64,000 nucleotides of DNA from Staphylococcus phage vB_StaM_PB50. The notes under the pieces were generated by a model. That model was not told where the DNA came from. It saw only the letters and a program-made list of their open reading frames with translations, and made no database searches. Shown piece by piece: positions 1-64,000 of this stretch; within the stretch, counting starts at the first letter, position 1, and every line of letters starts with the position of its first letter. The translations under genes were made by a program, and so were the position numbers. The stretch lies in sequence record OR770614.1; one strand, 5' to 3'.

Positions 1-776
1 ATGAAATAGTACTGTATTTCTCTAAATAATACATTATTATCTTCAAATGTTTCTCTTAATACATTAATAAGATTATTATCAAATCTAACATCAGTAATTG
101 ATTGTTCTACTAACATTTTATCAATTTGATAATTATTCAATTCAGATTCTTCATCTAAAATTATAGTTTCAATAATATCTTCATTATCTCCAATATAAAT
201 TCCTTCAATAATATCTGGAATAGAATAAATCATAGCTGTGTATTCGTTATCAATAGTTTTCTTTAAATTGTTATACGATAATGAAGTATTAATATCATCA
301 TTTAAATTATCTTCATAAGTTTTAGATAAATGCACAATATTTCTTTCAATATAATTAATAAATAGATTATTAATCATTTCTTTTTTATTTAATACAAAGA
401 AATAGTATAATGATTTAATATACTGAGCTTTATCTTCAACTAAAATATCTTCTGAGAACTCAATAGATAATTGATAAGTATCTTGAATTGATTCTAATAT
501 TTCATTTAAAATATCATTATAAACTTCTTTAGTTCTATTTAAAATATCATTATCTTCTTTATATCTTTCTAATACAAAATTAAATCGGATTTCAAAGTAT
601 TCAAAGAAATTCTTATGATGTTGATCAGTATAAAATTGCTTTGTATTAGATTCATGAATTTGATCTTTAATATTATCCACCATAATATCTTCAGAAATAT
701 TCATAATAATTTCATCGTATTCTTCTTTAACCATTTCTAAATCATCTTTGTCATCAATTAAGTATGTCTTAGTCAA
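1..776 (-). CDS. hypothetical protein, partial (C-terminus beyond window start)
   Basis: Minus-strand frame open from TTG 774-776 (GGAAGTG RBS-like upstream) or ATG 734-736 through position 1; absent from ORF track because no stop in window. Confidence 0.4.
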   Translation of the reverse strand, partial: MTKTYLIDDKDDLEMVKEEYDEIIMNISEDIMVDNIKDQIHESNTKQFYTDQHHKNFFEYFEIRFNFVLERYKEDNDILNRTKEVYNDILNEILESIQDTYQLSIEFSEDILVEDKAQYIKSLYYFFVLNKKEMINNLFINYIERNIVHLSKTYEDNLNDDINTSLSYNNLKKTIDNEYTAMIYSIPDIIEGIYIGDNEDIIETIILDEESELNNYQIDKMLVEQSITDVRFDNNLINVLRETFEDNNVLFREIQYYF

Positions 777-957
777 AATTTTCACTTCCCATTTATCTTT
801 TTATTTTTATATAATATATTATTCTGACGAATAACTAAAATTTTCTTTTATCTTTTCTAAAATCAACTCTACTATACAACTTAGTTAATAACATTTTATA
901 AAAATTTCCAATAAAATAGAGTAATGACGAAGTTAATCATCATTACTCTTATATATT

Positions 958-2268
958 TTATTTGAATAAATCCATAATACGTTTATTATTGTTATCTATT
1001 GGTTTTTGTTGTTGACCAAATATAGAATTACTCATATCATTTCCTTCAATAACACTATTGATACGTTTAATTGAAGCAATATCTTTTCTTCTAGCTTCCT
1101 GTTCTTTTTTCATTCCTTCTGCATTTTCACTGTTAGGTGAGAGTTTAGAACCATATTTAACTTTTACAAATTTATTAATATCCTTTTCATAATAATATGC
1201 ATATAAACAGAATAAATAAGACATCATTAAGTCGTCATGGCCACCTGGTGGATGGTCAATACGTCCTTTAATCATTTGTAACGATTTAATTTCTTGGAAA
1301 AGTGGTTTATTATTAATTAAATGTGGTTTTTCTTCAACAAGCATAGATAATATTTCATTTAACATTATATCACGAGATTTTTTAGTTGTATCAATACCAT
1401 ATCTACGAGTTTCTTTTTTAACTTTTTCAGTTTTACTATATCTAGACATTTCATTAAATAAACTTTTATTTTCTACTTGCTTTTCAGCTACACGAGTTTT
1501 AAGCGTATAGAATAAATTAGATTCTAAACCATCATAAGTTATCATATGATCAATTACTGTTAAACCTGCATAGTTACGTTCAGGTATTAATATAGCGTTA
1601 GGTATATAGAAACCAACCAATTCTTTAATTAATTTTCTGAATGTAGGTCCATTAATTACATTATTTTTAAAAGTCATTACTGGTTCCAAAGTAGCTGGAT
1701 CCACTACAGTAAACGCTGTATTATCTCGTCCTAAACCACCAGACATATCAATACCAATAAGCCAATTTTTCTCTGTAATATTATCCATATATTTAATCAT
1801 ATTTACATAATAAGTTCTACCATCAATATTAAATTCAAGAGTATTATATATTTCTTTATTAGCATACATAGATATTTCAGTCATTTGTTCTTCAGAGAAT
1901 AATGAATCATCAGAACTATAAGCCCATTCCAATAATATCTCACGTTTAACTGCTTCTAAAGAACCAATTTGTCTTTTTTGTTTTTCTAACCAATCTTCAT
2001 CTTTACCTAATTCTTTATATGAATATTCTATATACATGAATTCATTATTTGAATTATCTTCCATGTATTTTTCTAATTTAGAATTTCCTTCTTCTTCACT
2101 ATCAATAAAATAATCATATATTTTTTCATTCCATTGAGCTGCTTCATTCATTTGTTGAAAGAAAAATTGCCCTTGAGATGTGTCGAGAGTTGAAGGGGTT
2201 GTGGTGATAAGGAGTCCATAGGGAGAACCGTTTTCTTTTGCAATTCTAGAAGCTGTACTTATTGCTGG
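958..2268 (-). CDS. terL: terminase large subunit, 3' exon (ATPase motif III + nuclease domain)
   Basis: ORF 958-2151; frame stays open upstream to 2268 encoding ...NGSPYGLLITTTPSTLD (T4 gp17 IIITTTPNG-like motif III); body has DxSGGxGxDxTA nuclease-domain pattern. Confidence 0.7.
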   Translation of the reverse strand, partial: PAISTASRIAKENGSPYGLLITTTPSTLDTSQGQFFFQQMNEAAQWNEKIYDYFIDSEEEGNSKLEKYMEDNSNNEFMYIEYSYKELGKDEDWLEKQKRQIGSLEAVKREILLEWAYSSDDSLFSEEQMTEISMYANKEIYNTLEFNIDGRTYYVNMIKYMDNITEKNWLIGIDMSGGLGRDNTAFTVVDPATLEPVMTFKNNVINGPTFRKLIKELVGFYIPNAILIPERNYAGLTVIDHMITYDGLESNLFYTLKTRVAEKQVENKSLFNEMSRYSKTEKVKKETRRYGIDTTKKSRDIMLNEILSMLVEEKPHLINNKPLFQEIKSLQMIKGRIDHPPGGHDDLMMSYLFCLYAYYYEKDINKFVKVKYGSKLSPNSENAEGMKKEQEARRKDIASIKRINSVIEGNDMSNSIFGQQQKPIDNNNKRIMDLFK

Positions 2269-2417
2269 TCATTTATGTTAGCTGCATGGATTATCATGCA
2301 GATCAGACTATATCATAATCTTTTTAAGATTTAATAAATTTAGTCGTTGAACATTATTTAATGATGCTGATTGGTTTTTAAACTTTTCAGCAGTTAATAT
2401 TATTCATCATCTATATT
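2269..2417 (-). mobile_element. group I intron (ORF-less ribozyme core) in terL
   Basis: Minus-strand P/Q/R/S elements TTAACTGCTGAAAAG, AATCAGCATC, GTTCAACGACTAAAT, AAGAT-TATGATATAGTCTG plus P9-like hairpin CTGCATGATAATCCATGCAG; boundaries approximate. Confidence 0.55.
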
Positions 2418-2500
2418 TCTATAAAGATGGAGCCTTTTTACTCATTGCTTCAAACATTACTTGATTATGTGGTATAAACGCCCACTCATCAAGCCAAACC
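2418..2500 (-). CDS. terL: terminase large subunit, internal mini-exon (Walker B)
   Basis: Short coding island between ribozyme cores translating PMVWLDEWAFIPHNQVMFEAMSKKAPSL, matching T4 gp17 MIYIEDCAFIPNF Walker B region; boundaries approximate. Confidence 0.5.
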
Positions 2501-3885
2501 ATAGGTCATTTACGTTAAACTGCATGGATTATCATGCAGATCAGACTATATCATAATTTTAATAATTTTTTCATAGGGATAATTAATTCTTCATTTATTC
2601 TATTCTGATAAGGGAGACGTATCATATTTATTCCTTTACTTCTTATAAATTTATCTTTTTCATTATCTAATTTTTTTATATCTTCAAGAGTTCTTGTGCG
2701 TTTATTTCTTTTATCATTAATAAAAGTTCCATAACCTTTTATATGTCCTTTTCCATCTACTTCAACTACAGTATTTATTTTTTTAAAATAAAAATCAAAT
2801 CTAAAACTAGATCCTTCAAAAGTAACTTCATTCTCATATTCTATATTATTCTCTTGAAGAAATTCAATAATGGCAATTTCTCCTATACTTTTAGAGCATA
2901 CACTACATCTTTTTCTTTTAAGTATATCATCTGGTCTTGTTTTAAATTTGTGTCCACAATCATTACTCTTCAAATAGATATAATCTTTGCTTCTAGTATA
3001 TTCAGTTAACACATTAAATTTATTATATCCAAATATCATATCTAATTCACCTTGAAACTCTTCTGTTGTCTTTTTAGATAATTCTTGACTATCTAATATG
3101 ATATAATTTTCATCATTTATACATCTATTACAGTTTACTGAATTATACTTCTTTCTTTTATCCATTAGAGTAGAAGGCTTTGCAAAATATCTTATATTTC
3201 CACATTTTCCACAACGGAATCTACACTTTTTATTCATTCCATTGAATCCTTCAATATAAGTATAATTAAATCCGAACTTATCTTTTAATTCTATTAAAAA
3301 AGTTTCTTTACCTTTAGAATTCTTGGGTTTTTCTGAATATCTACAATCTTTTCTATTACAGAATTTTCTCTTTAATCTTAATTTTTCAGTAGGTAAGAAA
3401 AAATCTCTATCACATATATTACAATGACATTTAATTGGTTCTTTAGAATTTTTATACTCTCCCAGTATTTCAAATTTATCTCCATTAATATCTTTTATTT
3501 CTTTAAAAGTTTTATTTCTCTGTTCTATGAATTTTTCTTTACTTTTAACACCTTTAGGCATTTTATCCCTCCGTTATCGTACTGATAAAAGAATGTTAAC
3601 AGTAAAAATTATTAAAATTGATTTTATTTAGTCGTTGAACACTAATTAAAGTGATGCTGATTAACTTCATTATTAGTCTTCCAGCAATTAAAAATCTTTA
3701 TGCACTGCATCTACATACGGTGCTACCTCTTCCTGCTTTGTTTGCCGTAATACATTGTATGATATTCATACACACTAGACTATATCTTATAATATTAATT
3801 ATCTCTATATTTAGTCGTTGAACAATCAATTTGATTGATGCTGATTGGTTTAGTATCTTTTTCAGCAGTTAATAGAGTTTAATGA
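2501..3885 (-). mobile_element. group I intron(s) in terL with two ribozyme core copies and a homing endonuclease ORF
   Basis: Core copy A (P,Q,R,S at ~3870-3775) then copy B (P,Q,R at ~3700-3620), ORF 3561-2551, then S element TATGATATAGTCTG and hairpin at ~2545-2505; either tandem introns or a twintron. Confidence 0.5.
2551..3561 (-). CDS. intron-encoded homing endonuclease, Cys-rich Zn-ribbon repeats + Vsr/DUF559-like PD-(D/E)xK domain
   Basis: 336 aa; repeated C..C...C..C/H modules; C-terminus TVVEVDGKGH...D..R...G..MIRLPY resembles EDxHD/Vsr-like nuclease (I-Bth0305I type); located inside intron. Confidence 0.5.
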   Translation of the reverse strand: MPKGVKSKEKFIEQRNKTFKEIKDINGDKFEILGEYKNSKEPIKCHCNICDRDFFLPTEKLRLKRKFCNRKDCRYSEKPKNSKGKETFLIELKDKFGFNYTYIEGFNGMNKKCRFRCGKCGNIRYFAKPSTLMDKRKKYNSVNCNRCINDENYIILDSQELSKKTTEEFQGELDMIFGYNKFNVLTEYTRSKDYIYLKSNDCGHKFKTRPDDILKRKRCSVCSKSIGEIAIIEFLQENNIEYENEVTFEGSSFRFDFYFKKINTVVEVDGKGHIKGYGTFINDKRNKRTRTLEDIKKLDNEKDKFIRSKGINMIRLPYQNRINEELIIPMKKLLKL

Positions 3886-4531
3886 GAGCACGTATTTTAC
3901 TCTCAGCATTTGTTGGAGGTGATACTGTTTTTATTGTGTTGTTATTACTTGCTAAAGAAAATTCATTAATTTTGTCTCTATCATTTTTATCACCAAAGTT
4001 AGCTAATACATAATCCGGTAAACATTTCTCTTTGAATAGATTTTTTAATCGTTTAAGGTTTTCAGTAGTGTCCGAGTACGATTTATGTGTAAATAACATT
4101 GTATAGTTATTACCTACCAATAACATAATCCATGAATAATAACATACTGCAGAATATGTTTTATAGTGCTGACGAGGTAACATTATTGCAGTATCTAAAT
4201 TATGCAACATACAAAAAGTCATAGCTAAATTACCTCTATGAAGTTCATACATTACTTTTCCACCCGGAACCGGAACTCTGATAACTTCTCTTAAATAAAA
4301 CCATATATTAAGTTTAGCTTCCCTAATAACACGTGTTTTCATTTCATTATCTAGATCTTCATCCCAAGGATCAACACCAATTAATTTCTTATCATATAGA
4401 GTTAATGGCAATCCATAATTTTGTATATTATTATCTTTAAGTTCTTTAGCAACTTTTAAAAAGCTTACATTATTAGTTTTATAATCGTAATAAATTTTTT
4501 TCTTTAATTTTGTTATAGCCATAGTCTTCAT
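3886..4531 (-). CDS. terL: terminase large subunit, 5' exon (Walker A ATPase region)
   Basis: ORF 3869-4531; LPRQHYKTYS Walker-A-like and alignment to T4 gp17 suggests exon ends near ...AESKIR (~3886), last ORF residues being intronic. Confidence 0.65.
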
Positions 4532-4545
4532 TCACTTCTTTCTTA

Positions 4546-5715
4546 CTATCTTGTCTTAGTATTAAGCCTATTAGAATATTTTATTATTCTTTGAATTTCA
4601 TCTAATTGTTTCTTGAGTTCTTTTTTAACTTCATTAGAATTATTATTGTTACTAATTTCAAATTTTAATGTCTTAATAACTGCATCAATTGAATCTGTTG
4701 GATAATCTTTATAACTTTTAATAAAACCACTCATAGGATATAAAAGTCCTCTCATAGCTTTAGCTATTAAGTTATTAGGTCTTTTTTCAGATTTCATTCT
4801 AAATGCTTTATACACTAAATCATAAAATTTAACCATTTCTACAGAATATCCATAAAGAGCAGGTAATTGGTTGGCAGATCTTTCTGAAAGATTATAATCC
4901 ATAGTAGTTTTTCTATTGAAACTTGCACTTGTTAGTAACATTCCTGTTCCCATAAATGAACCCATTGATATGCTAGCACCTATAAATACAGCAGTTAAAC
5001 ACATTACTAATGTTGACATTGCAAGAATCATAGGAGCCGCTAATACTCTATTTCTTCTAGTGTCAGCTTCTATTTCTTTAGTGTACTTAAACTGTACTGG
5101 TTTATTATCTTTATATTTGAGTTCGAATGTAGGAGTTTTACCACCAGAGAGTACATTAATTTCTACAGGGAAAAATAAATTATGACCTATTTCATGTAAT
5201 AATAAAAAAGTATACATTCTACCATTAAGAGTAGTAAATTCTTTTTGACCTGATTCTTTCTTTTCTATAAAATATCTCAATGAAGATAATTCAATATTCA
5301 CTTCAATTTCTCTAGGTTTAGAATAGTAAATACCATTCTTTTCTTCAATAACAATTTTAGTGATTCCATCTGTAATATTTCTAATTTCTTCAGGTTTAAT
5401 TAATGTGTGTGCTACTGAACCTACCCTAAATTTATCTCTTCCACGCTTATCCGCTTCAATAAATTTTAATTTCATATTAGTGTTAAATAATTTCTTAGCA
5501 ATATCTGATATTCTTTTTGCAATATCATTGTATTCATTCTTATTAATTACATCAAAATCAGATTTTTCAAAATTATACTTACTAATTAATGAATCAAATT
5601 CATCATCTATCTCTCTTAGTAATGAAGTATTTTTACCAAAGTTAAATGCATCTTCATTGATGTTCATTATTTTATTTATTTTATTTAATTGTATTTCTTC
5701 TTTTAAAGATACCAT
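4546..5715 (-). CDS. membrane HExxH zinc metallopeptidase-like protein (M48/M56-like), paralog A
   Basis: 389 aa; LLHEIGHNLFFP then EIEAD motif then two hydrophobic helices; paralogous to next gene. Confidence 0.45.
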   Translation of the reverse strand: MVSLKEEIQLNKINKIMNINEDAFNFGKNTSLLREIDDEFDSLISKYNFEKSDFDVINKNEYNDIAKRISDIAKKLFNTNMKLKFIEADKRGRDKFRVGSVAHTLIKPEEIRNITDGITKIVIEEKNGIYYSKPREIEVNIELSSLRYFIEKKESGQKEFTTLNGRMYTFLLLHEIGHNLFFPVEINVLSGGKTPTFELKYKDNKPVQFKYTKEIEADTRRNRVLAAPMILAMSTLVMCLTAVFIGASISMGSFMGTGMLLTSASFNRKTTMDYNLSERSANQLPALYGYSVEMVKFYDLVYKAFRMKSEKRPNNLIAKAMRGLLYPMSGFIKSYKDYPTDSIDAVIKTLKFEISNNNNSNEVKKELKKQLDEIQRIIKYSNRLNTKTR

Positions 5716-5730
5716 ATAATTTTCCTTTCT

Positions 5731-6846
5731 TTATATATCAGGATTGAAATTATCGGACAATTTCACTAATAATTTTATGTCATTTATAGTTTTTTTAATT
5801 TCTTTTTTGGTTTCGTTATCATTATTGTTATTACTTAATTCTTTTTCTAATATTCTTATATCACTTTCAACTATATCAGTTTCCCAATCTTTATAATCTC
5901 TTATAAAAAGCTTAATAGGATATAATATTTTATTTTTAATAGCATTAAACTTATTGTTCTTATAAGTAGGAGGTTTAAAACCATGAATTTTATCTATTTC
6001 TCTTACAATTATGGTTGTTTTAACTAATTCTCTAGAATATCCATAGAGTGTAGGTAAATAATCTGCAGTTCTCTCAACTAAATTATAATCTTTCTTGTCT
6101 TTATTATTTTTTACACTTCTATTTAAAAAGACAGAAGAAACTAATCCGGTTCCAATACCTATTGGAGCATTTACAATACTTAAAGATAAAAAGAAAATTG
6201 TCATCGCAGATACCATAGGAATTGCATACTTTTTATTTCTTCTTTCATCATCCTCAATATCTTTAGAATAAGAAAATATTTGAGGTGGGTTATTTTTATA
6301 TTTTAATTCAAATTTAGGAGTTTCTCCTTTATTTAATACATTCAATTCTAAAGGTAAGATTAAATTATGACCTATTTCATGTAATAAGACAGATGTTAAT
6401 AAACTACCATCAAATAAATTTTCAATTTTATTATTACTTTTTCTCAATAAAATACAGTATCTTATAAAATTCAATTCCATTTCAACTTTTATTTCAGTAG
6501 GTTTAGCATAATATATTCCATTTTTTTCTTCTGAAACTATTTTCAATAGACCTAAAGCTATATCTTTAGCTTGCTTTTCATTCCATTTAGTTTGTCCTAT
6601 AAAATTAGATGAATAAAACATTACATCATCTAAATCTAAGAAACTAAATTTTAATTTAGTGTTAAATAACTTATTACATAAATTCTCAATTTCTTTTTCT
6701 TTTTTGGTAAAATTAAAATTGACAAATTCTTCTTTATCTAAATCATATGAATCTATTAATTCATTAAATATTTTGTCAACATCTTTTAATGTATTTTTGT
6801 TTCTGCTATTTATAAACATGTCTTCTTTTAATAATATTTTAGTCAC
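5731..6846 (-). CDS. membrane HExxH zinc metallopeptidase-like protein, paralog B
   Basis: 371 aa; GTG start with AAAGTAGGTG RBS; LLHEIGHNLILP motif, DIEDD in place of EIEAD, hydrophobic helices. Confidence 0.4.
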   Translation of the reverse strand: MTKILLKEDMFINSRNKNTLKDVDKIFNELIDSYDLDKEEFVNFNFTKKEKEIENLCNKLFNTKLKFSFLDLDDVMFYSSNFIGQTKWNEKQAKDIALGLLKIVSEEKNGIYYAKPTEIKVEMELNFIRYCILLRKSNNKIENLFDGSLLTSVLLHEIGHNLILPLELNVLNKGETPKFELKYKNNPPQIFSYSKDIEDDERRNKKYAIPMVSAMTIFFLSLSIVNAPIGIGTGLVSSVFLNRSVKNNKDKKDYNLVERTADYLPTLYGYSRELVKTTIIVREIDKIHGFKPPTYKNNKFNAIKNKILYPIKLFIRDYKDWETDIVESDIRILEKELSNNNNDNETKKEIKKTINDIKLLVKLSDNFNPDI

Positions 6847-6850
6847 CTAC

Positions 6851-6892
6851 TTTTTATAAAATAAACCCATACACCTCAGAGAGATGTATGGG
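6851..6892 (-). terminator. rho-independent terminator after capsid-candidate gene
   Basis: CCCATAC...GTATGGG 7-bp stem followed on minus strand by TTTATTTTAT. Confidence 0.5.
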
Positions 6893-6920
6893 TATATAAA
6901 TAACAAAAGTAAAGTTACTC

Positions 6921-8516
6921 TTAACGAGCGTATACTGAACCGTTGTTGTTTTTGATTGTAATACGACCAATGATCGGAACAAATGATTCAACTGTATATC
7001 TACGAGTCATCATCATGTTAGGAACATTAGGGTTACGAGTATTCAAGTATCCTCCACCATTTACAACGTTGAATGTGTAAGGGTAGAACATGAATGTTTT
7101 ATAGTTGTCTTGTTGAGGAATTGCAATAATAGTCAATTCACCTTGACGAACTAAGTCAGAACCGATAATACGGTAGTTAGCAGTACCTGAAGCAGCACCT
7201 AATGAATAGTTAATTTTGATTCCGTTAGAGTAAGAATCTTCAGTACCACCATTAAATGTCCAAGAAACGTTAGGGATTAAACGAACGTCAACTGGGTTAC
7301 CTACGATAACAAATTGTACATCGTAAAGTTTGTAATCATTTTTCATTGATTGTGTAGTATGGTCAATTACTTCACGTAGACCTTCTAACCAATCTTTAGG
7401 GTGAGCACTGTAATCACTATGTGGATAAACATCGAAGCTGAAGTGATATTTAGCATCAGTTTCTTCGTATTCGTGATCTAAGAATTCAATGATATCTAAG
7501 TCAACTTTTTGACTAGATAATTGAGACATTGTTTCAGATAAACGAGCAACTCCATCGATATCATAAGTAGCTTTCATATCTTGAATTACTTCAAGAGGTA
7601 CTGTAGCCTCGATGTGTTGAGCTGTATCGATAGTGATATCTTTACGATCTAATCCAAGCTCAATGTTAGTAGCTGAAGTATGTTGTTCAGAAGCTACATA
7701 ACCTTTAATTTTAATTGCTTCTAATTTACCAGAAGTTGAAGCTAAAGCTAAAGTACCGTTAGAAACATCAACTTTACCTAATACTGTATCAACAGCAACT
7801 TCACCGTCACCATTTGTAGGGTATTTAACTTCTGCCATTAGAGAGTCATTTTCCATTTTAATAACTTGAGAACCTAATTCAACAAATCCTTTTTCGTTTG
7901 TACGTACATCAAAAGAATCGCTCCATTTAGCTTCTACAACTTTGAATTTACGGTCAACACGATCAATGCCTTTACGAACTTCTTTACCTTCTTTTAAGCC
8001 ATCGAATAAATCGTAAGCTTCAACTTTACCACCAGAAATTGTAACTTCTTCTTTAAGAGGAACTAATCCTACTAAAGTTTCAGGTGTGTTATTAATTGAT
8101 TCAGGTAATGCATGTTTGTTTCCATCAGCATCTACAACGTAAGGTGTTAAGATTGGCACTGTGAATTGTGGTTTATTAGCAACTTGAGTTGGTAAAGCTT
8201 CAGTTAAAGCTAAACGAGCCCAAAGTTTAACTAAGATAGGCATAGATAATGAAGCATAAGGTTGGATAGGTCCCATTGAAGACTCTAATAAGATTTCTTC
8301 ACGAGTATTATCTAACATACTTTCTAAAGAAAGCTGCTCCTCTTCATCAAAACCTTCTAATAATTGATCTTTATAACTTTCAAATACTACGTCATCAGTA
8401 GCAATTGAAGCGAAGTCATTACCAACTGTACTTAATTTGTACTGTTCGTTGATATTTTGTTCGATATCCTCTAAGAGTTTAGAGAATTCATCTTTAATTC
8501 TATTTGCACTCAACAT
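6921..8516 (-). CDS. major capsid protein candidate (T4 gp23-like fold)
   Basis: 531 aa; segment SMPILVKLWARLALTEALPTQVANKPQFTVPI resembles gp23-family IPNLIAFDICGVQPM region; sits after acidic scaffold-like gene; own promoter and terminator. Confidence 0.45.
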   Translation of the reverse strand: MLSANRIKDEFSKLLEDIEQNINEQYKLSTVGNDFASIATDDVVFESYKDQLLEGFDEEEQLSLESMLDNTREEILLESSMGPIQPYASLSMPILVKLWARLALTEALPTQVANKPQFTVPILTPYVVDADGNKHALPESINNTPETLVGLVPLKEEVTISGGKVEAYDLFDGLKEGKEVRKGIDRVDRKFKVVEAKWSDSFDVRTNEKGFVELGSQVIKMENDSLMAEVKYPTNGDGEVAVDTVLGKVDVSNGTLALASTSGKLEAIKIKGYVASEQHTSATNIELGLDRKDITIDTAQHIEATVPLEVIQDMKATYDIDGVARLSETMSQLSSQKVDLDIIEFLDHEYEETDAKYHFSFDVYPHSDYSAHPKDWLEGLREVIDHTTQSMKNDYKLYDVQFVIVGNPVDVRLIPNVSWTFNGGTEDSYSNGIKINYSLGAASGTANYRIIGSDLVRQGELTIIAIPQQDNYKTFMFYPYTFNVVNGGGYLNTRNPNVPNMMMTRRYTVESFVPIIGRITIKNNNGSVYAR

Positions 8517-8576
8517 AATTTTTTCTGCTCCTTTTCAAATATATTAGCGTGTAGTTTTATATTATTAATTTTATTA

Positions 8577-8588
8577 TATAAATTTGTT
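8577..8588 (-). promoter_or_regulatory. AACA-N6-TA late-promoter-like motif upstream of capsid candidate
   Basis: Minus strand AACAAATTTATA ~60 nt upstream of ATG 8516. Confidence 0.35.
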
Positions 8589-8700
8589 AAGAAATAAAAT
8601 AACCATTATATTCAAGGGTATTTTTACTTTCATATGTTATTGTTATTAAATTTAAAAAGAATAATAAAACTATTATTAAAAGTAATTAAATTCATTTATT

Positions 8701-9390
8701 TTACTTTTTACTACGCTTTTTTGTACTTTCTAACTTATTGTATTCTTTTAAATAATTGTCAAATATTTCTTTGTAAGTATTTTCAAATTTTTTATATAAC
8801 TTCTCAGATTTATCTACATCGACAATATTTATAAATTTATTGTTAAATAAATTTATATTATCTTTAAGTTGATCAAGAGATTTTGTAGTTAATTCAGTTA
8901 TATCAAACATATCTTTTCTCTCTGAATCTGAAAAATTATCCATATTTCTATCATTGATAATGTAATTAAATTTGTCCATTACATCTTTTAATTCAATTAA
9001 TTTATTAAATATTTGTAATTTTAAAAACTTATCTGAATTACTTTCTTTGGGTTCTTCAGGTGTTTCTTCTGGAGTTTCTTCAGGTGTTTCTTCTGGATTA
9101 TCTGTGTCAGTTTCTTCAGCTTCAGGTTGTTCAGGATCACTATCTAATTCATCTTCATTTTCTTCTTGATCTTCTGTAGAATCATCACTAGAATCATCAT
9201 TAGAATTATCTTCTTCAGTTTCTTCGTTATTCTCTTCTTCTGATGAAGTTGATTCAGTATCATCTAATGAATTCTGATCTTGATTATCTTCATCACCTTC
9301 AGCTTCATTAAGAATATTTTGTTTCATTAGTTTATTTATTGATTCAGTTAGTAAATCTCTATTAATATCCATAGTCATTACCACTGTCAT
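8701..9390 (-). CDS. highly acidic protein, scaffold-like
   Basis: 229 aa, D/E/S-rich with EETPEETPEETPEE repeat; between coiled-coil protein and capsid candidate. Confidence 0.4.
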   Translation of the reverse strand: MTVVMTMDINRDLLTESINKLMKQNILNEAEGDEDNQDQNSLDDTESTSSEEENNEETEEDNSNDDSSDDSTEDQEENEDELDSDPEQPEAEETDTDNPEETPEETPEETPEEPKESNSDKFLKLQIFNKLIELKDVMDKFNYIINDRNMDNFSDSERKDMFDITELTTKSLDQLKDNINLFNNKFINIVDVDKSEKLYKKFENTYKEIFDNYLKEYNKLESTKKRSKK

Positions 9391-10399
9391 TTACATCTCC
9401 ACGAGAGATAGCATTTTTAGTTTTATCTATAGCTTTCTTTTGGAAATTTGCTTTTTTCAATTGACCTTCTAAGTCTGATTTTAATATTCTTAATTCTTTT
9501 CTCTTTTGTTCATTATCAGTTGAATCGATTTTATTTTCTAATGATTGAATTCTTTCTTCTAGTACAATAATTAATCTATTAAGTTCACTATTTTTAGTAC
9601 TATTATACACAATAGCAACCAATAATCCTAATAAAGCAGTTTTAGCTTTACCAATAACACCAGCACTTACTTCTAATCCAATACAGAAGATTATTGCTGT
9701 TAAAATAGCTCTTACAAAACGAATTCTATTTGCTTTAGCTAATTGTTTGTCATCCATATTTTTAGATGAAGCAGTAGCTTTCTTAACAGAACCAATTAAT
9801 TTATTTAAATTCTTTTCAGCAACTTTAGGTTCTTTAGAGGTTTCAAAGCTACTATCAAGACCATCAAGATAATCTTCATCATCGTCATCATCATAAGCTT
9901 CATTAAGATAATTCATACTACCTTCCATTAAGAAGTTAATAACAGCTTTTCTTTCTAATTTAGAACCAGCAGGACTTTCAGCTAAAGCTACAGTTAATTG
10001 TTTAAAATTAAATTCTACACTTTTATTTGAACTAAAATCTTCTTTATATAAACTATCAATATAACCATTATTAGGAATACGATTATTAATATAAAGTGTA
10101 TTATATCTATCTTTAAGAGTTTCTATTTTATGAAGAACCATATTTATTGCCATTTCAGATTGTTCATTTTCAATTTCGTATCTTTCTAATGAATCTTTAA
10201 TACCTACTAGATATTTTACAATTTTTCTAATTTGATCATTCGTAAAACTATCAATATTAGCATACTTCTCAATATCAACTAAATAATCATAAGCTTCATT
10301 AGGAAAAGAATTTTCATCCGTTTGTTCTTTAATATTAAGTAATATATCTTTTACTTCTTCAAAACTTTTCAAAGATTTTCCTCCTATCATATATTTCAT
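9362..10399 (-). CDS. hypothetical coiled-coil protein with one TM segment
   Basis: 345 aa ORF; hydrophobic ILTAIIFCIGLEVSAGVIGKAKTALLGLLVAIVY; late-promoter-like motif upstream. Confidence 0.4.
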   Translation of the reverse strand: MKYMIGGKSLKSFEEVKDILLNIKEQTDENSFPNEAYDYLVDIEKYANIDSFTNDQIRKIVKYLVGIKDSLERYEIENEQSEMAINMVLHKIETLKDRYNTLYINNRIPNNGYIDSLYKEDFSSNKSVEFNFKQLTVALAESPAGSKLERKAVINFLMEGSMNYLNEAYDDDDDEDYLDGLDSSFETSKEPKVAEKNLNKLIGSVKKATASSKNMDDKQLAKANRIRFVRAILTAIIFCIGLEVSAGVIGKAKTALLGLLVAIVYNSTKNSELNRLIIVLEERIQSLENKIDSTDNEQKRKELRILKSDLEGQLKKANFQKKAIDKTKNAISRGDVNDSGNDYGY

Positions 10400-10404
10400 T
10401 AATC

Positions 10405-10419
10405 TAATAAAAGATTGTT
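10405..10419 (-). promoter_or_regulatory. AACA-N6-TA motif (minus-strand member of divergent pair)
   Basis: Minus strand AACAATCTTTTA 18-30 nt upstream of ATG 10399. Confidence 0.35.
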
Positions 10420-10433
10420 AAATTCAGAAGAAT

Positions 10434-10445
10434 AACATAGAAATA
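10434..10445 (+). promoter_or_regulatory. AACA-N6-TA motif (plus-strand member of divergent pair)
   Basis: AACATAGAAATA 42 nt upstream of protease ATG 10487. Confidence 0.35.
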
Positions 10446-10486
10446 TTCTTAATTTACAATCAAAATTTGAAAGGAAGTATAAATAG

Positions 10487-10709
10487 ATGTCTAAAGATAT
10501 TAAAGCTTACATTATTAATGAATCTAATACAACTTCTCAACCAGAAGTAGTTCAAGATAATAACAAATCAGTTAGATTCATTGCTGAATTACAAGAAGCT
10601 GATAGACAAAACCGTAATGGTCGTGTTTATCGTAAAGATGTTATACAAAGTGGATTAGATAGTCCAGTAGTACAAGAAAAATTAGCAAGAAGAACTTTTT
10701 ATGGTGAGT
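10487..10709 (+). CDS. prohead protease, exon 1
   Basis: ORF 10487-10714; exon end set by P1 pairing GGUGAGU with intron GCUCAC; NGRVYRKDV... prohead-protease-like. Confidence 0.5.
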
Positions 10710-10876
10710 TTTAGGTTAAAATGGCTCACGTTAAATTATATTAATTGCTGAAATCTTATTTAAAGTAATCAGCATCAACTTAATACAAGTTGTTCAACGA
10801 CTAAATATATAACTTAATTTAATTAAGAAGATATAGTCTAATCTATATAAAATATAAATATAGATAATATAAGCAG
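10710..10876 (+). mobile_element. group I intron, ORF-less (~170 nt)
   Basis: P AATTGCTGAAA, Q AATCAGCATC, R GTTCAACGACTAAAT, S AAGATATAGTCTAA, P9 hairpin ATCTATAT...ATATAGAT, terminal G ~10876. Confidence 0.6.
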
Positions 10877-11139
10877 GTCATCCTTTAAGTGATGAACCTA
10901 AACGTCAAATGTATATTGATCAACGTAATATTTCTCATATTATCACTAGAACTTGGTGGAATGGTAATAAATTAATGGGAGAAGTAGAAACAGCTCAAAC
11001 AGCAGCTGGTAAAGATATGAAAGGTTTAATTGGACAAAAGTCTGATGTATCCTTCTCAATGCGTGGTTTTAGTAAAATAGAAAGAAAACCTAATGGTGAA
11101 GTAGAAGTTACTAAACCTTTAAGATTAATCTGTTACGAT
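10877..11139 (+). CDS. prohead protease, exon 2
   Basis: Open frame ...HPLSDEPKRQMYIDQRNISHII... (ORF 10909-11145 plus upstream extension); 3' boundary approximate. Confidence 0.45.
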
Positions 11140-11322
11140 AAATAACTCTGTCGCTTCTTAAAGCAATTTAAGTCGAATAATATTATTAATTGCTGAAAAG
11201 AATTCATTAAATTAATCAGCATCCTCAAAAAGAGGTTCAACGACTAAATATAATATACTTAATTTATTAAGTAATGATATAGTCTAGTCTATATGAAATT
11301 CATATAGTTAATATAAACGTGG
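11140..11322 (+). mobile_element. group I intron, ORF-less (~180 nt)
   Basis: AATTGCTGAAAAG, AATCAGCATC, GTTCAACGACTAAAT, AATGATATAGTCTAG, hairpin CTATATGA...CATATAG; frame reopens at 11323. Confidence 0.55.
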
Positions 11323-11673
11323 GTAGTAATTCCATCACATCAAGATTCTTATATCCAAAATATAATTTCAGAGAATCATAATAATTACAATACTAGTGAT
11401 TTACAAATGGTTAATGAATCAATTGATATGTTTTCTAACGGTAAAGTTACAGAATTTTCTCCTAGAGAAGTTTTAACTTATATTAAAGAAAATTCAGACA
11501 ATATCAAATATATCGCTGAAGATATGGGATTTGATAAAGCTGATGAATCTAATATCATTTACGATAAAGGATCTCAATTAGCTTCAATTAAAGAAAGTAA
11601 TAAAACTATTAAAGTTTTCTTAGAAGAATCTGTTCTTAATGGACTTGATGATTTCTATAGAAACTTTAAATAA
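11323..11673 (+). CDS. prohead protease, exon 3
   Basis: ORF 11407-11673 with in-frame stop-free extension back to 11323 (VVIPSHQDSYIQ...). Confidence 0.45.
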   Translation, partial: VVIPSHQDSYIQNIISENHNNYNTSDLQMVNESIDMFSNGKVTEFSPREVLTYIKENSDNIKYIAEDMGFDKADESNIIYDKGSQLASIKESNKTIKVFLEESVLNGLDDFYRNFK

Positions 11674-11696
11674 TATGTATGGAAGTGATATAGTTT

Positions 11697-12410
11697 ATGA
11701 TAACTAATACAGAAGTACTTAATTATATAGAACGTGATACAGGATTTCTGTTTAATGAGTTAGAACTAAATCCTGATGAGATTATTAAAACAGTAGAAAG
11801 ATTTACAATTCCTACTTTTAGTAAATTTCATCCTAAACAAGAAAGAATAATAGTAAAGCCTGAAGATAAAGTAGAAGGAACTCAGAATGTTTATTATATT
11901 GATTCACCAAATCCAATAGTTAATATTAATAGAGTGATTGGTGCTAATAACAATATTTCTAATTTAACTGGGTATGCTGGTAGTATGAGTCCTTATGCAG
12001 GTTTTATGATGGGCTCACCTATTGACTCTCAAATGATGGCAGATTTAATGGCTATTAATTTAAATCCATCTACATTTAGATATCTTCATCCTAATAAAAT
12101 AGAGATAATGAATGGATCTGTTATGAGTACAACTAATCTATTAATAATTGCAAATACTTATCATGATAAACATTTTGGTTCAATACCAAATAATATGCAT
12201 GATTACTTTTTAGAATTAGCTTCATATGATGTTCAAATGTCATTATACTCTATGAGAGGTAGATTTCAAAATTTACAAACTACTTTTGGTGAATTAAATC
12301 TAAATATGGATGATTTAAGAGATGCTAGAGAAAAAAGAAGAGAATTAGTTGAAAAAATGGAAAATAACTCTATTTATAATTCTAATAGAAAAAAATTATT
12401 TTTCGGATAA
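11697..12410 (+). CDS. hypothetical protein (head module)
   Basis: 237 aa ORF directly after protease gene; terminator follows. Confidence 0.4.
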   Translation: MITNTEVLNYIERDTGFLFNELELNPDEIIKTVERFTIPTFSKFHPKQERIIVKPEDKVEGTQNVYYIDSPNPIVNINRVIGANNNISNLTGYAGSMSPYAGFMMGSPIDSQMMADLMAINLNPSTFRYLHPNKIEIMNGSVMSTTNLLIIANTYHDKHFGSIPNNMHDYFLELASYDVQMSLYSMRGRFQNLQTTFGELNLNMDDLRDAREKRRELVEKMENNSIYNSNRKKLFFG

Positions 12411-12414
12411 TAAA

Positions 12415-12455
12415 ATCCCAATACCTATTAATTTAGGTATTGGGATATATTTTTA
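12415..12455. terminator. bidirectional rho-independent terminator
   Basis: ATCCCAATACCTA/TAGGTATTGGGAT perfect 13-bp stem flanked by T-runs on both strands, between convergent genes. Confidence 0.55.
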
Positions 12456-12608
12456 GGATAAGGGAGTAATGGATATGGATAAAATTAAAGAACTTTGTAT
12501 AAGTAATTTCATTATAACTATACGCTAATTTATTACTTAAAAAGGAATAAATTATAGAAAAATAAATTTCTATAAAAATTTGTTACAATACTAATTTATA
12601 TCATAAAT

Positions 12609-13193
12609 TTATTTCATTACATTATACATATTAAATTGATTTTTTAATCTTTGCTTATCAAATTTAATCATTGATTTAGTTTCAAAACGGTTTGTATTAA
12701 GTTTATCAATATAATCATCTGAATATATTTCATCTATTAATTTTATTTCATGAAAACTAAGTCTATGTCTTTTAGCTAAAGGAATTAATAATTTATCAGA
12801 TAAATGTTTAAACATTCTAGTTTCAGGATTATATAAACTAAAATCATCAGATATAGCTATTAGAATACTATTTCTATATTTTTGAGGTATGATACCTTTA
12901 TCTGCTAATTCTTGTAAATAATAACTAGGTTTATAATCTGATAGTGCTTCTATAACTACATAATCCTTGTCTATCAATTCAACGAAATAATGCATAGGTA
13001 AAGCTCTTATATTAGCATGTCTGATTAAATAATTCTGAACTTTACCCCAAGAATATTTGTAAGATCCCTTTAATATATTTCTGTCATCAAATTTATTTTC
13101 TTTAAGTATTAAATTATTCATATGTGTAATAACTACATGGGTTTGAAATGTATTACTTCTTCTACGTCTATCTTGTTTTATATCATAATACAA
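12609..13193 (-). CDS. hypothetical protein, possible cell-wall hydrolase
   Basis: 194 aa; co-transcribed with PG-binding-domain protein; weak amidase-like His pattern only. Confidence 0.3.
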   Translation of the reverse strand: MYYDIKQDRRRRSNTFQTHVVITHMNNLILKENKFDDRNILKGSYKYSWGKVQNYLIRHANIRALPMHYFVELIDKDYVVIEALSDYKPSYYLQELADKGIIPQKYRNSILIAISDDFSLYNPETRMFKHLSDKLLIPLAKRHRLSFHEIKLIDEIYSDDYIDKLNTNRFETKSMIKFDKQRLKNQFNMYNVMK

Positions 13194-13217
13194 TCTTTAT
13201 TTCACTTCTTTCTAAAA

Positions 13218-13886
13218 TTAGCAATAACTAATTGAATTATATTTCTCTATCAATTTATTAAATGTAATAGGACCAACGTCTCCATCTTGTTTAAGATTAT
13301 TATCACTCTGAAACTGTAATAAAGAACTTAACATAGTTCTATCAAATACATAGTTTTCACTATCGTATTTATTAGCAGAATACCCCAAACCTGTCAGTGC
13401 GATACCTACTGTATTAACATCATTACCTTTCATGTTATCTTCTCTATACATTAATAATCTGTAATAACTTCCTTTAAGATTTCTATTATTTGAAATAATT
13501 GGTTCTTCAGGTTTATATTTTCTAGGTAAATGCATATCATAGTAATAAGGAAATTTAGGATTACCATTATGGAATTTAAGTATAACTTTATCATAAAGGT
13601 TAGGTTTTCTTAAAGGTTTATCTAAATCATTATCCATTAATGGTTGACAAATTAAATAATTACCTATGTCTACTTGACTTCTTATATCTAAATCTTCTAC
13701 GTTTATTATATTATTAATATTTAGGTTTCTTTTGATATTTCTTGGGGAATCCTGCAATTCAGTCATAATAAGTTCATACACAAATAGCTTTACTTCATAC
13801 TTTTTATCAAAATCTGCATTATCTATAACTACAGCTTCGAAGTCTCGACCAAAATCGAATTCTTTAAACGATTCTTTATATTGCAT
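13218..13886 (-). CDS. protein with C-terminal peptidoglycan-binding domain
   Basis: C-terminus LLQFQSDNNLKQDGDVGPITFNKL matches PG_binding_1 consensus. Confidence 0.45.
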   Translation of the reverse strand: MQYKESFKEFDFGRDFEAVVIDNADFDKKYEVKLFVYELIMTELQDSPRNIKRNLNINNIINVEDLDIRSQVDIGNYLICQPLMDNDLDKPLRKPNLYDKVILKFHNGNPKFPYYYDMHLPRKYKPEEPIISNNRNLKGSYYRLLMYREDNMKGNDVNTVGIALTGLGYSANKYDSENYVFDRTMLSSLLQFQSDNNLKQDGDVGPITFNKLIEKYNSISYC

Positions 13887-13928
13887 GTGCTTTATGAGCT
13901 CCTTTCTATTTATAATGCATCGAGGGGG

Positions 13929-13940
13929 AAATGTCTTGTT
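13929..13940 (-). promoter_or_regulatory. AACA-N6-TT motif
   Basis: Minus strand AACAAGACATTT ~45 nt upstream of ATG 13886. Confidence 0.25.
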
Positions 13941-14154
13941 ACAGTTAGTCTTACTATGCCTCTTTATTTATTTTTTGATTTTTAGTTTTCCACTGATTTT
14001 AGGTTATTTTAGAATTACTAAACAGTTGAATTCTTTAAGAGAAAAATTAACAAAAATAGAAAAGGAAACAAATAATCAAAGAAATTTAATTTTCAGATTA
14101 TCTAAGTTTAATGAAGCTCTTTTAGAAGAAATAAAAGAACAAGAAAAAGATAGG

Positions 14155-14192
14155 CAATAAAAATCCACAACGATAATAAAATATCGTTGTGG
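14155..14192 (-). terminator. rho-independent terminator
   Basis: CCACAACGATA/TATCGTTGTGG 11-bp stem then TTTTTATT on minus strand, after gene 14204-15040. Confidence 0.5.
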
Positions 14193-14203
14193 GAATTATT
14201 GCA

Positions 14204-15040
14204 CTAAATATAAATAATATATTCTATATCTAAACCATCAGATAGATTCTTTAATGAACGACTATCAAATGTTAAACGTGTAGCTAATTCAGTTCCATCA
14301 AATTTATTAGTATCTTCATTATATTTAGCTAACCAAAGACCTAACTCATTAATAATACTTCCTCTACATTCATCTGGTTCTACAGACATTTTTAATGAAA
14401 ATGCAACTGAACCATCTTCATTATCAATAATAAATCCTTTTGATTCACCTAAAGGTTTATCTTTTGTAGCATTAGTAAATCTTTTACCGTAAAAACTAGT
14501 AGTGCCATCTTGTTTATCTTCTGATAAATAATATTTTTTCTTTTGTTGTTCTGATAATTCTTCTACCATACTAGGATTATTTGCAGTTAAATCCGAATTC
14601 TCTTTATCGGGATTTTCTACTACAAAAGGAACAGGACGGTTTAATTTTTGATCTGAGAATTTTACAGTGTATGGAGTAAATGCAGAGTTATTTACATCAG
14701 CTCCACCTGAACCTACTGAAAATAAGCATATTGTTCTTCCTTCAGTTTCATCACCATTATAATTAGACGGTATACCTTGACCGAATAGTTTTTCTAAAAT
14801 CCAAACTCTAGTTCTCATTAAAACTAAATTTTCTTCTTGATGAATTAACTCACCTGTTTTAGGATTTGTAAATTTAACAATACCCTTAATATAATTATTT
14901 AAATTTTCTTTAAAACCAGATTTTACATTTATAGAATTTGAATCTCTTGTTTCAACTCTAGAACTTATATCATCTATTTGATCTTGTTCCATAGCTCCAT
15001 TTTCAACTAATTTACGTGAAAAACGTTCAAAATTGAACAT
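14204..15040 (-). CDS. hypothetical late/structural protein
   Basis: 278 aa ORF overlapping stop/start with upstream 854-aa gene. Confidence 0.4.
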   Translation of the reverse strand: MFNFERFSRKLVENGAMEQDQIDDISSRVETRDSNSINVKSGFKENLNNYIKGIVKFTNPKTGELIHQEENLVLMRTRVWILEKLFGQGIPSNYNGDETEGRTICLFSVGSGGADVNNSAFTPYTVKFSDQKLNRPVPFVVENPDKENSDLTANNPSMVEELSEQQKKKYYLSEDKQDGTTSFYGKRFTNATKDKPLGESKGFIIDNEDGSVAFSLKMSVEPDECRGSIINELGLWLAKYNEDTNKFDGTELATRLTFDSRSLKNLSDGLDIEYIIYI

Positions 15041-17604
15041 TAATTTTCCTCCCTTTTGATTATTGAAATGTTAACATTGTCTTTCATTTCAATATTTTCT
15101 TTTCTGATGATCTTATCAGTTATATTTCTATTATCTAATGTATTAATCTTATCTACATATTTTGTAGTTCCAGTATATTTAATATTTCCTTCATCAATTA
15201 AATGAATACTATTTTCAAATTTATCATCCAATTTAAATAATAGACTTGTATAAATTAAATCAGTTGTATATGATTTGAATAGAGTTATCAATATAGTAAT
15301 ATAATCTCTAATAAAATTAACAACACCTACAAAATTACTATTTGTGAAGTATTGTTCTTTAAGATTAAGATGATTATCAATACTACTTACTAATTCAAAT
15401 ATTCTTTCTCTAAAAATATTTTCTCTATCAAAAACATCTTCATCATAAATTTCACTTTCAACAACTGTATAATAATACAAATCAGGTTCTTTAAATTTAA
15501 GATAATCTGAATAAGTTTTAAAACCTTTAAAAATATCATTACTAGAATTAGTTATAAATAGCTGTTTATGGAGATTAGTAAATTTTTTTCGTAAATGAGG
15601 ATCATTTGAATTATATATTAACTCTTCTAATTCTTTACGAAATTCTTCATTATATTTATACATTTCAATAATATCATAAATGTTAATAAGATCTTTATCA
15701 GAATCACTGTAAGCTAATATATCACTGATGTAAGAATTTAAAGCTGGATATCTAGTTATTTTCTTTTTAGGAGTGTATAATTTATTCTTAATTGAATAAT
15801 CTATTGATCTTCTTATAGATGTTACTAAATTATCTATATTTTCTTCATTTTTATTTTGTTTATAATCTTGATAAGATTTATCTAAAAACTTAACATTCAT
15901 AACTTTAACAAATTCATCAATATCTTTATCAATAGAATTATCTTCTATCATAATTAAATATACATCTTCTTTATTTATACGACCATCACGAATCATTACA
16001 TTTAAAAATTTTTTGTATATTTCCATAAAGTTCTTATAGTAAGATATATTTTTAAAATCAAATTCTCTTTCAGGTTTAGATATCTGTGTCCACAAATATC
16101 TCATACCATCTATAATTAAATCATTTTCAATATAGTATTCTAATTGCGTAGAACCATTTATACCGGTCATTATTTCTGAAATAAATTTAAATTGTCTTTG
16201 AGCTAAATCAGACATTTCATATTCTTTAACAATATCTTCATAGCTTAGCGTATTTCTATTTTTAAATTTCTTAATATTAAGGAAATTTAGTTCTCTAGCA
16301 AAATCAGTGTAATCTGATTTATCAAATTGTCTGGAATAAATATAACTACGAATATCATCTACGGTATCTTTAATATCTGCATTAAAATTATAACCATAAA
16401 TATTCATATTCTTATCATTCTTGATTCTATCATTCCATTTAATATAATTTATGACAAGTGTATTAAGTGTAACAATTCCATCAAAAACATTAAACTTTCT
16501 AGAACTGATTCTTGAGTTAGTCATATTAAAGCTATCATCTTCAATAATATCTTTATCTTCTTTCATTAAGTTAATTAAACTGTATAAGAATGATAAAGAT
16601 TTACTATTATTAATTATATCTATAACAGCATCGGTAGAAAGATATTTAGTTTGTATTACATTAAATGCTTTATTCATAACTTCTTCTTTAGTATTTCTCC
16701 AGTATGGATCAAGATCAATGATTTCATTATAACCGTATTGATTATCATTGTATACATCAAGATTATCATTTACATTTGTTTTATAAAACTTTAGATCATC
16801 TTCATGTTTAGCCAAATAATATTTATTAATGTCTATGGAGTTAATGGAGAATATATCTTCTATAATTGGAAATATCTCATTTGTACCTTTATTACGAATT
16901 AAATCATTTATGCGTTTGTATGTTCTTCTTTGATATTCTAAAGGGAAATCATCAAAGTAATCAAGTCCATTAGAAATGAAAGCATTCTTTAAATCTCTTT
17001 TAGTATATCTATCAACATCAAATACTCTATACATTGTTTTGTTTATATATCTATGTATAGTTGCATTAATTAAATACATATAATACATTTCTCTATAATA
17101 AACTTGATTATTAAAAGCTCTAGTATGTGTTACTTTTTTAAAATAATTAAGAGCTTCAGAATAACTTTCTAATAATAATGATTCTTCTTTTTTATCCAAT
17201 GTATGGTTACTTATTTTAATGATATCAAAATCATTTGCTGTACGTGATACATATGGATCAATATCATATATATTTTGTAATTTTCCATAGTATGGATTAC
17301 GTTCTTTATAGTTTCTTAAAATACTATCTTTATCAAATACTGAATAGTAATCATCTAAAGTGTTTTCTTTAGCTCTAATATATAAATCTGACTTCATCAT
17401 AGAATCATTTGATTCTAATCTATCTGCAAATTCTTGATCTTTTATTATTAAACCTTGACAGAATTTAACTATATCATCTAAATTTTCTATATCTTCTTCA
17501 GTAAAGGCTTTATAAAAATAAAGAGGATTGTATTTTCTTAAATCATCTTTACTGAAGTTCTTATAATCAGTGTATTCTATGGCCATTGAAATCCTCTCTT
17601 TCAT
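15040..17604 (-). CDS. hypothetical large late protein (854 aa)
   Basis: Long ORF, late-promoter-like motif upstream, first gene of the minus-strand late block. Confidence 0.45.
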   Translation of the reverse strand: MKERISMAIEYTDYKNFSKDDLRKYNPLYFYKAFTEEDIENLDDIVKFCQGLIIKDQEFADRLESNDSMMKSDLYIRAKENTLDDYYSVFDKDSILRNYKERNPYYGKLQNIYDIDPYVSRTANDFDIIKISNHTLDKKEESLLLESYSEALNYFKKVTHTRAFNNQVYYREMYYMYLINATIHRYINKTMYRVFDVDRYTKRDLKNAFISNGLDYFDDFPLEYQRRTYKRINDLIRNKGTNEIFPIIEDIFSINSIDINKYYLAKHEDDLKFYKTNVNDNLDVYNDNQYGYNEIIDLDPYWRNTKEEVMNKAFNVIQTKYLSTDAVIDIINNSKSLSFLYSLINLMKEDKDIIEDDSFNMTNSRISSRKFNVFDGIVTLNTLVINYIKWNDRIKNDKNMNIYGYNFNADIKDTVDDIRSYIYSRQFDKSDYTDFARELNFLNIKKFKNRNTLSYEDIVKEYEMSDLAQRQFKFISEIMTGINGSTQLEYYIENDLIIDGMRYLWTQISKPEREFDFKNISYYKNFMEIYKKFLNVMIRDGRINKEDVYLIMIEDNSIDKDIDEFVKVMNVKFLDKSYQDYKQNKNEENIDNLVTSIRRSIDYSIKNKLYTPKKKITRYPALNSYISDILAYSDSDKDLINIYDIIEMYKYNEEFRKELEELIYNSNDPHLRKKFTNLHKQLFITNSSNDIFKGFKTYSDYLKFKEPDLYYYTVVESEIYDEDVFDRENIFRERIFELVSSIDNHLNLKEQYFTNSNFVGVVNFIRDYITILITLFKSYTTDLIYTSLLFKLDDKFENSIHLIDEGNIKYTGTTKYVDKINTLDNRNITDKIIRKENIEMKDNVNISIIKREEN

Positions 17605-18096
17605 TTATTTTTCTTAATATTTAGTTGTTACTTGAGAATTTATATTTTTATCAAATAAAAAATAATATATTATTATATTTCTATCAAAATATAATAATAT
17701 ATTTATTATGATTTTTAATTTTTTATATTAAAATTGGTATTAATAAATATATTAAATTAAAAATTATAATGAAATTCATACAAATAAAATTAACTTAATA
17801 ATATATTAATGAAGATTATTAAAATTAAAGAAATGAAATATTTATACAAATTTTTTTAGAAAATCTCCAGAATATATTATTATATTTTTAATATAAAATT
17901 ATATAAATAATAAATAAATATTTTTTAGGGGAATAATTTTTAAAATTTTCTTTAATTTTAATTAATATTATAAAAAATAATAGTAATTAAAAATATTATT
18001 AAAAATAAATTAATATATTAAATTTAATAAAAGAAAATTTCAAAGAAAAAGTAATAATGAATTTGATATTAATTAATAAAAAGGAATTGAATAAAA
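17605..18096. other. 490-bp ORF-free, AT-rich divergent control region (replication origin not excluded)
   Basis: No ORFs on any frame, >85% A+T, short direct repeats AATATATTATTATATTT at ~17655 and ~17870; separates minus late block from plus-strand block. Confidence 0.4.
17628..17639 (-). promoter_or_regulatory. AACA-N6-TA motif
   Basis: Minus strand AACAACTAAATA ~25-35 nt upstream of ATG 17604. Confidence 0.35.
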
Positions 18097-18732
18097 ATGG
18101 ATAATAAAAATATTGATATAAAATTCAATAACTTAAATAATAAAAAAGTAAAGTTAAATAAAAATAATAAGATCAATAATGTATTAATAAAAAAAGATTC
18201 TAATAATAATACAATATTAGTAAATAAACAAAGTAAGTTTCAAATATCAAGTTTATACTTTGAAATAGAATCAGAAAATAGTTTAAAGAAATTCATCAAG
18301 AATGTAGAAGGATTAGTAAGAAGATCAAATGAATATAAGAAATATTTATCAATATTAAAAGAAGGATACAATTTGAAAAATGATATAATAATGTCAAATA
18401 TTACAGAAGATATGGCAACTACAGAATATCATCACTTTCCTTTTACTCTTTATGAAATTGTTGAAATTGTTACAAATAAAGCTATCATGGAAGATGAACA
18501 GTTTACATCAATAGATATAGCTGAAAGAGTTTTAAAATTACATTTTGAGAATAAAGTAGGATTAGTATTATTAACAAAAACAAATCATCAATTAGCTCAT
18601 GCAGGTAAGATTATAATACCATTATCATCAATATTTGGTAAAGTAAATGAATTTGTAAGTTATTATAAAGACTATATACTTGATCATCAAATAGAACAGT
18701 ATAATGAACTTATAGAAGCTTCAGATATATAA
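18097..18732 (+). CDS. hypothetical protein
   Basis: 211 aa ORF, Asn/Lys-rich N-terminus; HHFPF...NHQLAH His-rich pattern. Confidence 0.35.
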   Translation: MDNKNIDIKFNNLNNKKVKLNKNNKINNVLIKKDSNNNTILVNKQSKFQISSLYFEIESENSLKKFIKNVEGLVRRSNEYKKYLSILKEGYNLKNDIIMSNITEDMATTEYHHFPFTLYEIVEIVTNKAIMEDEQFTSIDIAERVLKLHFENKVGLVLLTKTNHQLAHAGKIIIPLSSIFGKVNEFVSYYKDYILDHQIEQYNELIEASDI

Positions 18733-18750
18733 ATTTTTAATATTTATTTT

Positions 18751-18788
18751 AAATATATATTATATAAATGTAAATCATTAAAGATTTA
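18751..18788 (+). promoter_or_regulatory. early-type promoter motif + leader hairpin
   Basis: AAATATATATTATATAAATG followed by hairpin TAAATCATTAAAGATTTA, 28 nt before ATG 18816. Confidence 0.4.
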
Positions 18789-18815
18789 TATATTATATAA
18801 AAATTAGGAGATGAA

Positions 18816-19607
18816 ATGGATATGACAGAAGAAGCTTTAATCAAGGCTATATATTTATTTAAGGAAGATAAGAAAGATATTGAAATTGATATAGCTAAAA
18901 ATATTATGGATGAACTTAAAGAAGAGGATAATCGAAAAGAATTTGATGATTTAGAAAGAAGATTAATCAATATTGAAGATACAAAAACATTTAGAGATTT
19001 TTATAGTTTTAAAATGATTAGAAGAAAATCAGATTTTATTAAAGGAATTGCTTTTGATAATTTTAATGATTTCTTTTTAGATAGTTTAGAACTTAATAAA
19101 GATTATAACTTTGCTAAAAATATATTTGAATTTTTAACAATCTTAAGAAAACAAGATAAATCAGAAATGTTTCCAGATGGAAAAGAAAATATTGAAGATA
19201 GATTAATTGCATTAATGTCTAGTTATATTACAGAAGAATATAATAAGAAATATAATTTAAATTATTATAATATATACAATATTATGGTAGCTACTTATAT
19301 TGATATGTATATTTTCTTCTATAAAGAAGAATTAATGAACGGTAATAATATTTTAGAATTAAAAGAAGAATCTAATGAAATTAAATTATTCTCTGAAAGT
19401 TATATTAATGATTTCTTAAATGAATCTATAAAAGCTACAGAAATATTTGATGAAATTAATAGTAGTATATTAAAGAATTTTCCACCACAAGTTAAACCTG
19501 ATATTAATAGTTTACTACATGAAATTAAGAAACAAGCAAGTAAAATTGCTAATGAAAATAATGTAGACATGTCACTAGTAAATACTCTAATTGAATATAA
19601 AAAATAA
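18816..19607 (+). CDS. hypothetical protein
   Basis: 263 aa ORF with RBS AGGAGATG. Confidence 0.4.
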   Translation: MDMTEEALIKAIYLFKEDKKDIEIDIAKNIMDELKEEDNRKEFDDLERRLINIEDTKTFRDFYSFKMIRRKSDFIKGIAFDNFNDFFLDSLELNKDYNFAKNIFEFLTILRKQDKSEMFPDGKENIEDRLIALMSSYITEEYNKKYNLNYYNIYNIMVATYIDMYIFFYKEELMNGNNILELKEESNEIKLFSESYINDFLNESIKATEIFDEINSSILKNFPPQVKPDINSLLHEIKKQASKIANENNVDMSLVNTLIEYKK

Positions 19608-19618
19608 TTAATAAAATT

Positions 19619-19666
19619 GAGGTAATGATCATTAATTTGATCATTACCTCTAATATTTTTTTTTTC
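19619..19666. terminator. rho-independent terminator (copy 1 of a 48-nt unit)
   Basis: GAGGTAATGATCATTAATTTGATCATTACCTC then TAATATTTTTTTTTTC; between convergent genes. Confidence 0.6.
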
Positions 19667-20928
19667 TAAAAAATATCCATTTTGTGAATATCTTTTTTTC
19701 TTCCTTGATTAATTAATTCGTTAATCATATTAATCTTTCTCATATCTGCATATAATACAAGTGTATGAACTACATTAGACTGTGGTTCTTTAACAATCAA
19801 TTCGAAATTATCATAGTCAATATAAAATTCACTTTTATCCATAGGTTTATTATTTCTGAATAATTTGAATTCAATAATTTTTTCTATATTTCCACCAATT
19901 TTATTAATTTCTTTAATAGATTTTATTATGTCTTTATCCATTATAGACTCTATTGGAGTACTATCAAATTTAACATTCATTTCAGTATTGAAATTTCTTT
20001 CAAGTAATAATTTCATTCCTCTATCATTTTCTTTAGGAATCATATCTTGTAAAATAGCAATATCAAATTGTAATATATCTTCACCAGGATTTTCTATCTC
20101 TCTTTGAATATTAAAGTCTTCTTCAATTTCTAATATATAACTACCAGGTACCCATAATTCAGCAGATATTGCATATTTAACTGCACTCTGTTTATTTATT
20201 AAGTTACTTATTTCATTTTCATAATTAACTAAATCTGGATAATTTAAAAGTATATTAGTTGTAAAATCGTAAGTATATTTCTCTTTACCATTGGCTAAAT
20301 TTTTTTTGTTAGTTATTGGACCTAATCCATTAGACATCATATAATCATTTAACTTAAGTCTATCTTCATTGTTATTAATATCTAAATTTAATTTCTTACA
20401 TATATTTACAATAAATATTTCTGGTAATTGTGTTGGTATTCTTATTTCATTTGCAAAATTATATCCACCAGATTCAAAAGTTTGATTAATATGATTAAGA
20501 GTATTCCAAGCACCCATTTGTGTTTGCAATAATATACCATAATTAAATACTATTTTATATCTTTGAGGTACCATGAATATTCTTATACCTCTTGTATCAT
20601 CTTCAAATATCATTCTATAATTTCTTTTTAAATTCTTCATTACAAATCTATCTGTTTTATGCCACATCGGTAAACTAGACATAAAACCATCGCCTAATTC
20701 AAATTGTGTAGTCATAGCTAAATGAGGATATCCCTTTTTTAAATTCTTCATATCTTTTAAAGAATTTGAATTCAAAGCTGTACTTACATAAGTTGAAGCA
20801 AAAAAATTGCTAGGGAACATTGATTTAAAATAATTCCACATAAATGACTGTACACCACTTATGACACTTGATAATGAAGGCGATGCAGTACACATTGAAT
20901 AATTACTATTTTCTCCTAATTGAGGCAT
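19666..20928 (-). CDS. hypothetical structural protein (420 aa)
   Basis: Long ORF with AACA-N6-TT motif upstream; isolated minus gene inside plus-strand module. Confidence 0.4.
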   Translation of the reverse strand: MPQLGENSNYSMCTASPSLSSVISGVQSFMWNYFKSMFPSNFFASTYVSTALNSNSLKDMKNLKKGYPHLAMTTQFELGDGFMSSLPMWHKTDRFVMKNLKRNYRMIFEDDTRGIRIFMVPQRYKIVFNYGILLQTQMGAWNTLNHINQTFESGGYNFANEIRIPTQLPEIFIVNICKKLNLDINNNEDRLKLNDYMMSNGLGPITNKKNLANGKEKYTYDFTTNILLNYPDLVNYENEISNLINKQSAVKYAISAELWVPGSYILEIEEDFNIQREIENPGEDILQFDIAILQDMIPKENDRGMKLLLERNFNTEMNVKFDSTPIESIMDKDIIKSIKEINKIGGNIEKIIEFKLFRNNKPMDKSEFYIDYDNFELIVKEPQSNVVHTLVLYADMRKINMINELINQGRKKDIHKMDIF

Positions 20929-20959
20929 ATATTTACCTACTTTCTATTATCATTATAAT

Positions 20960-20971
20960 AATAAAAATGTT
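20960..20971 (-). promoter_or_regulatory. AACA-N6-TT motif
   Basis: Minus strand AACATTTTTATT ~35 nt upstream of ATG 20928. Confidence 0.3.
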
Positions 20972-21002
20972 GAGTAATTTTTTAAAGTGCATTATTAACT
21001 TT

Positions 21003-21030
21003 TATTATATATTATTAAAAATGAAGGAGA
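21003..21030 (+). promoter_or_regulatory. early-type promoter motif
   Basis: TTATATATTATTAAAAATGAAGGAG immediately upstream of ATG 21040. Confidence 0.3.
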
Positions 21031-21039
21031 AATTTAAAA

Positions 21040-21459
21040 ATGACTGAAACAATTGAAAGAGTAAAAATTAAAAATAAAGATCTTAATAAAGTACATGAAA
21101 TTCTTTTCAATATCCCATTAAATGGTAATAAATCTAGACATCGTACTAAATTTATTAATAATATTAAAGAAGCTCATGAAGAGTTTGCTAAAGATAGAGA
21201 AGAAATGATAAATGAATTTTCTAAAAAAGATAGTGAAGGAAATTCAATTCAAGATCCTAATGATCCTAATAGTATTATTCTTAATATTCAAGAATTTCCA
21301 AACGCTAAAGAAGATATACTTGCTATTGATGTTGAATATGCGTATATTCCTGTAAAAGATAGAGAAATATTATTAAATATTATCGATGGAATGGAAACTC
21401 AATTATCAGGAGAAACTGCAATTATTATTGATAGTGTAGCAGAGCAGTTAGAAGATTAA
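21040..21459 (+). CDS. hypothetical protein
   Basis: 139 aa ORF. Confidence 0.35.
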   Translation: MTETIERVKIKNKDLNKVHEILFNIPLNGNKSRHRTKFINNIKEAHEEFAKDREEMINEFSKKDSEGNSIQDPNDPNSIILNIQEFPNAKEDILAIDVEYAYIPVKDREILLNIIDGMETQLSGETAIIIDSVAEQLED

Positions 21460-21462
21460 TAA

Positions 21463-21474
21463 AACACATTAATA
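21463..21474 (+). promoter_or_regulatory. AACA-N6-TA motif
   Basis: AACACATTAATA 30 nt upstream of fibre gene start. Confidence 0.35.
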
Positions 21475-21503
21475 TCAATAAGACGGAAGGATGGTGAAAA
21501 AAT

Positions 21504-24500
21504 TTGATTAGTATTCTAGATAAAGAACGTAAAAGAATTGAAGGTAAATTAGTTGCAGAAACTTTTGAAAATGTAATCTCTAGTGAGAAATTAGTATATG
21601 ATTTTAGTAAGAAAACTGAAATTATTGATATTGAATTCAAAAGTAAAAACTACATTTCAGAAAATACACATATAATTATTAAAGATGAAAGTAAGAATGA
21701 TTCTGAATTTGTTTGTATCGAAGAAAATGGTTTAAAATCTTCGTTAATTCCTGCTTATGTAAAAGATTTAAATAATGTCTTTATGAATTCTAATGAAGAA
21801 TTAAATGGACAATTAAAATCAGTATTAAGCACTTTATTATTGAATACAGGATATAATATTGAGTATAATGATTTAGTCGTTGATGAAGAAATTACTTTAT
21901 CTAAAAATAATAAATCTGTATTTGAAAAATTATTGGATATTGTATTTGAAAAAGATCTGTCTATTAGACATAAGTATGATATTAATACAAATGAAAGAAC
22001 TTTAATAATTAATAAAGGTAAAGATTTAAGAAAATCTAATCCTAAAGAAGTTTCTGGTAGAATTCCTGGTTTTGAATTTAATGTAGATAAATCAAATATT
22101 AAAACTGGTTTAATCATGTATAATGATAATAATGAATCTATTACTGTTAAAGACTCATTAAACCAAGCTAGATTTATTAAAGATGAAAATTATATATTTG
22201 ACACTATGGAAGTTAAAGGGAAAACTAGAGATGAAATGGAAGAGATTGCTTCTAAATACCTTAATGACAGTTCTTTGAATGCTATAGATTTAAAAATGAC
22301 TGGTTTAGTATTAAGAAATTGGACTAACTGTCATTATAATAAATTTATATCAAGTCAAATATTCATCAATTATAAAAATATAAAACCTGAGCTAACAGCA
22401 GGTTTCCAAATATATAAATTAGAGAGAAGTTTATTCGATTATAATATAGAGAAATTTAACTTCTTTGCTAAGCATAAAGATTCTAATGAAGTTTATAAAC
22501 CTGAAATGTTAGAGAATTATACTAAATACGCTAATGATAACATCTTTATTAAAGACAATACATCTTCTAAAAGTAATGATGTTAAATTAGTTGAATCTTT
22601 AGTTAATAAACAATTAGAGTCATTTAAAAATTATATTAATGATATTAGCAATAATAAAAATAGTGGTACAGATGGATCAAGTGTATTACAATCAAATAAA
22701 GAACTTAACTTTGATGCTATTATTTCTGATTTTAATTTAATTAAATCTCAAAAAGATCAAGTTGTTAACCAATTAAAATCTATATTTGATTCAGCTTATC
22801 TTAAAGAAGATGCAATTAAAATTCAGGTTAGAGATAAAATTAAAGAAATTAATAATGACTTTGATAAAATAAAATCTGAAGTCAATAAACTTAATAGAGC
22901 TGATCAGAATGAATCATTAATGAAAGATATTAATAAATCATTTGTAGGATTTTATTCTGTAGTTAATAGCACTAAAAGTATTATTGAATTATCTAATGAA
23001 GCTATTAACTTAGAAATGAATAAACTTCAAAATGAATATTCTCATGGTATTAAAGATACTGTATTTTCTGAAATTGGAAGAGTTTTAGGATTATCATATG
23101 ATAGTAAAACTCAAAAATTAACAGGAAATATCAATGTAACTGAGGATATCAATGAAGTAAAAACTTCTTTAGAATTAATGAGAGTAAAAGTTAATAGAAT
23201 TGAAAATGATCTTAATGACTCTGATAGAGGATTGAAAGAAAATTTAATTCGATTAACAGAAAATCTATCAAATGTACTAGGCTTACCTATTAACTCTGAA
23301 TCTGGTTTAATAGATGGAGCTATAGATAATCAAGATACGTTTGATCTTATCCAAAAACAGATTCAAAAAACTAAAGATGAAATTGCTGAATCTAAAGTTA
23401 ACTTAGAAAATACTAAAACAGAATTAGAAAAACAACAAGAAGAATTAGACCAAAAATCTAAAGATATAGATAAAGCTATGGCTGAAGCTAATAGGGTTAG
23501 AGAAGATTTAGGTCAAGAATTAGAAGTTTCTCAAAAAGAGTTTAATTACTATATGGATTCTCGTGGAGATAACTTAATTTTTAATGGTAATGCAGATCAA
23601 GGAGATGAATCAAATTTCCCTGGAATGTATTACGATAATTCAGATGCCTTTCAATCAGCAGCTTCATTTAGAATAGAAGGATTTAACTCTATTGTTTCTT
23701 CTGAAAGATTAATACCGATTAATCCAGAGAAGACATACAAACTTTCTATGTTTATGAAGAATAACAATTCTCTTCCTTCTTCTATAGGTCATTTAAGTTA
23801 TGATAAAGATGGACAATTAATAGAATCTCAACATGTAATGGGTAGTGAAAAACCTGTAATTGAATTAGCTCAAGAATTAAGACAAGGAGATAAAGTTATT
23901 TATTTCAATAGTCTTGATGGTCTTGATGATACTTATAGATTCCAGTCTGCTCCGTTAGATGAAGAAGATGACACTCCTGTTTATGATTATGATAGAGATG
24001 GATCAGTTGTATTACCTAGTGATGCAGATGATATTCTTTCTATAGATGATCCTAATGCCATTCCTGATGAAGAAGAAGACACTATAATATATGCAGAGGA
24101 CACGCCTGAAGAAGATAAAACTACAGAACCTGATGTTCCTATGCCTGATTCTGATGAGCCGGTTGAAACTAATTCAACTCCAGTAGATGAAGAAGAAGCT
24201 ATTAAGAATATGACTAATAATTATAATGTGTCTAATGCTGGAATTGTTAATAGAAATATTAATCCTAATTTAACGGATTATAACGATAATCATTCATTAG
24301 TTATTTGGAATTTCAAGAGTAATGATGGATATAATTATGGTGAATCTACTTATTCTAGAAATGTATTCATGAATGGTTGGGATTATGGTGCTATTGATAG
24401 AGAAAATAATTGTATTTATCTTAATAGACCTTTTGATTTAATTAATTATGATTCTGAAGATGGAGGTTTCCCTGCTGGAACTAAAGTTTCAGGAACATTC

Positions 24501-27500
24501 ACTGATAGTAATGTTGAATGGTCTTTAATTAAAGATGAAGATATCCCTAATGAAGATCAAGATGATGATCCTGAAGAATTTAATGGATGGTATCACCGTC
24601 AATCCTTAATAACTAAAGAAAATATTAGAGGTACTAATGGCTTCTTATATGGTGCTTTCTATATGACATTATACTTTAAAGTAAACCAAATAGAAGATTC
24701 GGATGTTATTGAATTTGAAGATGGATCTAGTGAGCCTAAATTTTGGTTAACTAATATGGAAATGTATGATGTTACAGGTTTAGAATCTGTTAAGAAAACT
24801 GTTATAGATACTAATGAATTAGTAGCTACTATGATGACTAAAAAAGAAATGGATGATTATCGTAAACAGGTAGTCGAAGGTTTCTCTGAAGTTAGTCAAA
24901 CTGTAGATATGATTCGTCAAGAAGTTTCTAAGAAAATAGAAGATTTAGATGATAAAGTAATGACAGATATTACATCCAGAATAGAAACTATAGCAGGACA
25001 GATAGATTTAGTTTCTGAATCACAAAAAGTTGATAAAGAAGAATTAGAAAAACAGATTGGTCAAATAAAAATTGAAACTGACAAAATTACATCATTGGTG
25101 CAAAGAATAGACACAGCTGAAGATAATTACAGTGATTTATCAACTAAAGTAGAACAGCTTGATAGCAGCTATACGATTACAGCAGAAAAGGTTGAAAAAC
25201 AGGGAACTGACATAACAGATCTTTCTGGAAAATTAACAGTTGCGAATAATGCTATAACTCAAGAAGTTAAAGATAGAAAATCTGCAGTTGATGATGCCAT
25301 TGAATCTTCTAAAGCATTAGTTAAAGTTGAAGCTGATAGAATTACTAATTTAGTATCCAAACAAGAATCTACGGATGATACAATATCTAATTTAGAAACT
25401 AGTATTACTGCTGAAATAGGTAAAATAGAAAATAAAGTCACTAATGAAACTAGTGTAGAAGCACTGTCTAATAAGATTAAAATTGGTGGAAATAATTTAT
25501 TAGTAGGTACTGAAAAATTTGATTTGCCTTTTAATAAGACAAGCTTCAGTAGATATGGTGGAATAATCAAAGATGGAATTGGATATTCACTAGATTATAA
25601 TACTGAATCTAACCGATTAGCATGGAGTATATTCCAGAACGTAGATGTAATTCCTAATACAGATTATGTATTAAGTTATAATGCACATAATAAAGAAGGA
25701 ATTACTCAAGGAATTGCATATACTCCTATAATGAGATTAACTGATGATGGTAAAATTTTCGATTCTTTAGAGTATATTATAACTAGTGATACTTATCGAG
25801 AAACTAAAGAAGATATTGACAATCGATATGTAGTTAAATTTAATACAGGTAAAAGTAGAAAAATAAGAATTTACTTTACCTCTAAAGATGTAGATAGTTT
25901 AGCTTACATTTCTAAACCTCAATTAGAATTAGGTAATATTGCTACCGATTGGGGTTTATCTAAGGGAGATCTTGAAGACAGATTTAACAAAGCTGAAACT
26001 AGAATTACTCAGACTGAAGAAGATATTACTCTAAACGCTACTAAATTAACCGAAACTGGTAATCTAATTGAAAAAAATTATTCTGAACTTAAAGTGGAAA
26101 CAGATAAAATTAGTAGTATTGTAAGTGAACAGAAAATATTAGATGATAAAATTTCCGCTAATACTTCTAGCATTAAACAGTTACCTAATCAAATTACTAG
26201 TCAAGTTTCTGCTGTAGAAAAAAGAGTTAATGAGAATATTAATAATATTCAAATTGGTGGAAGAAACTTATTATTGGATAGTTTGAATAAAACAATCTTT
26301 AAACCTAATAATAAAGGATTAGGAATTCCAACAAAAAATAGTGATAATTCTTGGAATTTAACTCCAGACTCAGATAAATCTATTAGTTCTTATTATTTTA
26401 TAAGAGATTCCAATTCAAATGACATAACTTCTGTTGAAATGAAAACTAATGTATGGTATACTTTTTCAATTGATTTAATATTACCTAAAGATTTAAAAGT
26501 TGAAATTGGAATTAATAGTGATGGTATATCCAGACCAGAAGGTATATCTTCTAAATACGATTATCATAATATTAAAGCCAATGAAAGAACAAGAATAGGT
26601 TTTACGTTTAAATGGATTGATAAAAATATAATTGAAAATATTCCAATTATAATACGTCTTAATGAAAGTAACTCTATTGGTATACCTATAATTTATGATA
26701 AAGCTAAATTAGAATATGGTAATAAAGCCACTGATTGGTCTCCAGCACCTGAAGATATTGAAACTAGATTAGTTGCAAGTGAAACTCGTATAACTCAAAC
26801 TGAGAAGGATATAAGTTTAAATGCTTCTTCTATTACGACATTAGATAATAAAACTACTAATCAATACAGTACACTTAAAGTTGAAACTGATAAAATTAGT
26901 GGTATTGTTAGTAAACAAGAAGAAATGGATGATAAAATTGCCACTAATACTTCTAGCATTAAACAGTTACCTAATCAAATAACATCACAAGTTTCTGCAG
27001 TAGAAAAAAGAGTTAATGAGAATATCAATAATATTCAAGTAGGTGGAAGAAACTTATTAGAAAACAGTTTATCTTGGAATAAAGGTTTTGAAGATAATTC
27101 AAATGGTTCCTATAAATATTTATGGAGAATTTATATTGATGAATTATTGAATAAAGTGGATATCGGAGATGAAATTTCTATATCATTTGATTTACAAATG
27201 GAACGTGGAGATGTTTTCAGAATATATGATAGTGTAGTAGATCCAGGAATGTCTATTGGTAGTGATACAATAACTAATGTTGGTAATAAAAAATTTAAAT
27301 ATAAATATACTTCTAAAATAACTAAGACTTCTGGAGATAACACTAGATGGGCTATATATGCTTATAATAATAATAATGGAGATAAATTCTCCATTGAAAA
27401 TATTAAAATAGAAAAAGGTAATAAAGCTACTGACTGGACACCTGCTCCTGAAGATATTGAGACTTCAATATCAACTGTATCTTCTAAAATAGATCAGAAA

Positions 27501-29849
27501 GCAGATTCTATTGAACTATCTGTTAATAAAATAAATAATTATCTTAATGCAGATAATACACTTATTAACTCTGATCTTAGAAATGGATGGGAAGGATGGA
27601 CAACAGTTGATGATGAAACGTCTAAAAATTTAAACTATGCTGAAGAAATAAATAGTGGTTATTGGATATTTACTAATTCAGGAGATGAAGTTGCGATAAC
27701 TGATAAAAATCTAACAGATAAAGATTATTTAACTTTAAGTGCAAATAATGAAGGATGGAAGCAGTGGCAACTTTCTGATGTTGATTATTCTGATGGTAAT
27801 GGAAGTCCTAAAATGTCTAAGATTAGTGCTGGAACATATACAATTAGCATGCAAATAAGAAAAGACGAAGGTAGTACAGGAAATTTCAACCCTTATATAA
27901 GAATAAATGGAGATTCTACTGTAGACCCAATAAAACTAGATATTGATGTCGATTCTGAAATTGATACTGATTGGAAGGAATTTACTGTAACAGGAAATAT
28001 AAGTTCTAGTGATCTAAAAAATAAGTATCGTATAAGACTTATTTTAGTATATACAACTGGTTCGGTAGGTAAAGTTTATGTAAGAAATGTAAGATTAGAT
28101 AAATCAAATTACCCTCAAAATCCTAGATTCTCAATAGCTCCCGAAGAAGATATGACATTTAATATCGATAACAACTTAGCTCTGGGGTCAGTTTATCGTT
28201 TAAACAATGTATCCAGAGGAACTTATAAAAGAATGACTCTTTTATTAAATGGATATTTAAAAAAGAATACTAAATATAAAGTTGCATTTGATTATAATAT
28301 ACAATCTGGAAAGAATAGTGAAGGTTTAATTTCATTATATCCATATAGATATCCTTATAAAGGTTCAGGGTACTCAACTGATGTGGATACATTACCTGAA
28401 ATTAGTTCAGTTAATAGATTAGATTATCCTGTTAGTGCGAATAAAAGAAACGTAATAGAGATTACTACTCCTAATGAAGATAAAATTAATCAGCTATTAT
28501 TTTATGGTGCAAAAGCAGGAACTACAGATAATTCTGAGATTGTGACTTCCTTTGAAAATATAGTTGTTAAAGAATCTAAAGATGTTTCTAATGATAGTGA
28601 TATGTCATATAATGCAAATGAAGTGAAAAATGTATTTAAGTATAAACAGAATACATTCGGCTCTAGGTGGCCTGCAATTACTTCTAGTTATATGCCGGTA
28701 GGACAAGATGGACAGTTTAACATTGGTGACTATGTAACAGGTTCTGTTTATATATACATTCCTGCAACTGCTAGAAAATATCTTAGTTATAAAATATATT
28801 TTGAAGTCGCTACTTACGAAAATACATCACAGACAGGAAATCCTAAATTTGGAGTTGTTGAAATACCTGCCAGTGAATTTGTTTTTGGCGAGTGGAAACG
28901 TTATAGTTTTACCGCCAAAATACCTAGAACTTCTGATAACGGACAAACTAATTATTTAAGATTCTTATTGCGTTATAATAATTATGACAAAGCTGATGTA
29001 TATAATGATGGAACTGTATTCTATTATGCAATTCCAAAATTAGAAAAAGGGGATCAATTAAAACCTTGGACACCATCACCTTTAGATAAATATAGTACTC
29101 AATCAATGTCTAGTAAAATTGCAATGAATTCTGAAGCTATTAAAATGATATCTAGGAATATAGATTTAAATACGGATAAAGTTAGAATATATAATGATAA
29201 AGGTAATATGGTGTTTACTAATGATGTATTAAGAATATCAAAGACTGCTTTAGATACTGATAATTTTGTAGAGATCAATTCAAAAGGATTAAATATTAGA
29301 AAAAATGGCGTTGACCAAGCTGTAGATGGAAAGTTTAAAGGTGAGTCTAACGTTCAGCAAACTATACCTATGGGTAGAAGTTTTAATCCACCTGGTCCCA
29401 ATAAATTGGACGGTCTTTATCATGTACAAGAAATAGCAGGAGCATACTATCTTGATGCAGAAATGTATAGTTATGCTGCTAAGAAAAAGCATTTAACTGA
29501 AGGTGGAGGTGCTTATAATGCATTACTAGGTTCATTTTCATTTTATCATGATAAAAGATACTTAGTAATGAGTTTTACCTACGATACATCTAAAAATGCA
29601 AATTTATATGTTACAGTGGCTGCAGGAGTTGGATGGAAAACTGATTCAAAAACAGCTTTGTATTTTGATAAAAAATATACTTCAGAATCTAAAGGAATAA
29701 TCTCTGAATATATAGATTTAGGTACTCCTAATAACTATAATAAAACATTAGTAATACAATTAGGTATAACAGGAACCTCTAAAGAAGGCGAAGGTGGATC
29801 AATAACTATTAAACGTCTATCATTAAGTAACTTTAACTCCCCTTCATAA
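21504..29849 (+). CDS. giant tail fibre / host-adhesion protein (2781 aa)
   Basis: TTG start with GGAAGGATGGTG RBS; long coiled-coil stretches; four modules ending GN(K/I)ATDW(S/T)PAPEDIE typical of phage fibre carbohydrate-binding modules; internal DNA repeats. Confidence 0.6.
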   Translation: MISILDKERKRIEGKLVAETFENVISSEKLVYDFSKKTEIIDIEFKSKNYISENTHIIIKDESKNDSEFVCIEENGLKSSLIPAYVKDLNNVFMNSNEELNGQLKSVLSTLLLNTGYNIEYNDLVVDEEITLSKNNKSVFEKLLDIVFEKDLSIRHKYDINTNERTLIINKGKDLRKSNPKEVSGRIPGFEFNVDKSNIKTGLIMYNDNNESITVKDSLNQARFIKDENYIFDTMEVKGKTRDEMEEIASKYLNDSSLNAIDLKMTGLVLRNWTNCHYNKFISSQIFINYKNIKPELTAGFQIYKLERSLFDYNIEKFNFFAKHKDSNEVYKPEMLENYTKYANDNIFIKDNTSSKSNDVKLVESLVNKQLESFKNYINDISNNKNSGTDGSSVLQSNKELNFDAIISDFNLIKSQKDQVVNQLKSIFDSAYLKEDAIKIQVRDKIKEINNDFDKIKSEVNKLNRADQNESLMKDINKSFVGFYSVVNSTKSIIELSNEAINLEMNKLQNEYSHGIKDTVFSEIGRVLGLSYDSKTQKLTGNINVTEDINEVKTSLELMRVKVNRIENDLNDSDRGLKENLIRLTENLSNVLGLPINSESGLIDGAIDNQDTFDLIQKQIQKTKDEIAESKVNLENTKTELEKQQEELDQKSKDIDKAMAEANRVREDLGQELEVSQKEFNYYMDSRGDNLIFNGNADQGDESNFPGMYYDNSDAFQSAASFRIEGFNSIVSSERLIPINPEKTYKLSMFMKNNNSLPSSIGHLSYDKDGQLIESQHVMGSEKPVIELAQELRQGDKVIYFNSLDGLDDTYRFQSAPLDEEDDTPVYDYDRDGSVVLPSDADDILSIDDPNAIPDEEEDTIIYAEDTPEEDKTTEPDVPMPDSDEPVETNSTPVDEEEAIKNMTNNYNVSNAGIVNRNINPNLTDYNDNHSLVIWNFKSNDGYNYGESTYSRNVFMNGWDYGAIDRENNCIYLNRPFDLINYDSEDGGFPAGTKVSGTFTDSNVEWSLIKDEDIPNEDQDDDPEEFNGWYHRQSLITKENIRGTNGFLYGAFYMTLYFKVNQIEDSDVIEFEDGSSEPKFWLTNMEMYDVTGLESVKKTVIDTNELVATMMTKKEMDDYRKQVVEGFSEVSQTVDMIRQEVSKKIEDLDDKVMTDITSRIETIAGQIDLVSESQKVDKEELEKQIGQIKIETDKITSLVQRIDTAEDNYSDLSTKVEQLDSSYTITAEKVEKQGTDITDLSGKLTVANNAITQEVKDRKSAVDDAIESSKALVKVEADRITNLVSKQESTDDTISNLETSITAEIGKIENKVTNETSVEALSNKIKIGGNNLLVGTEKFDLPFNKTSFSRYGGIIKDGIGYSLDYNTESNRLAWSIFQNVDVIPNTDYVLSYNAHNKEGITQGIAYTPIMRLTDDGKIFDSLEYIITSDTYRETKEDIDNRYVVKFNTGKSRKIRIYFTSKDVDSLAYISKPQLELGNIATDWGLSKGDLEDRFNKAETRITQTEEDITLNATKLTETGNLIEKNYSELKVETDKISSIVSEQKILDDKISANTSSIKQLPNQITSQVSAVEKRVNENINNIQIGGRNLLLDSLNKTIFKPNNKGLGIPTKNSDNSWNLTPDSDKSISSYYFIRDSNSNDITSVEMKTNVWYTFSIDLILPKDLKVEIGINSDGISRPEGISSKYDYHNIKANERTRIGFTFKWIDKNIIENIPIIIRLNESNSIGIPIIYDKAKLEYGNKATDWSPAPEDIETRLVASETRITQTEKDISLNASSITTLDNKTTNQYSTLKVETDKISGIVSKQEEMDDKIATNTSSIKQLPNQITSQVSAVEKRVNENINNIQVGGRNLLENSLSWNKGFEDNSNGSYKYLWRIYIDELLNKVDIGDEISISFDLQMERGDVFRIYDSVVDPGMSIGSDTITNVGNKKFKYKYTSKITKTSGDNTRWAIYAYNNNNGDKFSIENIKIEKGNKATDWTPAPEDIETSISTVSSKIDQKADSIELSVNKINNYLNADNTLINSDLRNGWEGWTTVDDETSKNLNYAEEINSGYWIFTNSGDEVAITDKNLTDKDYLTLSANNEGWKQWQLSDVDYSDGNGSPKMSKISAGTYTISMQIRKDEGSTGNFNPYIRINGDSTVDPIKLDIDVDSEIDTDWKEFTVTGNISSSDLKNKYRIRLILVYTTGSVGKVYVRNVRLDKSNYPQNPRFSIAPEEDMTFNIDNNLALGSVYRLNNVSRGTYKRMTLLLNGYLKKNTKYKVAFDYNIQSGKNSEGLISLYPYRYPYKGSGYSTDVDTLPEISSVNRLDYPVSANKRNVIEITTPNEDKINQLLFYGAKAGTTDNSEIVTSFENIVVKESKDVSNDSDMSYNANEVKNVFKYKQNTFGSRWPAITSSYMPVGQDGQFNIGDYVTGSVYIYIPATARKYLSYKIYFEVATYENTSQTGNPKFGVVEIPASEFVFGEWKRYSFTAKIPRTSDNGQTNYLRFLLRYNNYDKADVYNDGTVFYYAIPKLEKGDQLKPWTPSPLDKYSTQSMSSKIAMNSEAIKMISRNIDLNTDKVRIYNDKGNMVFTNDVLRISKTALDTDNFVEINSKGLNIRKNGVDQAVDGKFKGESNVQQTIPMGRSFNPPGPNKLDGLYHVQEIAGAYYLDAEMYSYAAKKKHLTEGGGAYNALLGSFSFYHDKRYLVMSFTYDTSKNANLYVTVAAGVGWKTDSKTALYFDKKYTSESKGIISEYIDLGTPNNYNKTLVIQLGITGTSKEGEGGSITIKRLSLSNFNSPS
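26095..26285 (+). repeat. intragenic direct repeat, copy 1
   Basis: ~190 bp, >90% identical to 26875-27065 over its core (CTAATACTTCTAGCATTAAACAGTTACCTAATCAAAT...GGTGGAAGAAACTTATTA). Confidence 0.7.
26875..27065 (+). repeat. intragenic direct repeat, copy 2
   Basis: Pairs with 26095-26285; encodes KVETDKISxIVSxQ...TNTSSIKQLPNQITSQVSAVEKRVNENINNIQ. Confidence 0.7.
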
Positions 29850-29861
29850 AACATATTTATA
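29850..29861 (+). promoter_or_regulatory. AACA-N6-TA motif
   Basis: AACATATTTATA 35 nt upstream of ATG 29896. Confidence 0.3.
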
Positions 29862-29895
29862 TAATTTATATAAATACGAAGGGAAGTTTTATTTT

Positions 29896-30255
29896 ATGAT
29901 AAAATCAAATGGTATTGTTCCTGTTTTTGATACAAAATATGATACGACTGGAAATTTAATTTCAGGGAGAATGTCTCTTGTTATTGATACGGATCAAATA
30001 GAGACAAATGGTGAATTTAATGAATATAAGGCAGGTCAAGTATTTTCTTCTGGTCCTTCTATAGTATTTATTATAGATAAGAATACTTATAATCAAATTG
30101 AAAAATTAAAAATTGCTTTTATAGATGGATTACCTAATCTAGTTGTAAAAGACGAAGAAGAATTTGAAGAAATTGAAGATCAAGAAACTCCTGAAGAAAA
30201 AGAAATTCGTGAATTACAAGAAAAATTAGCTGCTTTAATGGCTGGTAGAAAATAA
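29896..30255 (+). CDS. hypothetical protein (fibre module)
   Basis: 119 aa ORF after fibre gene. Confidence 0.4.
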   Translation: MIKSNGIVPVFDTKYDTTGNLISGRMSLVIDTDQIETNGEFNEYKAGQVFSSGPSIVFIIDKNTYNQIEKLKIAFIDGLPNLVVKDEEEFEEIEDQETPEEKEIRELQEKLAALMAGRK

Positions 30256-30274
30256 TTTAGGAGGAATTTTAATT

Positions 30275-30748
30275 ATGAATTTAACTAAAAAATCTTTTAT
30301 TGTAACATTCCATGCTACTTTAGTAGCTAAAGGTGTGTTAGAATTAGAAGAAGTATCTGAAGGTAATGAATTAAAATCATTAGTTGAAGAAGTTTTAAAT
30401 GAAGTTGGTTTTGGAGAAGTAACAGAATCATCTGAATCTTATGATCCTTATGATAGCAGTGGTCCTGTTAAAATGTATGGACCGGGAAGTAATGGAGTTT
30501 GGGTAACTTCATCTACTGAACAACCTTTAGAAAAACCTAATTATGAATACTCTGATGCTGAACCGGTTCCTTCAAAACCTGAAAATACACCTGTTGAAGC
30601 TGAGATCGATCCGATTGACGAAGAACATCGTGTAGAAGGTTTTAATGAAGATTCAGAAGTTCAAGGTATTGGTAGAGCTACTGAAGTTGAACCTCAAGAA
30701 GATTCTGAAAATGCAGATTCTGCTCGTGGAGGAATTTTACCTCAATAA
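30275..30748 (+). CDS. hypothetical acidic protein
   Basis: 157 aa ORF, RBS AGGAGGAA. Confidence 0.4.
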   Translation: MNLTKKSFIVTFHATLVAKGVLELEEVSEGNELKSLVEEVLNEVGFGEVTESSESYDPYDSSGPVKMYGPGSNGVWVTSSTEQPLEKPNYEYSDAEPVPSKPENTPVEAEIDPIDEEHRVEGFNEDSEVQGIGRATEVEPQEDSENADSARGGILPQ

Positions 30749-30903
30749 TAGAGTTCATTAAGTTAATAAAAATAGAACAAATATATATGAAAGTTATTTA
30801 CATAGTATTTAGCTTTCATACTAACTTTTTCTTTGTTCTTTTCTGAGTTGACTCTATAAAGCTTTATTCTTTTTCTATTAATTTTTGGCAAAGTCTTCAA
30901 AAT

Positions 30904-30945
30904 GTCCTAACAATCTCAATGGTTGTTAGGACTATTTATTTGCAA
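30904..30945 (+). terminator. rho-independent terminator
   Basis: GTCCTAACAA/TTGTTAGGAC 10-bp stem then TATTTATTT. Confidence 0.55.
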
Positions 30946-30984
30946 GTAGATCAAATCTATCATAACTCTTGTTCATTCTATTGG

Positions 30985-30996
30985 AACAATGATTTA
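30985..30996 (+). promoter_or_regulatory. AACA-N6-TA motif
   Basis: AACAATGATTTA ~45 nt upstream of ATG 31040. Confidence 0.3.
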
Positions 30997-31039
30997 TAAA
31001 TAAATTAATTAAATAGAAGAAAGGAAGGTAATTTATAAA

Positions 31040-31546
31040 ATGGAAAATAGTAAAAATAAAAATATTGTAGAAGATAAAAATGAAATTGACATTAATAATG
31101 ATACTAATGAAAATCTAATTGTAAAAATATACTACTATATTAAGCAATTTAAATTTTATTTAACGCCAATTTTCCTTTCTATTTACGCAATAATTTACGG
31201 TATCCAATTTGTTTTTAGAACTAGAGAAGCGTATAGGACATCTGAAATATATATTGCGTTATCAAAATTTATGGATTTGCAAATATACGGTGTATTTTTA
31301 TTAGTTTCGGGTTTTTGTATAGGTATTTCATTATTTTTAAATAAATATATAGGAAGACCTTTTTTAATTGTTGGTTCATTTATATCTTTTGTATTATTCT
31401 TCATATACGCATTTATATCTTTAGATACTGCAGGAATGCAATCTACTATGATTATTCGAATTGTATTTTCTTTTGTTAACTTATTCTTAGCAATATTTAC
31501 ATTTTTAGAAATGAAAGTTGAGAATATTATAGATGACCGAAAATAA
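31040..31546 (+). CDS. membrane protein, ~4 TM
   Basis: 168 aa with four hydrophobic helices. Confidence 0.4.
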   Translation: MENSKNKNIVEDKNEIDINNDTNENLIVKIYYYIKQFKFYLTPIFLSIYAIIYGIQFVFRTREAYRTSEIYIALSKFMDLQIYGVFLLVSGFCIGISLFLNKYIGRPFLIVGSFISFVLFFIYAFISLDTAGMQSTMIIRIVFSFVNLFLAIFTFLEMKVENIIDDRK

Positions 31547-32081
31547 ACATTTCCAAAATAACAAAAATATAACAGAATTAGACTTATATAAAGTTAATAA
31601 TTCTTTAAAAGAGGAAATAGAAGAAAAATTCGATAAAAAAATTGAAGATATAAAAACAGACAATGTTAAAACTAATAGTACTTTAGTGAGAGTTGAAGTA
31701 TTATTAGAAAATATGGGAAAAAATACAGAAGAGATTAGAAAAGAAATGAAAGAAGATCGTGCAGTCAGAAAATTAGAAGAAGAAGATAGAATTAGAAGGC
31801 ACAATGATTTAGAAAAACAAATAATGTCTGTCAAAGATGAATTGAATGATAATGTAGAGACTGTAGAGAGAAAACTTAGTGATGAAATCAAAGAAGTTAA
31901 ATTAGGATTAGATACAAAACTTAATATTGATGATTTCGAGACTAAATTTGATGATATAGAAAAAGCTGAAAATGATAGTGACAAAGAGACCAAAGCTTTT
32001 AGACGTAATGCTTCTTTAACTATACTAACGGTATTACTATCACCTTCAGTTGTTTTATATTTAATCCAAAAATTTTGGTAA
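31533..32081 (+). CDS. coiled-coil protein with C-terminal membrane anchor
   Basis: 182 aa, charged helical body, C-terminus LTILTVLLSPSVVLYLIQKFW. Confidence 0.4.
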   Translation: MTENKHFQNNKNITELDLYKVNNSLKEEIEEKFDKKIEDIKTDNVKTNSTLVRVEVLLENMGKNTEEIRKEMKEDRAVRKLEEEDRIRRHNDLEKQIMSVKDELNDNVETVERKLSDEIKEVKLGLDTKLNIDDFETKFDDIEKAENDSDKETKAFRRNASLTILTVLLSPSVVLYLIQKFW

Positions 32082-32108
32082 CAATAATATAGAAAGTAGG
32101 AAAATTTA

Positions 32109-32633
32109 ATGGCAAAGAATTTAAAAGTAGGTAAAGATAAATATATTAATGTAGCTTTAAGATTTAAAAATACTACTTGGACAGCAGCATTATTAGTTCA
32201 AATTGTAAACTTTGTAATTTTTATGATTAGAGCATTTGGTGGGAATGTTTCAGGTAGTACTGAAGAAAATATAGGTAGTATTATTCAAGTTGCAGCAATG
32301 GCCATTTCAAGTATAGTAGGTAGATTTATGGATCCTACAACTAGTGGAACAGCAGACTCTGAACGTAACTTAGCTAAAACTCGATTAACTACAAATGATG
32401 AAAAATCTCTTCAAGCAATGGATTATGATGGTTCAGTTTTACCTCCAGTTAAACCTTTTTTGGAGCAAAACAACAACCAAGAAACTACAAACTTGCAAAA
32501 CAATCAAAATTCCAATGAAAGTAATTTTGGTGGTGGATCAGTAGGTAATGAAACTATTGATAATGAAGTTAATATAGATTCTAATTACAATCCAGAAATA
32601 TTTGGTGGAGGATCTTCTTCTGAAGATAATTAA
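32109..32633 (+). CDS. holin-like membrane protein with Gly/Asn-rich C-terminal tail
   Basis: N-terminal hydrophobic pattern TWTAALLVQIVNFVIFMIRAFGG...IIQVAAMAISSIVGRFMDPTTSGTADSERNLA resembles Bacillus-phage holin class (Phage_holin_4_1-like). Confidence 0.35.
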   Translation: MAKNLKVGKDKYINVALRFKNTTWTAALLVQIVNFVIFMIRAFGGNVSGSTEENIGSIIQVAAMAISSIVGRFMDPTTSGTADSERNLAKTRLTTNDEKSLQAMDYDGSVLPPVKPFLEQNNNQETTNLQNNQNSNESNFGGGSVGNETIDNEVNIDSNYNPEIFGGGSSSEDN

Positions 32634-32656
32634 AAATCAATAATAAATATAATTTA

Positions 32657-32692
32657 CGGTAACGCTCTTAACTGAGTGTTACCGTTATTTTA
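32657..32692 (+). terminator. rho-independent terminator
   Basis: CGGTAACGCTC..GAGTGTTACCG stem then TTATTTTAT. Confidence 0.45.
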
Positions 32693-32762
32693 TAAAAATT
32701 TTTAATACATATATAACGTTAATATTATAAATTAATGTGTTACTTAGAAAGGGAGTTTAGGG

Positions 32763-33392
32763 GTGGCAAAAAAGAAAAAAGAAGTTCCTAAAAAGATACT
32801 AGATAAAATTGAAGAAGCTAAAAAATGTAATATAAATATGAATAAAAAAGAAAATTCTATTATAATAAATATTGAAGACCATGAAGTTTATCAATACTTA
32901 AGACACCGTAGAAATGGTTATAGAATGTATGATCCTCTACATGCTTATAAAAAAGTATTAGAAGATATGTTTAAAAATTTATTAATAATAAATGATGATA
33001 TAAATGAATTAGTTAAAGAAAATTTCGATAATGCGATAGATATAACTTTAATAGTAGAATGTAATCCAGTTAACAATACAGATTCTATTAAAAAAATATT
33101 ATATAAATTATTGGGTAAAGTTTTTAGAGTTAAAACGCCTGATACAGATAATTTTCAAAAAACTATATTCGATATTATGAATGATATATTTTGGAAAGAT
33201 GATGCACAAATTGTTAAAATTAATGCAGAGAAAAAATACTCATATGATTTTAAAGATAAGACTTACATAAAACTGACTTATCATGAAGATCATAAAGATT
33301 ATGAAAAAGGTTCATTAACTAAAGAAGAAAAAGAGCAATATAAAGAATTAATAGAAAAAATTAAAATGTATAAAGAAAGAGGTATTTTATAA
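32763..33392 (+). CDS. hypothetical protein
   Basis: 209 aa ORF. Confidence 0.35.
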   Translation: MAKKKKEVPKKILDKIEEAKKCNINMNKKENSIIINIEDHEVYQYLRHRRNGYRMYDPLHAYKKVLEDMFKNLLIINDDINELVKENFDNAIDITLIVECNPVNNTDSIKKILYKLLGKVFRVKTPDTDNFQKTIFDIMNDIFWKDDAQIVKINAEKKYSYDFKDKTYIKLTYHEDHKDYEKGSLTKEEKEQYKELIEKIKMYKERGIL

Positions 33393-33393
33393 A

Positions 33394-33909
33394 ATGGCTG
33401 AAATGAAAAATAGTAGAGATGTATTAATCGGAGAAGAAAAAGATATTAGAGATTTACAATTATTAATGAGAATTAGAAATAATATTATGAATTATGTAGA
33501 TGTAGAAAATACAATTGATATTATTCGAGATGTAATTAATGATTCTGAAAACTTTAGCTTTAGATCTAAACAAGCTGAAAAATTTATTGATGTTAAAAAA
33601 CCTGTATTTGTTATTAAATTAGATGATAGTGAACTATCTGCTAAGAATAAACAAAGCTTTGAAGGTAGTGAAAGTGATTATCAAAGTTATATAGATAATT
33701 ATGAAAAAGATGTAGCTGATAAGCTTGATAGAGAAGTTTTAAAATATATAGGTAAAGCTATTTTTGATTCTATTAAAGATGATAGTGAATTAGATAGATT
33801 ATTAAAAGATAATGAGCTAGAAATGAAAGATTTAATGATTACAAATATTTATGTGTATAAATTATCAGATCCTTATACTAATGCAATCAATCTTTCATTA
33901 TTTATTTAA
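33394..33909 (+). CDS. hypothetical protein
   Basis: 171 aa ORF abutting previous gene. Confidence 0.35.
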   Translation: MAEMKNSRDVLIGEEKDIRDLQLLMRIRNNIMNYVDVENTIDIIRDVINDSENFSFRSKQAEKFIDVKKPVFVIKLDDSELSAKNKQSFEGSESDYQSYIDNYEKDVADKLDREVLKYIGKAIFDSIKDDSELDRLLKDNELEMKDLMITNIYVYKLSDPYTNAINLSLFI

Positions 33910-33933
33910 TACATGAATACTATTAAAACTAGT

Positions 33934-33945
33934 AAAACATTCTCT
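33934..33945 (+). promoter_or_regulatory. AACA-N6-TA motif
   Basis: AACATTCTCTTA 45 nt upstream of ATG 33989. Confidence 0.35.
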
Positions 33946-33988
33946 TATAATAATAAAAATAAGAGCGAAAGTTTGGTGAATATTCATA

Positions 33989-36985
33989 ATGGAAGATAAA
34001 GATAAAAATCTCTTACAAATAAGTGAAGAGATGAATTCTATTAAGTCTAAGATAAATTCTTTAGTTCAAGATCAAGATAGTATTAAGAATTTATCAGAAG
34101 ATAATAAGAATAAGATTAATGTACTTAATGAAAATCTGGATAATATTGATAAAGAAAATGATAACTTAATAGAAAAATTAAGAAATTTAGATGGTAGTCA
34201 TGATATTGATTTAGATCTTTCTAATTATGTTACACTTGATACACTTAAAACAGAATTAAGAAAATATCAAAAATTAAGTATTGACTATATTGATAGATTA
34301 GCTGAAGGTGGTTGGGATTCTGATATTAAAGGTAATTTAGAAAACCTTAATGGCAGAGTCTCAGCTAATGAAGAATCAATTTCTTCAACTATGTCTAAAG
34401 TTAATAAATATGATTCAACTATTCAATACTTAAGCACTAAGGTTGAACAAACAGCTGAGTCTATTAAGAGTATTGCTACTGATTACACACTTAATGAAAT
34501 TAATCAAAGTATTACTAAATTAGAATCATTTAGAGAACAAACAGCTAGAGTTTTACAAGATACAGTTACTAGAGCTGATATAGATACTATGAATAATAAA
34601 GTAACTGAATTTGAAAGTCAAGTATCTCAGTTTGCAGATTTAATAGAACAGACTGTTTCTAAATCAGAAATTGACGGAATTACTATTGGTGGTAAAAACT
34701 TACTAGAAAATTCATTAGCTATTAAAGGTAATTGGTTATTATACCCTGAAAGTTTATCTTCAACTAAAGAGAATGCTTTAACATTTGGTCAAGATAATAA
34801 CGGTAAGAGTTATTTTACTATTAATACCGATGGAATAGAAGGAGAAGTTGGAACTATAAGCTATAATTCTTTCCCTTTAAAATATAATGAAACTTATACT
34901 ATTTCATTTGATTTTAGATCAGATACATTTAATAGACTTGATCATTGTTACTTCATTGATCCTTCAGGTAATTATACTACACCTATTGCTGAAAAATATT
35001 TAGATATTGATGAAGAATGGCATAGATACTCATTTGTATATAAACAAACTTTAACTGGAAGAAATAGTACAAAATTATTAATTGGTGTAGATACTGATTT
35101 AAATCAATTAAATGGTACATTTGATATATCTAGTGTTAAAGTTGAAAGAGGTAGTGTATCATCTGACTGGACTCCTGCTCCAGAAGACTTTGATAATATG
35201 TTAGAGAATTATAATAAAGATATCAATAATAAAATAGATAATATTGAAGAAAATGCTATTGGGTTAGGTGATACTGTTACTGAAGCTTTTAAAGATGGTA
35301 TTATATCTAATGCAGAAAAAATAGCTATTGAAAAGCAAAAGAATATTATTGATAAAGATAAAAAAGAAATAGATCAAATATTTAATTCATTATATGCAAA
35401 TAAAATGATGACAAATAGTGTTAAAACTGAATTGAAAAATAATTATGATTTATTCAATGAAAAATATAATATATTACTACAAGATATAACTAATACAATT
35501 TCAGATGGAATAGCTACTAAAGAAGAAGTAGCTCAATTTAATACAAATTTCTTAAGATATAATGAAGCTCAATCAAATATTAAATCATCTATTCAAAAGG
35601 CAGTAGATAATATTTCTAATGGCTATGCAGTTGATGAAGCTAGTAAAATCACTGTAGGTGGAATGAACTTAGTAAGTTATGAAAATATTTTAGCTATAGG
35701 ATCTGCAACTCTAAATAAGAATACTTATAAAGAGAACGGTGAAATGAATGTAGCTTTAACTGCTAATGGACAAGGTATTAAATTTAAATTAGATAAAGTG
35801 AGAAATAGACGTGAACATGTATTAGGTTTTAATTTAGAAAAGAAAACTGGTACACTTACAAATGTTGATATTAATATTCCTAATGCTTCTGTAACTTCTT
35901 GTTCTGTTAATGGTAATAAAATTGGAAGTGATTCTAGAAGTATTACATTTAACGATACATCATCATTGACATTTATTGAAGTTGTATTTATACCTAATGA
36001 CAGTTTCACAACTAATACTCCTACAGAAATCGTTATTAATCGTAATGGCACATTCCCATTATCTGTAGATGTAGAAGGGTTAAAAGTGGAAGAAGGTAAT
36101 AAAGCTACTGCTTGGCAACCTTCTATTAAAGACAGTAATGCTAGAATTACTAATATGGAAAGTAGAATTAGTCAGAATGAAAAGAATATAGATTTAAGTG
36201 TAACTAAAGAAACGTACAATGCAGATAAATCTAAAATGGAAAAAATGGGATCAGCTTTATCTATTTTAGCAGATGGTATTAGTATGTCATCTTCATCTAA
36301 TGATAAATTGTCTTCTTTTGATATTGATCCTAATAGCATTAAATTAAAATCTAAAATGGTTGATATTAATGATGGCGATGTAATAATTTCTAATGGTAAA
36401 GCTACTATTAAAGAAGCTTCTATTACTAATTTAATGTCTAAAAATATAGTTGTCCAAACTATGTTAGATGCAATGGGTGAAGTTAAAGGTGGTATTACTA
36501 TTAAACGTCCTGATGGAGGTTACTTAGTATATAATGGTATGCCAAGATTTACTACAGCTTATGTGCGTTCTGAACCAGGTGTGCAAGATTTAATGTCTAA
36601 TGGTACTCCTAGATTTAAGAATGTTGGTAATGCATTTATGTTTAGTGATAAGACTACCGGTAAATACTTCAGACGTGCTATGACAATGTATGGTCAACAT
36701 GAAACTAGATGGTTGCATATAGGTATTTGGTATGCTACTCCTCAATGTGGTATTGATATTAAAGTAGATTCATTTAATGACCAAAATGGAGTATTCTTTG
36801 ATAAAACTGTGTCTATACCTAAAGATACGTCAACTAGTGTAACTAAGACAAAACATAAAGAAATTATTGTAGATATGGGTATTCCAGCACAATCTATAGC
36901 TTCTATAGCAATTCGTGCAAGAGTTAAACCTGGTCAAAAAGGTAATGCTTGGATTCTTAACTCATATGTTTATGGTAGAAACTAA
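33989..36985 (+). CDS. tail fibre protein 2 (998 aa)
   Basis: Coiled-coil N-terminus; modules ending RGSVSSDWTPAPEDFD and EGNKATAWQPSIKD like the 2781-aa fibre. Confidence 0.55.
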   Translation: MEDKDKNLLQISEEMNSIKSKINSLVQDQDSIKNLSEDNKNKINVLNENLDNIDKENDNLIEKLRNLDGSHDIDLDLSNYVTLDTLKTELRKYQKLSIDYIDRLAEGGWDSDIKGNLENLNGRVSANEESISSTMSKVNKYDSTIQYLSTKVEQTAESIKSIATDYTLNEINQSITKLESFREQTARVLQDTVTRADIDTMNNKVTEFESQVSQFADLIEQTVSKSEIDGITIGGKNLLENSLAIKGNWLLYPESLSSTKENALTFGQDNNGKSYFTINTDGIEGEVGTISYNSFPLKYNETYTISFDFRSDTFNRLDHCYFIDPSGNYTTPIAEKYLDIDEEWHRYSFVYKQTLTGRNSTKLLIGVDTDLNQLNGTFDISSVKVERGSVSSDWTPAPEDFDNMLENYNKDINNKIDNIEENAIGLGDTVTEAFKDGIISNAEKIAIEKQKNIIDKDKKEIDQIFNSLYANKMMTNSVKTELKNNYDLFNEKYNILLQDITNTISDGIATKEEVAQFNTNFLRYNEAQSNIKSSIQKAVDNISNGYAVDEASKITVGGMNLVSYENILAIGSATLNKNTYKENGEMNVALTANGQGIKFKLDKVRNRREHVLGFNLEKKTGTLTNVDINIPNASVTSCSVNGNKIGSDSRSITFNDTSSLTFIEVVFIPNDSFTTNTPTEIVINRNGTFPLSVDVEGLKVEEGNKATAWQPSIKDSNARITNMESRISQNEKNIDLSVTKETYNADKSKMEKMGSALSILADGISMSSSSNDKLSSFDIDPNSIKLKSKMVDINDGDVIISNGKATIKEASITNLMSKNIVVQTMLDAMGEVKGGITIKRPDGGYLVYNGMPRFTTAYVRSEPGVQDLMSNGTPRFKNVGNAFMFSDKTTGKYFRRAMTMYGQHETRWLHIGIWYATPQCGIDIKVDSFNDQNGVFFDKTVSIPKDTSTSVTKTKHKEIIVDMGIPAQSIASIAIRARVKPGQKGNAWILNSYVYGRN

Positions 36986-36992
36986 TATTTAA

Positions 36993-37472
36993 TTGGAAAG
37001 GAGCTTGAATATTTTGTCAGAAGAAAAGAATGAAGAAAAAATTATGATGGATTTAGCAGTAACAGTGGACAATGAAGGAAATATACTTGATTATGAAACT
37101 TTACAATATGAAGATGAACCTACAACTCTTCATCTAAAAACTAAAATTCCTTTCATTTATCAAGATCAAATTGATAAGTTTTATGTATATATGGAAGGTT
37201 TTAAACCAGTAGTTAAATTAAAAGAAAATGAAACTATTGATGAGAACAGATTAATGTCAGAAGAAGAAGCAGAATCATATTTACAAAGGAAAAAAGAAAG
37301 AGTTAAGCACATGAATATGATGAGCGAAGAATTATCTAAAGGTGTAGATACTAATTTTAGTGGAACTTATGGTGGAGATGATTTCAAAGCAACTGGAGAT
37401 AAGACAAATCCTTTAGATGGTCTTGATGCTTTTGGTAGAAGACAAACTGATAATACTGATTATTTTAGATAA
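36993..37472 (+). CDS. hypothetical protein (possible fibre chaperone)
   Basis: 159 aa ORF directly after fibre gene, RBS GGAAAGGAG. Confidence 0.35.
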   Translation: MERSLNILSEEKNEEKIMMDLAVTVDNEGNILDYETLQYEDEPTTLHLKTKIPFIYQDQIDKFYVYMEGFKPVVKLKENETIDENRLMSEEEAESYLQRKKERVKHMNMMSEELSKGVDTNFSGTYGGDDFKATGDKTNPLDGLDAFGRRQTDNTDYFR

Positions 37473-37486
37473 AAAAAATGCGGTAA

Positions 37487-37527
37487 TAATCCCCTAACCT
37501 TATTAATTTAAGGTTAGGGGATATATT
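37487..37527. terminator. bidirectional rho-independent terminator
   Basis: ATCCCCTAACCTTA/TAAGGTTAGGGGAT stem between convergent genes, A-run before and T-run after. Confidence 0.6.
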
Positions 37528-37539
37528 TTTAAATTTTAA

Positions 37540-38154
37540 TTATCCAAAGATACGATCTAATGATTCTTCTAATGATTCGTTTGTGCTTTCTTCATCTTCT
37601 GAATCTTCTTCTTCGTCTTCATCTTCTTTAGTAATTTTATCTACATCTTCTTCAGGTTTTTCTTTAGAATCTGGAGATTTTTCTGAATTCATTTTGTTAG
37701 CTTTAGTTGTTTGTTTCTCAACATCCATTTCAGGTTTTTCATTTTCTTCGAATAGACGTTCTAATTCTTCTTCTAATGAATCTTCATCATCTTCAGAATC
37801 TTCATCTTCGTCTTCTTCTAATTCATCATCTTCTTCAGAATCATCTTCTTCAGACTCTTCAACTGAATCTTCATCATCTTCTTCAGAATCATCTTCTTCA
37901 GACTCTTCAACTGAATCTTCATCATCTTCTTCAGAATCATCTTCATCAGCTGATTCAATGATACTTTCGAATTGTTCTTCTACTGAAGTTTCTTCATCAT
38001 CTTCTTCAGATTTTGTTTCAGAATCTTCTTTAGATTTACTTTCGTCTTCATCTGCTGATTCAATGATACTTTCGAATTGTTCTTCAAGAGCTTCTTCCTG
38101 AGCTTGTTCGAAAAGTTGTTCTAACTCTTCTTGAATTGCATTTTGTTTTTCCAT
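37540..38154 (-). CDS. hyperacidic repeat protein (possible DNA mimic)
   Basis: 204 aa, ~55% D/E/S; internal repeats EEQFESIIESADED x2 and DSEEDDEDSVEESEE x2; terminators on both sides. Confidence 0.5.
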   Translation of the reverse strand: MEKQNAIQEELEQLFEQAQEEALEEQFESIIESADEDESKSKEDSETKSEEDDEETSVEEQFESIIESADEDDSEEDDEDSVEESEEDDSEEDDEDSVEESEEDDSEEDDELEEDEDEDSEDDEDSLEEELERLFEENEKPEMDVEKQTTKANKMNSEKSPDSKEKPEEDVDKITKEDEDEEEDSEDEESTNESLEESLDRIFG

Positions 38155-38289
38155 AATAAGTAATTCTCCTTTTTCAAAATATTTATATAATGATATAAAA
38201 ATTATGTTTTGTTATTTTTCTAAATACGTGTACAGATTAATAAAAAATTGTTCATATTAATCTAAAAAATACAATTTCTGATAAAAAAA

Positions 38290-38326
38290 ATAAATCACAT
38301 ATCTTAAAATTAATTAAGATATGTGA
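38290..38326 (-). terminator. rho-independent terminator
   Basis: CACATATCTTAA/TTAAGATATGTG 12-bp stem, then ATTTATTTTTTTTATC on minus strand. Confidence 0.55.
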
Positions 38327-38342
38327 ATGTTATTAATAAACA

Positions 38343-39041
38343 TTAAATAAATGCATTTTTAATTTTTGCTTTTCTTTCTATATCTTTGAATTCATCTTCT
38401 TCTATAAAATCAAAATTATAATTAGACATTAATGCATAAGTCAATGTATTAAAAATAGGACTTTTCTTACAATATTCTTCTCCTAAATTACTTATCAAAT
38501 CTATTATAGAACAAGTGTCTTCATCATTATAATTCTTTATATTAATTATTATTCTATCTCGTTTTCTATTTTTAGGTTTACTTAATGTAAATATATAGGT
38601 ATACTTATCCCTTAAATATTTTATTTCTTTATGAATATTTTTTATTAATAATTCAGCTTGTTCTTTTTGTTCTTTATTACTAATCATGAATTCAAAGCTC
38701 ATATTTAATAATGCTCTTTCATCATTAGGATTATAAGGTCTATTGTAATTACTTTTATATAACACTATATTTAAAAAGCCTTCATTGTTATAATAATCCA
38801 TATTATTATAATCATTTAAAGATTTCAGTATATCAACTATAGTTTCTTTATTTATAAAAGTTTTTAAATAATCTAAATGTTTATCACTTAATTTTACTGA
38901 TTTATTAAAATTGTTAATCATATTTGGTATTCTTAAATAAACTGGATTATCTTTATATAGATCACATAATTGATTAAAACTTAAAGGAATTACTCTAGGA
39001 CCTATTAGTTCTTTTTCTTTAAGTATTCTGATATTAATCAC
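38343..39041 (-). CDS. hypothetical early protein (C-terminal-motif family member, divergent)
   Basis: 232 aa ORF; C-terminus ...RKAKIKNAFI. Confidence 0.4.
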   Translation of the reverse strand: MINIRILKEKELIGPRVIPLSFNQLCDLYKDNPVYLRIPNMINNFNKSVKLSDKHLDYLKTFINKETIVDILKSLNDYNNMDYYNNEGFLNIVLYKSNYNRPYNPNDERALLNMSFEFMISNKEQKEQAELLIKNIHKEIKYLRDKYTYIFTLSKPKNRKRDRIIINIKNYNDEDTCSIIDLISNLGEEYCKKSPIFNTLTYALMSNYNFDFIEEDEFKDIERKAKIKNAFI

Positions 39042-39054
39042 TTTCTTTCTATTA

Positions 39055-39717
39055 TTATATAAATAATTCTTTAGTTAATATTGATTTATATTCTTTTTTA
39101 TCTATACTTTCTATAAAATTTCTATGATCCAAAAGAACTTTTATCTCATTATTGAATTTATTATAATCATCTGCATATACTGCAATATTATCCAAAATGA
39201 ATTGAATGATCTTAATATAGTTTGAGTAAAATAAATTCTCTATAAATTCATCTATTTTATTTTTATCTATTAAAAATATTAATGTCAAATCTAATACATA
39301 CTCTGTATTGTAATGATCCAGAGAAACAGATTTTAAAAAATCTAGATCAATTTCATGTATACTATCTATAAATTCTTTTTCGTTTTCAATTAAATCTGAA
39401 TAACTTTTTAAACTGAAATACATATTCATTATATATCTATTTTTAGATGTTTTACTAATAAAAAATTCTAATTTACTATTAAAGAAATCCATATGAACTA
39501 CTTTCATATTTTCTCTATTAAGAATTTCAAATATTTTATTAGCTATACATTTAGATGCTTTTTCCATATTATTAATTTCTTCATCAGAATTAATTAAATA
39601 AATTGATCTGTCTTTATTATCATTAAAATCATAGATCTTTTTATTACCATTGGCACTTCTCTTATGATAAAATATATTTACATTTTCTTTGTTAAAACGA
39701 TATAAGTAGTTAACCAT
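39055..39717 (-). CDS. hypothetical early protein, C-terminal-motif family
   Basis: 220 aa; C-terminus KKEYKSILTKELFI. Confidence 0.4.
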   Translation of the reverse strand: MVNYLYRFNKENVNIFYHKRSANGNKKIYDFNDNKDRSIYLINSDEEINNMEKASKCIANKIFEILNRENMKVVHMDFFNSKLEFFISKTSKNRYIMNMYFSLKSYSDLIENEKEFIDSIHEIDLDFLKSVSLDHYNTEYVLDLTLIFLIDKNKIDEFIENLFYSNYIKIIQFILDNIAVYADDYNKFNNEIKVLLDHRNFIESIDKKEYKSILTKELFI

Positions 39718-39794
39718 AAAAGCATCTCATCCATTTCTATATTATAATATAATAAAAAGTTACTATATTATTTATGGATGAGATGTTATATAAT

Positions 39795-40637
39795 CTATTT
39801 AAAACTTTCTTTTACTGCTATCTTCTTATATTCATCTTCTGGTACAAAAGTTATTTTTTCTTTATTTTTATTAATAATATCTTTATATGATATAGAATCT
39901 AAATTATCTATTACTTCATCTTTAAAATATAAAGAATATAATTCAATACCTTTTTTATCTCTAAAGAAATTGCAATTTAGTATTTCATAATTATATTTTT
40001 TCATTAAAACTGATAAGAAATTATTTAATTCTTCTTTATTAGGAATTAAAAAGAATTTCATATTTTTCATTTCTTTATTATTTATACGATCTCTCCTAGA
40101 TATATTGATATATGAAGTTATTGTTTTTGAAATAACTTCATATAATTTATTTGGAGATGAATAATTATTAAAAAGATAAGGATTGATTTGCTTTCTATTT
40201 TTACCTTTTACATAATTATCTAATTTAAATTGATACTCTTTAAATCTATTTAATATTCTTTTATTTACTTTATTAGATAAAATTAAATAATAACTTTCTT
40301 TAGTACCACGATTTTCTATATATAATATATCTATTCTATTGTCTATATCCTTTTTAACATGTCTAAATAATTTTTTATTAAATAATTGCATTACTTCACT
40401 TATGTCAAAATAATTATCACTATATCTTTCATCTTCAGGTACAATATCATGTACAAATATTGTACCTACTTGGGGCATAAATTTTCCATCATTTTTATAA
40501 TTTGAATTATAATCTACAACAGAATTGATAAAGAATTTATAAAAATTATCATCTTCATTATTTTTATACAACATATTCAATTTTGTATTCTCATTATCCT
40601 TTTTAGTTAGTCTTTTATCTATTTTAATGATTTCCAT
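39795..40637 (-). CDS. hypothetical early protein, C-terminal-motif family
   Basis: 280 aa; C-terminus DEYKKIAVKESFK. Confidence 0.4.
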   Translation of the reverse strand: MEIIKIDKRLTKKDNENTKLNMLYKNNEDDNFYKFFINSVVDYNSNYKNDGKFMPQVGTIFVHDIVPEDERYSDNYFDISEVMQLFNKKLFRHVKKDIDNRIDILYIENRGTKESYYLILSNKVNKRILNRFKEYQFKLDNYVKGKNRKQINPYLFNNYSSPNKLYEVISKTITSYINISRRDRINNKEMKNMKFFLIPNKEELNNFLSVLMKKYNYEILNCNFFRDKKGIELYSLYFKDEVIDNLDSISYKDIINKNKEKITFVPEDEYKKIAVKESFK

Positions 40638-40655
40638 AATATCAATTTCATCTCC

Positions 40656-41195
40656 TTATTTAAATGTCTCTTTTACTATAAATTTTTTGTATTCTTCCTT
40701 AGACATATCATCTATATATCCTTTATATTCATATAAATTATAATCAGAACTATAGAAAATAACATCTTCTTCCTCTCCATCATGTTCTGGAAGAAAATCA
40801 AAATTGTATGAAAAAACTATATACATATCTTCTTTAATATTACGTATATAGCTATTAAATATAAATTTATTCATATTTTTACTTTCTAAGAAACTAATAT
40901 TTTTAGTATATTCTTCTCCATTTTCATGAATGTGAATTATATTATTTAAATGATTATCTTCAACCCATTCAGGACTATTCTCAAATGATATATGTTTAAC
41001 TACTTCATTATTCATATTTATTAATTTAAAATTAATTAATACGTTTCCTGGTGTAGTTTCTACATTATGTTTAAATCTATAAAACATATAAGTGTCAATA
41101 ATTTCTTTATTTGAAATTTCTCCTTCATCTCTTGTTAAATGAAATATGTCAAAGTGACCGTCTTGTTCTATTCTAAATTTTTTATTGATTTCCAT
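40656..41195 (-). CDS. hypothetical early protein, C-terminal-motif family
   Basis: 179 aa; C-terminus EEYKKFIVKETFK. Confidence 0.4.
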   Translation of the reverse strand: MEINKKFRIEQDGHFDIFHLTRDEGEISNKEIIDTYMFYRFKHNVETTPGNVLINFKLINMNNEVVKHISFENSPEWVEDNHLNNIIHIHENGEEYTKNISFLESKNMNKFIFNSYIRNIKEDMYIVFSYNFDFLPEHDGEEEDVIFYSSDYNLYEYKGYIDDMSKEEYKKFIVKETFK

Positions 41196-41196
41196 T

Positions 41197-41823
41197 TTAT
41201 TTAAATCCCCTTTTTATTAATTCATTTTTATATTCTTTTTCATTAATTTCTTGTATTCTAGTATTTATAATATTCATAAAATTGTATAACCTCATATTAT
41301 TAACTTTATACATTCTTGCATTATTTCCATTATCATAACCAATATTATTATTTATAGGTTCGATAATTTCTTTAGAGTTACAATGTGAAATTAATTCAAA
41401 TACGATATTTCTATTTTCACTTATATCGATAATTAATTCTAGGTTTGAAAATTCTAAATCTAAATTATTAATATCTTCTTTAATTAGATTAAATATATTT
41501 TTAGAATTTTCTATATCATGGGTCAATCTATAATAATCTCCATATATGTCTTCCCTAAATAAACCTATATTACCTTTTGATATTATATGATATTTAAATT
41601 CTATAATATTTCTTAAACTATTCAATTCAATAGTGATTGTGTTATATTTAATTATTTTTCTCATTCTATCAGTATAAAATTCATTGAAAAATTGTTCAAA
41701 TAAAATAATATTTAATTCTTGAGAATCAATACTATCTTTATTTTGTTTATATGGTAATTTTAGTGTATCAATATTTTTAAAATTTCTTAATAAACCTCTA
41801 AAATCCAACATGAAATAATTCAT
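41197..41823 (-). CDS. hypothetical early protein, C-terminal-motif family
   Basis: 208 aa; C-terminus EKEYKNELIKRGFK. Confidence 0.4.
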   Translation of the reverse strand: MNYFMLDFRGLLRNFKNIDTLKLPYKQNKDSIDSQELNIILFEQFFNEFYTDRMRKIIKYNTITIELNSLRNIIEFKYHIISKGNIGLFREDIYGDYYRLTHDIENSKNIFNLIKEDINNLDLEFSNLELIIDISENRNIVFELISHCNSKEIIEPINNNIGYDNGNNARMYKVNNMRLYNFMNIINTRIQEINEKEYKNELIKRGFK

Positions 41824-41904
41824 CTATCCTTTTCATCTCCTTCAAATAAAAAAATTAATTATAAAAGAGATGATACTTTAATTAAAGTATCATCTCATTT
41901 TTTA

Positions 41905-42204
41905 TTAAATTACATTCTTATAGATAGTTTCAGGTACAAATTCTTCATCATAATCATGAATAGTTAATAATACATCTTCATGAGAATATTCTAAAGTATA
42001 CATATCATTTTCATCATTAACATTAACTACTGAATAAGAGAAAATACTTGAATCTTTGTCTAATCCTAATTCTTCAATTAAACCTGATTCAGTTCCATAA
42101 CCTTCATCTACACCTATTTCATTACTTTCTAGTACTTCATACTCTCCATCTACTTCACCTCTAAGTTGTAAATCTCTTAATACTTCTTCATTTAATTTTG
42201 TCAT
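41905..42204 (-). CDS. small acidic protein, possible Ugi-like DNA mimic
   Basis: Start taken at second Met (MTKLNEEVL) because GGAGG RBS lies 7 nt upstream; 99 aa, strongly acidic; N-terminus and composition reminiscent of PBS2 Ugi (MTNLSDII...). Confidence 0.3.
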   Translation of the reverse strand: MTKLNEEVLRDLQLRGEVDGEYEVLESNEIGVDEGYGTESGLIEELGLDKDSSIFSYSVVNVNDENDMYTLEYSHEDVLLTIHDYDEEFVPETIYKNVI

Positions 42205-42223
42205 AACAAATTCCTCCATTAAT

Positions 42224-42278
42224 TTTATTAGAAAGATATATGATAATATCTTTCTTCATTATTATAATATATACTTAA
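42224..42278 (-). promoter_or_regulatory. early-type promoter motif + leader hairpin
   Basis: Minus strand AAGTATATATTATAATAATGAAGAAAGATA..TATCTTTCT then AATTAATGGAGG RBS. Confidence 0.4.
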
Positions 42279-42281
42279 TCT

Positions 42282-42587
42282 TTATTTTGTTTCAAATTTC
42301 TCAATGCCTTTTTCTTCAATAACTACATCTGCATTTAATACTTGTAAACGTTTACCGTCTACATTAATAACAATGTAACTACCACCTGCTTCATCACTAT
42401 ATTTAGTTCTGATTTTCTTTCCTTCATATTGATGTAATACTTTACCATCTTTACTATATATAGTTACTTTTCTTTCTAGACCTGATGTATCTGATTTATG
42501 ATCTTTAGTAGCATCATCAAACCATGTACAACCTGCTAGTACTGTTGTTAATACTATAACTCCAAATAACATTAATAACTTTTTCAT
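42282..42587 (-). CDS. lipoprotein
   Basis: MKKLLMLFGVIVLTTVLAGC lipobox signal peptide. Confidence 0.5.
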   Translation of the reverse strand: MKKLLMLFGVIVLTTVLAGCTWFDDATKDHKSDTSGLERKVTIYSKDGKVLHQYEGKKIRTKYSDEAGGSYIVINVDGKRLQVLNADVVIEEKGIEKFETK

Positions 42588-42604
42588 AATTTATTTTCTC
42601 CATT

Positions 42605-43090
42605 CTATTCTAAATAGTATATTCCTTCACTAATATCAATTCCATGCTTTTTCAAATCAGAAGATTTAACTAAATTATTTTTACATATTAGTTGTCCATC
42701 AAACCTATTTGTAATAATACCTTTATTATTTACTTTTTTACCAATTGCATGATCTGAAATTCTAATAAATTTAAAATTATTGTTTTTTACATATATCGAT
42801 ATAGATCTTTTATTACTAGAAAAATTAACTATATAACCACTTCTAGCTAATTCATTTGTTAAACTTCCTTTTACATTACCTAATTCTAAAATAACTTCAT
42901 TTGTTTTAGAATTAATAAATTTCTTTCTAATATCTTCCCCTAACATCACATGGTCATTAATCTCTTTCACTATAGGCATTGTATTAAAGTTATTCTTCTG
43001 TGAGTAGTCTAGAAGAAAGAATAATAAATCTTCAATTCCTTCTTCTGTGACTGGAAAGACCTCCTTATTTTTATTCTCCAAATATTTCAT
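42605..43090 (-). CDS. hypothetical protein
   Basis: 161 aa ORF. Confidence 0.35.
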   Translation of the reverse strand: MKYLENKNKEVFPVTEEGIEDLLFFLLDYSQKNNFNTMPIVKEINDHVMLGEDIRKKFINSKTNEVILELGNVKGSLTNELARSGYIVNFSSNKRSISIYVKNNNFKFIRISDHAIGKKVNNKGIITNRFDGQLICKNNLVKSSDLKKHGIDISEGIYYLE

Positions 43091-43116
43091 CCGTTTAATC
43101 TCCTTTAATATATTAT

Positions 43117-43449
43117 TTATACAAAACTATTTAATTCCTTCATATGATAACTTCCTAATTCTAATTTAAGATGAAAGTTCTCTATCATTTTACAATTTAA
43201 ACCATATTCTTCTAATAATTCTACATTAATAGTTTCTTCATTAATTTCCAATATCTCTTTTAATGTAAATATATCTGAAGATACTACTGTTAGAGAATCC
43301 GCTAAATTATCAAGATCTTTTTCTCTAGAATCATCTATATTATAGAAGAAACTTTCTTCCATCAAATGCTTGCAATTAGATATAACAATTAAGTCTCCTA
43401 CAATTTTATCATAAACTCTATCTAAAACTTTTTTACTATCTTTTAACAT
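43117..43449 (-). CDS. hypothetical protein
   Basis: Track ORF 43117-43500; start moved to MLKDSKK (AGGAGTGG RBS) because upstream part is the promoter/hairpin element. Confidence 0.35.
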   Translation of the reverse strand: MLKDSKKVLDRVYDKIVGDLIVISNCKHLMEESFFYNIDDSREKDLDNLADSLTVVSSDIFTLKEILEINEETINVELLEEYGLNCKMIENFHLKLELGSYHMKELNSFV

Positions 43450-43451
43450 TA

Positions 43452-43530
43452 TCCATTCCACTCCTATTATTTTAATTGGTATGAAGTTTATCAACTTCAT
43501 TTATATAATATATACTTATAATTAATTTAA
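43452..43530 (-). promoter_or_regulatory. early-type promoter motif + leader hairpin
   Basis: Minus strand AAGTATATATTATATAAATGAAGTTGATAAACTTCAT then AGGAGTGG RBS. Confidence 0.4.
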
Positions 43531-43992
43531 ATATATATTTTTATTGTAATTATCCTTACCTAATTTATTACTTACATTAATATCAAATATTAAATTTCCA
43601 GTTACAGATTTATCTTTATTATTAATACTTTTTACTAACAACATTGTAATTGAATTATTGTAAGTTAAAGTTTCTATAGTTGTATATATTTTAGTATCTT
43701 TACTTATATCATCCTTTTTAATATTTCTTACTAATTTTAAATCTCCATTGTCTATTATAGTACCTACTTCTGTATCTAATATTTCAATAATACAATTAAC
43801 AAAATCTTCTGCTTTATGAAACAGATCGTGTTTTTCATTAAGAATATAAGTTCTATTTGGTTTAACTTCAGCTTCTTTATTAATTGTATTTAATGATTTA
43901 TATATGAAGTTATTAATATAATTTTGTGTAACTTCAACTGGCAATTTTAAATTATTATTTATTAATTTGTCTATATTCTTTTTATTCTTCAT
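43522..43992 (-). CDS. hypothetical protein
   Basis: 156 aa ORF. Confidence 0.35.
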   Translation of the reverse strand: MKNKKNIDKLINNNLKLPVEVTQNYINNFIYKSLNTINKEAEVKPNRTYILNEKHDLFHKAEDFVNCIIEILDTEVGTIIDNGDLKLVRNIKKDDISKDTKIYTTIETLTYNNSITMLLVKSINNKDKSVTGNLIFDINVSNKLGKDNYNKNIYLN

Positions 43993-44444
43993 TATCTAAA
44001 ATTATCCTTTACTAAATTATTTTTATACTCTTTCTCTGTTATATCTTTTAAATTAAAATCCATTGAATTATGATACCCTTCACTGAGATTATTTTTAATA
44101 ATTAATAGTACTTTGTCTATTATTTTTATTAATCCTTCTTCATCTTCTGGAATAAGTATTGTATCATCATAATGTTGATCATATTCAAATTCATCTTTTA
44201 ATTTACTTAAAATTAAATTATTATCATCTTTAACTATTAAACCATCATCTTCTTCACTATAAAAGAAAAATATAGTACTTTCAGATAAATTTTCGATATC
44301 AAAAGATATTTCACTGTGTAAAGTTAATCCAAAACTATTCACCTTAAATATCTCACTTCTTATTAATTCATCAAAGACTATTTCTTTATTTTTGCCTTGA
44401 AAATAACATTCTTTTCCTCTTAAAATTGTTTTAAAGTATTTCAT
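43992..44444 (-). CDS. hypothetical protein, C-terminal-motif family
   Basis: 150 aa; C-terminus EKEYKNNLVKDNFR. Confidence 0.4.
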   Translation of the reverse strand: MKYFKTILRGKECYFQGKNKEIVFDELIRSEIFKVNSFGLTLHSEISFDIENLSESTIFFFYSEEDDGLIVKDDNNLILSKLKDEFEYDQHYDDTILIPEDEEGLIKIIDKVLLIIKNNLSEGYHNSMDFNLKDITEKEYKNNLVKDNFR

Positions 44445-44460
44445 GTTAAGATCTCCTTAT

Positions 44461-44925
44461 TTAAATTTTATCTAATACATTAGCTAGATATTCATTATGA
44501 TTGAGTTCAATTCTGTTTTCTTCAGGAACTTTATTCTCTATATCATCTATAAAACTATCAAACATATTATCAAGAAGTTCAATGAATTTACTATCTGAAC
44601 CTCTTTCTTTATATCTATTTAGATAAATTTCTTTATCTGAACGTTTAGGATAAGCTACAACAAATTCTAAATTATTATCAATCAACTCTTGGATAACCTC
44701 TTTGTGTGTAGATACAAAAATGTAATCCATCACATTCTTATAATAAAGGTCTTTAATATAACGAATATAATTCTTTGGAAATCTAGGATCTCTAATCTTT
44801 TCCCCATCTTTTACTAACCATGAAAAGCTAGTTGAATCCGAATCAGATGTTTTTAAGAATGTGATATTGTTTTTAATATAAGATTTACCTGTACCTGGAA
44901 ATGCTGCGATTATTTTAGTGTTCAT
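44461..44925 (-). CDS. small P-loop NTPase / nucleotide kinase-like protein
   Basis: N-terminal AAFPGTGKSY Walker A; 154 aa, size typical of (d)NMP kinases. Confidence 0.4.
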   Translation of the reverse strand: MNTKIIAAFPGTGKSYIKNNITFLKTSDSDSTSFSWLVKDGEKIRDPRFPKNYIRYIKDLYYKNVMDYIFVSTHKEVIQELIDNNLEFVVAYPKRSDKEIYLNRYKERGSDSKFIELLDNMFDSFIDDIENKVPEENRIELNHNEYLANVLDKI

Positions 44926-45538
44926 TTTTATTTTCTCCTTTAGTGTTTAAATTGTAGTAATCTTGAAACTCTTCTATTTCTTTAATCATTTCATTTGATT
45001 TTTCTATCTTGAGTTTATTCTCTTTATATCTTAAGAATTCGATATATGTCAAAAGACGATTACTCTCAATATTATTTTTCCAGTGATTTTTATATTTCCT
45101 TTCATGACTTTCTATAACTCCTTTTATAAATGGAGGCATATATAGTCCGTCTAGATTATAAAGTATATTACTATCTTCACTAAGAGTACCGTCATTTTTC
45201 ATAACATCCATTAACTCTTTGAAGTATGGATCTTTACTATTTAATATTATATACCATGCAGAATAATATTTTCCTTTATACTTATATGATTTATTTAAAT
45301 GTTGATACTCTTCCATTATTCTTGAATTAAAATATTTTTTACCTATAATTATAGAAGAAATTATTATTGGAACTAATACAAATAAAGATAGTAATGCTAA
45401 TTTAGAGCTAACTCCTAGTAATGAAAAGAATAATAATACTGATCCAAGCATCATTATCATTTTAATTATAAAAGGTATCATTGCATCATAACCTGTTTTA
45501 TAAAGATACCAGTCAAATATATTTACTTTATTTTTCAT
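44915..45538 (-). CDS. membrane protein
   Basis: 207 aa, two N-terminal TM helices; 11-nt overlap with upstream kinase-like gene. Confidence 0.35.
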   Translation of the reverse strand: MKNKVNIFDWYLYKTGYDAMIPFIIKMIMMLGSVLLFFSLLGVSSKLALLSLFVLVPIIISSIIIGKKYFNSRIMEEYQHLNKSYKYKGKYYSAWYIILNSKDPYFKELMDVMKNDGTLSEDSNILYNLDGLYMPPFIKGVIESHERKYKNHWKNNIESNRLLTYIEFLRYKENKLKIEKSNEMIKEIEEFQDYYNLNTKGENKNEH

Positions 45539-45544
45539 AATTTA

Positions 45545-45739
45545 TCACTTCTCTTTCTTCCTTCTATAAAATGTTCTTCCGTACATATTTTCATAATAAT
45601 CAATAATATCAGTAATACACTGTCTACTAACATTAAATCTTTCAGCAAATTGATCTAATGTTTTCCAATTATTATGAATTATATATTGCATTACTTCTTT
45701 ACGTTCTTTAGGTGTTAATTTATAGTTTCTTCCAGCCAT
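45545..45739 (-). CDS. small HTH DNA-binding protein (sigma region-4-like)
   Basis: 64 aa; TLDQFAERFNVSRQCITDII helix-turn-helix pattern. Confidence 0.35.
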   Translation of the reverse strand: MAGRNYKLTPKERKEVMQYIIHNNWKTLDQFAERFNVSRQCITDIIDYYENMYGRTFYRRKKEK

Positions 45740-45750
45740 AACTATCTCCT

Positions 45751-46248
45751 TTAATAAGCAATATATAATTTCTTAGCTTGTTTATTACTAATATTGTATT
45801 TATCTTGTAATTCTTTAACTTTATCCATAAGTAAATTAGCATACTCCATATCAATATCATGTCCATTTTTATTCATCTTTTTAAAGTATTCAAATTCAAT
45901 AATAGATTTAATAATCTCACATGCTCTTTCATCATCCGATTTTTTAATCATGAAATTATAAATCATTTCTTGAACTACTTCATTTAAAGTATATTCGATA
46001 TTTTTATCATCTACTATAAAAGTCATTTTAATTTTGTAATCAGGATCATAGAAAACCTCTAAATTAGTAAAATGTGCTACACTCATATCAAATAACCATG
46101 ATGATAATAGATTATCTTTTAGATATCTTAAATTTAATAATAAGTCATTTTTAAACATTTTTGTAATCTCCATTTCTAAGTATTTTGTTTTTAGTAATTC
46201 ATTATTAATAATATCTTGATTAATTTCAATATTTTTATTTTTTAACAT
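45751..46248 (-). CDS. hypothetical protein
   Basis: 165 aa ORF. Confidence 0.35.
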   Translation of the reverse strand: MLKNKNIEINQDIINNELLKTKYLEMEITKMFKNDLLLNLRYLKDNLLSSWLFDMSVAHFTNLEVFYDPDYKIKMTFIVDDKNIEYTLNEVVQEMIYNFMIKKSDDERACEIIKSIIEFEYFKKMNKNGHDIDMEYANLLMDKVKELQDKYNISNKQAKKLYIAY

Positions 46249-46270
46249 ATCCGTTTCAGCTCCCTATTTA

Positions 46271-46492
46271 TTATATTGATAAAAATGTTATTGTTAATAT
46301 GACTTCTCCAATTGCAATTATCATAGCTAATAATACCATTGTCATTAATTCTTTTTTCATTCCAATAAAACCTATTATAAAAGCAATTAATAATAAAGAA
46401 AATAAAAATATCGTCTCAAACATATCCAATTCAACTCCTATTAATTTAATTAAAATAATCCCAATGAGAATATTTATCTCATTGGGATTCAT
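46271..46492 (-). CDS. small membrane protein
   Basis: 73 aa, two hydrophobic helices. Confidence 0.3.
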   Translation of the reverse strand: MNPNEINILIGIILIKLIGVELDMFETIFLFSLLLIAFIIGFIGMKKELMTMVLLAMIIAIGEVILTITFLSI

Positions 46493-46494
46493 TA

Positions 46495-47019
46495 TTATAA
46501 TTCTTTGTATTTATTATATAACTCAGATAATTCTTTATCTTCATATTTAGAAATTTTATCTTCAATATCTTTTTCAGATTCTAATTTCTGCATTCTTAAT
46601 TTCATTAACTTTTCTAATTTTTCTTTTTCTTTCTTCTTATCTAGATTTTTAAAATGTTCAAAAATATCTCTACCAATAAAACTTATGATTTCTTTATATT
46701 CATGAACTTCATCTTCTTCGTCAGTTCTATATTCTAAATCATCTAAATCTTTTACATATTCAGATCTAATGAATTCATCTTCCGACATGATAGATTCAAC
46801 TCTAATTGGTTTAATACTAACCGCAAAATCTTCTAATGTTTCAGAAGTGCTGTAATTTGCAGTAGTTACTAAAGCATAATCTCTATCAAAAGATCCAATA
46901 TTTTCTATAAGTTCTGGAGTTACTAATTTTTCTGGTACTTTATAAATATAGTCATTTCCTTTAAATTCTCTATTGCTAGCAAATTTACCAATTAAATAAT
47001 ATTTCATTTTTATTTCCAC
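46495..47019 (-). CDS. hypothetical protein
   Basis: 174 aa ORF; promoter/hairpin element upstream. Confidence 0.4.
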   Translation of the reverse strand: MEIKMKYYLIGKFASNREFKGNDYIYKVPEKLVTPELIENIGSFDRDYALVTTANYSTSETLEDFAVSIKPIRVESIMSEDEFIRSEYVKDLDDLEYRTDEEDEVHEYKEIISFIGRDIFEHFKNLDKKKEKEKLEKLMKLRMQKLESEKDIEDKISKYEDKELSELYNKYKEL

Positions 47020-47032
47020 CTTTTATTTTATT

Positions 47033-47083
47033 TTGAGTAATATTAATTAATATTACTCATTTTTATAATATATATTTAAATTT
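47033..47083 (-). promoter_or_regulatory. early-type promoter motif + leader hairpin
   Basis: Minus strand ATTTAAATATATATTATAAAAATGAGTAATATTAATTAATATTACTC. Confidence 0.4.
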
Positions 47084-47747
47084 GAGATAATAAAAAGTAT
47101 ATAGTTAATAATCCCATTATAATATGAAAATAGAATAATTTTTTATTTATTCTTTCTTCATATACTTTAAATATTATACTGTCTAAATACTTTTCTAAGT
47201 CCTTATTATCTTTAAAGTTTTTTATAAGTTCTTCAAATTTAATTATATTTCCATCTTTATCTTTCATTTCTAAATTACTAAATACATATTTCTTATTTTC
47301 AAAACTTAAATTTCCACCACCTTCTTTTATTAATTCATATTGAAATAATTTATGTTTTATCATAGGTATTAGACTCATTATAATTATAATGAATATACTC
47401 ATATAAATATCATTGGTTATTCCGTAATTTGTGTTTATTATAAATAAAGAATAAAATATTACTGTATATAAAACTACATCATAACTTTTTAAAATTTTTC
47501 TTATAACTATATTTATCATAAGTATTATAAAGAAATAATATACAATATATGACTTAGCTACTTCATGGTTAAATATAAGTGAAACTATTGGAAATACTGA
47601 ACTTGATAATGTTAACACAGTTGGGAAAAATTTCCTATCTAATTTTTCTTTATATGATGTTGTAAGAATTTTAAATAAAGAAAAATAAGTAATATATACC
47701 ATTATTACAGTTAAAATTGTTACTATAATTTCTTCCACTTTATACAC
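47076..47747 (-). CDS. polytopic membrane protein
   Basis: 223 aa with ~5 hydrophobic helices. Confidence 0.4.
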   Translation of the reverse strand: MYKVEEIIVTILTVIMVYITYFSLFKILTTSYKEKLDRKFFPTVLTLSSSVFPIVSLIFNHEVAKSYIVYYFFIILMINIVIRKILKSYDVVLYTVIFYSLFIINTNYGITNDIYMSIFIIIIMSLIPMIKHKLFQYELIKEGGGNLSFENKKYVFSNLEMKDKDGNIIKFEELIKNFKDNKDLEKYLDSIIFKVYEERINKKLFYFHIIMGLLTIYFLLSQI

Positions 47748-47813
47748 TTCTTTCTTATAAAAAAATAATTAATGAAGATCATGGATCTATGAAAAGATCC
47801 ATGATCTAATAAT

Positions 47814-48056
47814 TTAAATACCTTTTGTTATCTTGAGAAATAAGTCTAAATCATCATTGTATTCATCCATAATAACTACTTTAGTTAATTCGCTATGATG
47901 ATTTTTATACACTTCAATTTCATCAAATTCATTTAATTTAATAAATTTAGGTCCTGATGGTACATGTATAATGAAACTGTCATATACGTTAGTTAGTCCT
48001 AAATTTGAAATAAATCTATTAAATATTTCTTCTTTTTTAGTTATTGTTTTAATCAT
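47814..48056 (-). CDS. hypothetical protein
   Basis: 80 aa ORF. Confidence 0.3.
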   Translation of the reverse strand: MIKTITKKEEIFNRFISNLGLTNVYDSFIIHVPSGPKFIKLNEFDEIEVYKNHHSELTKVVIMDEYNDDLDLFLKITKGI

Positions 48057-48084
48057 TTTTTTTTTCTCCTTTATAATTTATATA

Positions 48085-48513
48085 TTATTCTTCAAATAAT
48101 TCTGGATCTGTTTCTGGAGTGATTTCTCTTGAAGTACTTCCTGGTTCACCTGGTGATTTAACTTCACCTTCTGCATCTAACTCTTCTTCACGGCCATTCG
48201 CTGAATATACTGATTCTTCTGTTGTTTCATTTTGTTGAACTTCATTACCAGTGTCTGCATTATTATTTTCTTCTACATTGTTATTTTTAGTTTGTTGATC
48301 ATTTTCATTTGTAGCTTGTTGTTGAGATTCTGTATTTTGATGTTGTTCTTTTTCTTTCTTATTCTCTTTTTCCTTTTTAACTTCTTTTTGCTCAGTTTGT
48401 AATTTTTGTTTTTCTAATTGTAAATCCTTATAACTTGTGTATGCAAATAAAGCTCCTACGAATAATACTGCTACTACCACAATTGCACCTAAACTTATTA
48501 ATAGTTTTTTCAT
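48085..48513 (-). CDS. N-terminally membrane-anchored Q/E/N-rich protein, paralog 3
   Basis: MKKLLISLGAIVVVAVLFVGALFAYTSYKDLQ anchor then low-complexity acidic region. Confidence 0.45.
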   Translation of the reverse strand: MKKLLISLGAIVVVAVLFVGALFAYTSYKDLQLEKQKLQTEQKEVKKEKENKKEKEQHQNTESQQQATNENDQQTKNNNVEENNNADTGNEVQQNETTEESVYSANGREEELDAEGEVKSPGEPGSTSREITPETDPELFEE

Positions 48514-48541
48514 AATAATTTTCCTCTTTTCTAATTTATTT

Positions 48542-49015
48542 TTAGTTTGCCCACTCTTTAATAATATCTGGATTATTGTTTACTTCTTCTCTGATACTAT
48601 CTACATATTCATTACCTCGTTGTGCTTCTACTTTTCCTTCAGTAATAGCTCTGTCGTTTTCATCCATGTAAGTCATATAGTATTCCATTAATTCTTCGTC
48701 ACTCATAGTACCAATATCTGTATTAACTTCATTACTAGTGTCTACATTATTATTTTCTTTTTGACTTGGTGCTTCTTCTTGACTTGGTGCTTCTTCTTGA
48801 ACTGCTTGTTCTTGATCGTTATTTGTTTGTGTGTTACTTACCGTTTCTTGATTTTTATCTTCTTCAGAATCTTTTTGATTATTTTCTTGAGATACTTTAT
48901 TTTGCTCTTCTTGAGTTTCATTTAGATCTTTATATACTGAATAACCAAATAATACTGTTACTCCCAATACTGATAATAATACTAATACACCTAATATACC
49001 TAATAATTTTTTCAT
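48542..49015 (-). CDS. N-terminally membrane-anchored Q/E/N-rich protein, paralog 2
   Basis: MKKLLGILGVLVLLSVLGVTVLFGYSVYKDL anchor; shares N-terminus with neighbours. Confidence 0.45.
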   Translation of the reverse strand: MKKLLGILGVLVLLSVLGVTVLFGYSVYKDLNETQEEQNKVSQENNQKDSEEDKNQETVSNTQTNNDQEQAVQEEAPSQEEAPSQKENNNVDTSNEVNTDIGTMSDEELMEYYMTYMDENDRAITEGKVEAQRGNEYVDSIREEVNNNPDIIKEWAN

Positions 49016-49062
49016 AATAAATTCTCCTTTAATATTTTATTTATTCTATTCAATTATATCAA

Positions 49063-49653
49063 TTACATACCTTCGCCTGGTTCTGGAATTTCACCTCTTG
49101 ATGCTTTCTCATACATCTCTTTTTGCTTTTCATATTCTGCATCCATATCTTCTTCTTCAGAACCACTATGTTTTTCTTCTTCGCTCAATTCATATTTTTT
49201 ATGAAGTTCAGGATTCGCCATTTCAGGTGAAACTGGTTGGAATTTACCTTCTTCAGCTAATCTATTTAGCTCTGGTGTCATTTCATCTGTTGTGGCAATT
49301 CCATCTCCATTCTTATCAGCCTTAATAATTTCTTCTTTTATGCTTTGAGGATCATCTGCTTTTGGTTGGTCACTGTTATCAACTTCTTGAGTATTTTCAA
49401 CATTACTATTAACTTCTGTTGAATCTGAACTTTGTTCTGTTTCTAAAGATTGATTCTCTTCGTTGTTTACTTCTTTGTTATTTTCTTCGTTGTTATTTTT
49501 ATTAGGTTTTTCTTTAACTTCTTGTTTTTGTTCTGTCTTCAGTTCTTTATCATTACTTTTTATATTCTTATATTGACTGTATCCAAATAAAACTGTTACA
49601 CCTAATACCGCTAATAATACTATTACACCTAATACACCTAAAATTTTTTTCAT
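49063..49653 (-). CDS. N-terminally membrane-anchored Q/E/N-rich protein, paralog 1
   Basis: MKKILGVLGVIVLLAVLGVTVLFGYSQYKNI anchor; acidic low-complexity body. Confidence 0.45.
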   Translation of the reverse strand: MKKILGVLGVIVLLAVLGVTVLFGYSQYKNIKSNDKELKTEQKQEVKEKPNKNNNEENNKEVNNEENQSLETEQSSDSTEVNSNVENTQEVDNSDQPKADDPQSIKEEIIKADKNGDGIATTDEMTPELNRLAEEGKFQPVSPEMANPELHKKYELSEEEKHSGSEEEDMDAEYEKQKEMYEKASRGEIPEPGEGM

Positions 49654-49730
49654 AATAATTTCTCCTTTAATTTTAATAGTGAGTTAATCACTCTATAAGC
49701 TATCTACCTTAATAGATAGCCTAACAATGA

Positions 49731-50012
49731 TCAGAATACGTCAACGTCAAAGCCTTCAAAGAATTCAAAGACTTCTTCCTGCTTTCTTCCGTCTGCTCCT
49801 GCCATGTGGAACAGGAGACCGAAGTTGTTCTCCTCATCGTGAAACTGTCTCTCGATGGCTTCAGTTAGGTCAAACACATCTTGAGATAGAGCAAGATCCA
49901 GACCCTCTTTGTCTTTAGCTACCACCTCTAGAACTGTCACTCCATTTATTTGAGGTTGGAATCCTCTTGTTGTTTTAATAATTTTAATTGTATCTGTCAT
50001 TTTGTCGTCCAC
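49731..50012 (-). CDS. small acidic protein encoded in a GC-rich island
   Basis: 93 aa; RBS AAAGGTGG; local GC ~43% versus ~25% surroundings; overlapping plus-strand ORF is Arg-rich antisense artefact. Confidence 0.45.
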   Translation of the reverse strand: MDDKMTDTIKIIKTTRGFQPQINGVTVLEVVAKDKEGLDLALSQDVFDLTEAIERQFHDEENNFGLLFHMAGADGRKQEEVFEFFEGFDVDVF

Positions 50013-50029
50013 CTTTATTTTTAATATGT

Positions 50030-50055
50030 AGAGTGGATCATAGAAAATAATCCAC
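50030..50055 (-). promoter_or_regulatory. TTTTCTATGATCCA motif copy 1 within palindrome
   Basis: Minus strand GAGTGGATTATTTTCTATGATCCACTC 18-43 nt upstream of ATG 50012. Confidence 0.4.
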
Positions 50056-50206
50056 TCTTTTAAATCTATTTATCTTCATTGTTATTATTGAAGACTTCTT
50101 TCATAAATTTGAAACATCCTGTTGCTTTCATGAATACAAGCAACACGATGATTGTAATAAAGTTTGCGATTAACATATCCGATACACCTCCTTATAGTTT
50201 AATTGA

Positions 50207-50404
50207 TTATTTCCAAAAATTTCCTTTCCTAATTTCTCCTACTGTATAATTAATTAATAATGATACAGCTGATAATACTAATCCAAGTGCTAAAGATTTT
50301 CCTTCTACGTATCCAATCATTTCTCCTATGATAAAACCAATTATAAAAGTAAACCAAAATAATATCCATGGCTTTATTTTCAATAATCTTTTTTCTTCAT
50401 TCAT
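50207..50404 (-). CDS. small 2-TM membrane protein (paralog of next)
   Basis: 65 aa; shares ...LINYTVGEIRK motif with 50404-50661 (AINYAIGDERK). Confidence 0.4.
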   Translation of the reverse strand: MNEEKRLLKIKPWILFWFTFIIGFIIGEMIGYVEGKSLALGLVLSAVSLLINYTVGEIRKGNFWK

Positions 50405-50661
50405 TATCTAAATACATCTCCTTTCTCACTATTTATTCTAATATAGTATACTTTATTACTTTTACTTTCTTGTATTTTAGATTTTCTTTCATCTCCAATT
50501 GCATAATTAATTGCTATAGCAATTAATGGTGTTAACATAGAAATTGTAGCTCCTACAAAGAAATCATTTGACATTAAACCAATAGTTGATCCTAATGTCA
50601 TACCTAAAACTAATGCCCATTCAGTTCTTAATCTTAAAATTTTCATAATAAAATCCTCCAT
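50404..50661 (-). CDS. small 2-TM membrane protein
   Basis: 85 aa, two hydrophobic helices. Confidence 0.4.
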   Translation of the reverse strand: MEDFIMKILRLRTEWALVLGMTLGSTIGLMSNDFFVGATISMLTPLIAIAINYAIGDERKSKIQESKSNKVYYIRINSEKGDVFR

Positions 50662-50666
50662 TTATA

Positions 50667-50972
50667 TTATTGAATTACTAATAAATCGTCTTTCCATAGA
50701 TTATGCTCTTCTTTACTTTGGAAAGATTGATGTAATCTTCCAGCTTTCGCATAATCACTGTTAACTTTATATTCCTTAATTTTATTCTTTTTGACATTTC
50801 TTAAATATCTTTCTGATCTAATGTCAAATTTTAATTTCTCTATTTGTTTCATTAAATCTAATTTCCTTTCAAATTGTTTATTTGAAATTGGTTTATCTCC
50901 GAATCTAATTTCTTTTTCTAATATTGCTTGTAATTCTTGTTTCAATTGTTTGATTTTTTCTTCTCTGACCAT
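50667..50972 (-). CDS. coiled-coil protein with KAGRLH...EEH C-terminal motif, cassette copy A
   Basis: Track ORF 50667-50990; start at MVREEKIK preferred (GGGGAGTG RBS); paralog of 52301-52609. Confidence 0.4.
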   Translation of the reverse strand: MVREEKIKQLKQELQAILEKEIRFGDKPISNKQFERKLDLMKQIEKLKFDIRSERYLRNVKKNKIKEYKVNSDYAKAGRLHQSFQSKEEHNLWKDDLLVIQ

Positions 50973-50977
50973 TTTAA

Positions 50978-51148
50978 TTACACTCCCCATTTTCTTAATC
51001 CGAAAGCTGAATTATCAAAGCTATCTAGTATAGATTCTATTTCTTTATACGTTTGTTCAGATGGGTATCTTGCTCCATCTGAATAATTGTTTAGCAATTC
51101 CTCTTCGTTAATTTCCATAAATTCAATTTCATTTAATAAGTCTAACAT
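50978..51148 (-). CDS. small acidic protein (56 aa)
   Basis: MLDLLNEIEFMEINEEELLNNYSDGARYPSEQTYKEIESILDSFDNSAFGLRKWGV; AAAAGGATG RBS; first ORF after conserved motif; below track length cut-off. Confidence 0.35.
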   Translation of the reverse strand: MLDLLNEIEFMEINEEELLNNYSDGARYPSEQTYKEIESILDSFDNSAFGLRKWGV

Positions 51149-51175
51149 AATAAATCATCCTTTTCTTTTTAGTTT

Positions 51176-51240
51176 TTTGTTGGATCATAGAAAATTATAG
51201 ACCTAATGAACTTGATCCATGTCCATTAGGTCTCTTTAAA
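51176..51240 (-). promoter_or_regulatory. hairpin + TTTTCTATGATCCAACAA motif, copy 2
   Basis: Minus strand GACCTAATGGAC..GTTCATTAGGTC hairpin then TATAATTTTCTATGATCCAACAA. Confidence 0.4.
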
Positions 51241-51375
51241 ACAGTATCTTTTTCAACTCCTTATAATTTCTTAATTAATTTTCTTTCAAATAGAATAGTT
51301 TTAAGACTAATTCTATAAGAAGATTTTTCATTCTGTTTATTAATGATAGTGATTTTCATAATGTTTCCTCCTTTT

Positions 51376-51543
51376 TTATTTTAATTTAGCGAACGGATGT
51401 TCAAAAGTTATTTCTGAAGCTCTTTTAAAAACTTGTTTTTCCATTTCTTTTTGCATAGACATTTCTTCAATCTTGTCTAAAACAACTCCCATCACAATTC
51501 CTAATCCAAATCCTGCTAATAATTTCAATAATAATTTTGTCAT
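51376..51543 (-). CDS. small single-TM peptide, cassette copy A
   Basis: Start at MTKLLLKLLAGFGLGIVMGV (GGAGG RBS); ...QKEMEKQVFKRASEITFEHPFAKLK; paralog of 52716-52883. Confidence 0.45.
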   Translation of the reverse strand: MTKLLLKLLAGFGLGIVMGVVLDKIEEMSMQKEMEKQVFKRASEITFEHPFAKLK

Positions 51544-51565
51544 AATATATTCCTCCATTAATTTT

Positions 51566-51622
51566 ATGAAGAAAGAGTTAATGATAATCTCTTTCTTCAT
51601 AATTATAATATATGCTTATTTT
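51566..51622 (-). promoter_or_regulatory. early-type promoter motif + leader hairpin
   Basis: Minus strand TAAGCATATATTATAATTATGAAGAAAGAG..CTCTTTCTTCAT then AATTAATGGAGG. Confidence 0.4.
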
Positions 51623-51639
51623 ATTATACGTTACGCTTT

Positions 51640-52287
51640 TTAAAATTCAACTGATTTACTATTAATTAATTGATCTACAATAATATCAATATCTCTTCCA
51701 AAATATTCTTCTATTAATACATTATCCCATGTTACATAATTTTTATCTTCAAAATATTCAATATCAATATCCATATAGACTAGCTCGATAATTAATTCTC
51801 TAAGATCTTCAATGTTATTAACATTTTCTATTTCGTTATTTTTTAAAGTTTTTTGTATAATGTAAAAATAATATAGACCATTTTGTTGTTCAGGTTCTTC
51901 ATTATTAAGTTGGATAATTTGATTACATAATCTTATAATATGTTTATGAGTTAATTTCCAATCTTCTTTGTTTAATAAAGATATTGTATTCTCTTCTACA
52001 ATATTTCTAGGATTTAGAATTTCATTATTCATGATTCTCATTAAGAATTTCAAAGAATCATTAACTGAAATTACATCTAATCTACTTAATTTTCCATTAT
52101 ATTTTTCAGTATTTAATTCTTTTTCTTTTTCTAAAAATAACTTAACAAATTCATTTCCTTTAACTATATGCTTTTGATCTCCTAAAAATGCTAAATCAAT
52201 ATAATCTATAGCTTTTTGATATGAATCTTTAATTCCTGAAAATTCTAAATTTGACTCTTTTAAATTACTTTTATTTATTTTTAACAT
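51640..52287 (-). CDS. hypothetical protein
   Basis: Track ORF to 52407 overlaps upstream gene; start at MLKINKSN (52287) has AAAGGAGAAATAATT RBS. Confidence 0.4.
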   Translation of the reverse strand: MLKINKSNLKESNLEFSGIKDSYQKAIDYIDLAFLGDQKHIVKGNEFVKLFLEKEKELNTEKYNGKLSRLDVISVNDSLKFLMRIMNNEILNPRNIVEENTISLLNKEDWKLTHKHIIRLCNQIIQLNNEEPEQQNGLYYFYIIQKTLKNNEIENVNNIEDLRELIIELVYMDIDIEYFEDKNYVTWDNVLIEEYFGRDIDIIVDQLINSKSVEF

Positions 52288-52300
52288 AATTATTTCTCCT

Positions 52301-52609
52301 TTATTGTTCTGAATTATTGAAAATTGCGTGTTTCTCTTGTTTCTGATATTTTCTATGAAGTCTACCTGCTTTAGAAAATTCATCTGATCCTTTGTAAATA
52401 TTATCATTATTCTGATCTTTAACTCTCGCTATATGTTTTTCTCTATCGAAAGTTTTTTCATCTTTTTCTAGTTCATTAATTTCTTTAATTAATCTTTCTT
52501 TTTCTTTATGAAGTCTTTCTCTTATAGTGAATGATCTGTTTATTCCTATATTTGAATATACAGTTTTTAATTCTTTTCTTAACTCTACTAATTTATTTTT
52601 GTTATTCAT
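52301..52609 (-). CDS. coiled-coil protein with KAGRLH...EKH motif, cassette copy B
   Basis: 102 aa; SDEFSKAGRLHRKYQKQEKH versus SDYAKAGRLHQSFQSKEEH in copy A. Confidence 0.4.
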   Translation of the reverse strand: MNNKNKLVELRKELKTVYSNIGINRSFTIRERLHKEKERLIKEINELEKDEKTFDREKHIARVKDQNNDNIYKGSDEFSKAGRLHRKYQKQEKHAIFNNSEQ

Positions 52610-52625
52610 TGATTTTTAGCTCCTT

Positions 52626-52690
52626 TTTATTGTTGGATCATAGAAAATTATAGACCTAATGAACTTGATACATTATATTCATTAAGTCTT
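52626..52690 (-). promoter_or_regulatory. hairpin + TTTTCTATGATCCAACAA motif, copy 3
   Basis: Near-identical to 51176-51240 over ~40 nt. Confidence 0.4.
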
Positions 52691-52715
52691 TAAAACAGTT
52701 ATCCTCTTTCCTCCT

Positions 52716-52883
52716 CTATCCTAAATTAGAAAACGGATGTTCAAACGTTATTTCTGAAGCTCTTTTAAGAACTTGTTTTTCCATTTCCTTTTGCATAATT
52801 AATTCGTCAATCTTATTGTTAATTACTCCTAATACGATTCCTACACCAAATCCTACCAACGTTTTCAATACTAAGTTTTTCAT
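52716..52883 (-). CDS. small single-TM peptide, cassette copy B
   Basis: Start at MKNLVLKTLVGFGVGIVLGV (GGAGG RBS); ...QKEMEKQVLKRASEITFEHPFSNLG. Confidence 0.45.
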   Translation of the reverse strand: MKNLVLKTLVGFGVGIVLGVINNKIDELIMQKEMEKQVLKRASEITFEHPFSNLG

Positions 52884-52905
52884 AATAATTCCTCCATTAA
52901 TTTTT

Positions 52906-52962
52906 ATTAGAAAGATAATTAATATTTTATCTTTCTTCATTATTATAATATATACTTATTTT
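52906..52962 (-). promoter_or_regulatory. early-type promoter motif + leader hairpin
   Basis: Minus strand AAGTATATATTATAATAATGAAGAAAGATAA..TTATCTTTCT then AATTAATGGAGG. Confidence 0.4.
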
Positions 52963-52970
52963 AGCATACA

Positions 52971-53606
52971 TTACGCTTTTTCTAAAACACCTAAATCATA
53001 TAAATGGTTAACCATAATATAAAATTCATCTTTATCTATATTTTTATTATTTGGTATCATTTCAAATAAATCATATTTATTTATATTAATAATATCTACA
53101 TTATCCTTATTTTTGTCTAAAACACGCTCTATGTGAATTGTATTATGCAATAGATTATTTAACTCAGGTAGATAAAAATAGATATTTTGATACTTACAAT
53201 TATCTGAATTTAACTCTATAATTAATTCATCTAGCTTATCTTTAATGTATTTGATAACTCTATCAAATGTACTACCATTTGTTAATTTAAAACCAGTAGA
53301 TCGAATTACTTCTTTAGTATCAAAAACATTAGATTTAACAATATTGTTTAACATCATTAAATCTTCTTTCAATAATTTGATATTTAAATTAGATTCATTA
53401 AAGTTGTTAGATTCTAATGCTTGGTATCTAGATTTTTCTAAATAATAAATAATGAAATTGTAATAATCTTTTAACGGTTTATAAGATATATATTCTTTAT
53501 TGATAATATCTCTATACTCATTTATTAGTTTTGTATAACTATCATCCGTTTTTATTTCTTTAACATTTGTTAATAGTTCATTGACTTTAATCATAATATA
53601 TTGCAC
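52971..53606 (-). CDS. hypothetical protein
   Basis: 211 aa ORF; conserved TTTTCTATGATCCA motif upstream. Confidence 0.4.
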   Translation of the reverse strand: MQYIMIKVNELLTNVKEIKTDDSYTKLINEYRDIINKEYISYKPLKDYYNFIIYYLEKSRYQALESNNFNESNLNIKLLKEDLMMLNNIVKSNVFDTKEVIRSTGFKLTNGSTFDRVIKYIKDKLDELIIELNSDNCKYQNIYFYLPELNNLLHNTIHIERVLDKNKDNVDIININKYDLFEMIPNNKNIDKDEFYIMVNHLYDLGVLEKA

Positions 53607-53617
53607 CTCTATATTTT

Positions 53618-53655
53618 TTATTTTTGGATCATAGAAAATTACATACCTAGAAAGC
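53618..53655 (-). promoter_or_regulatory. palindrome + TTTTCTATGATCCAAAAA motif, copy 4
   Basis: Minus strand CTAGCTTTCTAG then GTATGTAATTTTCTATGATCCAAAAATAAAAAATATAGAGGTG upstream of ATG 53606. Confidence 0.4.
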
Positions 53656-53881
53656 TAGATATAACATGTACTCGTATTTCAACTATTGATTTTACTATTG
53701 ATGTTAACGTTACAAGTGATATCGCTAATATAAGTTTTGTCCTTAAGCTTAATTTTCTTTTAAATATATAATTCTCTAAATAAGTAGATAAATATTTAGA
53801 AATTTCAAAAGACCCAAAAGCTATCGCTACTGGTATTAACGTATAATATAATAAAGCAATTATTATATCTAATATAAACAT
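53639..53881 (-). CDS. small membrane protein
   Basis: 80 aa, two hydrophobic helices, RBS GGAGATG. Confidence 0.35.
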   Translation of the reverse strand: MFILDIIIALLYYTLIPVAIAFGSFEISKYLSTYLENYIFKRKLSLRTKLILAISLVTLTSIVKSIVEIRVHVISSFLGM

Positions 53882-53904
53882 TAATTCATCTCCTTTTTAT
53901 TTAT

Positions 53905-53962
53905 TTAAGATATATCATTATATATTATATATCTTCATTATTATAATATATATTTAAATAAA
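53905..53962 (-). promoter_or_regulatory. early-type promoter motif + leader hairpin
   Basis: Minus strand TTTAAATATATATTATAATAATGAAGATATAT..ATATATCTT then AAAAAGGAG RBS. Confidence 0.4.
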
Positions 53963-53971
53963 TGATAATTA

Positions 53972-54020
53972 CGAAAAAAAAAATATTAGAGGTAATGATC
54001 AAATTAATGATCATTACCTC
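53972..54020 (-). terminator. rho-independent terminator (copy 2 of 48-nt unit, inverted)
   Basis: Reverse complement is 48/48 identical to 19619-19666 including the T10 tract. Confidence 0.6.
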
Positions 54021-54739
54021 AATTTTATTAATTCTTTTATTACTGTGTAAATATTAATATTGAAACCTTTAAATATAATTACAATCATATTCCATATTAA
54101 TAATAATATTTGAATTGATATAATTATATATTTTTCATTGACATTATTATTAATATTGTAATGTGATAATTCAAAATTTATTGTATTCATATTTAAAATT
54201 AGTATTGAAAATATTAATGGAAATAAAGAAAAGAATGAAGCAAAAGTAACTCTCATACTTTTATCTTTATATATTCCATAATCTGAAGAATAATGTAATA
54301 CCGTTATTATAAGTAGTATCATTACAAAAAACATAAATACTGAATTTAATATAGAAGAATCGGATATTAATAAACCAAATAAAAATATATTAGCAACAAT
54401 AAATATTCTTAAAATACTTTTCATTTTAATAAAACCAACAAATGCTAAATCTAATAATATATTAATAATTATTGCACTTAATATTACGATTAAAATGCTC
54501 CAATTCCATATTAAATTTCCATATGAAGATATATCATCAATTATAATTTGTAAAAATATTATTAATAATAAACTTAAATATACGGTAAAAGAAACTGGAG
54601 CAATATCATATATACTATTCTTTTTATCTTTTATATTCTTATAGGTATAAAAATAAAATGTAATATATATTGATATTAATAAGAAAGGTATATTTAATAT
54701 CAATGATATAAAATTTAATTTATTTATTAAATCCATCAT
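54014..54739 (-). CDS. polytopic membrane protein
   Basis: 241 aa, ~7 hydrophobic helices. Confidence 0.4.
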   Translation of the reverse strand: MMDLINKLNFISLILNIPFLLISIYITFYFYTYKNIKDKKNSIYDIAPVSFTVYLSLLLIIFLQIIIDDISSYGNLIWNWSILIVILSAIIINILLDLAFVGFIKMKSILRIFIVANIFLFGLLISDSSILNSVFMFFVMILLIITVLHYSSDYGIYKDKSMRVTFASFFSLFPLIFSILILNMNTINFELSHYNINNNVNEKYIIISIQILLLIWNMIVIIFKGFNINIYTVIKELIKLR

Positions 54740-54758
54740 AATTTAAAACACATTCTTT

Positions 54759-55376
54759 CTATTCTGATTTACTAAATTCATTAATAAAATTATATTCTTG
54801 ATCAATATCTTTAAAATATTCGTCTATAATTTTACTCTGTTTAGATAGTATATTAATCTCTGTTACACTTGGTTTAAGATTAAGAACTTTCTGATTCACT
54901 GTCTCTGATTTAAAAACATCATTTAAACGTTTATTCATAAGAGAAGTATCTATTTTAGAAATATATTCATTTAATTCAATTGTATCAATATCAACAGGTA
55001 TAATAAAGTATAAGTTAGTCTTAATTATTTCATTATCTTCTGTTTTATTTCCTGTATAAATAATATTAACTTTATCAACTGATTTTAAATCAGAATTCAT
55101 AATATTATCAATAATTTTAGCATTTGAATTTTTAAAGTCTTTATCAATATTATCTAGATAATTGTAAAATTCATTAAATCTAACGATATGACCTGTATGG
55201 AAATCAAATCTCATTTTAAATTGATTTTTTCCTTTTTTATTGAATTTAACAACTTCATTAATATCTTTTATATCATGCGTGTAATCTGGTTTAACCTTTT
55301 TATTAAATTCAAAATTAGACAATAATAAATAATTATTATTGTCTTTATCTTGAAATATTAGAAATTTATTTTTCAT
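54759..55376 (-). CDS. hypothetical protein
   Basis: 205 aa ORF. Confidence 0.35.
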   Translation of the reverse strand: MKNKFLIFQDKDNNNYLLLSNFEFNKKVKPDYTHDIKDINEVVKFNKKGKNQFKMRFDFHTGHIVRFNEFYNYLDNIDKDFKNSNAKIIDNIMNSDLKSVDKVNIIYTGNKTEDNEIIKTNLYFIIPVDIDTIELNEYISKIDTSLMNKRLNDVFKSETVNQKVLNLKPSVTEINILSKQSKIIDEYFKDIDQEYNFINEFSKSE

Positions 55377-55390
55377 AATTCATTTCACCC

Positions 55391-55918
55391 TTATCCGTTT
55401 TTAATTTTGTCAAATCCGTCTATTAATTTAAGTAATTTATATGACATTAATGTTACTGATAAATTATTATAAGTTGATACATAAAGTTCTTTAAGATCTT
55501 TATTATTAAATTCATCTTTATTAATTTTATTAATAATTTCATCTAAAGATGTTTCTAATATTAATACTGATTTATAATCATCTTTATTAATATTTGTTTT
55601 AATATCACTTGATGTTTTTAATAAAGTACTGATATTCTCTTTATCAGCTTCATTAACTTCATTATCTTTGAAGATATCAATTATATTATCTTCAATATTC
55701 TTTAATTCTTTTAGTGAATTATTAATATTGATACTTATATACATTTTATTATTTTCTAAATCTCTCTTATTACTGATATTCTCTAATATACCTTTTAAGA
55801 TATTCTTATTAGGAAATTCCTCCAATTTACTACTTGTTTGAAAATCTGTTAATTCTTTAAATATTTCTTCAAATGTAAAAATTTCTTGTTTGTTTGACAT
55901 ATCCATTTCACTCTCCAT
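55391..55918 (-). CDS. hypothetical protein
   Basis: 175 aa ORF; true start may be an internal Met (GGAGAGTG RBS spacing). Confidence 0.35.
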   Translation of the reverse strand: MESEMDMSNKQEIFTFEEIFKELTDFQTSSKLEEFPNKNILKGILENISNKRDLENNKMYISININNSLKELKNIEDNIIDIFKDNEVNEADKENISTLLKTSSDIKTNINKDDYKSVLILETSLDEIINKINKDEFNNKDLKELYVSTYNNLSVTLMSYKLLKLIDGFDKIKNG

Positions 55919-55924
55919 TTTAAT

Positions 55925-55988
55925 AATTTAATATAGGTAATGAGCGTTATAATATTTGCTCATTACCTATTTATAATATATATTTATT
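55925..55988 (-). promoter_or_regulatory. early-type promoter motif + leader hairpin
   Basis: Minus strand AAATATATATTATAAATAGGTAATGAGC..GCTCATTACCT. Confidence 0.35.
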
Positions 55989-55990
55989 TC

Positions 55991-57052
55991 TTATTTAATA
56001 CTACTAAATAATATTGGATCTGATAATTTAATTCTTTCTTTAGGAACTCCAAAATCTTTTTCTTCTTCATGTAAATTGTAATAAATATTAGCATCATTAA
56101 GTTTAACTGCAATTGAATTGCCCAACATTCTATAACTTTTATAATCTGATAATTTAACATCTTTATCTGAATAAATATTTATATTCATATTAAGTAAACC
56201 TAATTTACTTAAATAATCAAATACAAATTTATATCCTTTTCCATTATTAGCTATAAATAAATCATTATCATTTATCTCCCTATTATGAATATGATTAAAT
56301 ATAGATATAATGTCAAAGAAACCTTCTGCTATATGAATGTTATACACATTTTGATCCAATGCCAAATTATTCGTGATTGAATAAAATCTATTACTTTCTT
56401 CTGCTAGATTTTTAAATATCTTTTGTTTAAAGTGTTTTCTACCAGTAACTTCATTAAACATTTTTCTACAATTTATAGTGTTTCTATCATTTAACATATA
56501 ACTAAAATAATTTTGATTTAATGTATTTATTTGAAGTTTATTATCTATATCAAAATTATTCTTTCTATAGAAATCATTTATATTTAATATTAGTTTATAT
56601 AAATCAATATCTGATTCACTAATATTAATTCCTAATCTTTCATTGATATAATTAATTTTTCCTATTTCTAATTCATTATATTGATCTGGATAGTAATCTA
56701 ATACTTTAGTATTTCTATCAATAAAACTTTTACCGTATTTTCTATTTAAGTTAGATAAGTAATTATTATATTCACTATTAATATAACTACCAATATCAGC
56801 TTGATTAGAGTTTAGCATTTCTAATACTTTACTATTCATAACTCCTGAAGCATTACATCTCTGACAGAAATATTTAAATGGTGTATTATTTTGAATATAC
56901 ATATGTGTTGATTTATTAGATTTTTTAGAATCACCACAAAATGGACATCTAACCATTGTTTCATCTTGAGAAGAAGTTAATCTACATGGATTAACATTCT
57001 GTTTTAAATGATGGTATAAAGTTAAATCGTATTTACTCATGTAGATTAACAC
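55991..57052 (-). CDS. DNA primase (zinc ribbon + TOPRIM)
   Basis: CPFCGDSKKSNKSTH...CQRC zinc-binding motif near N-terminus, later IAEGFFDIISIF (E-G-x-x-D TOPRIM). Confidence 0.5.
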   Translation of the reverse strand: MLIYMSKYDLTLYHHLKQNVNPCRLTSSQDETMVRCPFCGDSKKSNKSTHMYIQNNTPFKYFCQRCNASGVMNSKVLEMLNSNQADIGSYINSEYNNYLSNLNRKYGKSFIDRNTKVLDYYPDQYNELEIGKINYINERLGINISESDIDLYKLILNINDFYRKNNFDIDNKLQINTLNQNYFSYMLNDRNTINCRKMFNEVTGRKHFKQKIFKNLAEESNRFYSITNNLALDQNVYNIHIAEGFFDIISIFNHIHNREINDNDLFIANNGKGYKFVFDYLSKLGLLNMNINIYSDKDVKLSDYKSYRMLGNSIAVKLNDANIYYNLHEEEKDFGVPKERIKLSDPILFSSIK

Positions 57053-57066
57053 TTCTTTCTTTTATA

Positions 57067-57729
57067 TTATAATAAATTAATAATTTTTCGAGCAACTTTA
57101 TCAAAGATAGATTCTTGTTTTCCTGCTTTTTTAATATCTACATTATCACGATATTCTCTACCTGTTTCAGGATCTTTTTGAACATTTTGCATCTTATCTT
57201 TAATTTCTTTAGCTTTTTCTTCTGTTTTATTTTTAAGTCCTTCTGTAGCTTCTTTTGTTTTCTCTACTGTAGGTGATTCAACTACAGTTTCTACAGCTAA
57301 TTCTACTTTACTTGGTTTAACTTCATCTCCACGTAAAATTTTCTTGTATTCGTTAAATGTAGGATATCCTTCTTTAGCAAATCTATAATCTTCAGTTAAA
57401 TGTCCAAAATATTCAGCTCTACGAATATGAGTAATAGTGTGAGTTTTTCTTTCAATTCCATATTTCTCTTTAAATTCTTTTAAAATGTAAGTATTACCAT
57501 GTCCTTTATCGATTAAACCAGCAATAAAGTGAACTTGCTCTTTAGTTAATTTTGGTGTACCTTTAGTAGTTGTTTGTTTTTTAGTCATTTTTAAATCATC
57601 CTTTTTATTATTATTTTTTGGCAAATCTATAATTTTTTCGTTAATTGAGTTTTCTAATTTAATTTCTTTTTCTAACTTTTTCTTTTCTAACTTTTTTCTT
57701 TGTCGTTTATTCATGGTCAATGTCTCCAA
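57067..57729 (-). CDS. putative DNA-binding protein
   Basis: 220 aa, lysine-rich; LTKEQVHFIAGLIDKGHGNTYILKEF helix-turn-helix-like segment. Confidence 0.3.
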   Translation of the reverse strand: METLTMNKRQRKKLEKKKLEKEIKLENSINEKIIDLPKNNNKKDDLKMTKKQTTTKGTPKLTKEQVHFIAGLIDKGHGNTYILKEFKEKYGIERKTHTITHIRRAEYFGHLTEDYRFAKEGYPTFNEYKKILRGDEVKPSKVELAVETVVESPTVEKTKEATEGLKNKTEEKAKEIKDKMQNVQKDPETGREYRDNVDIKKAGKQESIFDKVARKIINLL

Positions 57730-57748
57730 TTATATTTATTTAATTTTC

Positions 57749-57943
57749 TTATCTATTTTTCTGACACTGTTTAGCTAATTCCCTCATCACCTTTGTTCTC
57801 TTTGCCCCTTTCTTTGCTACTGCTCTATTTCTCTTGTAATTTCTCACCATTTGATTTAGAATTTCTCTCATCTTTATCTTCTCCTTTATATAATAATAAG
57901 AATAACGATCTAATAAGACCGTTATTCTAAAAAATCTATTCAC
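57749..57943 (-). CDS. small basic protein
   Basis: 64 aa, K/R-rich; 8-nt overlap with RNAP beta-prime exon 2. Confidence 0.3.
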   Translation of the reverse strand: MNRFFRITVLLDRYSYYYIKEKIKMREILNQMVRNYKRNRAVAKKGAKRTKVMRELAKQCQKNR

Positions 57944-58133
57944 TAGCTTTAATATCTACATTTTTTGATTTAGGATTATTTAATAAATAAACAGCTATTT
58001 GTGAGTCTTTATTAAGTGAGTAAGTTCTATTAAACAATCCATCATTATATGAAATTAATTGGTTTACTGGATCTTGTACTTTTAATTGTTCGTATTGTTC
58101 TTCTGAAAATAGTGCTATGATATTTAAAGTATC
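57936..58133 (-). CDS. RNA polymerase beta-prime-like N-terminal fragment, exon 2
   Basis: DTLNIIALFSEEQYEQLKVQDPVNQLISYNDG aligns with beta-prime [33 protein letters not shown] directly after NADFDGD; begins right after intron terminal G at 58134. Confidence 0.55.
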   Translation of the reverse strand, partial: DTLNIIALFSEEQYEQLKVQDPVNQLISYNDGLFNRTYSLNKDSQIAVYLLNNPKSKNVDIKASE

Positions 58134-59861
58134 CATTTATCTTAACCTACATTTAATATATAGGATGAGACTATATCTTATGGTTTCCCATTTATATATT
58201 TAGTCGTTGAACCTTATAATTAGGATGCTGATTAGTTTCAAACTGTCCCAGCAATTAATATGATTTATTGAAGGCAATAAATCAATAAATTTTATAATTC
58301 ATTAAAATATTTCCGCTATTCCAAATTCGATAAACACCCGATTGTTTTTTAGGAAAATCTGAGTATTCCATGTTTTCATTAATGTAATTTGGAAAGTATT
58401 CTGGTATAATAGATTTTTCAAATTCATGAACTGAATAAATATTTCTTTTAAAAATTATTTTACATGTAGATTTTAATTCTTTAACATAATTAAAACCAAA
58501 ATCTTTGAAATATTTACCATCAGAATAATCTTTATTTATTATTAAATCTATTGTTTTTATATTGTTTCTTTTGAAATATTTAATTGAATTACTTAATAAT
58601 TTAAATAAACCACCATTTACAATTGTTTTATTACTAAAAGCAAATTTTTCTAATTTAACTTTATTCTTATTTATATAATTATATGACATAATTGCAATTA
58701 TTTCATCATTAATTTTTAATGAAAAATTAATATCATGAGAGGAATTTATATAGGTACTATTATTTTTATAGAAGTTTTTAGCGTCATAATCGTTAATTAT
58801 TTCAAAATTACATTCTCTAGCATTTATTTTCTTTTCTTGAAAATAATCTATAGAATACAATATCCTATTAATTATTAAATCTTTTTTAAACTCGTAATCT
58901 AATGAGTTAATAAAATATATTTCAATATCAAAATTATTTTTAAAAAAATCTTTCTTATGTTTATGATATTCTTTATTTTTCATTTTATCTGAATGATAAT
59001 AGTATCCATTAAATTCAAATCCTATTTTTTTATCTGGAAAGAATAGATCTACTTCATATATTTGATCATTAAAAGAGAATCTTTTGTTATTTAAAATAAT
59101 TCCTTTATATGATTCTTTTATATATTTTATTAATTCAATTTCTTGATTAGATTTAATATTTTTACAAAGAGGACATCTATATCCTTGTTGAAAGTCATTA
59201 ACTCTTACACTATAAATATTACCACATTTTTTATGTTTTATTGGATATTTTTCTTTATTATTGAATTTATAATTTAAATCCAACCATTCATATTCATTAC
59301 CATCTTTAGATTCAGATAATATTTTTATTAAATAATTTTCATCATCTTTATAATAATATTTACCTCTTTTTTTATTTGAACAAAAAGGACATCTTCTTTT
59401 CTTATTTCCCAAAAATAAGCGTGGTTCTACTTTATATTCATTTCCGCATATTTCATGTCTTAATAAAACTTTATCGCTACCATTTTTATTAAAACCTTCT
59501 ATATAAGTATAATCTTTATTTTCTTTTTTAATTTCTTCAAAAAAGTCTTTATCCGATATATTTTTATAATTTCTAGCTTTTTTATTCCCTTCATTTTTAA
59601 AACATTTCGGACATCTTCCTTTTCCTTCATTTAAGAAAATATTACCTTTAGATACTCTATATTCTTCACCACAAATTTTATGTTTTAAAATAAAAGGCTT
59701 TGAAGTTCCCTCATAATTGCTTATTAATTCATAATTATTATTATCTATATTTTTTATTTTGTTTATTACATCTTCTTCTGTTAATTTAGGTGGCATAAAC
59801 TCATCCTTTCAATTAATTATTAAGGAGGTTTATTTAAATTTATTTTTTATTGATAATTTTT
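58134..59861 (-). mobile_element. group I intron with homing endonuclease gene, inserted in beta-prime catalytic motif
   Basis: 5' splice after ...GADYDG (U at 59862); ORF 59796-58282; then P AATTGCTGGGAC, Q AATCAGCATCC, R GTTCAACGACTAAAT, S AAGATATAGTCTC and terminal G. Confidence 0.6.
58282..59796 (-). CDS. intron-encoded endonuclease (Zn-ribbon repeats + DUF559/Vsr-like domain + C-terminal extension)
   Basis: 504 aa; repeated C..C/H..C..C modules as in terL intron ORF; YEVDLFFPDKKIGFEFNGYYYHS nuclease-like segment. Confidence 0.5.
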   Translation of the reverse strand: MPPKLTEEDVINKIKNIDNNNYELISNYEGTSKPFILKHKICGEEYRVSKGNIFLNEGKGRCPKCFKNEGNKKARNYKNISDKDFFEEIKKENKDYTYIEGFNKNGSDKVLLRHEICGNEYKVEPRLFLGNKKRRCPFCSNKKRGKYYYKDDENYLIKILSESKDGNEYEWLDLNYKFNNKEKYPIKHKKCGNIYSVRVNDFQQGYRCPLCKNIKSNQEIELIKYIKESYKGIILNNKRFSFNDQIYEVDLFFPDKKIGFEFNGYYYHSDKMKNKEYHKHKKDFFKNNFDIEIYFINSLDYEFKKDLIINRILYSIDYFQEKKINARECNFEIINDYDAKNFYKNNSTYINSSHDINFSLKINDEIIAIMSYNYINKNKVKLEKFAFSNKTIVNGGLFKLLSNSIKYFKRNNIKTIDLIINKDYSDGKYFKDFGFNYVKELKSTCKIIFKRNIYSVHEFEKSIIPEYFPNYINENMEYSDFPKKQSGVYRIWNSGNILMNYKIY

Positions 59862-60974
59862 ACCATCATAGTCTGCACCCATACCAGCAAGTATATTATT
59901 ACTGATACCTACTACTGATGATTCTATATCTTGAATTATATCTTTAATTTTTAATATTTGAACTGAGCTTTCACTAATACTGGGATTTCTATTTAAAATA
60001 ACTCTCATTCCATTTTCAGTTTTATCAACTAGTTCTCTCATATATTTATATACTTTAGGATTAAATGTATCTAATGCTCTGTCTAATATTTCTTCACCTT
60101 TAGCTAAAGGAATATTTTCTGTTACATACATTAAATTTGCTAAGATAGGTTTATATACTTCTAAGAAGATGGTATAATTTAATCTAATTTCATTTAATTT
60201 AAGGTCAGGTGCTGGAACAATTACTGAACGTGCAGAGAAACCAACACGACTACCCATTAGTAATTTACGAATAGTTCCACCTTTACCTTTAATATTCTCA
60301 TTAATTACACGATCACTAATATTAATACTATCATCTTGAATTTTACTTAATAGATTTAATTTTTGTAACTCTACTGAATCATCTGTATAATGTCTATCAA
60401 GTTCTTTAATACTATTACTATGAGCAATTAATAAATTATAATCTTTATTAATTTCAGAATGTCTAAAAGTTTTAGTAGCTTTATTAACTGTAGCAGGTCT
60501 TAATTTAGGACTAAATACAGTTACATAATTTTGGAATAGTAAATCAGATAAATACCATTGTACTACTCTATTGTAATCTTTAGTTTTACGTTTTTCACGT
60601 TTAACTTCTTCTTTAAGAATTTTTAAGAAATTCTTTCTAAATTCAATTAAACCAATATAAGAGTTATGATCATCTTCAGGTTCAATTACATTACCATTTT
60701 CATCAATAGGTTTTTCAGAACTAATAATTTCTTGGAATCTTTTATTACCAATTAATTTTTTAACACGTTCATAACCTAACGGATTTAAAATATAATTATT
60801 ACCTAAATCTACAATAGCTTCATTAGTAATATTATCTGCTTCTGAATCAGGACCGAAGATTTTCTCACTGAAGATACCATCTTCAGTGAAATCACCTTTC
60901 TTATCAATTGATTCATGATTAGTTACAACTGGAACATTTTCTAAATCCTTTTTCTTGAGTAAAAATCTAACCAT
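59862..60974 (-). CDS. RNA polymerase beta-prime-like N-terminal fragment, exon 1
   Basis: GKGGTIRKLLMGSRVGFSARSVIVPAPDLKLNEIRL matches beta-prime [24 protein letters not shown]; ends ...NILAGMGADYDG (NADFDGD). Confidence 0.65.
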
Positions 60975-60977
60975 AAC

Positions 60978-62600
60978 TTAATCTTCTCCTTCTTCTACAA
61001 TTTCTTTAATGTCCATAATAACTTCCTGATCATCATTTTCTTTCTCTAATTTATCAATATTTTCAATATCTTCAATTTCTTTGATATTAGGTTTATTTTC
61101 AAAATAGAATGAACCATTCTCACCAGGATCTTTAACTTCACAGAATGGAGTTAACGTACGAGTAATACCTGGATTATTTGATGAAGTAGCAATCAAATCA
61201 ATTCTACCGAAATAAGTGTTATTGATATTGATTGTTCTAATAGATGGTTTACTAGTGTCTACAGCTGATTGTGGACCTGCTTTAGTCATTTTAAGAATTC
61301 TAGTAAATAAATCAATTGTATTAACTGCATTAGAATAACGTATACCATCAGAAGTTCCAATAGTTTTCAATAGATAATCTCTAGGTACTCCTGAGAATAA
61401 ACCTTTAAGGTTTTTAATAGTACGTTTTTTATCTGAGAAGTTAATCATACGGTAAGATGTATCAGAATTTTTTCTATTCAGTGGATAAGTTAAGTATTCT
61501 AATACTCTTAATCGTTTATTAGCTAAATCTGTATTATCTAATAAGTTAAGATTATCAAAGTTCTTAAACATGTATTTAACCACATGATAAGTTGATTCTT
61601 TATCTTCTTTTTCTAATCGTGATATAGCTTGAGTACGACTATCTAATATACGATCAAATGAAAGTATCATTGAATTCGCTTTATCTATTTTAGTGTCAAT
61701 ATTAGTTGAACCACTGAAGATAGAACCTAAAGCCTTTAACCAGAATTCTCTATCGTATATTTTATCTAATCCAGCTCTCATTCCTTTGAATAAATCTTTA
61801 ATACAAAGGATCATAGAATTTCTATAACGATCATCAACATCTAACCATTCTTTTTCAACTTTTAAAGAAAGTTTATTATTAATTTTAAAGTAATAGTAAT
61901 TATCTTCTTTATCATCATTAATATCTATTACTTCACAATGGTCTTTAATTTCTAAAAATTCAAATGTTTCGTCAAATCCCATTTTTGCAACAAAGAACAT
62001 AAATGCTGGAACACTCTTATTTTTATTGAACACTTCTAGATATAGAGTTCTCCCTCTTTGGAAATTAGACATCTTATTATCGTCATCCATAATAGTGTCT
62101 TTTTTAGAACCATTGACTGATAGTGGTTGCAATAAGTTTTTCATTACTACAGTACTAGCTTTTGGTTTATAAAATTCAGCATCAGCTAATTGTAGAATTG
62201 GGAAAAATTTGTTATTATTGATATAGTAGTATTGACCTTCAATAAGTTCAGGGAAATCTAATTTGTGTGTATATTCTTCTTTATTACCTTCTGAATCTTC
62301 AAATTCTACTGTAATTTGAACTTCCAGTAATTTAGATTCTTCAACATTGATTTTTCTATAATCTTTAGATTTAAGTTGTTTATCTGTCATTTGATTATAT
62401 TCATAAACCTGACTTGGTGAAACAACTTTACAATCTAAGAATTTAATTCCTTTAATAAATTCTACTGATCGATAAATATCTGAAATGATTTTTTCTAAAC
62501 TTTCATTTTGTCTGAAATAAATTACGTCTTCGTTAAATGGTTCTTTTTTGCTAATGTCTTCGTTGATGTTCTTTGTAACTTTACTTAAGTATTTACTCAA
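60978..62600 (-). CDS. RNA polymerase beta-like N-terminal fragment
   Basis: 540 aa; KAGPQSAV...YFGRIDLIATSSNNPGITRTL parallels beta SALGPGGL...HYGRVCPIETPEGPNIGLI; GQYYYINNNKFFPILQL resembles GxFIINGxERVxxSQL. Confidence 0.55.
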   Translation of the reverse strand: MSKYLSKVTKNINEDISKKEPFNEDVIYFRQNESLEKIISDIYRSVEFIKGIKFLDCKVVSPSQVYEYNQMTDKQLKSKDYRKINVEESKLLEVQITVEFEDSEGNKEEYTHKLDFPELIEGQYYYINNNKFFPILQLADAEFYKPKASTVVMKNLLQPLSVNGSKKDTIMDDDNKMSNFQRGRTLYLEVFNKNKSVPAFMFFVAKMGFDETFEFLEIKDHCEVIDINDDKEDNYYYFKINNKLSLKVEKEWLDVDDRYRNSMILCIKDLFKGMRAGLDKIYDREFWLKALGSIFSGSTNIDTKIDKANSMILSFDRILDSRTQAISRLEKEDKESTYHVVKYMFKNFDNLNLLDNTDLANKRLRVLEYLTYPLNRKNSDTSYRMINFSDKKRTIKNLKGLFSGVPRDYLLKTIGTSDGIRYSNAVNTIDLFTRILKMTKAGPQSAVDTSKPSIRTININNTYFGRIDLIATSSNNPGITRTLTPFCEVKDPGENGSFYFENKPNIKEIEDIENIDKLEKENDDQEVIMDIKEIVEEGED

Positions 62601-62689
62601 TTATCCGACACTCTCCCTCTTGGTAATAAAAAACTTTATAAGTTATGAGTTATTTCTGTTTTTTATTTTTTTATAAAATGAAAACTCAT

Positions 62690-62701
62690 AACAATATTAT
62701 A
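62690..62701 (+). promoter_or_regulatory. AACA-N6-TA motif
   Basis: AACAATATTATA ~80 nt upstream of HU-like gene start. Confidence 0.3.
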
Positions 62702-62783
62702 TCATAAAACTTAGAAAAAAGCTAGGAAAATAATTAAATTTTTCTAAATTTTTTAAAAATAAATGAAAGAAAGGAAACTAAAA

Positions 62784-63095
62784 ATGAATAGACAAATTCA
62801 AGATCAAAAACATTTCTTCCGTGAATGGTCTAAACGAACTGGTTTATCTCAAAGAGAATTAGTAGATGCTTATTCAGAAATGATTGATATTTTAGTTGAA
62901 TCAGCTAATGATTCAGATCAAACTAAAACTATTATTCCTGAAATCGGTGTTTTAGAAGTTAAACCTGAAGATATGCGTAAACGTAGAAATCCAAGAACTA
63001 ATCAAATTGTAGTTACTGAACCTACACGTAAAGCACACATTCGTTTATACCCTAGACTTAAAAATAGATTTAAACCGGATGAATTAGAGAAATAA
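62784..63095 (+). CDS. HU/IHF-family DNA-binding protein
   Basis: Start at MNRQIQ (AAAGGAAA RBS); IGVLEVKPEDMRKRRNPRTNQIVVTEPTRKAHI matches HU beta-arm R-NP-T pattern. Confidence 0.55.
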   Translation: MNRQIQDQKHFFREWSKRTGLSQRELVDAYSEMIDILVESANDSDQTKTIIPEIGVLEVKPEDMRKRRNPRTNQIVVTEPTRKAHIRLYPRLKNRFKPDELEK

Positions 63096-63145
63096 AAATA
63101 ATTTAAAAGCCATAATATACTTATTTGTATATTATGGCAATTTTA

Positions 63146-63424
63146 TTATTCATTCTCATTAATGTCTTCTTTAGTTTCTTTTCTTTTAATAGTTAAATTA
63201 AGTACTTTTCTGAAGAATTTAATTTTAAGATTTAATAAGAAATTATTATCTGATTTAATCTTAACATCAAACTTCTGTTCTTTATCTTCTTCAGTTTCAG
63301 GTAAAGTAACAAATTCAAAGTCTACTCTTTCTAAGTCTTTTCTAGATAATAATTCTTTCTTTTGTTTTTCATTAAGTTTTAACCCTAATCTTTTTTCTAA
63401 TTTCTTTTGTTTTCTTTTATTCAT
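63146..63424 (-). CDS. hypothetical basic protein
   Basis: 92 aa Lys-rich ORF. Confidence 0.3.
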   Translation of the reverse strand: MNKRKQKKLEKRLGLKLNEKQKKELLSRKDLERVDFEFVTLPETEEDKEQKFDVKIKSDNNFLLNLKIKFFRKVLNLTIKRKETKEDINENE

Positions 63425-63454
63425 ATTTAATAAGTCATCTCCATATTATAATTA

Positions 63455-63838
63455 TTAATCTTTATAGTCTGGTTTAGCTGGAATCCACATTTTAGGATTG
63501 TAATTAATTTCATACTGATATTTGCTAACATTCTTAGTTGTTACATCTTCGACAGTATATGAAACATTATCAGATAAACCAATGATGTGTTTTTGGTATT
63601 TACCATCTTCATTTTCTACAACTATTTCTAACTGGTTATCTTCTTTATCCGCTTTAATAGACATGCGTCCAGACATCTGAAAAATAATATCGTTCTTAAT
63701 AGCATTTATGACAGTTACTTTTCTAACCACATTAAAATTATCTGACTCTTCAGACATATTTTGACTAACCTTATCTGCTTGAGAGCACCCTGCTAATAAT
63801 AAAACTAATAATAATGGTAATACTAAAAATTTCTTCAT
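63455..63838 (-). CDS. lipoprotein
   Basis: MKKFLVLPLLLVLLLAGCSQ lipobox signal peptide. Confidence 0.5.
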   Translation of the reverse strand: MKKFLVLPLLLVLLLAGCSQADKVSQNMSEESDNFNVVRKVTVINAIKNDIIFQMSGRMSIKADKEDNQLEIVVENEDGKYQKHIIGLSDNVSYTVEDVTTKNVSKYQYEINYNPKMWIPAKPDYKD

Positions 63839-63869
63839 GATTGTTTTCTCCTTTGATTGGTTTTAATAT

Positions 63870-63935
63870 ATTAGAGGTAATGATAAATAATATATCATTA
63901 CCTCATTTTTATAATATATATTTAAATAATATCTT
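63870..63935 (-). promoter_or_regulatory. early-type promoter motif + leader hairpin
   Basis: Minus strand ATTTAAATATATATTATAAAAATGAGGTAATGATATATTATTTATCATTACCTC. Confidence 0.4.
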
Positions 63936-64000
63936 CTTCGTAACTAGGAATAATTAATTCTTGTTCTAATAAATTATCTAACTTACTTTTTTCTAATATA

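Follow-up and report, generated by a model that had tools for sequence, protein, structure and literature searches.

AR9-type non-virion RNA polymerase genes of Staphylococcus phage vB_StaM_PB50, with a β' N-terminal gene probably split by a mobile group I intron

The non-virion RNA polymerase (nvRNAP) of AR9/PBS1 is built from gp105 (the N-terminal part of β, β-N), gp089 (β-C), gp270 (the N-terminal part of β', β'-N), gp154 (β'-C), and gp226, and is represented by PDB entries 7S00, 7S01, 7UM0, and 7UM1. A five-subunit nvRNAP and intron-disrupted genes have been described in AR9 and MarsHill-like phages (PMC9209446, PMC7598289, bioRxiv 10.1101/2020.12.14.422802), and all five nvRNAP subunits have been reported for MarsHill, Madawaska, and Machias in the paper on these three phages. 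In AR9, residues Arg363, Lys375, and Asn382 of gp105 belong to the −10U pocket of the template strand (PMC9209446). Furthermore, an endonuclease encoded by an intron in an RNAP gene of phage phiPA3 interferes with phiKZ (Birkholz et al., reviewed in PMC12908238).

Here, we analyzed a 64-kb window (64,000 nt of sequence record OR770614.1) from vB_StaM_PB50 (PB50), an AR9-like, low-GC, intron-rich Staphylococcus jumbo phage, the DNA of which is 97–99% identical to that of Machias and AH12. The initial annotation of this DNA had proposed an AR9-like split RNAP encoded by two minus-strand open reading frames (ORFs), the coordinates of which proved right to the base, and this reading agrees with the similarity of the products to AR9 nvRNAP chains of solved structure, with their PHROG matches, and with a family-profile hit to bacterial β. 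Its GC estimate of ∼25% becomes 18–30% when measured along the window, and the intron load that it had invoked corresponds to six group I cores within the window, all of a single family. We estimate at roughly 93% the probability that the region encodes β-N and β'-N, two of the five subunits of an AR9-type nvRNAP, with the β'-N gene split by a mobile group I intron. As far as the RNAP is concerned, the finding is already known, since the ORFs are annotated in GenBank, and both the enzyme and the introns are covered by the papers on AR9 and on MarsHill/Machias. An intron-split RNAP gene is expected for this phage group.

The β-N and β'-N genes

The β-N gene (60978..62600, minus strand) starts with TTG and encodes a 540-aa homologue of AR9 gp105. 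Residues 18–516 match PDB chain 7S00_c (AR9 gp105) with an E value of 6e-73, BLASTP gives 33% identity to AR9 g105 over 503 aligned columns, and the protein also matches PHROG 2943 (5.6e-41). Homology to gp105 is full-length, and both proteins end at the same split point. When an AlphaFold model of β-N (pLDDT 81) is searched with Foldseek, 7s00_c ranks first (TM 0.80/0.89), followed by the phiKZ nvRNAP chain 9rjs_E and then by bacterial (cellular) β and Rpb2. These profile and structure searches, which had been suggested at the outset, return an RNAP β match and a fold nearest to an AR9 nvRNAP chain. Two segments of β-N, KAGPQSAV and YFGRIDLIATSSNNPGITRTL, had been singled out as fork-region motifs, and a 36-sequence family profile indeed aligns them with bacterial β fork loop 2 (GPGGLT) and HYGRxCPxETPEGPNIGL. 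In this profile, GPQS and GRxDLxATS..PG stand opposite bacterial GPGGL and GRxCPxETPEGPN, and the profile matches bacterial β 8x6f_C (2.4e-4) over GPGGL and HYGRxCPxETPEG. With regard to the −10U pocket, gp105 Arg363 aligns with β-N Arg384, a residue that hardly varies across the family. In contrast, gp105 Lys375 lies opposite Asn397 (the adjacent Lys396 is a lysine) and gp105 Asn382 lies opposite Gly404, neither of the two AR9 residues being conserved at the aligned PB50 positions. In GenBank, the identical PB50 protein (WPH64177.1) is mislabeled "β'."

The β'-N gene follows after a spacing of 3 nt and consists of two exons on the minus strand. Exon 1 (59862..60974) has 371 codons and ends with ...GMGADYDG, the last codon being GGT, whereas exon 2 (57936..58133) has 65 codons plus a stop and begins with GAT, the codon for the third catalytic Asp. 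The unspliced ORF (59847–60974) contains SARSVIVPAP and terminates as ...GADYDGKNYQ, in which KNYQ corresponds to four intron codons before the stop. Joining 59862–60974 to 57936–58133 restores GADYDG|D and yields a 436-aa protein with GADYDGDTLNIIALF. This spliced product matches PDB chain 7S01_d (AR9 gp270) with an E value of 1.8e-70, its residues 18–424 aligning with residues 21–426 of 7S01_d, and exon 2 aligns with the C-terminal part of gp270. Bacterial β' is matched at about 1e-13, with the alignment covering the NADFDGD region. PF00623 scores 33.4 bits in β'-N, above its cut-off of 25.3 (E 6.7e-8 for exon 1), and the exon 1 product matches PHROG 2987 (3.4e-44). For both subunits, such scores are far above what chance would produce. 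Of the β' motifs reported initially, RSVIV and ADYDGD are both present, but the residue preceding the latter is Gly and not Asn. As judged from its alignment to solved structures, β'-N comprises the double-psi barrel region with the three-Asp Mg loop DxDGD, and the protein ends soon afterward. The initial annotation had expected a double-psi β-barrel in both products, which fits β'-N but is unsuited to β-N. The barrel of β sits in the C-terminal half of the subunit, and therefore none is expected in the β-N gene. Just past the exon 2 stop, a consensus scan alone picks up a hairpin resembling a terminator, with a T-rich tail (57899..57928, minus strand). GenBank lists exon 2 as a separate 66-aa protein (WPH64174.1).

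The exon pair proposed initially is confirmed by a metagenomic intronless allele (L009), which supplies the empty site and thereby places the junction exactly. This allele is collinear with the window except for a break precisely at 59862|58133, is otherwise 98.8% identical across the locus, and encodes an identical 436-aa protein. All its differences from PB50 β'-N are synonymous, including GGC instead of GGT at the last codon of exon 1. The spliced product agrees in length and local sequence with the genes of PALS_2, SA1, and MarsHill, which are uninterrupted.

Because jumbo phages of this clade carry two RNAP sets, each with split β and β', we considered whether the two genes might instead belong to the virion-packaged set, which serves early transcription. 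This is very improbable. AR9 g105 and g270 are matched best, and since both are nvRNAP subunits by annotation and by solved structure, we place the two PB50 subunits in the non-virion set. In addition, the sequence following the catalytic motif, DYDGDTLNIIALF, resembles that of g270 (DYDGDVLNIIPVF) and not that of the AR9 virion β'-N g145 (DYDGDTVSLRG), and in Machias these genes are annotated as non-virion while a virion β' piece is located elsewhere. The C-terminal halves had been predicted to lie outside the window, and neither β-C nor β'-C was found in the 64 kb by tblastn with AR9 g089 and g154 (E>1, compared with 1e-74 for the g105 control). No gp226-like specificity subunit was found in the window either.

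A group I intron and its homing endonuclease

The 1728-nt insert (58134..59861, minus strand) lies between the codons for Gly and the last Asp of the DYDGD Mg-binding motif. The last base of the 5' exon is U (exon GGT) and that of the intron is G (intron ...AAATG), and the insert contains exact R (GTTCAACGACTAAAT, 58198–58212, minus strand) and S (GATATAGTCT, 58168–58177, minus strand) core elements, which together form P7. An alignment of a 13-intron family supports P4/5, P6, P7, P8, and P9 with 12 covarying pairs, covariation being found in P6, P8, and P9. The 3' core (58146–58289) matches RF00028 with 21.8 bits (E 7.8e-4), below the 50-bit gathering score, as are the scores of the Machias introns (38.8 and 20.2 bits). 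We infer from these elements that the insert is a self-splicing group I intron. Alternatively, it might be an endonuclease cassette that never splices, leaving 375- and 66-aa polypeptides that work separately or a dead gene. This would accord with the separate CDSs in GenBank and with an Rfam search in which no family reached its gathering threshold. It is nevertheless hardly credible, since the third catalytic Asp is missing from the unspliced product, covarying group I core elements are present in the insert together with the expected U and G at the exon and intron ends, and taking the insert out gives back an ORF that equals the intronless allele. Moreover, the same site is occupied by an intron in AR9, where the CDS is annotated as joined, and β'-N is 99% conserved with relatives and differs only synonymously from the intronless allele.

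The group I intron encodes a 504-aa Hef-like homing endonuclease (58282..59796, minus strand), the ORF of which has a Shine-Dalgarno sequence to itself (GAAAGGATGAG). The protein shows 100% identity to the NCBI entry "homing endonuclease [vB_StaM_PB50]," and in its layout three zinc fingers of the treble-clef type accompany a Vsr/PD-(D/E)xK-like core and a C-terminal domain. It matches PHROG 559 (3.8e-60), PHROG 3339 (2.6e-23), and PF14311 (1.1e-6), and its homologues bear PF14311 and PF10881. Within the phage collection, it is closest to the Hef-like g146 of AR9/PBS1 (30% identity), and a sequence search found no relative of solved structure. In an alignment with g146 and metagenomic homologues, Glu248, Asp250, Glu261, His268, and Lys281 are invariant. 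In other jumbo-phage contigs, homologues recur at or beside β' DFDGD genes, and the same lineage is also found free-standing directly downstream of β'-N genes. This recurrence is a minor new point. Speculatively, a mobile intron could be assembled stepwise, with free-standing and intron-borne endonucleases marking one stage and the next.

Six nucleotides past the endonuclease stop, GCCUUC (58270..58275, minus strand) is our candidate for the internal guide sequence. It would pair with the exon 1 end GAUGGU to form P1, with a U.G at the splice site and one internal mismatch, and the endonuclease ORF would therefore lie within the P1 loop. The duplex energy is −5.4 kcal/mol, as opposed to −2.7 for the 5' leader, although counts of complementary bases alone fail to single out this P1. 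When the 5' junction is folded to minimum energy, it forms a 7-bp hairpin (UGAUGGU/AUUAUCA) using the first 11 intron bases (UGAUGGU/AAAA/AUUAUCA). If this local hairpin were P1, GCCUUC would not be the guide and the endonuclease ORF would consequently sit in a loop further downstream, outside the P1 loop. We regard this as unlikely. A U.G wobble is the norm at the 5' splice site of group I introns, whereas the local hairpin gives U-A, and its fold z-score is only −1.5. Three homologous introns with the same endonuclease family have clear post-ORF guides with U.G, at the same place and with near-perfect P1 (GCCAUCGAA, 9 bp, in L011, GCCAUCA in L012, and GUCGUAGU in AR9 g145), and the distance from GCCUUC to P3 is only about 10 nt.

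Intron states in Staphylococcus jumbo phages

Nine Staphylococcus jumbo phages (Machias, AH12, MarsHill, Madawaska, PALS_2, S6, SA1, LY01, and UFV_DC4) share with PB50 the gene pair, its order, and its neighbors, with a primase gene downstream. Their β-N proteins are 83–99.6% identical to that of PB50, and their genes are annotated as "non-viral RNA polymerase β/β' subunit, N-terminal." Introns at the DYDGD motif, on the other hand, differ. Unlike PB50, PALS_2, S6, UFV_DC4, SA1, MarsHill, and Madawaska are intronless there, the call for the first three being defined by single uninterrupted tblastn matches. In LY01, a single intron without an ORF sits at NR|NP, whereas Machias and AH12 have two ORF-less introns around a 6-nt micro-exon (GGT|i1|GCCGAT|i2|TATGATGGT...). 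The PB50 intron is single, bears an endonuclease, and is located 9 nt further downstream. Three mutually exclusive states, i.e. empty (L009), two ORF-less introns (Machias and AH12), and one endonuclease-bearing intron (PB50), thus occur within 15 nt of the catalytic motif in near-identical phages, which is another minor new point.

By analogy with AR9, β-N and β'-N would join β-C, β'-C, and a specificity subunit resembling gp226, the genes for these three lying elsewhere in the genome, and the assembled nvRNAP would transcribe late genes from uracil-containing phage DNA. Splicing of the intron from the mRNA would restore the third Asp and the last 65 residues of β'-N. The Hef-like endonuclease presumably cuts intronless alleles of co-infecting relatives, and the intron would therefore spread by repair. 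Circumstantial evidence for such homing comes from the presence or absence of the intron at a locus that is otherwise 98.8% identical, and from the recurrence of homologues at or beside β' DFDGD genes. We infer in this way the activity and target of the endonuclease, as well as the promoter specificity of the nvRNAP. By analogy with phiPA3 and phiKZ, the PB50 endonuclease could be an interference weapon against intronless relatives, and the double intron of Machias and AH12 could confer immunity through destruction of the target site. That co-circulating Staphylococcus jumbo phages contest the 15-nt ADYDGD stretch as a homing site is a tentative and rather doubtful proposal.

These findings confirm the deposited and published view that AR9-like jumbo phages, including those of Staphylococcus, have a split, sigma-independent multisubunit RNAP. 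They also make GenBank entries correctable, because β'-N appears as unjoined fragments in PB50, Machias, and AH12, and PB50 β-N is called β'. Three intron configurations within 15 nt of an active-site motif, in phages that are 97–99% identical, offer a compact natural system for homing, and the same intron system serves the study of target-site immunity and of intron-mediated phage competition. Staphylococcus jumbo phages transduce S. aureus plasmids and are candidates for therapy, which gives splicing-dependent essential genes some applied relevance.

Comparison with AR9 and phiPA3

Compared with the AR9 nvRNAP, the PB50 pair displays full-length homology (33% identity for β-N and about 37% for β'-N), the DYDGD loop, and the same subunit split points. 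AR9 g270 is interrupted by a group I intron at the identical DYDG|D site and is annotated as a joined CDS, an HU-like gene adjoins β-N in both phages, and both genomes are low-GC and intron-rich. On the other hand, β-N and β'-N are about 140 kb apart in AR9 and adjacent in PB50, the host of PB50 is Staphylococcus, and the g270 intron has an HNH endonuclease in another loop, whereas the PB50 intron has a Hef-like endonuclease ahead of the guide sequence. In this last respect, PB50 is closer to the intron of the AR9 virion β'-N gene (g145/g146), which encodes an endonuclease of the same family (30% identity) in its P1 loop, past the 5' splice site and ahead of the guide sequence, and is inserted in the DxDGD codons. 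That gene, however, is the virion-RNAP paralogue, and its intron lies one codon upstream (DYD|GD) and has a larger core. Finally, PB50 resembles phiPA3 in having an intron-encoded homing endonuclease in a jumbo-phage RNAP gene, with intronless alleles in co-infecting relatives. It differs in that phiPA3 belongs to the nucleus-forming Chimalliviridae, the target gene there is a virion RNAP gene, the endonuclease is reportedly of the HNH family and not Hef-like, and the competition shown is that of the phiPA3/phiKZ pair only.

Two RNA polymerase subunit halves

The initial annotation placed two consecutive genes for RNA polymerase (RNAP) subunit fragments on the minus strand, and both ORFs lie at the coordinates it gave. 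The first (60978-62600, minus strand; 540 aa), here named beta-N, was matched by a plain phmmer search of the PDB to one distinct sequence only, chain c of the non-virion RNAP (nvRNAP) of phage AR9 (7S00_c, E 6e-73), which is described as 'DNA-directed RNA polymerase beta subunit'. PHROG 2943 is a further match, and a Pfam search of beta-N gave no match. We collected beta-N homologues, aligned 36 of them and ran the resulting profile against the PDB. AR9 came first (1.4e-159), followed by the beta subunits of S. aureus (2.4e-4) and a cyanobacterium (5.7e-4), with the alignments to bacterial beta spanning FP...INGxxxxxxxQL and GPGGLT...VRDxHxSHxGRxCPxETPEGPNxGL. The segments KAGPQSAV and YFGRIDLIATSSNNPGITRTL, previously read as beta motifs, are confirmed as such by this profile alignment to cellular beta. 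The 36-sequence alignment also served to build an AlphaFold2 model (pLDDT 81, pTM 0.81), for which the best Foldseek match is again 7s00_c (TM 0.80/0.89, E 1e-36), followed by chain E of the phiKZ nvRNAP, then bacterial beta and eukaryotic Rpb2.

The exact NCBI counterparts of the 540-, 375- and 66-aa ORFs of PB50 are WPH64177.1, WPH64176.1 and WPH64174.1, respectively. WPH64177.1 is named 'non-viral RNA polymerase beta-prime subunit' in the PB50 GenBank record; homology and modeled fold indicate that it is a beta subunit. As for promoter recognition, beta-N R384 aligns with R363 of AR9 gp105 (the AR9 beta-N), a −10U pocket residue. We rejected the conservation of gp105 K375, which BLASTP pairs with N397 of beta-N; since neither K375 nor N382 of gp105 is conserved at the aligned positions, promoter specificity is left as inferred. 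In DNA this rich in AT, a scan for sigma-70 promoters gave no useful information (54 sites vs 44 expected), and the early-promoter motif of AR9/MarsHill (AATATATATTAT / TATATTAT) was not found upstream of beta-N. Divergent from beta-N lies a gene for an HU/IHF-like DNA-binding protein (62763-63095, plus strand; PF00216, 2.4e-8); AR9, too, has an HU gene, g103, two genes upstream of g105.

The second gene, beta-prime-N, passes PF00623 with exon 1 alone (33.4 bits vs a cut-off of 25.3). The AR9 counterparts of the two genes, g105 and g270, are both annotated as non-virion RNAP subunits, and their products appear as chains in the nvRNAP structure that has been solved. Both PB50 proteins stop where these counterparts stop, in agreement with their original description as subunit halves. 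The C-terminal halves are, as proposed, absent from the window: tblastn with AR9 g089 (beta-C) and g154 (beta-prime-C) gave best E-values of 1.5-9, and g105 used as a control gave 1.3e-74. Neither the annotation of the matching 63 kb in Machias nor PHROG scans of large ORFs without annotation revealed another RNAP gene. Taken together, these findings confirm the initial observation and support its interpretation.

A group I intron at the catalytic motif

Without splicing, beta-prime-N ends in GADYDGKNYQ-stop, and the small ORF 57936-58136 starts with M-DTLNIIALF. Joining exon 1 (59862-60974) to exon 2 (57936-58133), both on the minus strand, yields a 436-aa protein containing GADYDGDTLNIIALF, which matches AR9 chain d (7S01_d, E 1.8e-70, residues 18-424) and bacterial beta-prime (~1e-13, in a region including NADFDGD). 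The unspliced ORF lacks the third catalytic aspartate, and the enzyme would therefore depend on intron splicing. Uninterrupted 1311-nt beta-prime-N genes are present in PALS_2, SA1 and MarsHill, where the local protein sequence is the same as in spliced PB50, and the spliced reconstructions are all 1311 nt in the seven phages compared.

The boundaries are fixed by a 3116-bp metagenomic contig (ENA ERZ28634078 scaffold_21843) that encodes an identical, uninterrupted 436-aa protein, with 16 differences in 1311 nt, all synonymous. It aligns to 61101-59863 and then to 58133-56243 of the window, and because the single unaligned base is 59862, the insert is exactly 58134-59861 (1728 nt). The same neighbors and the same downstream 40-aa ORF accompany the gene in this contig, which makes it a natural empty-site comparator. 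The intronless site reads GACTATGATGGCGATACTTTAAAT, as in MarsHill. The codon at the junction is GGC in the intronless allele vs GGT in the intron-bearing one, and the interrupted allele therefore has the U required at the 5' splice site of a group I intron.

The inserted sequence is a group I intron that carries a homing endonuclease. Rfam searches of the whole window at the gathering threshold found nothing, and an E-value search over a 2.1-kb region found nothing useful; sub-threshold matches to RF00028 came from short sub-regions only. The 3' 180 nt of the intron alone match RF00028 over the whole model (21.8 bits, E 7.8e-4), and the ORF-less introns of phage Machias score 38.8 and 20.2 bits. 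Both classical core elements are present in the intron, R as GTTCAACGACTAAAT and S as GATATAGTCT. Consistent with the intron load noted initially, the exact R sequence is found at six places in the window, each marking an intron of the same compact family: the large terminase gene has three (2338-2352, 3626-3640 and 3809-3823, minus strand), the prohead protease gene two (10792-10806 and 11235-11249, plus strand) and beta-prime-N one (58198-58212, minus strand). For the intron at 3626, the S element is ~1.1 kb downstream (2543-2552), and a 336-aa endonuclease-like ORF (2551-3561; PHROG 559) occupies what looks like its P8 loop.

We aligned 13 intron cores (window, Machias, AH12 and LY01), and the alignment folds as P4/5, P6, P7, P8 and P9, with twelve predicted pairs keeping their pairing through two-sided changes. 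The core of the beta-prime-N intron shares 62-73% identity with each of the other members. These pairwise identities show no special relationship, and we therefore rejected the idea that Machias intron 2 has been copied here to a shifted position.

The intron-borne endonuclease

The intron carries a 504-aa ORF (58282-59796, minus strand) with its own Shine-Dalgarno sequence, which is 100% identical to NCBI 'homing endonuclease [Staphylococcus phage vB_StaM_PB50]'. It matches PHROG 559, PHROG 3339 (homing endonuclease) and Pfam DUF4379, and keeps the family-invariant residues E248, D250, E261, H268 and K281, which follow a Vsr/PD-(D/E)xK-like pattern. A sequence search of the PDB found no relative, and no contig turned up when its exact sequence was looked up. 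The nearest relative in the phage collection is the 'Hef-like homing endonuclease' g146 of AR9/PBS1 (30% identity).

The leader before this ORF is only 65 nt long and contains no convincing guide sequence. GCCUUC, which starts 6 nt past the endonuclease stop and ~10 nt before P3, could form a helix with the end of the exon, GAUGGU, that has a single mismatch and places U.G at the splice site. We infer that it is the guide sequence, which would fix the place of the ORF in the intron. By base counting alone the site is not unique, and a local hairpin at the 5' junction is a weaker alternative to this pairing; the GCCUUC assignment is supported because homologous elements show the same layout. 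In two metagenomic contigs (L011 and L012), the endonuclease homologue is within an intron at the same DFDG/D position (slash, insertion site), with guide sequences directly after the stop and P1 helices of 9 and 7 bp, and AR9 g146 is likewise placed in the intron of g145 (virion beta-prime-N), with guide sequence GUCGUAGU. The homologues in four such jumbo-phage contigs (L010-L013, up to 271 kb) are 37-39% identical and always accompany a beta-prime DFDGD-type gene; in L010 and L013, they are free-standing and come right after a beta-prime-N-type gene that is complete. Within 59790-59830 (minus strand), CCUCCUU of the PB50 intron leader can pair with the Shine-Dalgarno sequence and start region of the endonuclease (AAGGAUGAG). 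This could limit translation from precursor RNA, the fold itself not being significant (z −1.5).

Relatives and known systems

Machias and AH12 are the closest genomes in the phage collection searched (96-99% nucleotide identity to the window), followed by PALS_2, S6, UFV_DC4, LY01, SA1, MarsHill and Madawaska (82-85%). The window, with a GC content of 18-30%, is collinear with Machias from ~63,147 down to 1, wrapping past the start of the Machias record. Compared with Machias, the window has a 1.1-kb insertion immediately downstream of the region of the major head gene, and a 371-aa ORF in it (5731-6846, minus strand) matches nothing in Pfam or PHROG. The main stretch unaligned with Machias at the megablast level (25295-30540) falls at the large tail-fiber gene (ORF 21504-29849), which suggests host-range variation between otherwise near-identical phages.

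Apart from its introns, beta-prime-N of Machias and AH12 shares 99% identity with that of the window, but the intron arrangement differs. Two ORF-less introns of the same family (Machias, 4061-4422; equivalent in AH12) surround a 6-nt micro-exon, GCCGAT (Ala-Asp), in the same catalytic motif: GGT / intron 1 / GCCGAT / intron 2 / TATGATGGTGATACT. The GenBank CDSs end inside intron 1, with the pieces unjoined, and the spliced reconstructions have the same 436-aa length and motif. LY01 has one same-family intron (~2767-3008 of its locus) in another conserved beta-prime motif (ILNR/NPSIS) and none at DYDGD, where it has the nucleotide sequence of spliced Machias. A 198-nt stretch of the window (57739-57936), which carries a small ORF for a basic product of probably 40 aa (MREILNQ...), stands in place of ~640 nt in Machias/AH12 holding a 191-aa hypothetical gene. 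This gene, Machias CDS_003, lies beside the double-intron allele and was rejected as a free-standing endonuclease, having no family match; it gave no significant Pfam/PHROG match and one weak sub-threshold Pfam match.

By homology with AR9 (PMC9209446, PMC7598289), beta-N and beta-prime-N would assemble with beta-C, beta-prime-C and a homologue of the sigma-like gp226 into an enzyme that would transcribe late genes from uracil-containing DNA, reading the template strand. Homing into empty alleles is presumably the function of the endonuclease, and by analogy with the competitive role reported for a phiPA3 RNAP-gene intron (PMC12908238), a competitive role in PB50 is possible.

A literature search found no paper on PB50. 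The polymerase genes are already known, because they are annotated in GenBank for PB50, the same genes have been described in MarsHill, Madawaska and Machias, with RNAP subunit genes stated to be intron-disrupted and variable, and those of AR9 have been solved structurally. The small new points concern the intron structure in its exact form, the arrangement around the micro-exon in Machias/AH12, the endonuclease lineage recurring with beta-prime genes and the annotation errors (exons left unjoined, beta-N named beta-prime). We also rejected a tblastn-based placement of the AR9 g270 intron ~9 codons downstream: its DNA shows the identical DYDG/D site, but the AR9 intron has an HNH endonuclease elsewhere in its sequence.

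Follow-up and report, generated by a model that had tools for sequence, protein, structure and literature searches.

The closest described counterpart of the locus analysed here is found in Bacillus phage AR9. Its gene g270, for the beta'-N subunit of the non-virion RNA polymerase, has been annotated as a joined coding sequence with an intron (GAC GGT|...G|GAC) that carries an HNH endonuclease gene, g271; the AR9 exon junctions have been described as experimentally determined (Korn et al., bioRxiv 10.1101/2020.12.14.422802 / J Virol 2021). The same authors reported introns, with exon boundaries that vary from phage to phage, in the genes for an RNA polymerase subunit, DNA polymerase, terminase, prohead protease and gyrase of MarsHill-like Staphylococcus jumbo phages, the clade to which the present phage also belongs; these were predicted by protein alignment only, and neither RNA structures nor guides nor endonuclease classes were given. 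A further published group comprises zinc-finger/Vsr-like endonucleases from introns in jumbo-phage RNA polymerase beta'-N genes, in which three to five CapR/DUF4379-like repeats of ~60 aa are followed by a Vsr-like nuclease. Finally, an intron endonuclease residing in an RNA polymerase subunit gene of phage PhiPA3 targets PhiKZ (Birkholz et al. 2024, reviewed in PMC12908238).

The locus described here lies in a 64,000-nt stretch of Staphylococcus phage vB_StaM_PB50 (OR770614.1), hereafter called the window. With a probability of roughly 90%, we read it as a mobile group I intron that interrupts beta'-N at the catalytic ADYDG|D motif, that would be removed by splicing, and that would spread by site-specific cleavage and homing. 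As in AR9 g270, the host gene is a non-virion beta'-N, the insertion falls at ..DYDG|D.. after GGT, and the insert bears a putative homing endonuclease gene; since AR9 holds an intron at the identical site, ours is a further example of an already known occupancy. The two introns also share a guide that begins with GCC and is followed, after a spacer of ~10 nt, by TTAATTG(T/C)CTGGG, as well as the 3' end ...AAATG. They differ in host genus (Staphylococcus rather than Bacillus), in that the AR9 open reading frame (ORF) encodes an HNH enzyme and sits in P6, whereas ours encodes a zinc-finger/Vsr-like/GNAT protein and sits in the P1 loop, and in that the AR9 ribozyme has extra, IA2-like helices after P7 (CGACTATCGAAA...GTAGAGTAC) which are missing here. 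A covariance model derived from our intron does not detect that of AR9. The encoded protein matches the published zinc-finger/Vsr-like enzymes in its repeats and nuclease; however, their architecture ends at the nuclease, while ours adds a GNAT/Mom-like domain of ~180 aa, their published figure concerns the virion polymerase beta'-N and not the non-virion one, and the fifth motif residue of our protein is His, not Asp. MarsHill beta'-N was reported to be intact by Korn et al., whereas that of the present phage is interrupted. With PhiPA3 the locus shares an intron-borne homing endonuclease in a multisubunit RNA polymerase gene of a jumbo phage, although the two endonucleases belong to different families, as do the two phages, and neither the host nor the subunit is the same.

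The interruption in the beta'-N catalytic motif

A sequence-only reading of the region had placed the insert between a U closing exon 1 and an exon 2 that resumes with D-TLNIIALF and restores ADYDGD. These boundaries proved exact to the base, and intron-less alleles agree with them (Table 1). On the minus strand, exon 1 ends with ggt atg ggt gca gac tat gat ggT (59862), the insert ends with ...ataaatG, and exon 2 opens with gat act tta aat at 58133. The insertion point thus separates the Gly codon from the final Asp codon in the catalytic motif, to which the Pfam RNA_pol_Rpb1_2 match of exon 1 extends, and the claim of that reading that the catalytic DxDGD codons themselves are split is borne out by the uninterrupted genes of Madawaska, MarsHill, S6 and LY01. 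In Madawaska, MarsHill, S6, PALS_2, DC4 and SA1 the beta'-N protein runs through as ...GMGADYDGDTLNIIALF, the LY01 site is uninterrupted by nucleotide comparison, and the intron-less Madawaska/LY01 allele reads continuously as GATTATGATGGTGATACT across the insertion point. Joining of the exons would yield the junction peptide ...ADYDGDTLNIIALF and, conceptually, a beta'-N protein with 99.8% identity to that of Machias and 88.5% to that of Madawaska. In the unspliced frame, exon 1 is followed by four intron codons (KNYQ) and then a stop. Because the third catalytic Asp is encoded in exon 2, an intact active site needs RNA splicing, just as had been argued for the activity of the polymerase.

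Table 1. Features of the interrupted beta'-N locus (positions in the window; the parts of the ORF are given in amino acids).
Feature	Position	Strand	Details
Exon 1, non-virion RNA polymerase beta'-N	59862..60974	(-)	371 codons, ends ...GMGADYDG, last base U 59862; Pfam RNA_pol_Rpb1_2 E = 6.7e-8
Group I intron	58134..59861	(-)	1728 nt; first base A 59861, terminal G (omega-G) 58134; intron-less alleles
P1 5' strand	59854..59868	(-)	exon -7 to -1 (59868-59862) and intron +1 to +8
Predicted leader hairpin (tentative)	59795..59833	(-)	anti-Shine-Dalgarno CCTCCTT 59828-59822 with ribosome-binding site AAGGATGAG 59808-59800 and part of start codon
Putative homing endonuclease ORF	58282..59796	(-)	504 aa; in P1 loop
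Three CapR/DUF4379 zinc fingers	~aa 4-214 of 504-aa ORF		
Vsr/EDxHD-like nuclease domain	~aa 215-322 of 504-aa ORF		
GNAT/Mom-like C-terminal domain	~aa 325-504 of 504-aa ORF		
P1 3' strand	58269..58284	(-)	ORF stop TGA 58284-58282; internal guide GCCTTC 58275-58270
P3 5' strand	58258..58263	(-)	all 6 pairs vary on both sides across the family
P4-P5 domain	58226..58253	(-)	P element TTGCTGG; P5 hairpin AGTT-TGA-AACT; Q element TCAGCA
P6 hairpin	58212..58224	(-)	short in this copy, 3-5 bp
J6/7, P7 5' strand, P3 3' strand	58192..58211	(-)	R element TTCAACGACTAAA; P7 GACTA 58205-58201; P3 3' 58197-58192
P8 hairpin	58180..58191	(-)	ATGG-GAAA-CCAT; GNRA-type tetraloop
J8/7 and P7 3' strand	58169..58179	(-)	S element AAGATATAGTC
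P9 hairpin	58146..58164	(-)	7 bp
Exon 2, beta'-N	57936..58133	(-)	D-TLNIIALF..., 65 codons and stop; holds third Asp of DxDGD

A compact ribozyme core and its pairing with the exon

The P, Q, R and S elements of the insert (AATTGCTGGGAC, AATCAGCATC, GGTTCAACGACTAAA and AAGATATAGTCT), described as canonical by the sequence-only reading, do agree with the Rfam RF00028 consensus (AAUUGCGGgAAA, AAuCCGCAGCC, GGUUCAaAGACUAAA and AAGAUAUAGUCu), and the terminal G that it had named is present at 58134, the corresponding G being the one on which the covariance-model alignments of several sibling introns end. Five R...S motif pairs occur in the window against 0.00 expected; the resemblance to a group I core is not a matter of chance. 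The insert has a predicted P1 and a core of P3 to P9, the latter with support from covariation. Among 21 distinct family members, in an alignment that was fitted to the model's structure and thus favours it, 96.1% of pair cells are paired (62.1% after shuffling, 32-40% with the partners slid) and 29 of the 32 pairs show changes on both sides, values reached by none of 500 shuffles; P7 is invariant across the family and hence uninformative in this respect. An anchor-based comparison of cognate with chimeric folding in 107 members, which is independent of the covariance-model alignment, likewise favours the cognate strands of P6 (-5.4 versus -1.1 kcal/mol), P8 (-4.2 versus -1.3) and P3 (-4.1 versus -1.1). 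With MAFFT followed by RNAalifold on eight members, misalignment of the variable hairpins left no helices but P4 and P7, which are invariant.

The core of this copy is AU-rich and weak, with four to five A-U pairs in P3, 3 bp in P6 and 4 bp in P5, and its minimum free energy reaches a z-score of only -1.7. No Rfam family, RF00028 included, matches the intron region at E <= 1. Since ORF-less sibling introns and the annotated AR9 intron are missed as well, this search has little sensitivity for AU-rich, reduced or ORF-bearing introns of this kind, and we rejected its outcome as an argument against an intron; it does find GC-richer introns with the same R and S elements. Typical phage group I introns, for example those of T4 td and Twort, are of the IA2 type. 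The P7.1/P7.2 helices of that type are absent from the core described here, in which just 3 nt separate P7 from the 3' strand of P3 and P8 then follows; P2 and P9.1 are not found in it either.

The upstream exon would be held by an extended P1 of 15 pairs (-10.2 kcal/mol, RNAduplex) with a U59862.G58275 wobble at the splice site. Within it, GAUGGU and the guide GCCUUC form five of six pairs, the remaining one being a U.U mismatch, while the guides of AR9 (GCCGTC) and of two metagenomic phages, L126 and L128 (GCCATC), pair perfectly with their own exons. A guide hexamer of this quality is expected by chance at 1.7% of positions, or at 0.06% if GCC is required, and its distance of 11 nt to TTAATTGCTG is the one seen in sibling introns. 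Immediately 5' of the guide, TTATT could form P10 with GATA of exon 2. The endonuclease ORF thereby comes to lie in the P1 loop rather than in a distal loop, with the guide downstream of it and its stop codon within the P1 stem.

Two other accounts of the insert bear on these results. First, insertion of the endonuclease gene could have split beta'-N into two separately translated chains, of 371 + 4 aa and of 66 aa, which come together in the enzyme without RNA splicing. The last three intron bases are indeed ATG, in frame with exon 2, and would open a 66-aa ORF (M-DTLNIIALF...); jumbo-phage RNA polymerase subunits are naturally split already, and endonuclease insertion is known to split genes, as in Aeh1 nrdA/mobE. 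We nevertheless regard such a split as very improbable, given that a covarying group I core lies directly 5' of exon 2 and ends on that very G, that the AAATG/AAACG tail is kept in siblings where an ATG would be out of frame with the following exon, that no convincing ribosome-binding site precedes this ATG, that the three catalytic Asp residues would be distributed over two chains, and that AR9 is annotated as spliced at the identical site. Second, the intron may be real and removed in vivo, yet only with the help of a protein cofactor, be it a host or phage RNA chaperone, the passage of ribosomes or an intron-encoded maturase. We consider such dependence unlikely but worth bearing in mind: the weak P3, P5 and P6 of this copy, the missing P2, P7.1/7.2 and P9.1, the mere 153-182 nt of sibling introns and the 1.6-kb ORF that holds the P1 strands apart would all fit with it, whereas the full set of catalytic-core elements together with the P8 GNRA tetraloop, and an ORF without likeness to any known maturase, argue for a ribozyme that works unaided. 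In vitro, self-splicing is common among small group I introns of phages and bacteria, which also weighs against a cofactor.

A zinc-finger/Vsr-like ORF in the P1 loop

The 504-aa endonuclease ORF that the sequence-only reading had noticed inside the insert is open throughout and matches PHROG 559 at E = 4e-60. Direct sequence searches with the protein against PDB and NCBIfam returned nothing, and a profile of the nuclease domain was required to match I-Bth0305I (PDB 3R3P; E = 1.8e-9). The protein retains E219, D250, N263, H268 and K281, the first four of which align with E170, D196, N208 and H213 of I-Bth0305I; the fifth motif residue of the latter, D222, is His in the endonuclease lineage to which the protein belongs. 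Judged from this homology, the intron ORF is a member of a Vsr/EDxHD-like endonuclease lineage with CapR-type zinc fingers. Its C-terminal domain shows a GNAT fold and is Mom-like, which was unexpected, and the lineage consensus FLxxNH(I/L)QG of this domain reads FYKNNSTYINSS in our copy and is thus degenerate.

This degenerate motif, together with the absent Rfam match, might be taken as a sign that the insertion is decaying and beta'-N a pseudogene. Such an outcome seems hardly credible to us for a named phage isolate in which a presumably essential non-virion RNA polymerase has no second beta'-N copy in the window, in which both exons are intact and encode a protein nearly identical to that of Machias, the reading frame of the endonuclease is unbroken and keeps the catalytic residues, and the ribozyme core is intact and scores within the range of its siblings.

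Upstream of the ORF, the predicted leader hairpin (-7.2 kcal/mol, z = -1.4) is not significant alone, nor is the analogous hairpin in the homologous leader of L128 (z = -1.7). CCTCCTT occurs only once on this strand within the window. With the stop codon of the ORF inside the P1 stem and a ribosome-binding site that could be hidden, translation of the endonuclease and splicing are probably mutually exclusive, such that any one RNA molecule would serve either the one or the other.

Given a mobile group I intron, we propose the following course of events. In the pre-mRNA, the exon end GAUGGU would pair with the guide GCCUUC, 1.6 kb downstream and right after the ORF, to create the U.G wobble of P1. 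The P3-P9 core with its guanosine-binding P7 could then carry out two transesterifications, the second ending at the terminal G, and joining of the exons would restore the Mg-binding Asp triad. The Vsr/EDxHD-type enzyme, targeted by its zinc fingers, would presumably cut the intron-less beta' gene of co-infecting relatives near GATTATGATGGT|GATACT, and repair of the cut allele by recombination would copy in the intron along with the endonuclease gene.

Recurrent occupation of the DxDGD codons

The association of this endonuclease lineage with this site recurs. In L126 and L128, introns at this DxDG|D site bear homologues of the enzyme in their P1 loops, and the ribozymes of these introns carry an extra post-P7 segment, as does that of AR9; in two further metagenomic phages, L125 and L129, the homologues are free-standing beside intact beta' genes. 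The near-identical beta'-N genes of sister phages have introns 9 and 15 nt away instead. With three insertion sites, at 0, 9 and 15 nt, lying within 15 nt, the DxDGD codons are a hotspot contested by mobile introns.

A covariance model of the core detects the other members of the family in the window (E = 4e-11 to 6e-5) as well as both Machias introns; a weaker match (E = 0.11) covers the 3' half of an ORF-split intron in the window. Another weak match, at 28023-28105, was rejected as chance, being inside a 2781-aa ORF. Sibling introns share the conserved 3' tail ...AAATG or ...AAACG, and those that have no ORF, at only 153-182 nt, are missed by Rfam. In the case of the terminase gene, an S6 allele without the intron fixes the exon 2 frame of the intron-bearing one.

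It is possible, and we put this forward tentatively, that these introns form a distinct and very reduced group I class, with no P2, no P7.1/7.2, a minimal P5/P6, in some members no P9 and, in ORF-less ones, the lengths just given, a class that goes undetected by curated Rfam, has multiplied to some 8-25 copies in each genome of the Staphylococcus jumbo phages and occurs widely among metagenomic ones. At the RNA polymerase site, it would have been joined to an endonuclease cassette (leader, P1-loop ORF and stop in P1) that is found on AR9-type ribozymes or free-standing elsewhere, and the GNAT/Mom-like domain might give the enzyme a part in DNA modification or DNA binding undescribed for homing endonucleases. 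If true, the locus would capture in nature how endonuclease genes and ribozymes recombine independently of each other.

Taken together, we see in this intron a second, independent occupant of one homing site in the catalytic loop of RNA polymerase: in AR9 an HNH enzyme rides an IA2-like ribozyme, whereas here a zinc-finger/Vsr-like enzyme rides a compact one. Annotation that relies on Rfam will overlook such introns and call essential genes truncated. The occurrence of the same endonuclease lineage in free-standing or intronic form at this site can serve to test how mobile introns come to be assembled, and the locus as a whole raises the question of whether co-infecting jumbo phages compete by way of such endonucleases, as PhiPA3 and PhiKZ do.

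The beta'-N gene and its intron-less alleles

The 5' open reading frame (ORF) of the non-virion RNA polymerase beta'-N gene, which runs from 60974 to 59847 on the minus strand, falls in PHROG 2987, a family with the annotation "RNA polymerase beta subunit"; its C-terminal 130 residues align with Pfam RNA_pol_Rpb1_2 as far as position 144 of the 166 in the profile, reaching the catalytic DxDGD loop. Exon 1 ends in ...NNILAGMGADYDG, the final T of its Gly codon lying at 59862, and the frame then continues as KNYQ-stop; after an insert of 1728 nt ending in ...ataaatG, exon 2 begins with gat act tta aat and encodes D-TLNIIALFSEEQYEQL... (65 codons). Read on the minus strand, the intron boundaries proposed by the sequence-only reading, 58134 and 59861, proved exact.

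DNA identity to the Staphylococcus jumbo phages Machias, AH12, Madawaska, MarsHill, S6, PALS_2, DC4 and LY01 (85-93%) is confined to the flanks. When the conceptually spliced protein was used as a tblastn query, it was covered over 100% of its length in a single piece in PALS_2, DC4, S6, MarsHill, Madawaska and SA1 (86-89% identity), and likewise over 100%, in two pieces, in Machias and AH12 (99.3-99.8%). The Madawaska gene is one 436-aa ORF reading ...GMGADYDGDTLNIIALF... (annotated "non-viral RNA polymerase beta-prime subunit, N-terminal"), and the LY01 site is uninterrupted at the nucleotide level (gcc gat tat gat ggt gat act tta). Since the relatives' alleles are uninterrupted there, the PB50 insert is, on this comparison, an optional element between the Gly and third Asp codons of the Mg-binding motif. 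That the intron's last three bases are an in-frame ATG could perhaps suggest a genes-in-pieces arrangement of beta'-N; this is, however, contradicted by the ribozyme terminating on the G of that very ATG, by the AAAYG tail being conserved in sibling introns (those sharing the compact core), by the lack of a ribosome-binding site before the ATG and by the AR9 precedent at this site. A pseudogenised beta'-N is contradicted by exons, ORF and core all being intact in a phage isolate.

The Machias protein is 99.8% identical to that of PB50, and its gene has no intron at the PB50 site, carrying instead two ORF-less family introns, 9 and 15 nt 5' of the PB50 insertion point and parted by a 6-nt micro-exon (GCCGAT). 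In these near-identical genes three insertion points, that of PB50 and the two of Machias, thus lie no more than 15 nt from the catalytic codons. Were the PB50 endonuclease to recognise a site that spans its own insertion point, either Machias intron would break that site and might thus confer immunity to the enzyme. At 153-182 nt, family members without an ORF would be smaller than the Azoarcus intron (205 nt), usually quoted as among the smallest group I introns.

Introns and endonuclease ORFs of PB50 and of related or metagenomic phage loci (slash, splice junction)
Feature	Coordinates	Strand	Remarks
PB50 beta'-N intron	59861-58134	minus	
PB50 504-aa ORF	58282..59796	minus	in P1 loop
Terminase intron 1	3898-3746	minus	153 nt, validated against intron-less S6 allele
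Terminase intron 2	3716-2507	minus	1210 nt, ORF in P8
Terminase intron 2 ORF	3561-2551	minus	336-aa zinc-finger/Vsr-like endonuclease
Terminase intron 3	about 2425-2270	minus	
ORF-less family intron	10710 to about 10876	plus	about 165 nt, guide GCTCAC pairs with exon
ORF-less family intron	11140-11319	plus	180 nt, guide GTCG pairs with exon
Machias intron 1	L001 2799-2980		182 nt, after GGT of ..GMG
Machias intron 2	L001 2987-3166		180 nt, after GAT of ..AD
LY01 intron	L003 2906-3066		161 nt, LNR/NPS motif of beta'-N, without P9
AR9 g270 intron	L124 3545-4441		annotated
L126 intron	about 2988-4634		
L125 free-standing homologue	3001-4491		3' of uninterrupted beta' gene
L129 free-standing homologue	2429-3967		3' of uninterrupted beta' gene

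Within the window, the large terminase gene is split by three introns of the same family, its exon 2 measuring only 29 nt. For terminase intron 3 the frame and the S6 allele (gcaatgag/accggca) demand G, not U, as the final exon base; P1 (GAGU/GCUC) has its U.G wobble one base further 3', and joining at U(-1) and the terminal G shifts the reading frame and brings in a stop. TerL was likewise not reconstructed by Korn et al. (bioRxiv 10.1101/2020.12.14.422802). The two plus-strand introns split one gene at about 10.4-11.7 kb.

The ribozyme core

The conserved group I elements lie in the 148 nt 3' of the ORF as AATTGCTGGGAC (P), AATCAGCATC (Q), GGTTCAACGACTAAA (R) and AAGATATAGTCT (S), for comparison with the Rfam RF00028 consensus of AAUUGCGGgAAA, AAuCCGCAGCC, GGUUCAaAGACUAAA and AAGAUAUAGUCu. 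The R...S pair, CAACGACTA-N(10-40)-GATATAGTC, was counted 5 times in the window (0.00 expected) and is present in more than 120 IMG/VR stretches, mainly on contigs of 200-400 kb; a BLAST search with the core as query gives 8-25 copies in each Staphylococcus jumbo-phage genome.

In P1, the last exon bases and the first intron bases, UGAUGGU/AAAAAUUA, pair with 58284-58269 (-10.2 kcal/mol), with U59862 wobbling against G58275 of the guide GCCUUC, exactly 11 nt 5' of TTAATTGCTG. The guides of two P2-less siblings (GCTCAC, GCTCTC) keep this 11-nt spacing and pair 6/6 with their own exons. An equally well fitting hexamer is found at 1.7% of window positions, or 0.06% if GCC is required, and a chance match at a fixed position is therefore unlikely. 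UUAUU immediately 5' of the guide could pair with exon 2 GAUA as a 4-bp P10, a pairing read directly from the sequence that is weak evidence since the RNA is AU-rich.

For the P1-P9 fold, which the sequence-only reading had named as a check, P1 forms 15 pairs, P3, P6 and P8 beat their chimeras, and pairs of the modelled P3-P9 core covary. In the chimera test, 107 non-redundant members were parsed by sequence anchors and their hairpin segments compared with chimeras of different members' halves; cognate and chimeric energies were -5.4 vs -1.1 kcal/mol for P6, -4.2 vs -1.3 for P8 and -4.1 vs -1.1 for the P3 duplex. A covariance model built from the target core only, with a hand-drawn P3/P4/P5/P6/P8/P9 structure, recovers the window's other family introns (E = 4e-11 to 6e-5) as well as both halves of one that bears an ORF. 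It also matches the two Machias introns and 20-odd introns from metagenomes, and several of its alignments stop at the predicted terminal G. A weak match at 28023-28105 (E = 0.5) was dismissed as chance; it falls inside a single 2781-aa ORF (21504-29849, plus strand). Among 21 distinct sequences, standard pairs fill 96.1% of pair cells (62.1% when shuffled, 32-40% with partners slid), 29/32 pairs show changes on both sides and the covariation score is 0.765 (0.18 shuffled, <=0.096 slid), values reached by 0/500 shuffles; this alignment was fitted to the model's own structure and is biased toward it, a bias of which the anchor-based chimera test is free. The target core is weak, with 4-5 A-U pairs in P3, 4 bp in P5, 3 bp in P6 and an MFE z-score of only -1.7, so that splicing which depends on a cofactor in vivo, and is not autonomous, is a live alternative.

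The endonuclease and its recurrence at the site

GenBank already holds a protein identical (100%) to the 504-aa ORF, named "homing endonuclease [Staphylococcus phage vB_StaM_PB50]", and the ORF matches PHROG 559 end to end (E = 4e-60). Pfam detects DUF4379 zinc fingers only; alignment with 20 homologues resolves three C..C/H..C-type repeats, each about 60 aa long and with almost unchanging His and Cys residues, followed by a block in which E219, D250, E261, G264 and K281 are invariant. A profile of this block matches PDB 3R3P (E = 1.8e-9), the catalytic domain of I-Bth0305I, which is the EDxHD family prototype and homologous to Vsr, and also 3HRL (0.005). Homology thus assigns the ORF product to the Vsr/EDxHD lineage of homing endonucleases, and it carries an additional domain. 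Its nearest full-length homologue matches Pfam Mom (E = 5e-6), and the lineage motif FLxxNH(I/L)QG of this GNAT/Mom-like C-terminal domain is degenerate in the target. A similar architecture, CapR/DUF4379-like zinc fingers and then a Vsr-like nuclease, was reported in 2025 as that of a large outgroup of homing endonucleases that had gone unrecognised.

In the AR9 annotation, g270 (non-virion beta'-N) is a joined CDS that encloses g271, an HNH homing endonuclease gene. The g270 junctions, ggc gac tat gac ggT/aaggcgatt GCCGTC tttaaacctc tttaattgtctggg ... and ...ataaactaaatG/gac gta ttg aat, place the insertion point identically to that of PB50, with P1 a perfect 6 bp. Homologues of the PB50 endonuclease (37-39% identity) sit at this position in two phages from metagenomes, L126 (...NADFDG/aaaggaatgatttt ATG...ORF...taa tattaaaacatt GCCATC ...core...attG/gat gta cta aat) and L128 (...GGDFDG/...ORF...tatatc GCCATC.../D MVTIRG), and in each the P1 loop houses the ORF, the guide coming 3' of its stop codon. 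Free-standing homologues are found in L125 and L129, 5-24 nt 3' of beta' genes that retain the target site (...NADFDGDVLNIV... or ...GADFDGDTVSIR...); together with the intron-borne copies they resemble stages through which mobile introns are assembled. The ribozymes of AR9, L126 and L128 differ from the target's in an extra segment after P7 (CGACTATCGAAA...GTAGAGTA...), and the target-derived model found no match in the two of these that were searched, AR9 and L126. As the target ribozyme is most closely related to further introns of the same genome and to the Machias introns, endonuclease cassette and ribozyme seem to have separate histories.

Proposed mobility and regulation, and detection by Rfam

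In the mechanism we propose, P1 would pair across a 1.6-kb loop, the P3-P9 core would carry out two transesterifications and exon ligation would restore ADYDGD, while the P1-loop protein would cleave intron-less alleles and repair would copy the element. As the UGA stop codon (58284-58282) falls within P1, ribosomes that translate the ORF to its end would melt that helix. A predicted leader hairpin at 59833-59795 on the minus strand (-7.2 kcal/mol; not significant alone, z = -1.4), in which an anti-Shine-Dalgarno CCUCCUU can mask the ribosome-binding site, may also act in regulation. The L128 endonuclease leader (2440-2502) has an analogous predicted CUCC/GGAG hairpin (not significant alone, z = -1.7) and likewise begins AAAAUU.CAAUAAAAA, the 5' motif common to both leaders being AAAA(A)TT..CAATAAAAA.

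In kind the arrangement is already known: in the jumbo phage AR9, too, a group I intron carrying a homing endonuclease interrupts beta'-N within DxDGD. The intron richness of the Staphylococcus jumbo-phage clade is likewise known. What is new is PB50's particular combination of ribozyme and endonuclease, an ORF in the P1 loop with its stop codon inside P1, the GNAT/Mom-like extra domain, the clustered alternative insertion sites at catalytic codons and a compact intron class undetected by Rfam. Rfam searches gave no match for the target insert or for its ORF-less siblings; RF00028 gave none for the AR9 g270 and L126 introns at E <= 1, nor for AU-rich type-1 introns in IMG/VR loci L090, L091, L099 and L108 at E <= 0.1, whereas GC-richer introns with the same R/S elements are matched at 54-95 bits. 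Because the annotated AR9 intron and the ORF-less siblings are missed too and the GC-richer ones detected, the negative result on the target reflects model sensitivity. Given the RF00028 misses, jumbo-phage introns will systematically escape Rfam-based annotation.
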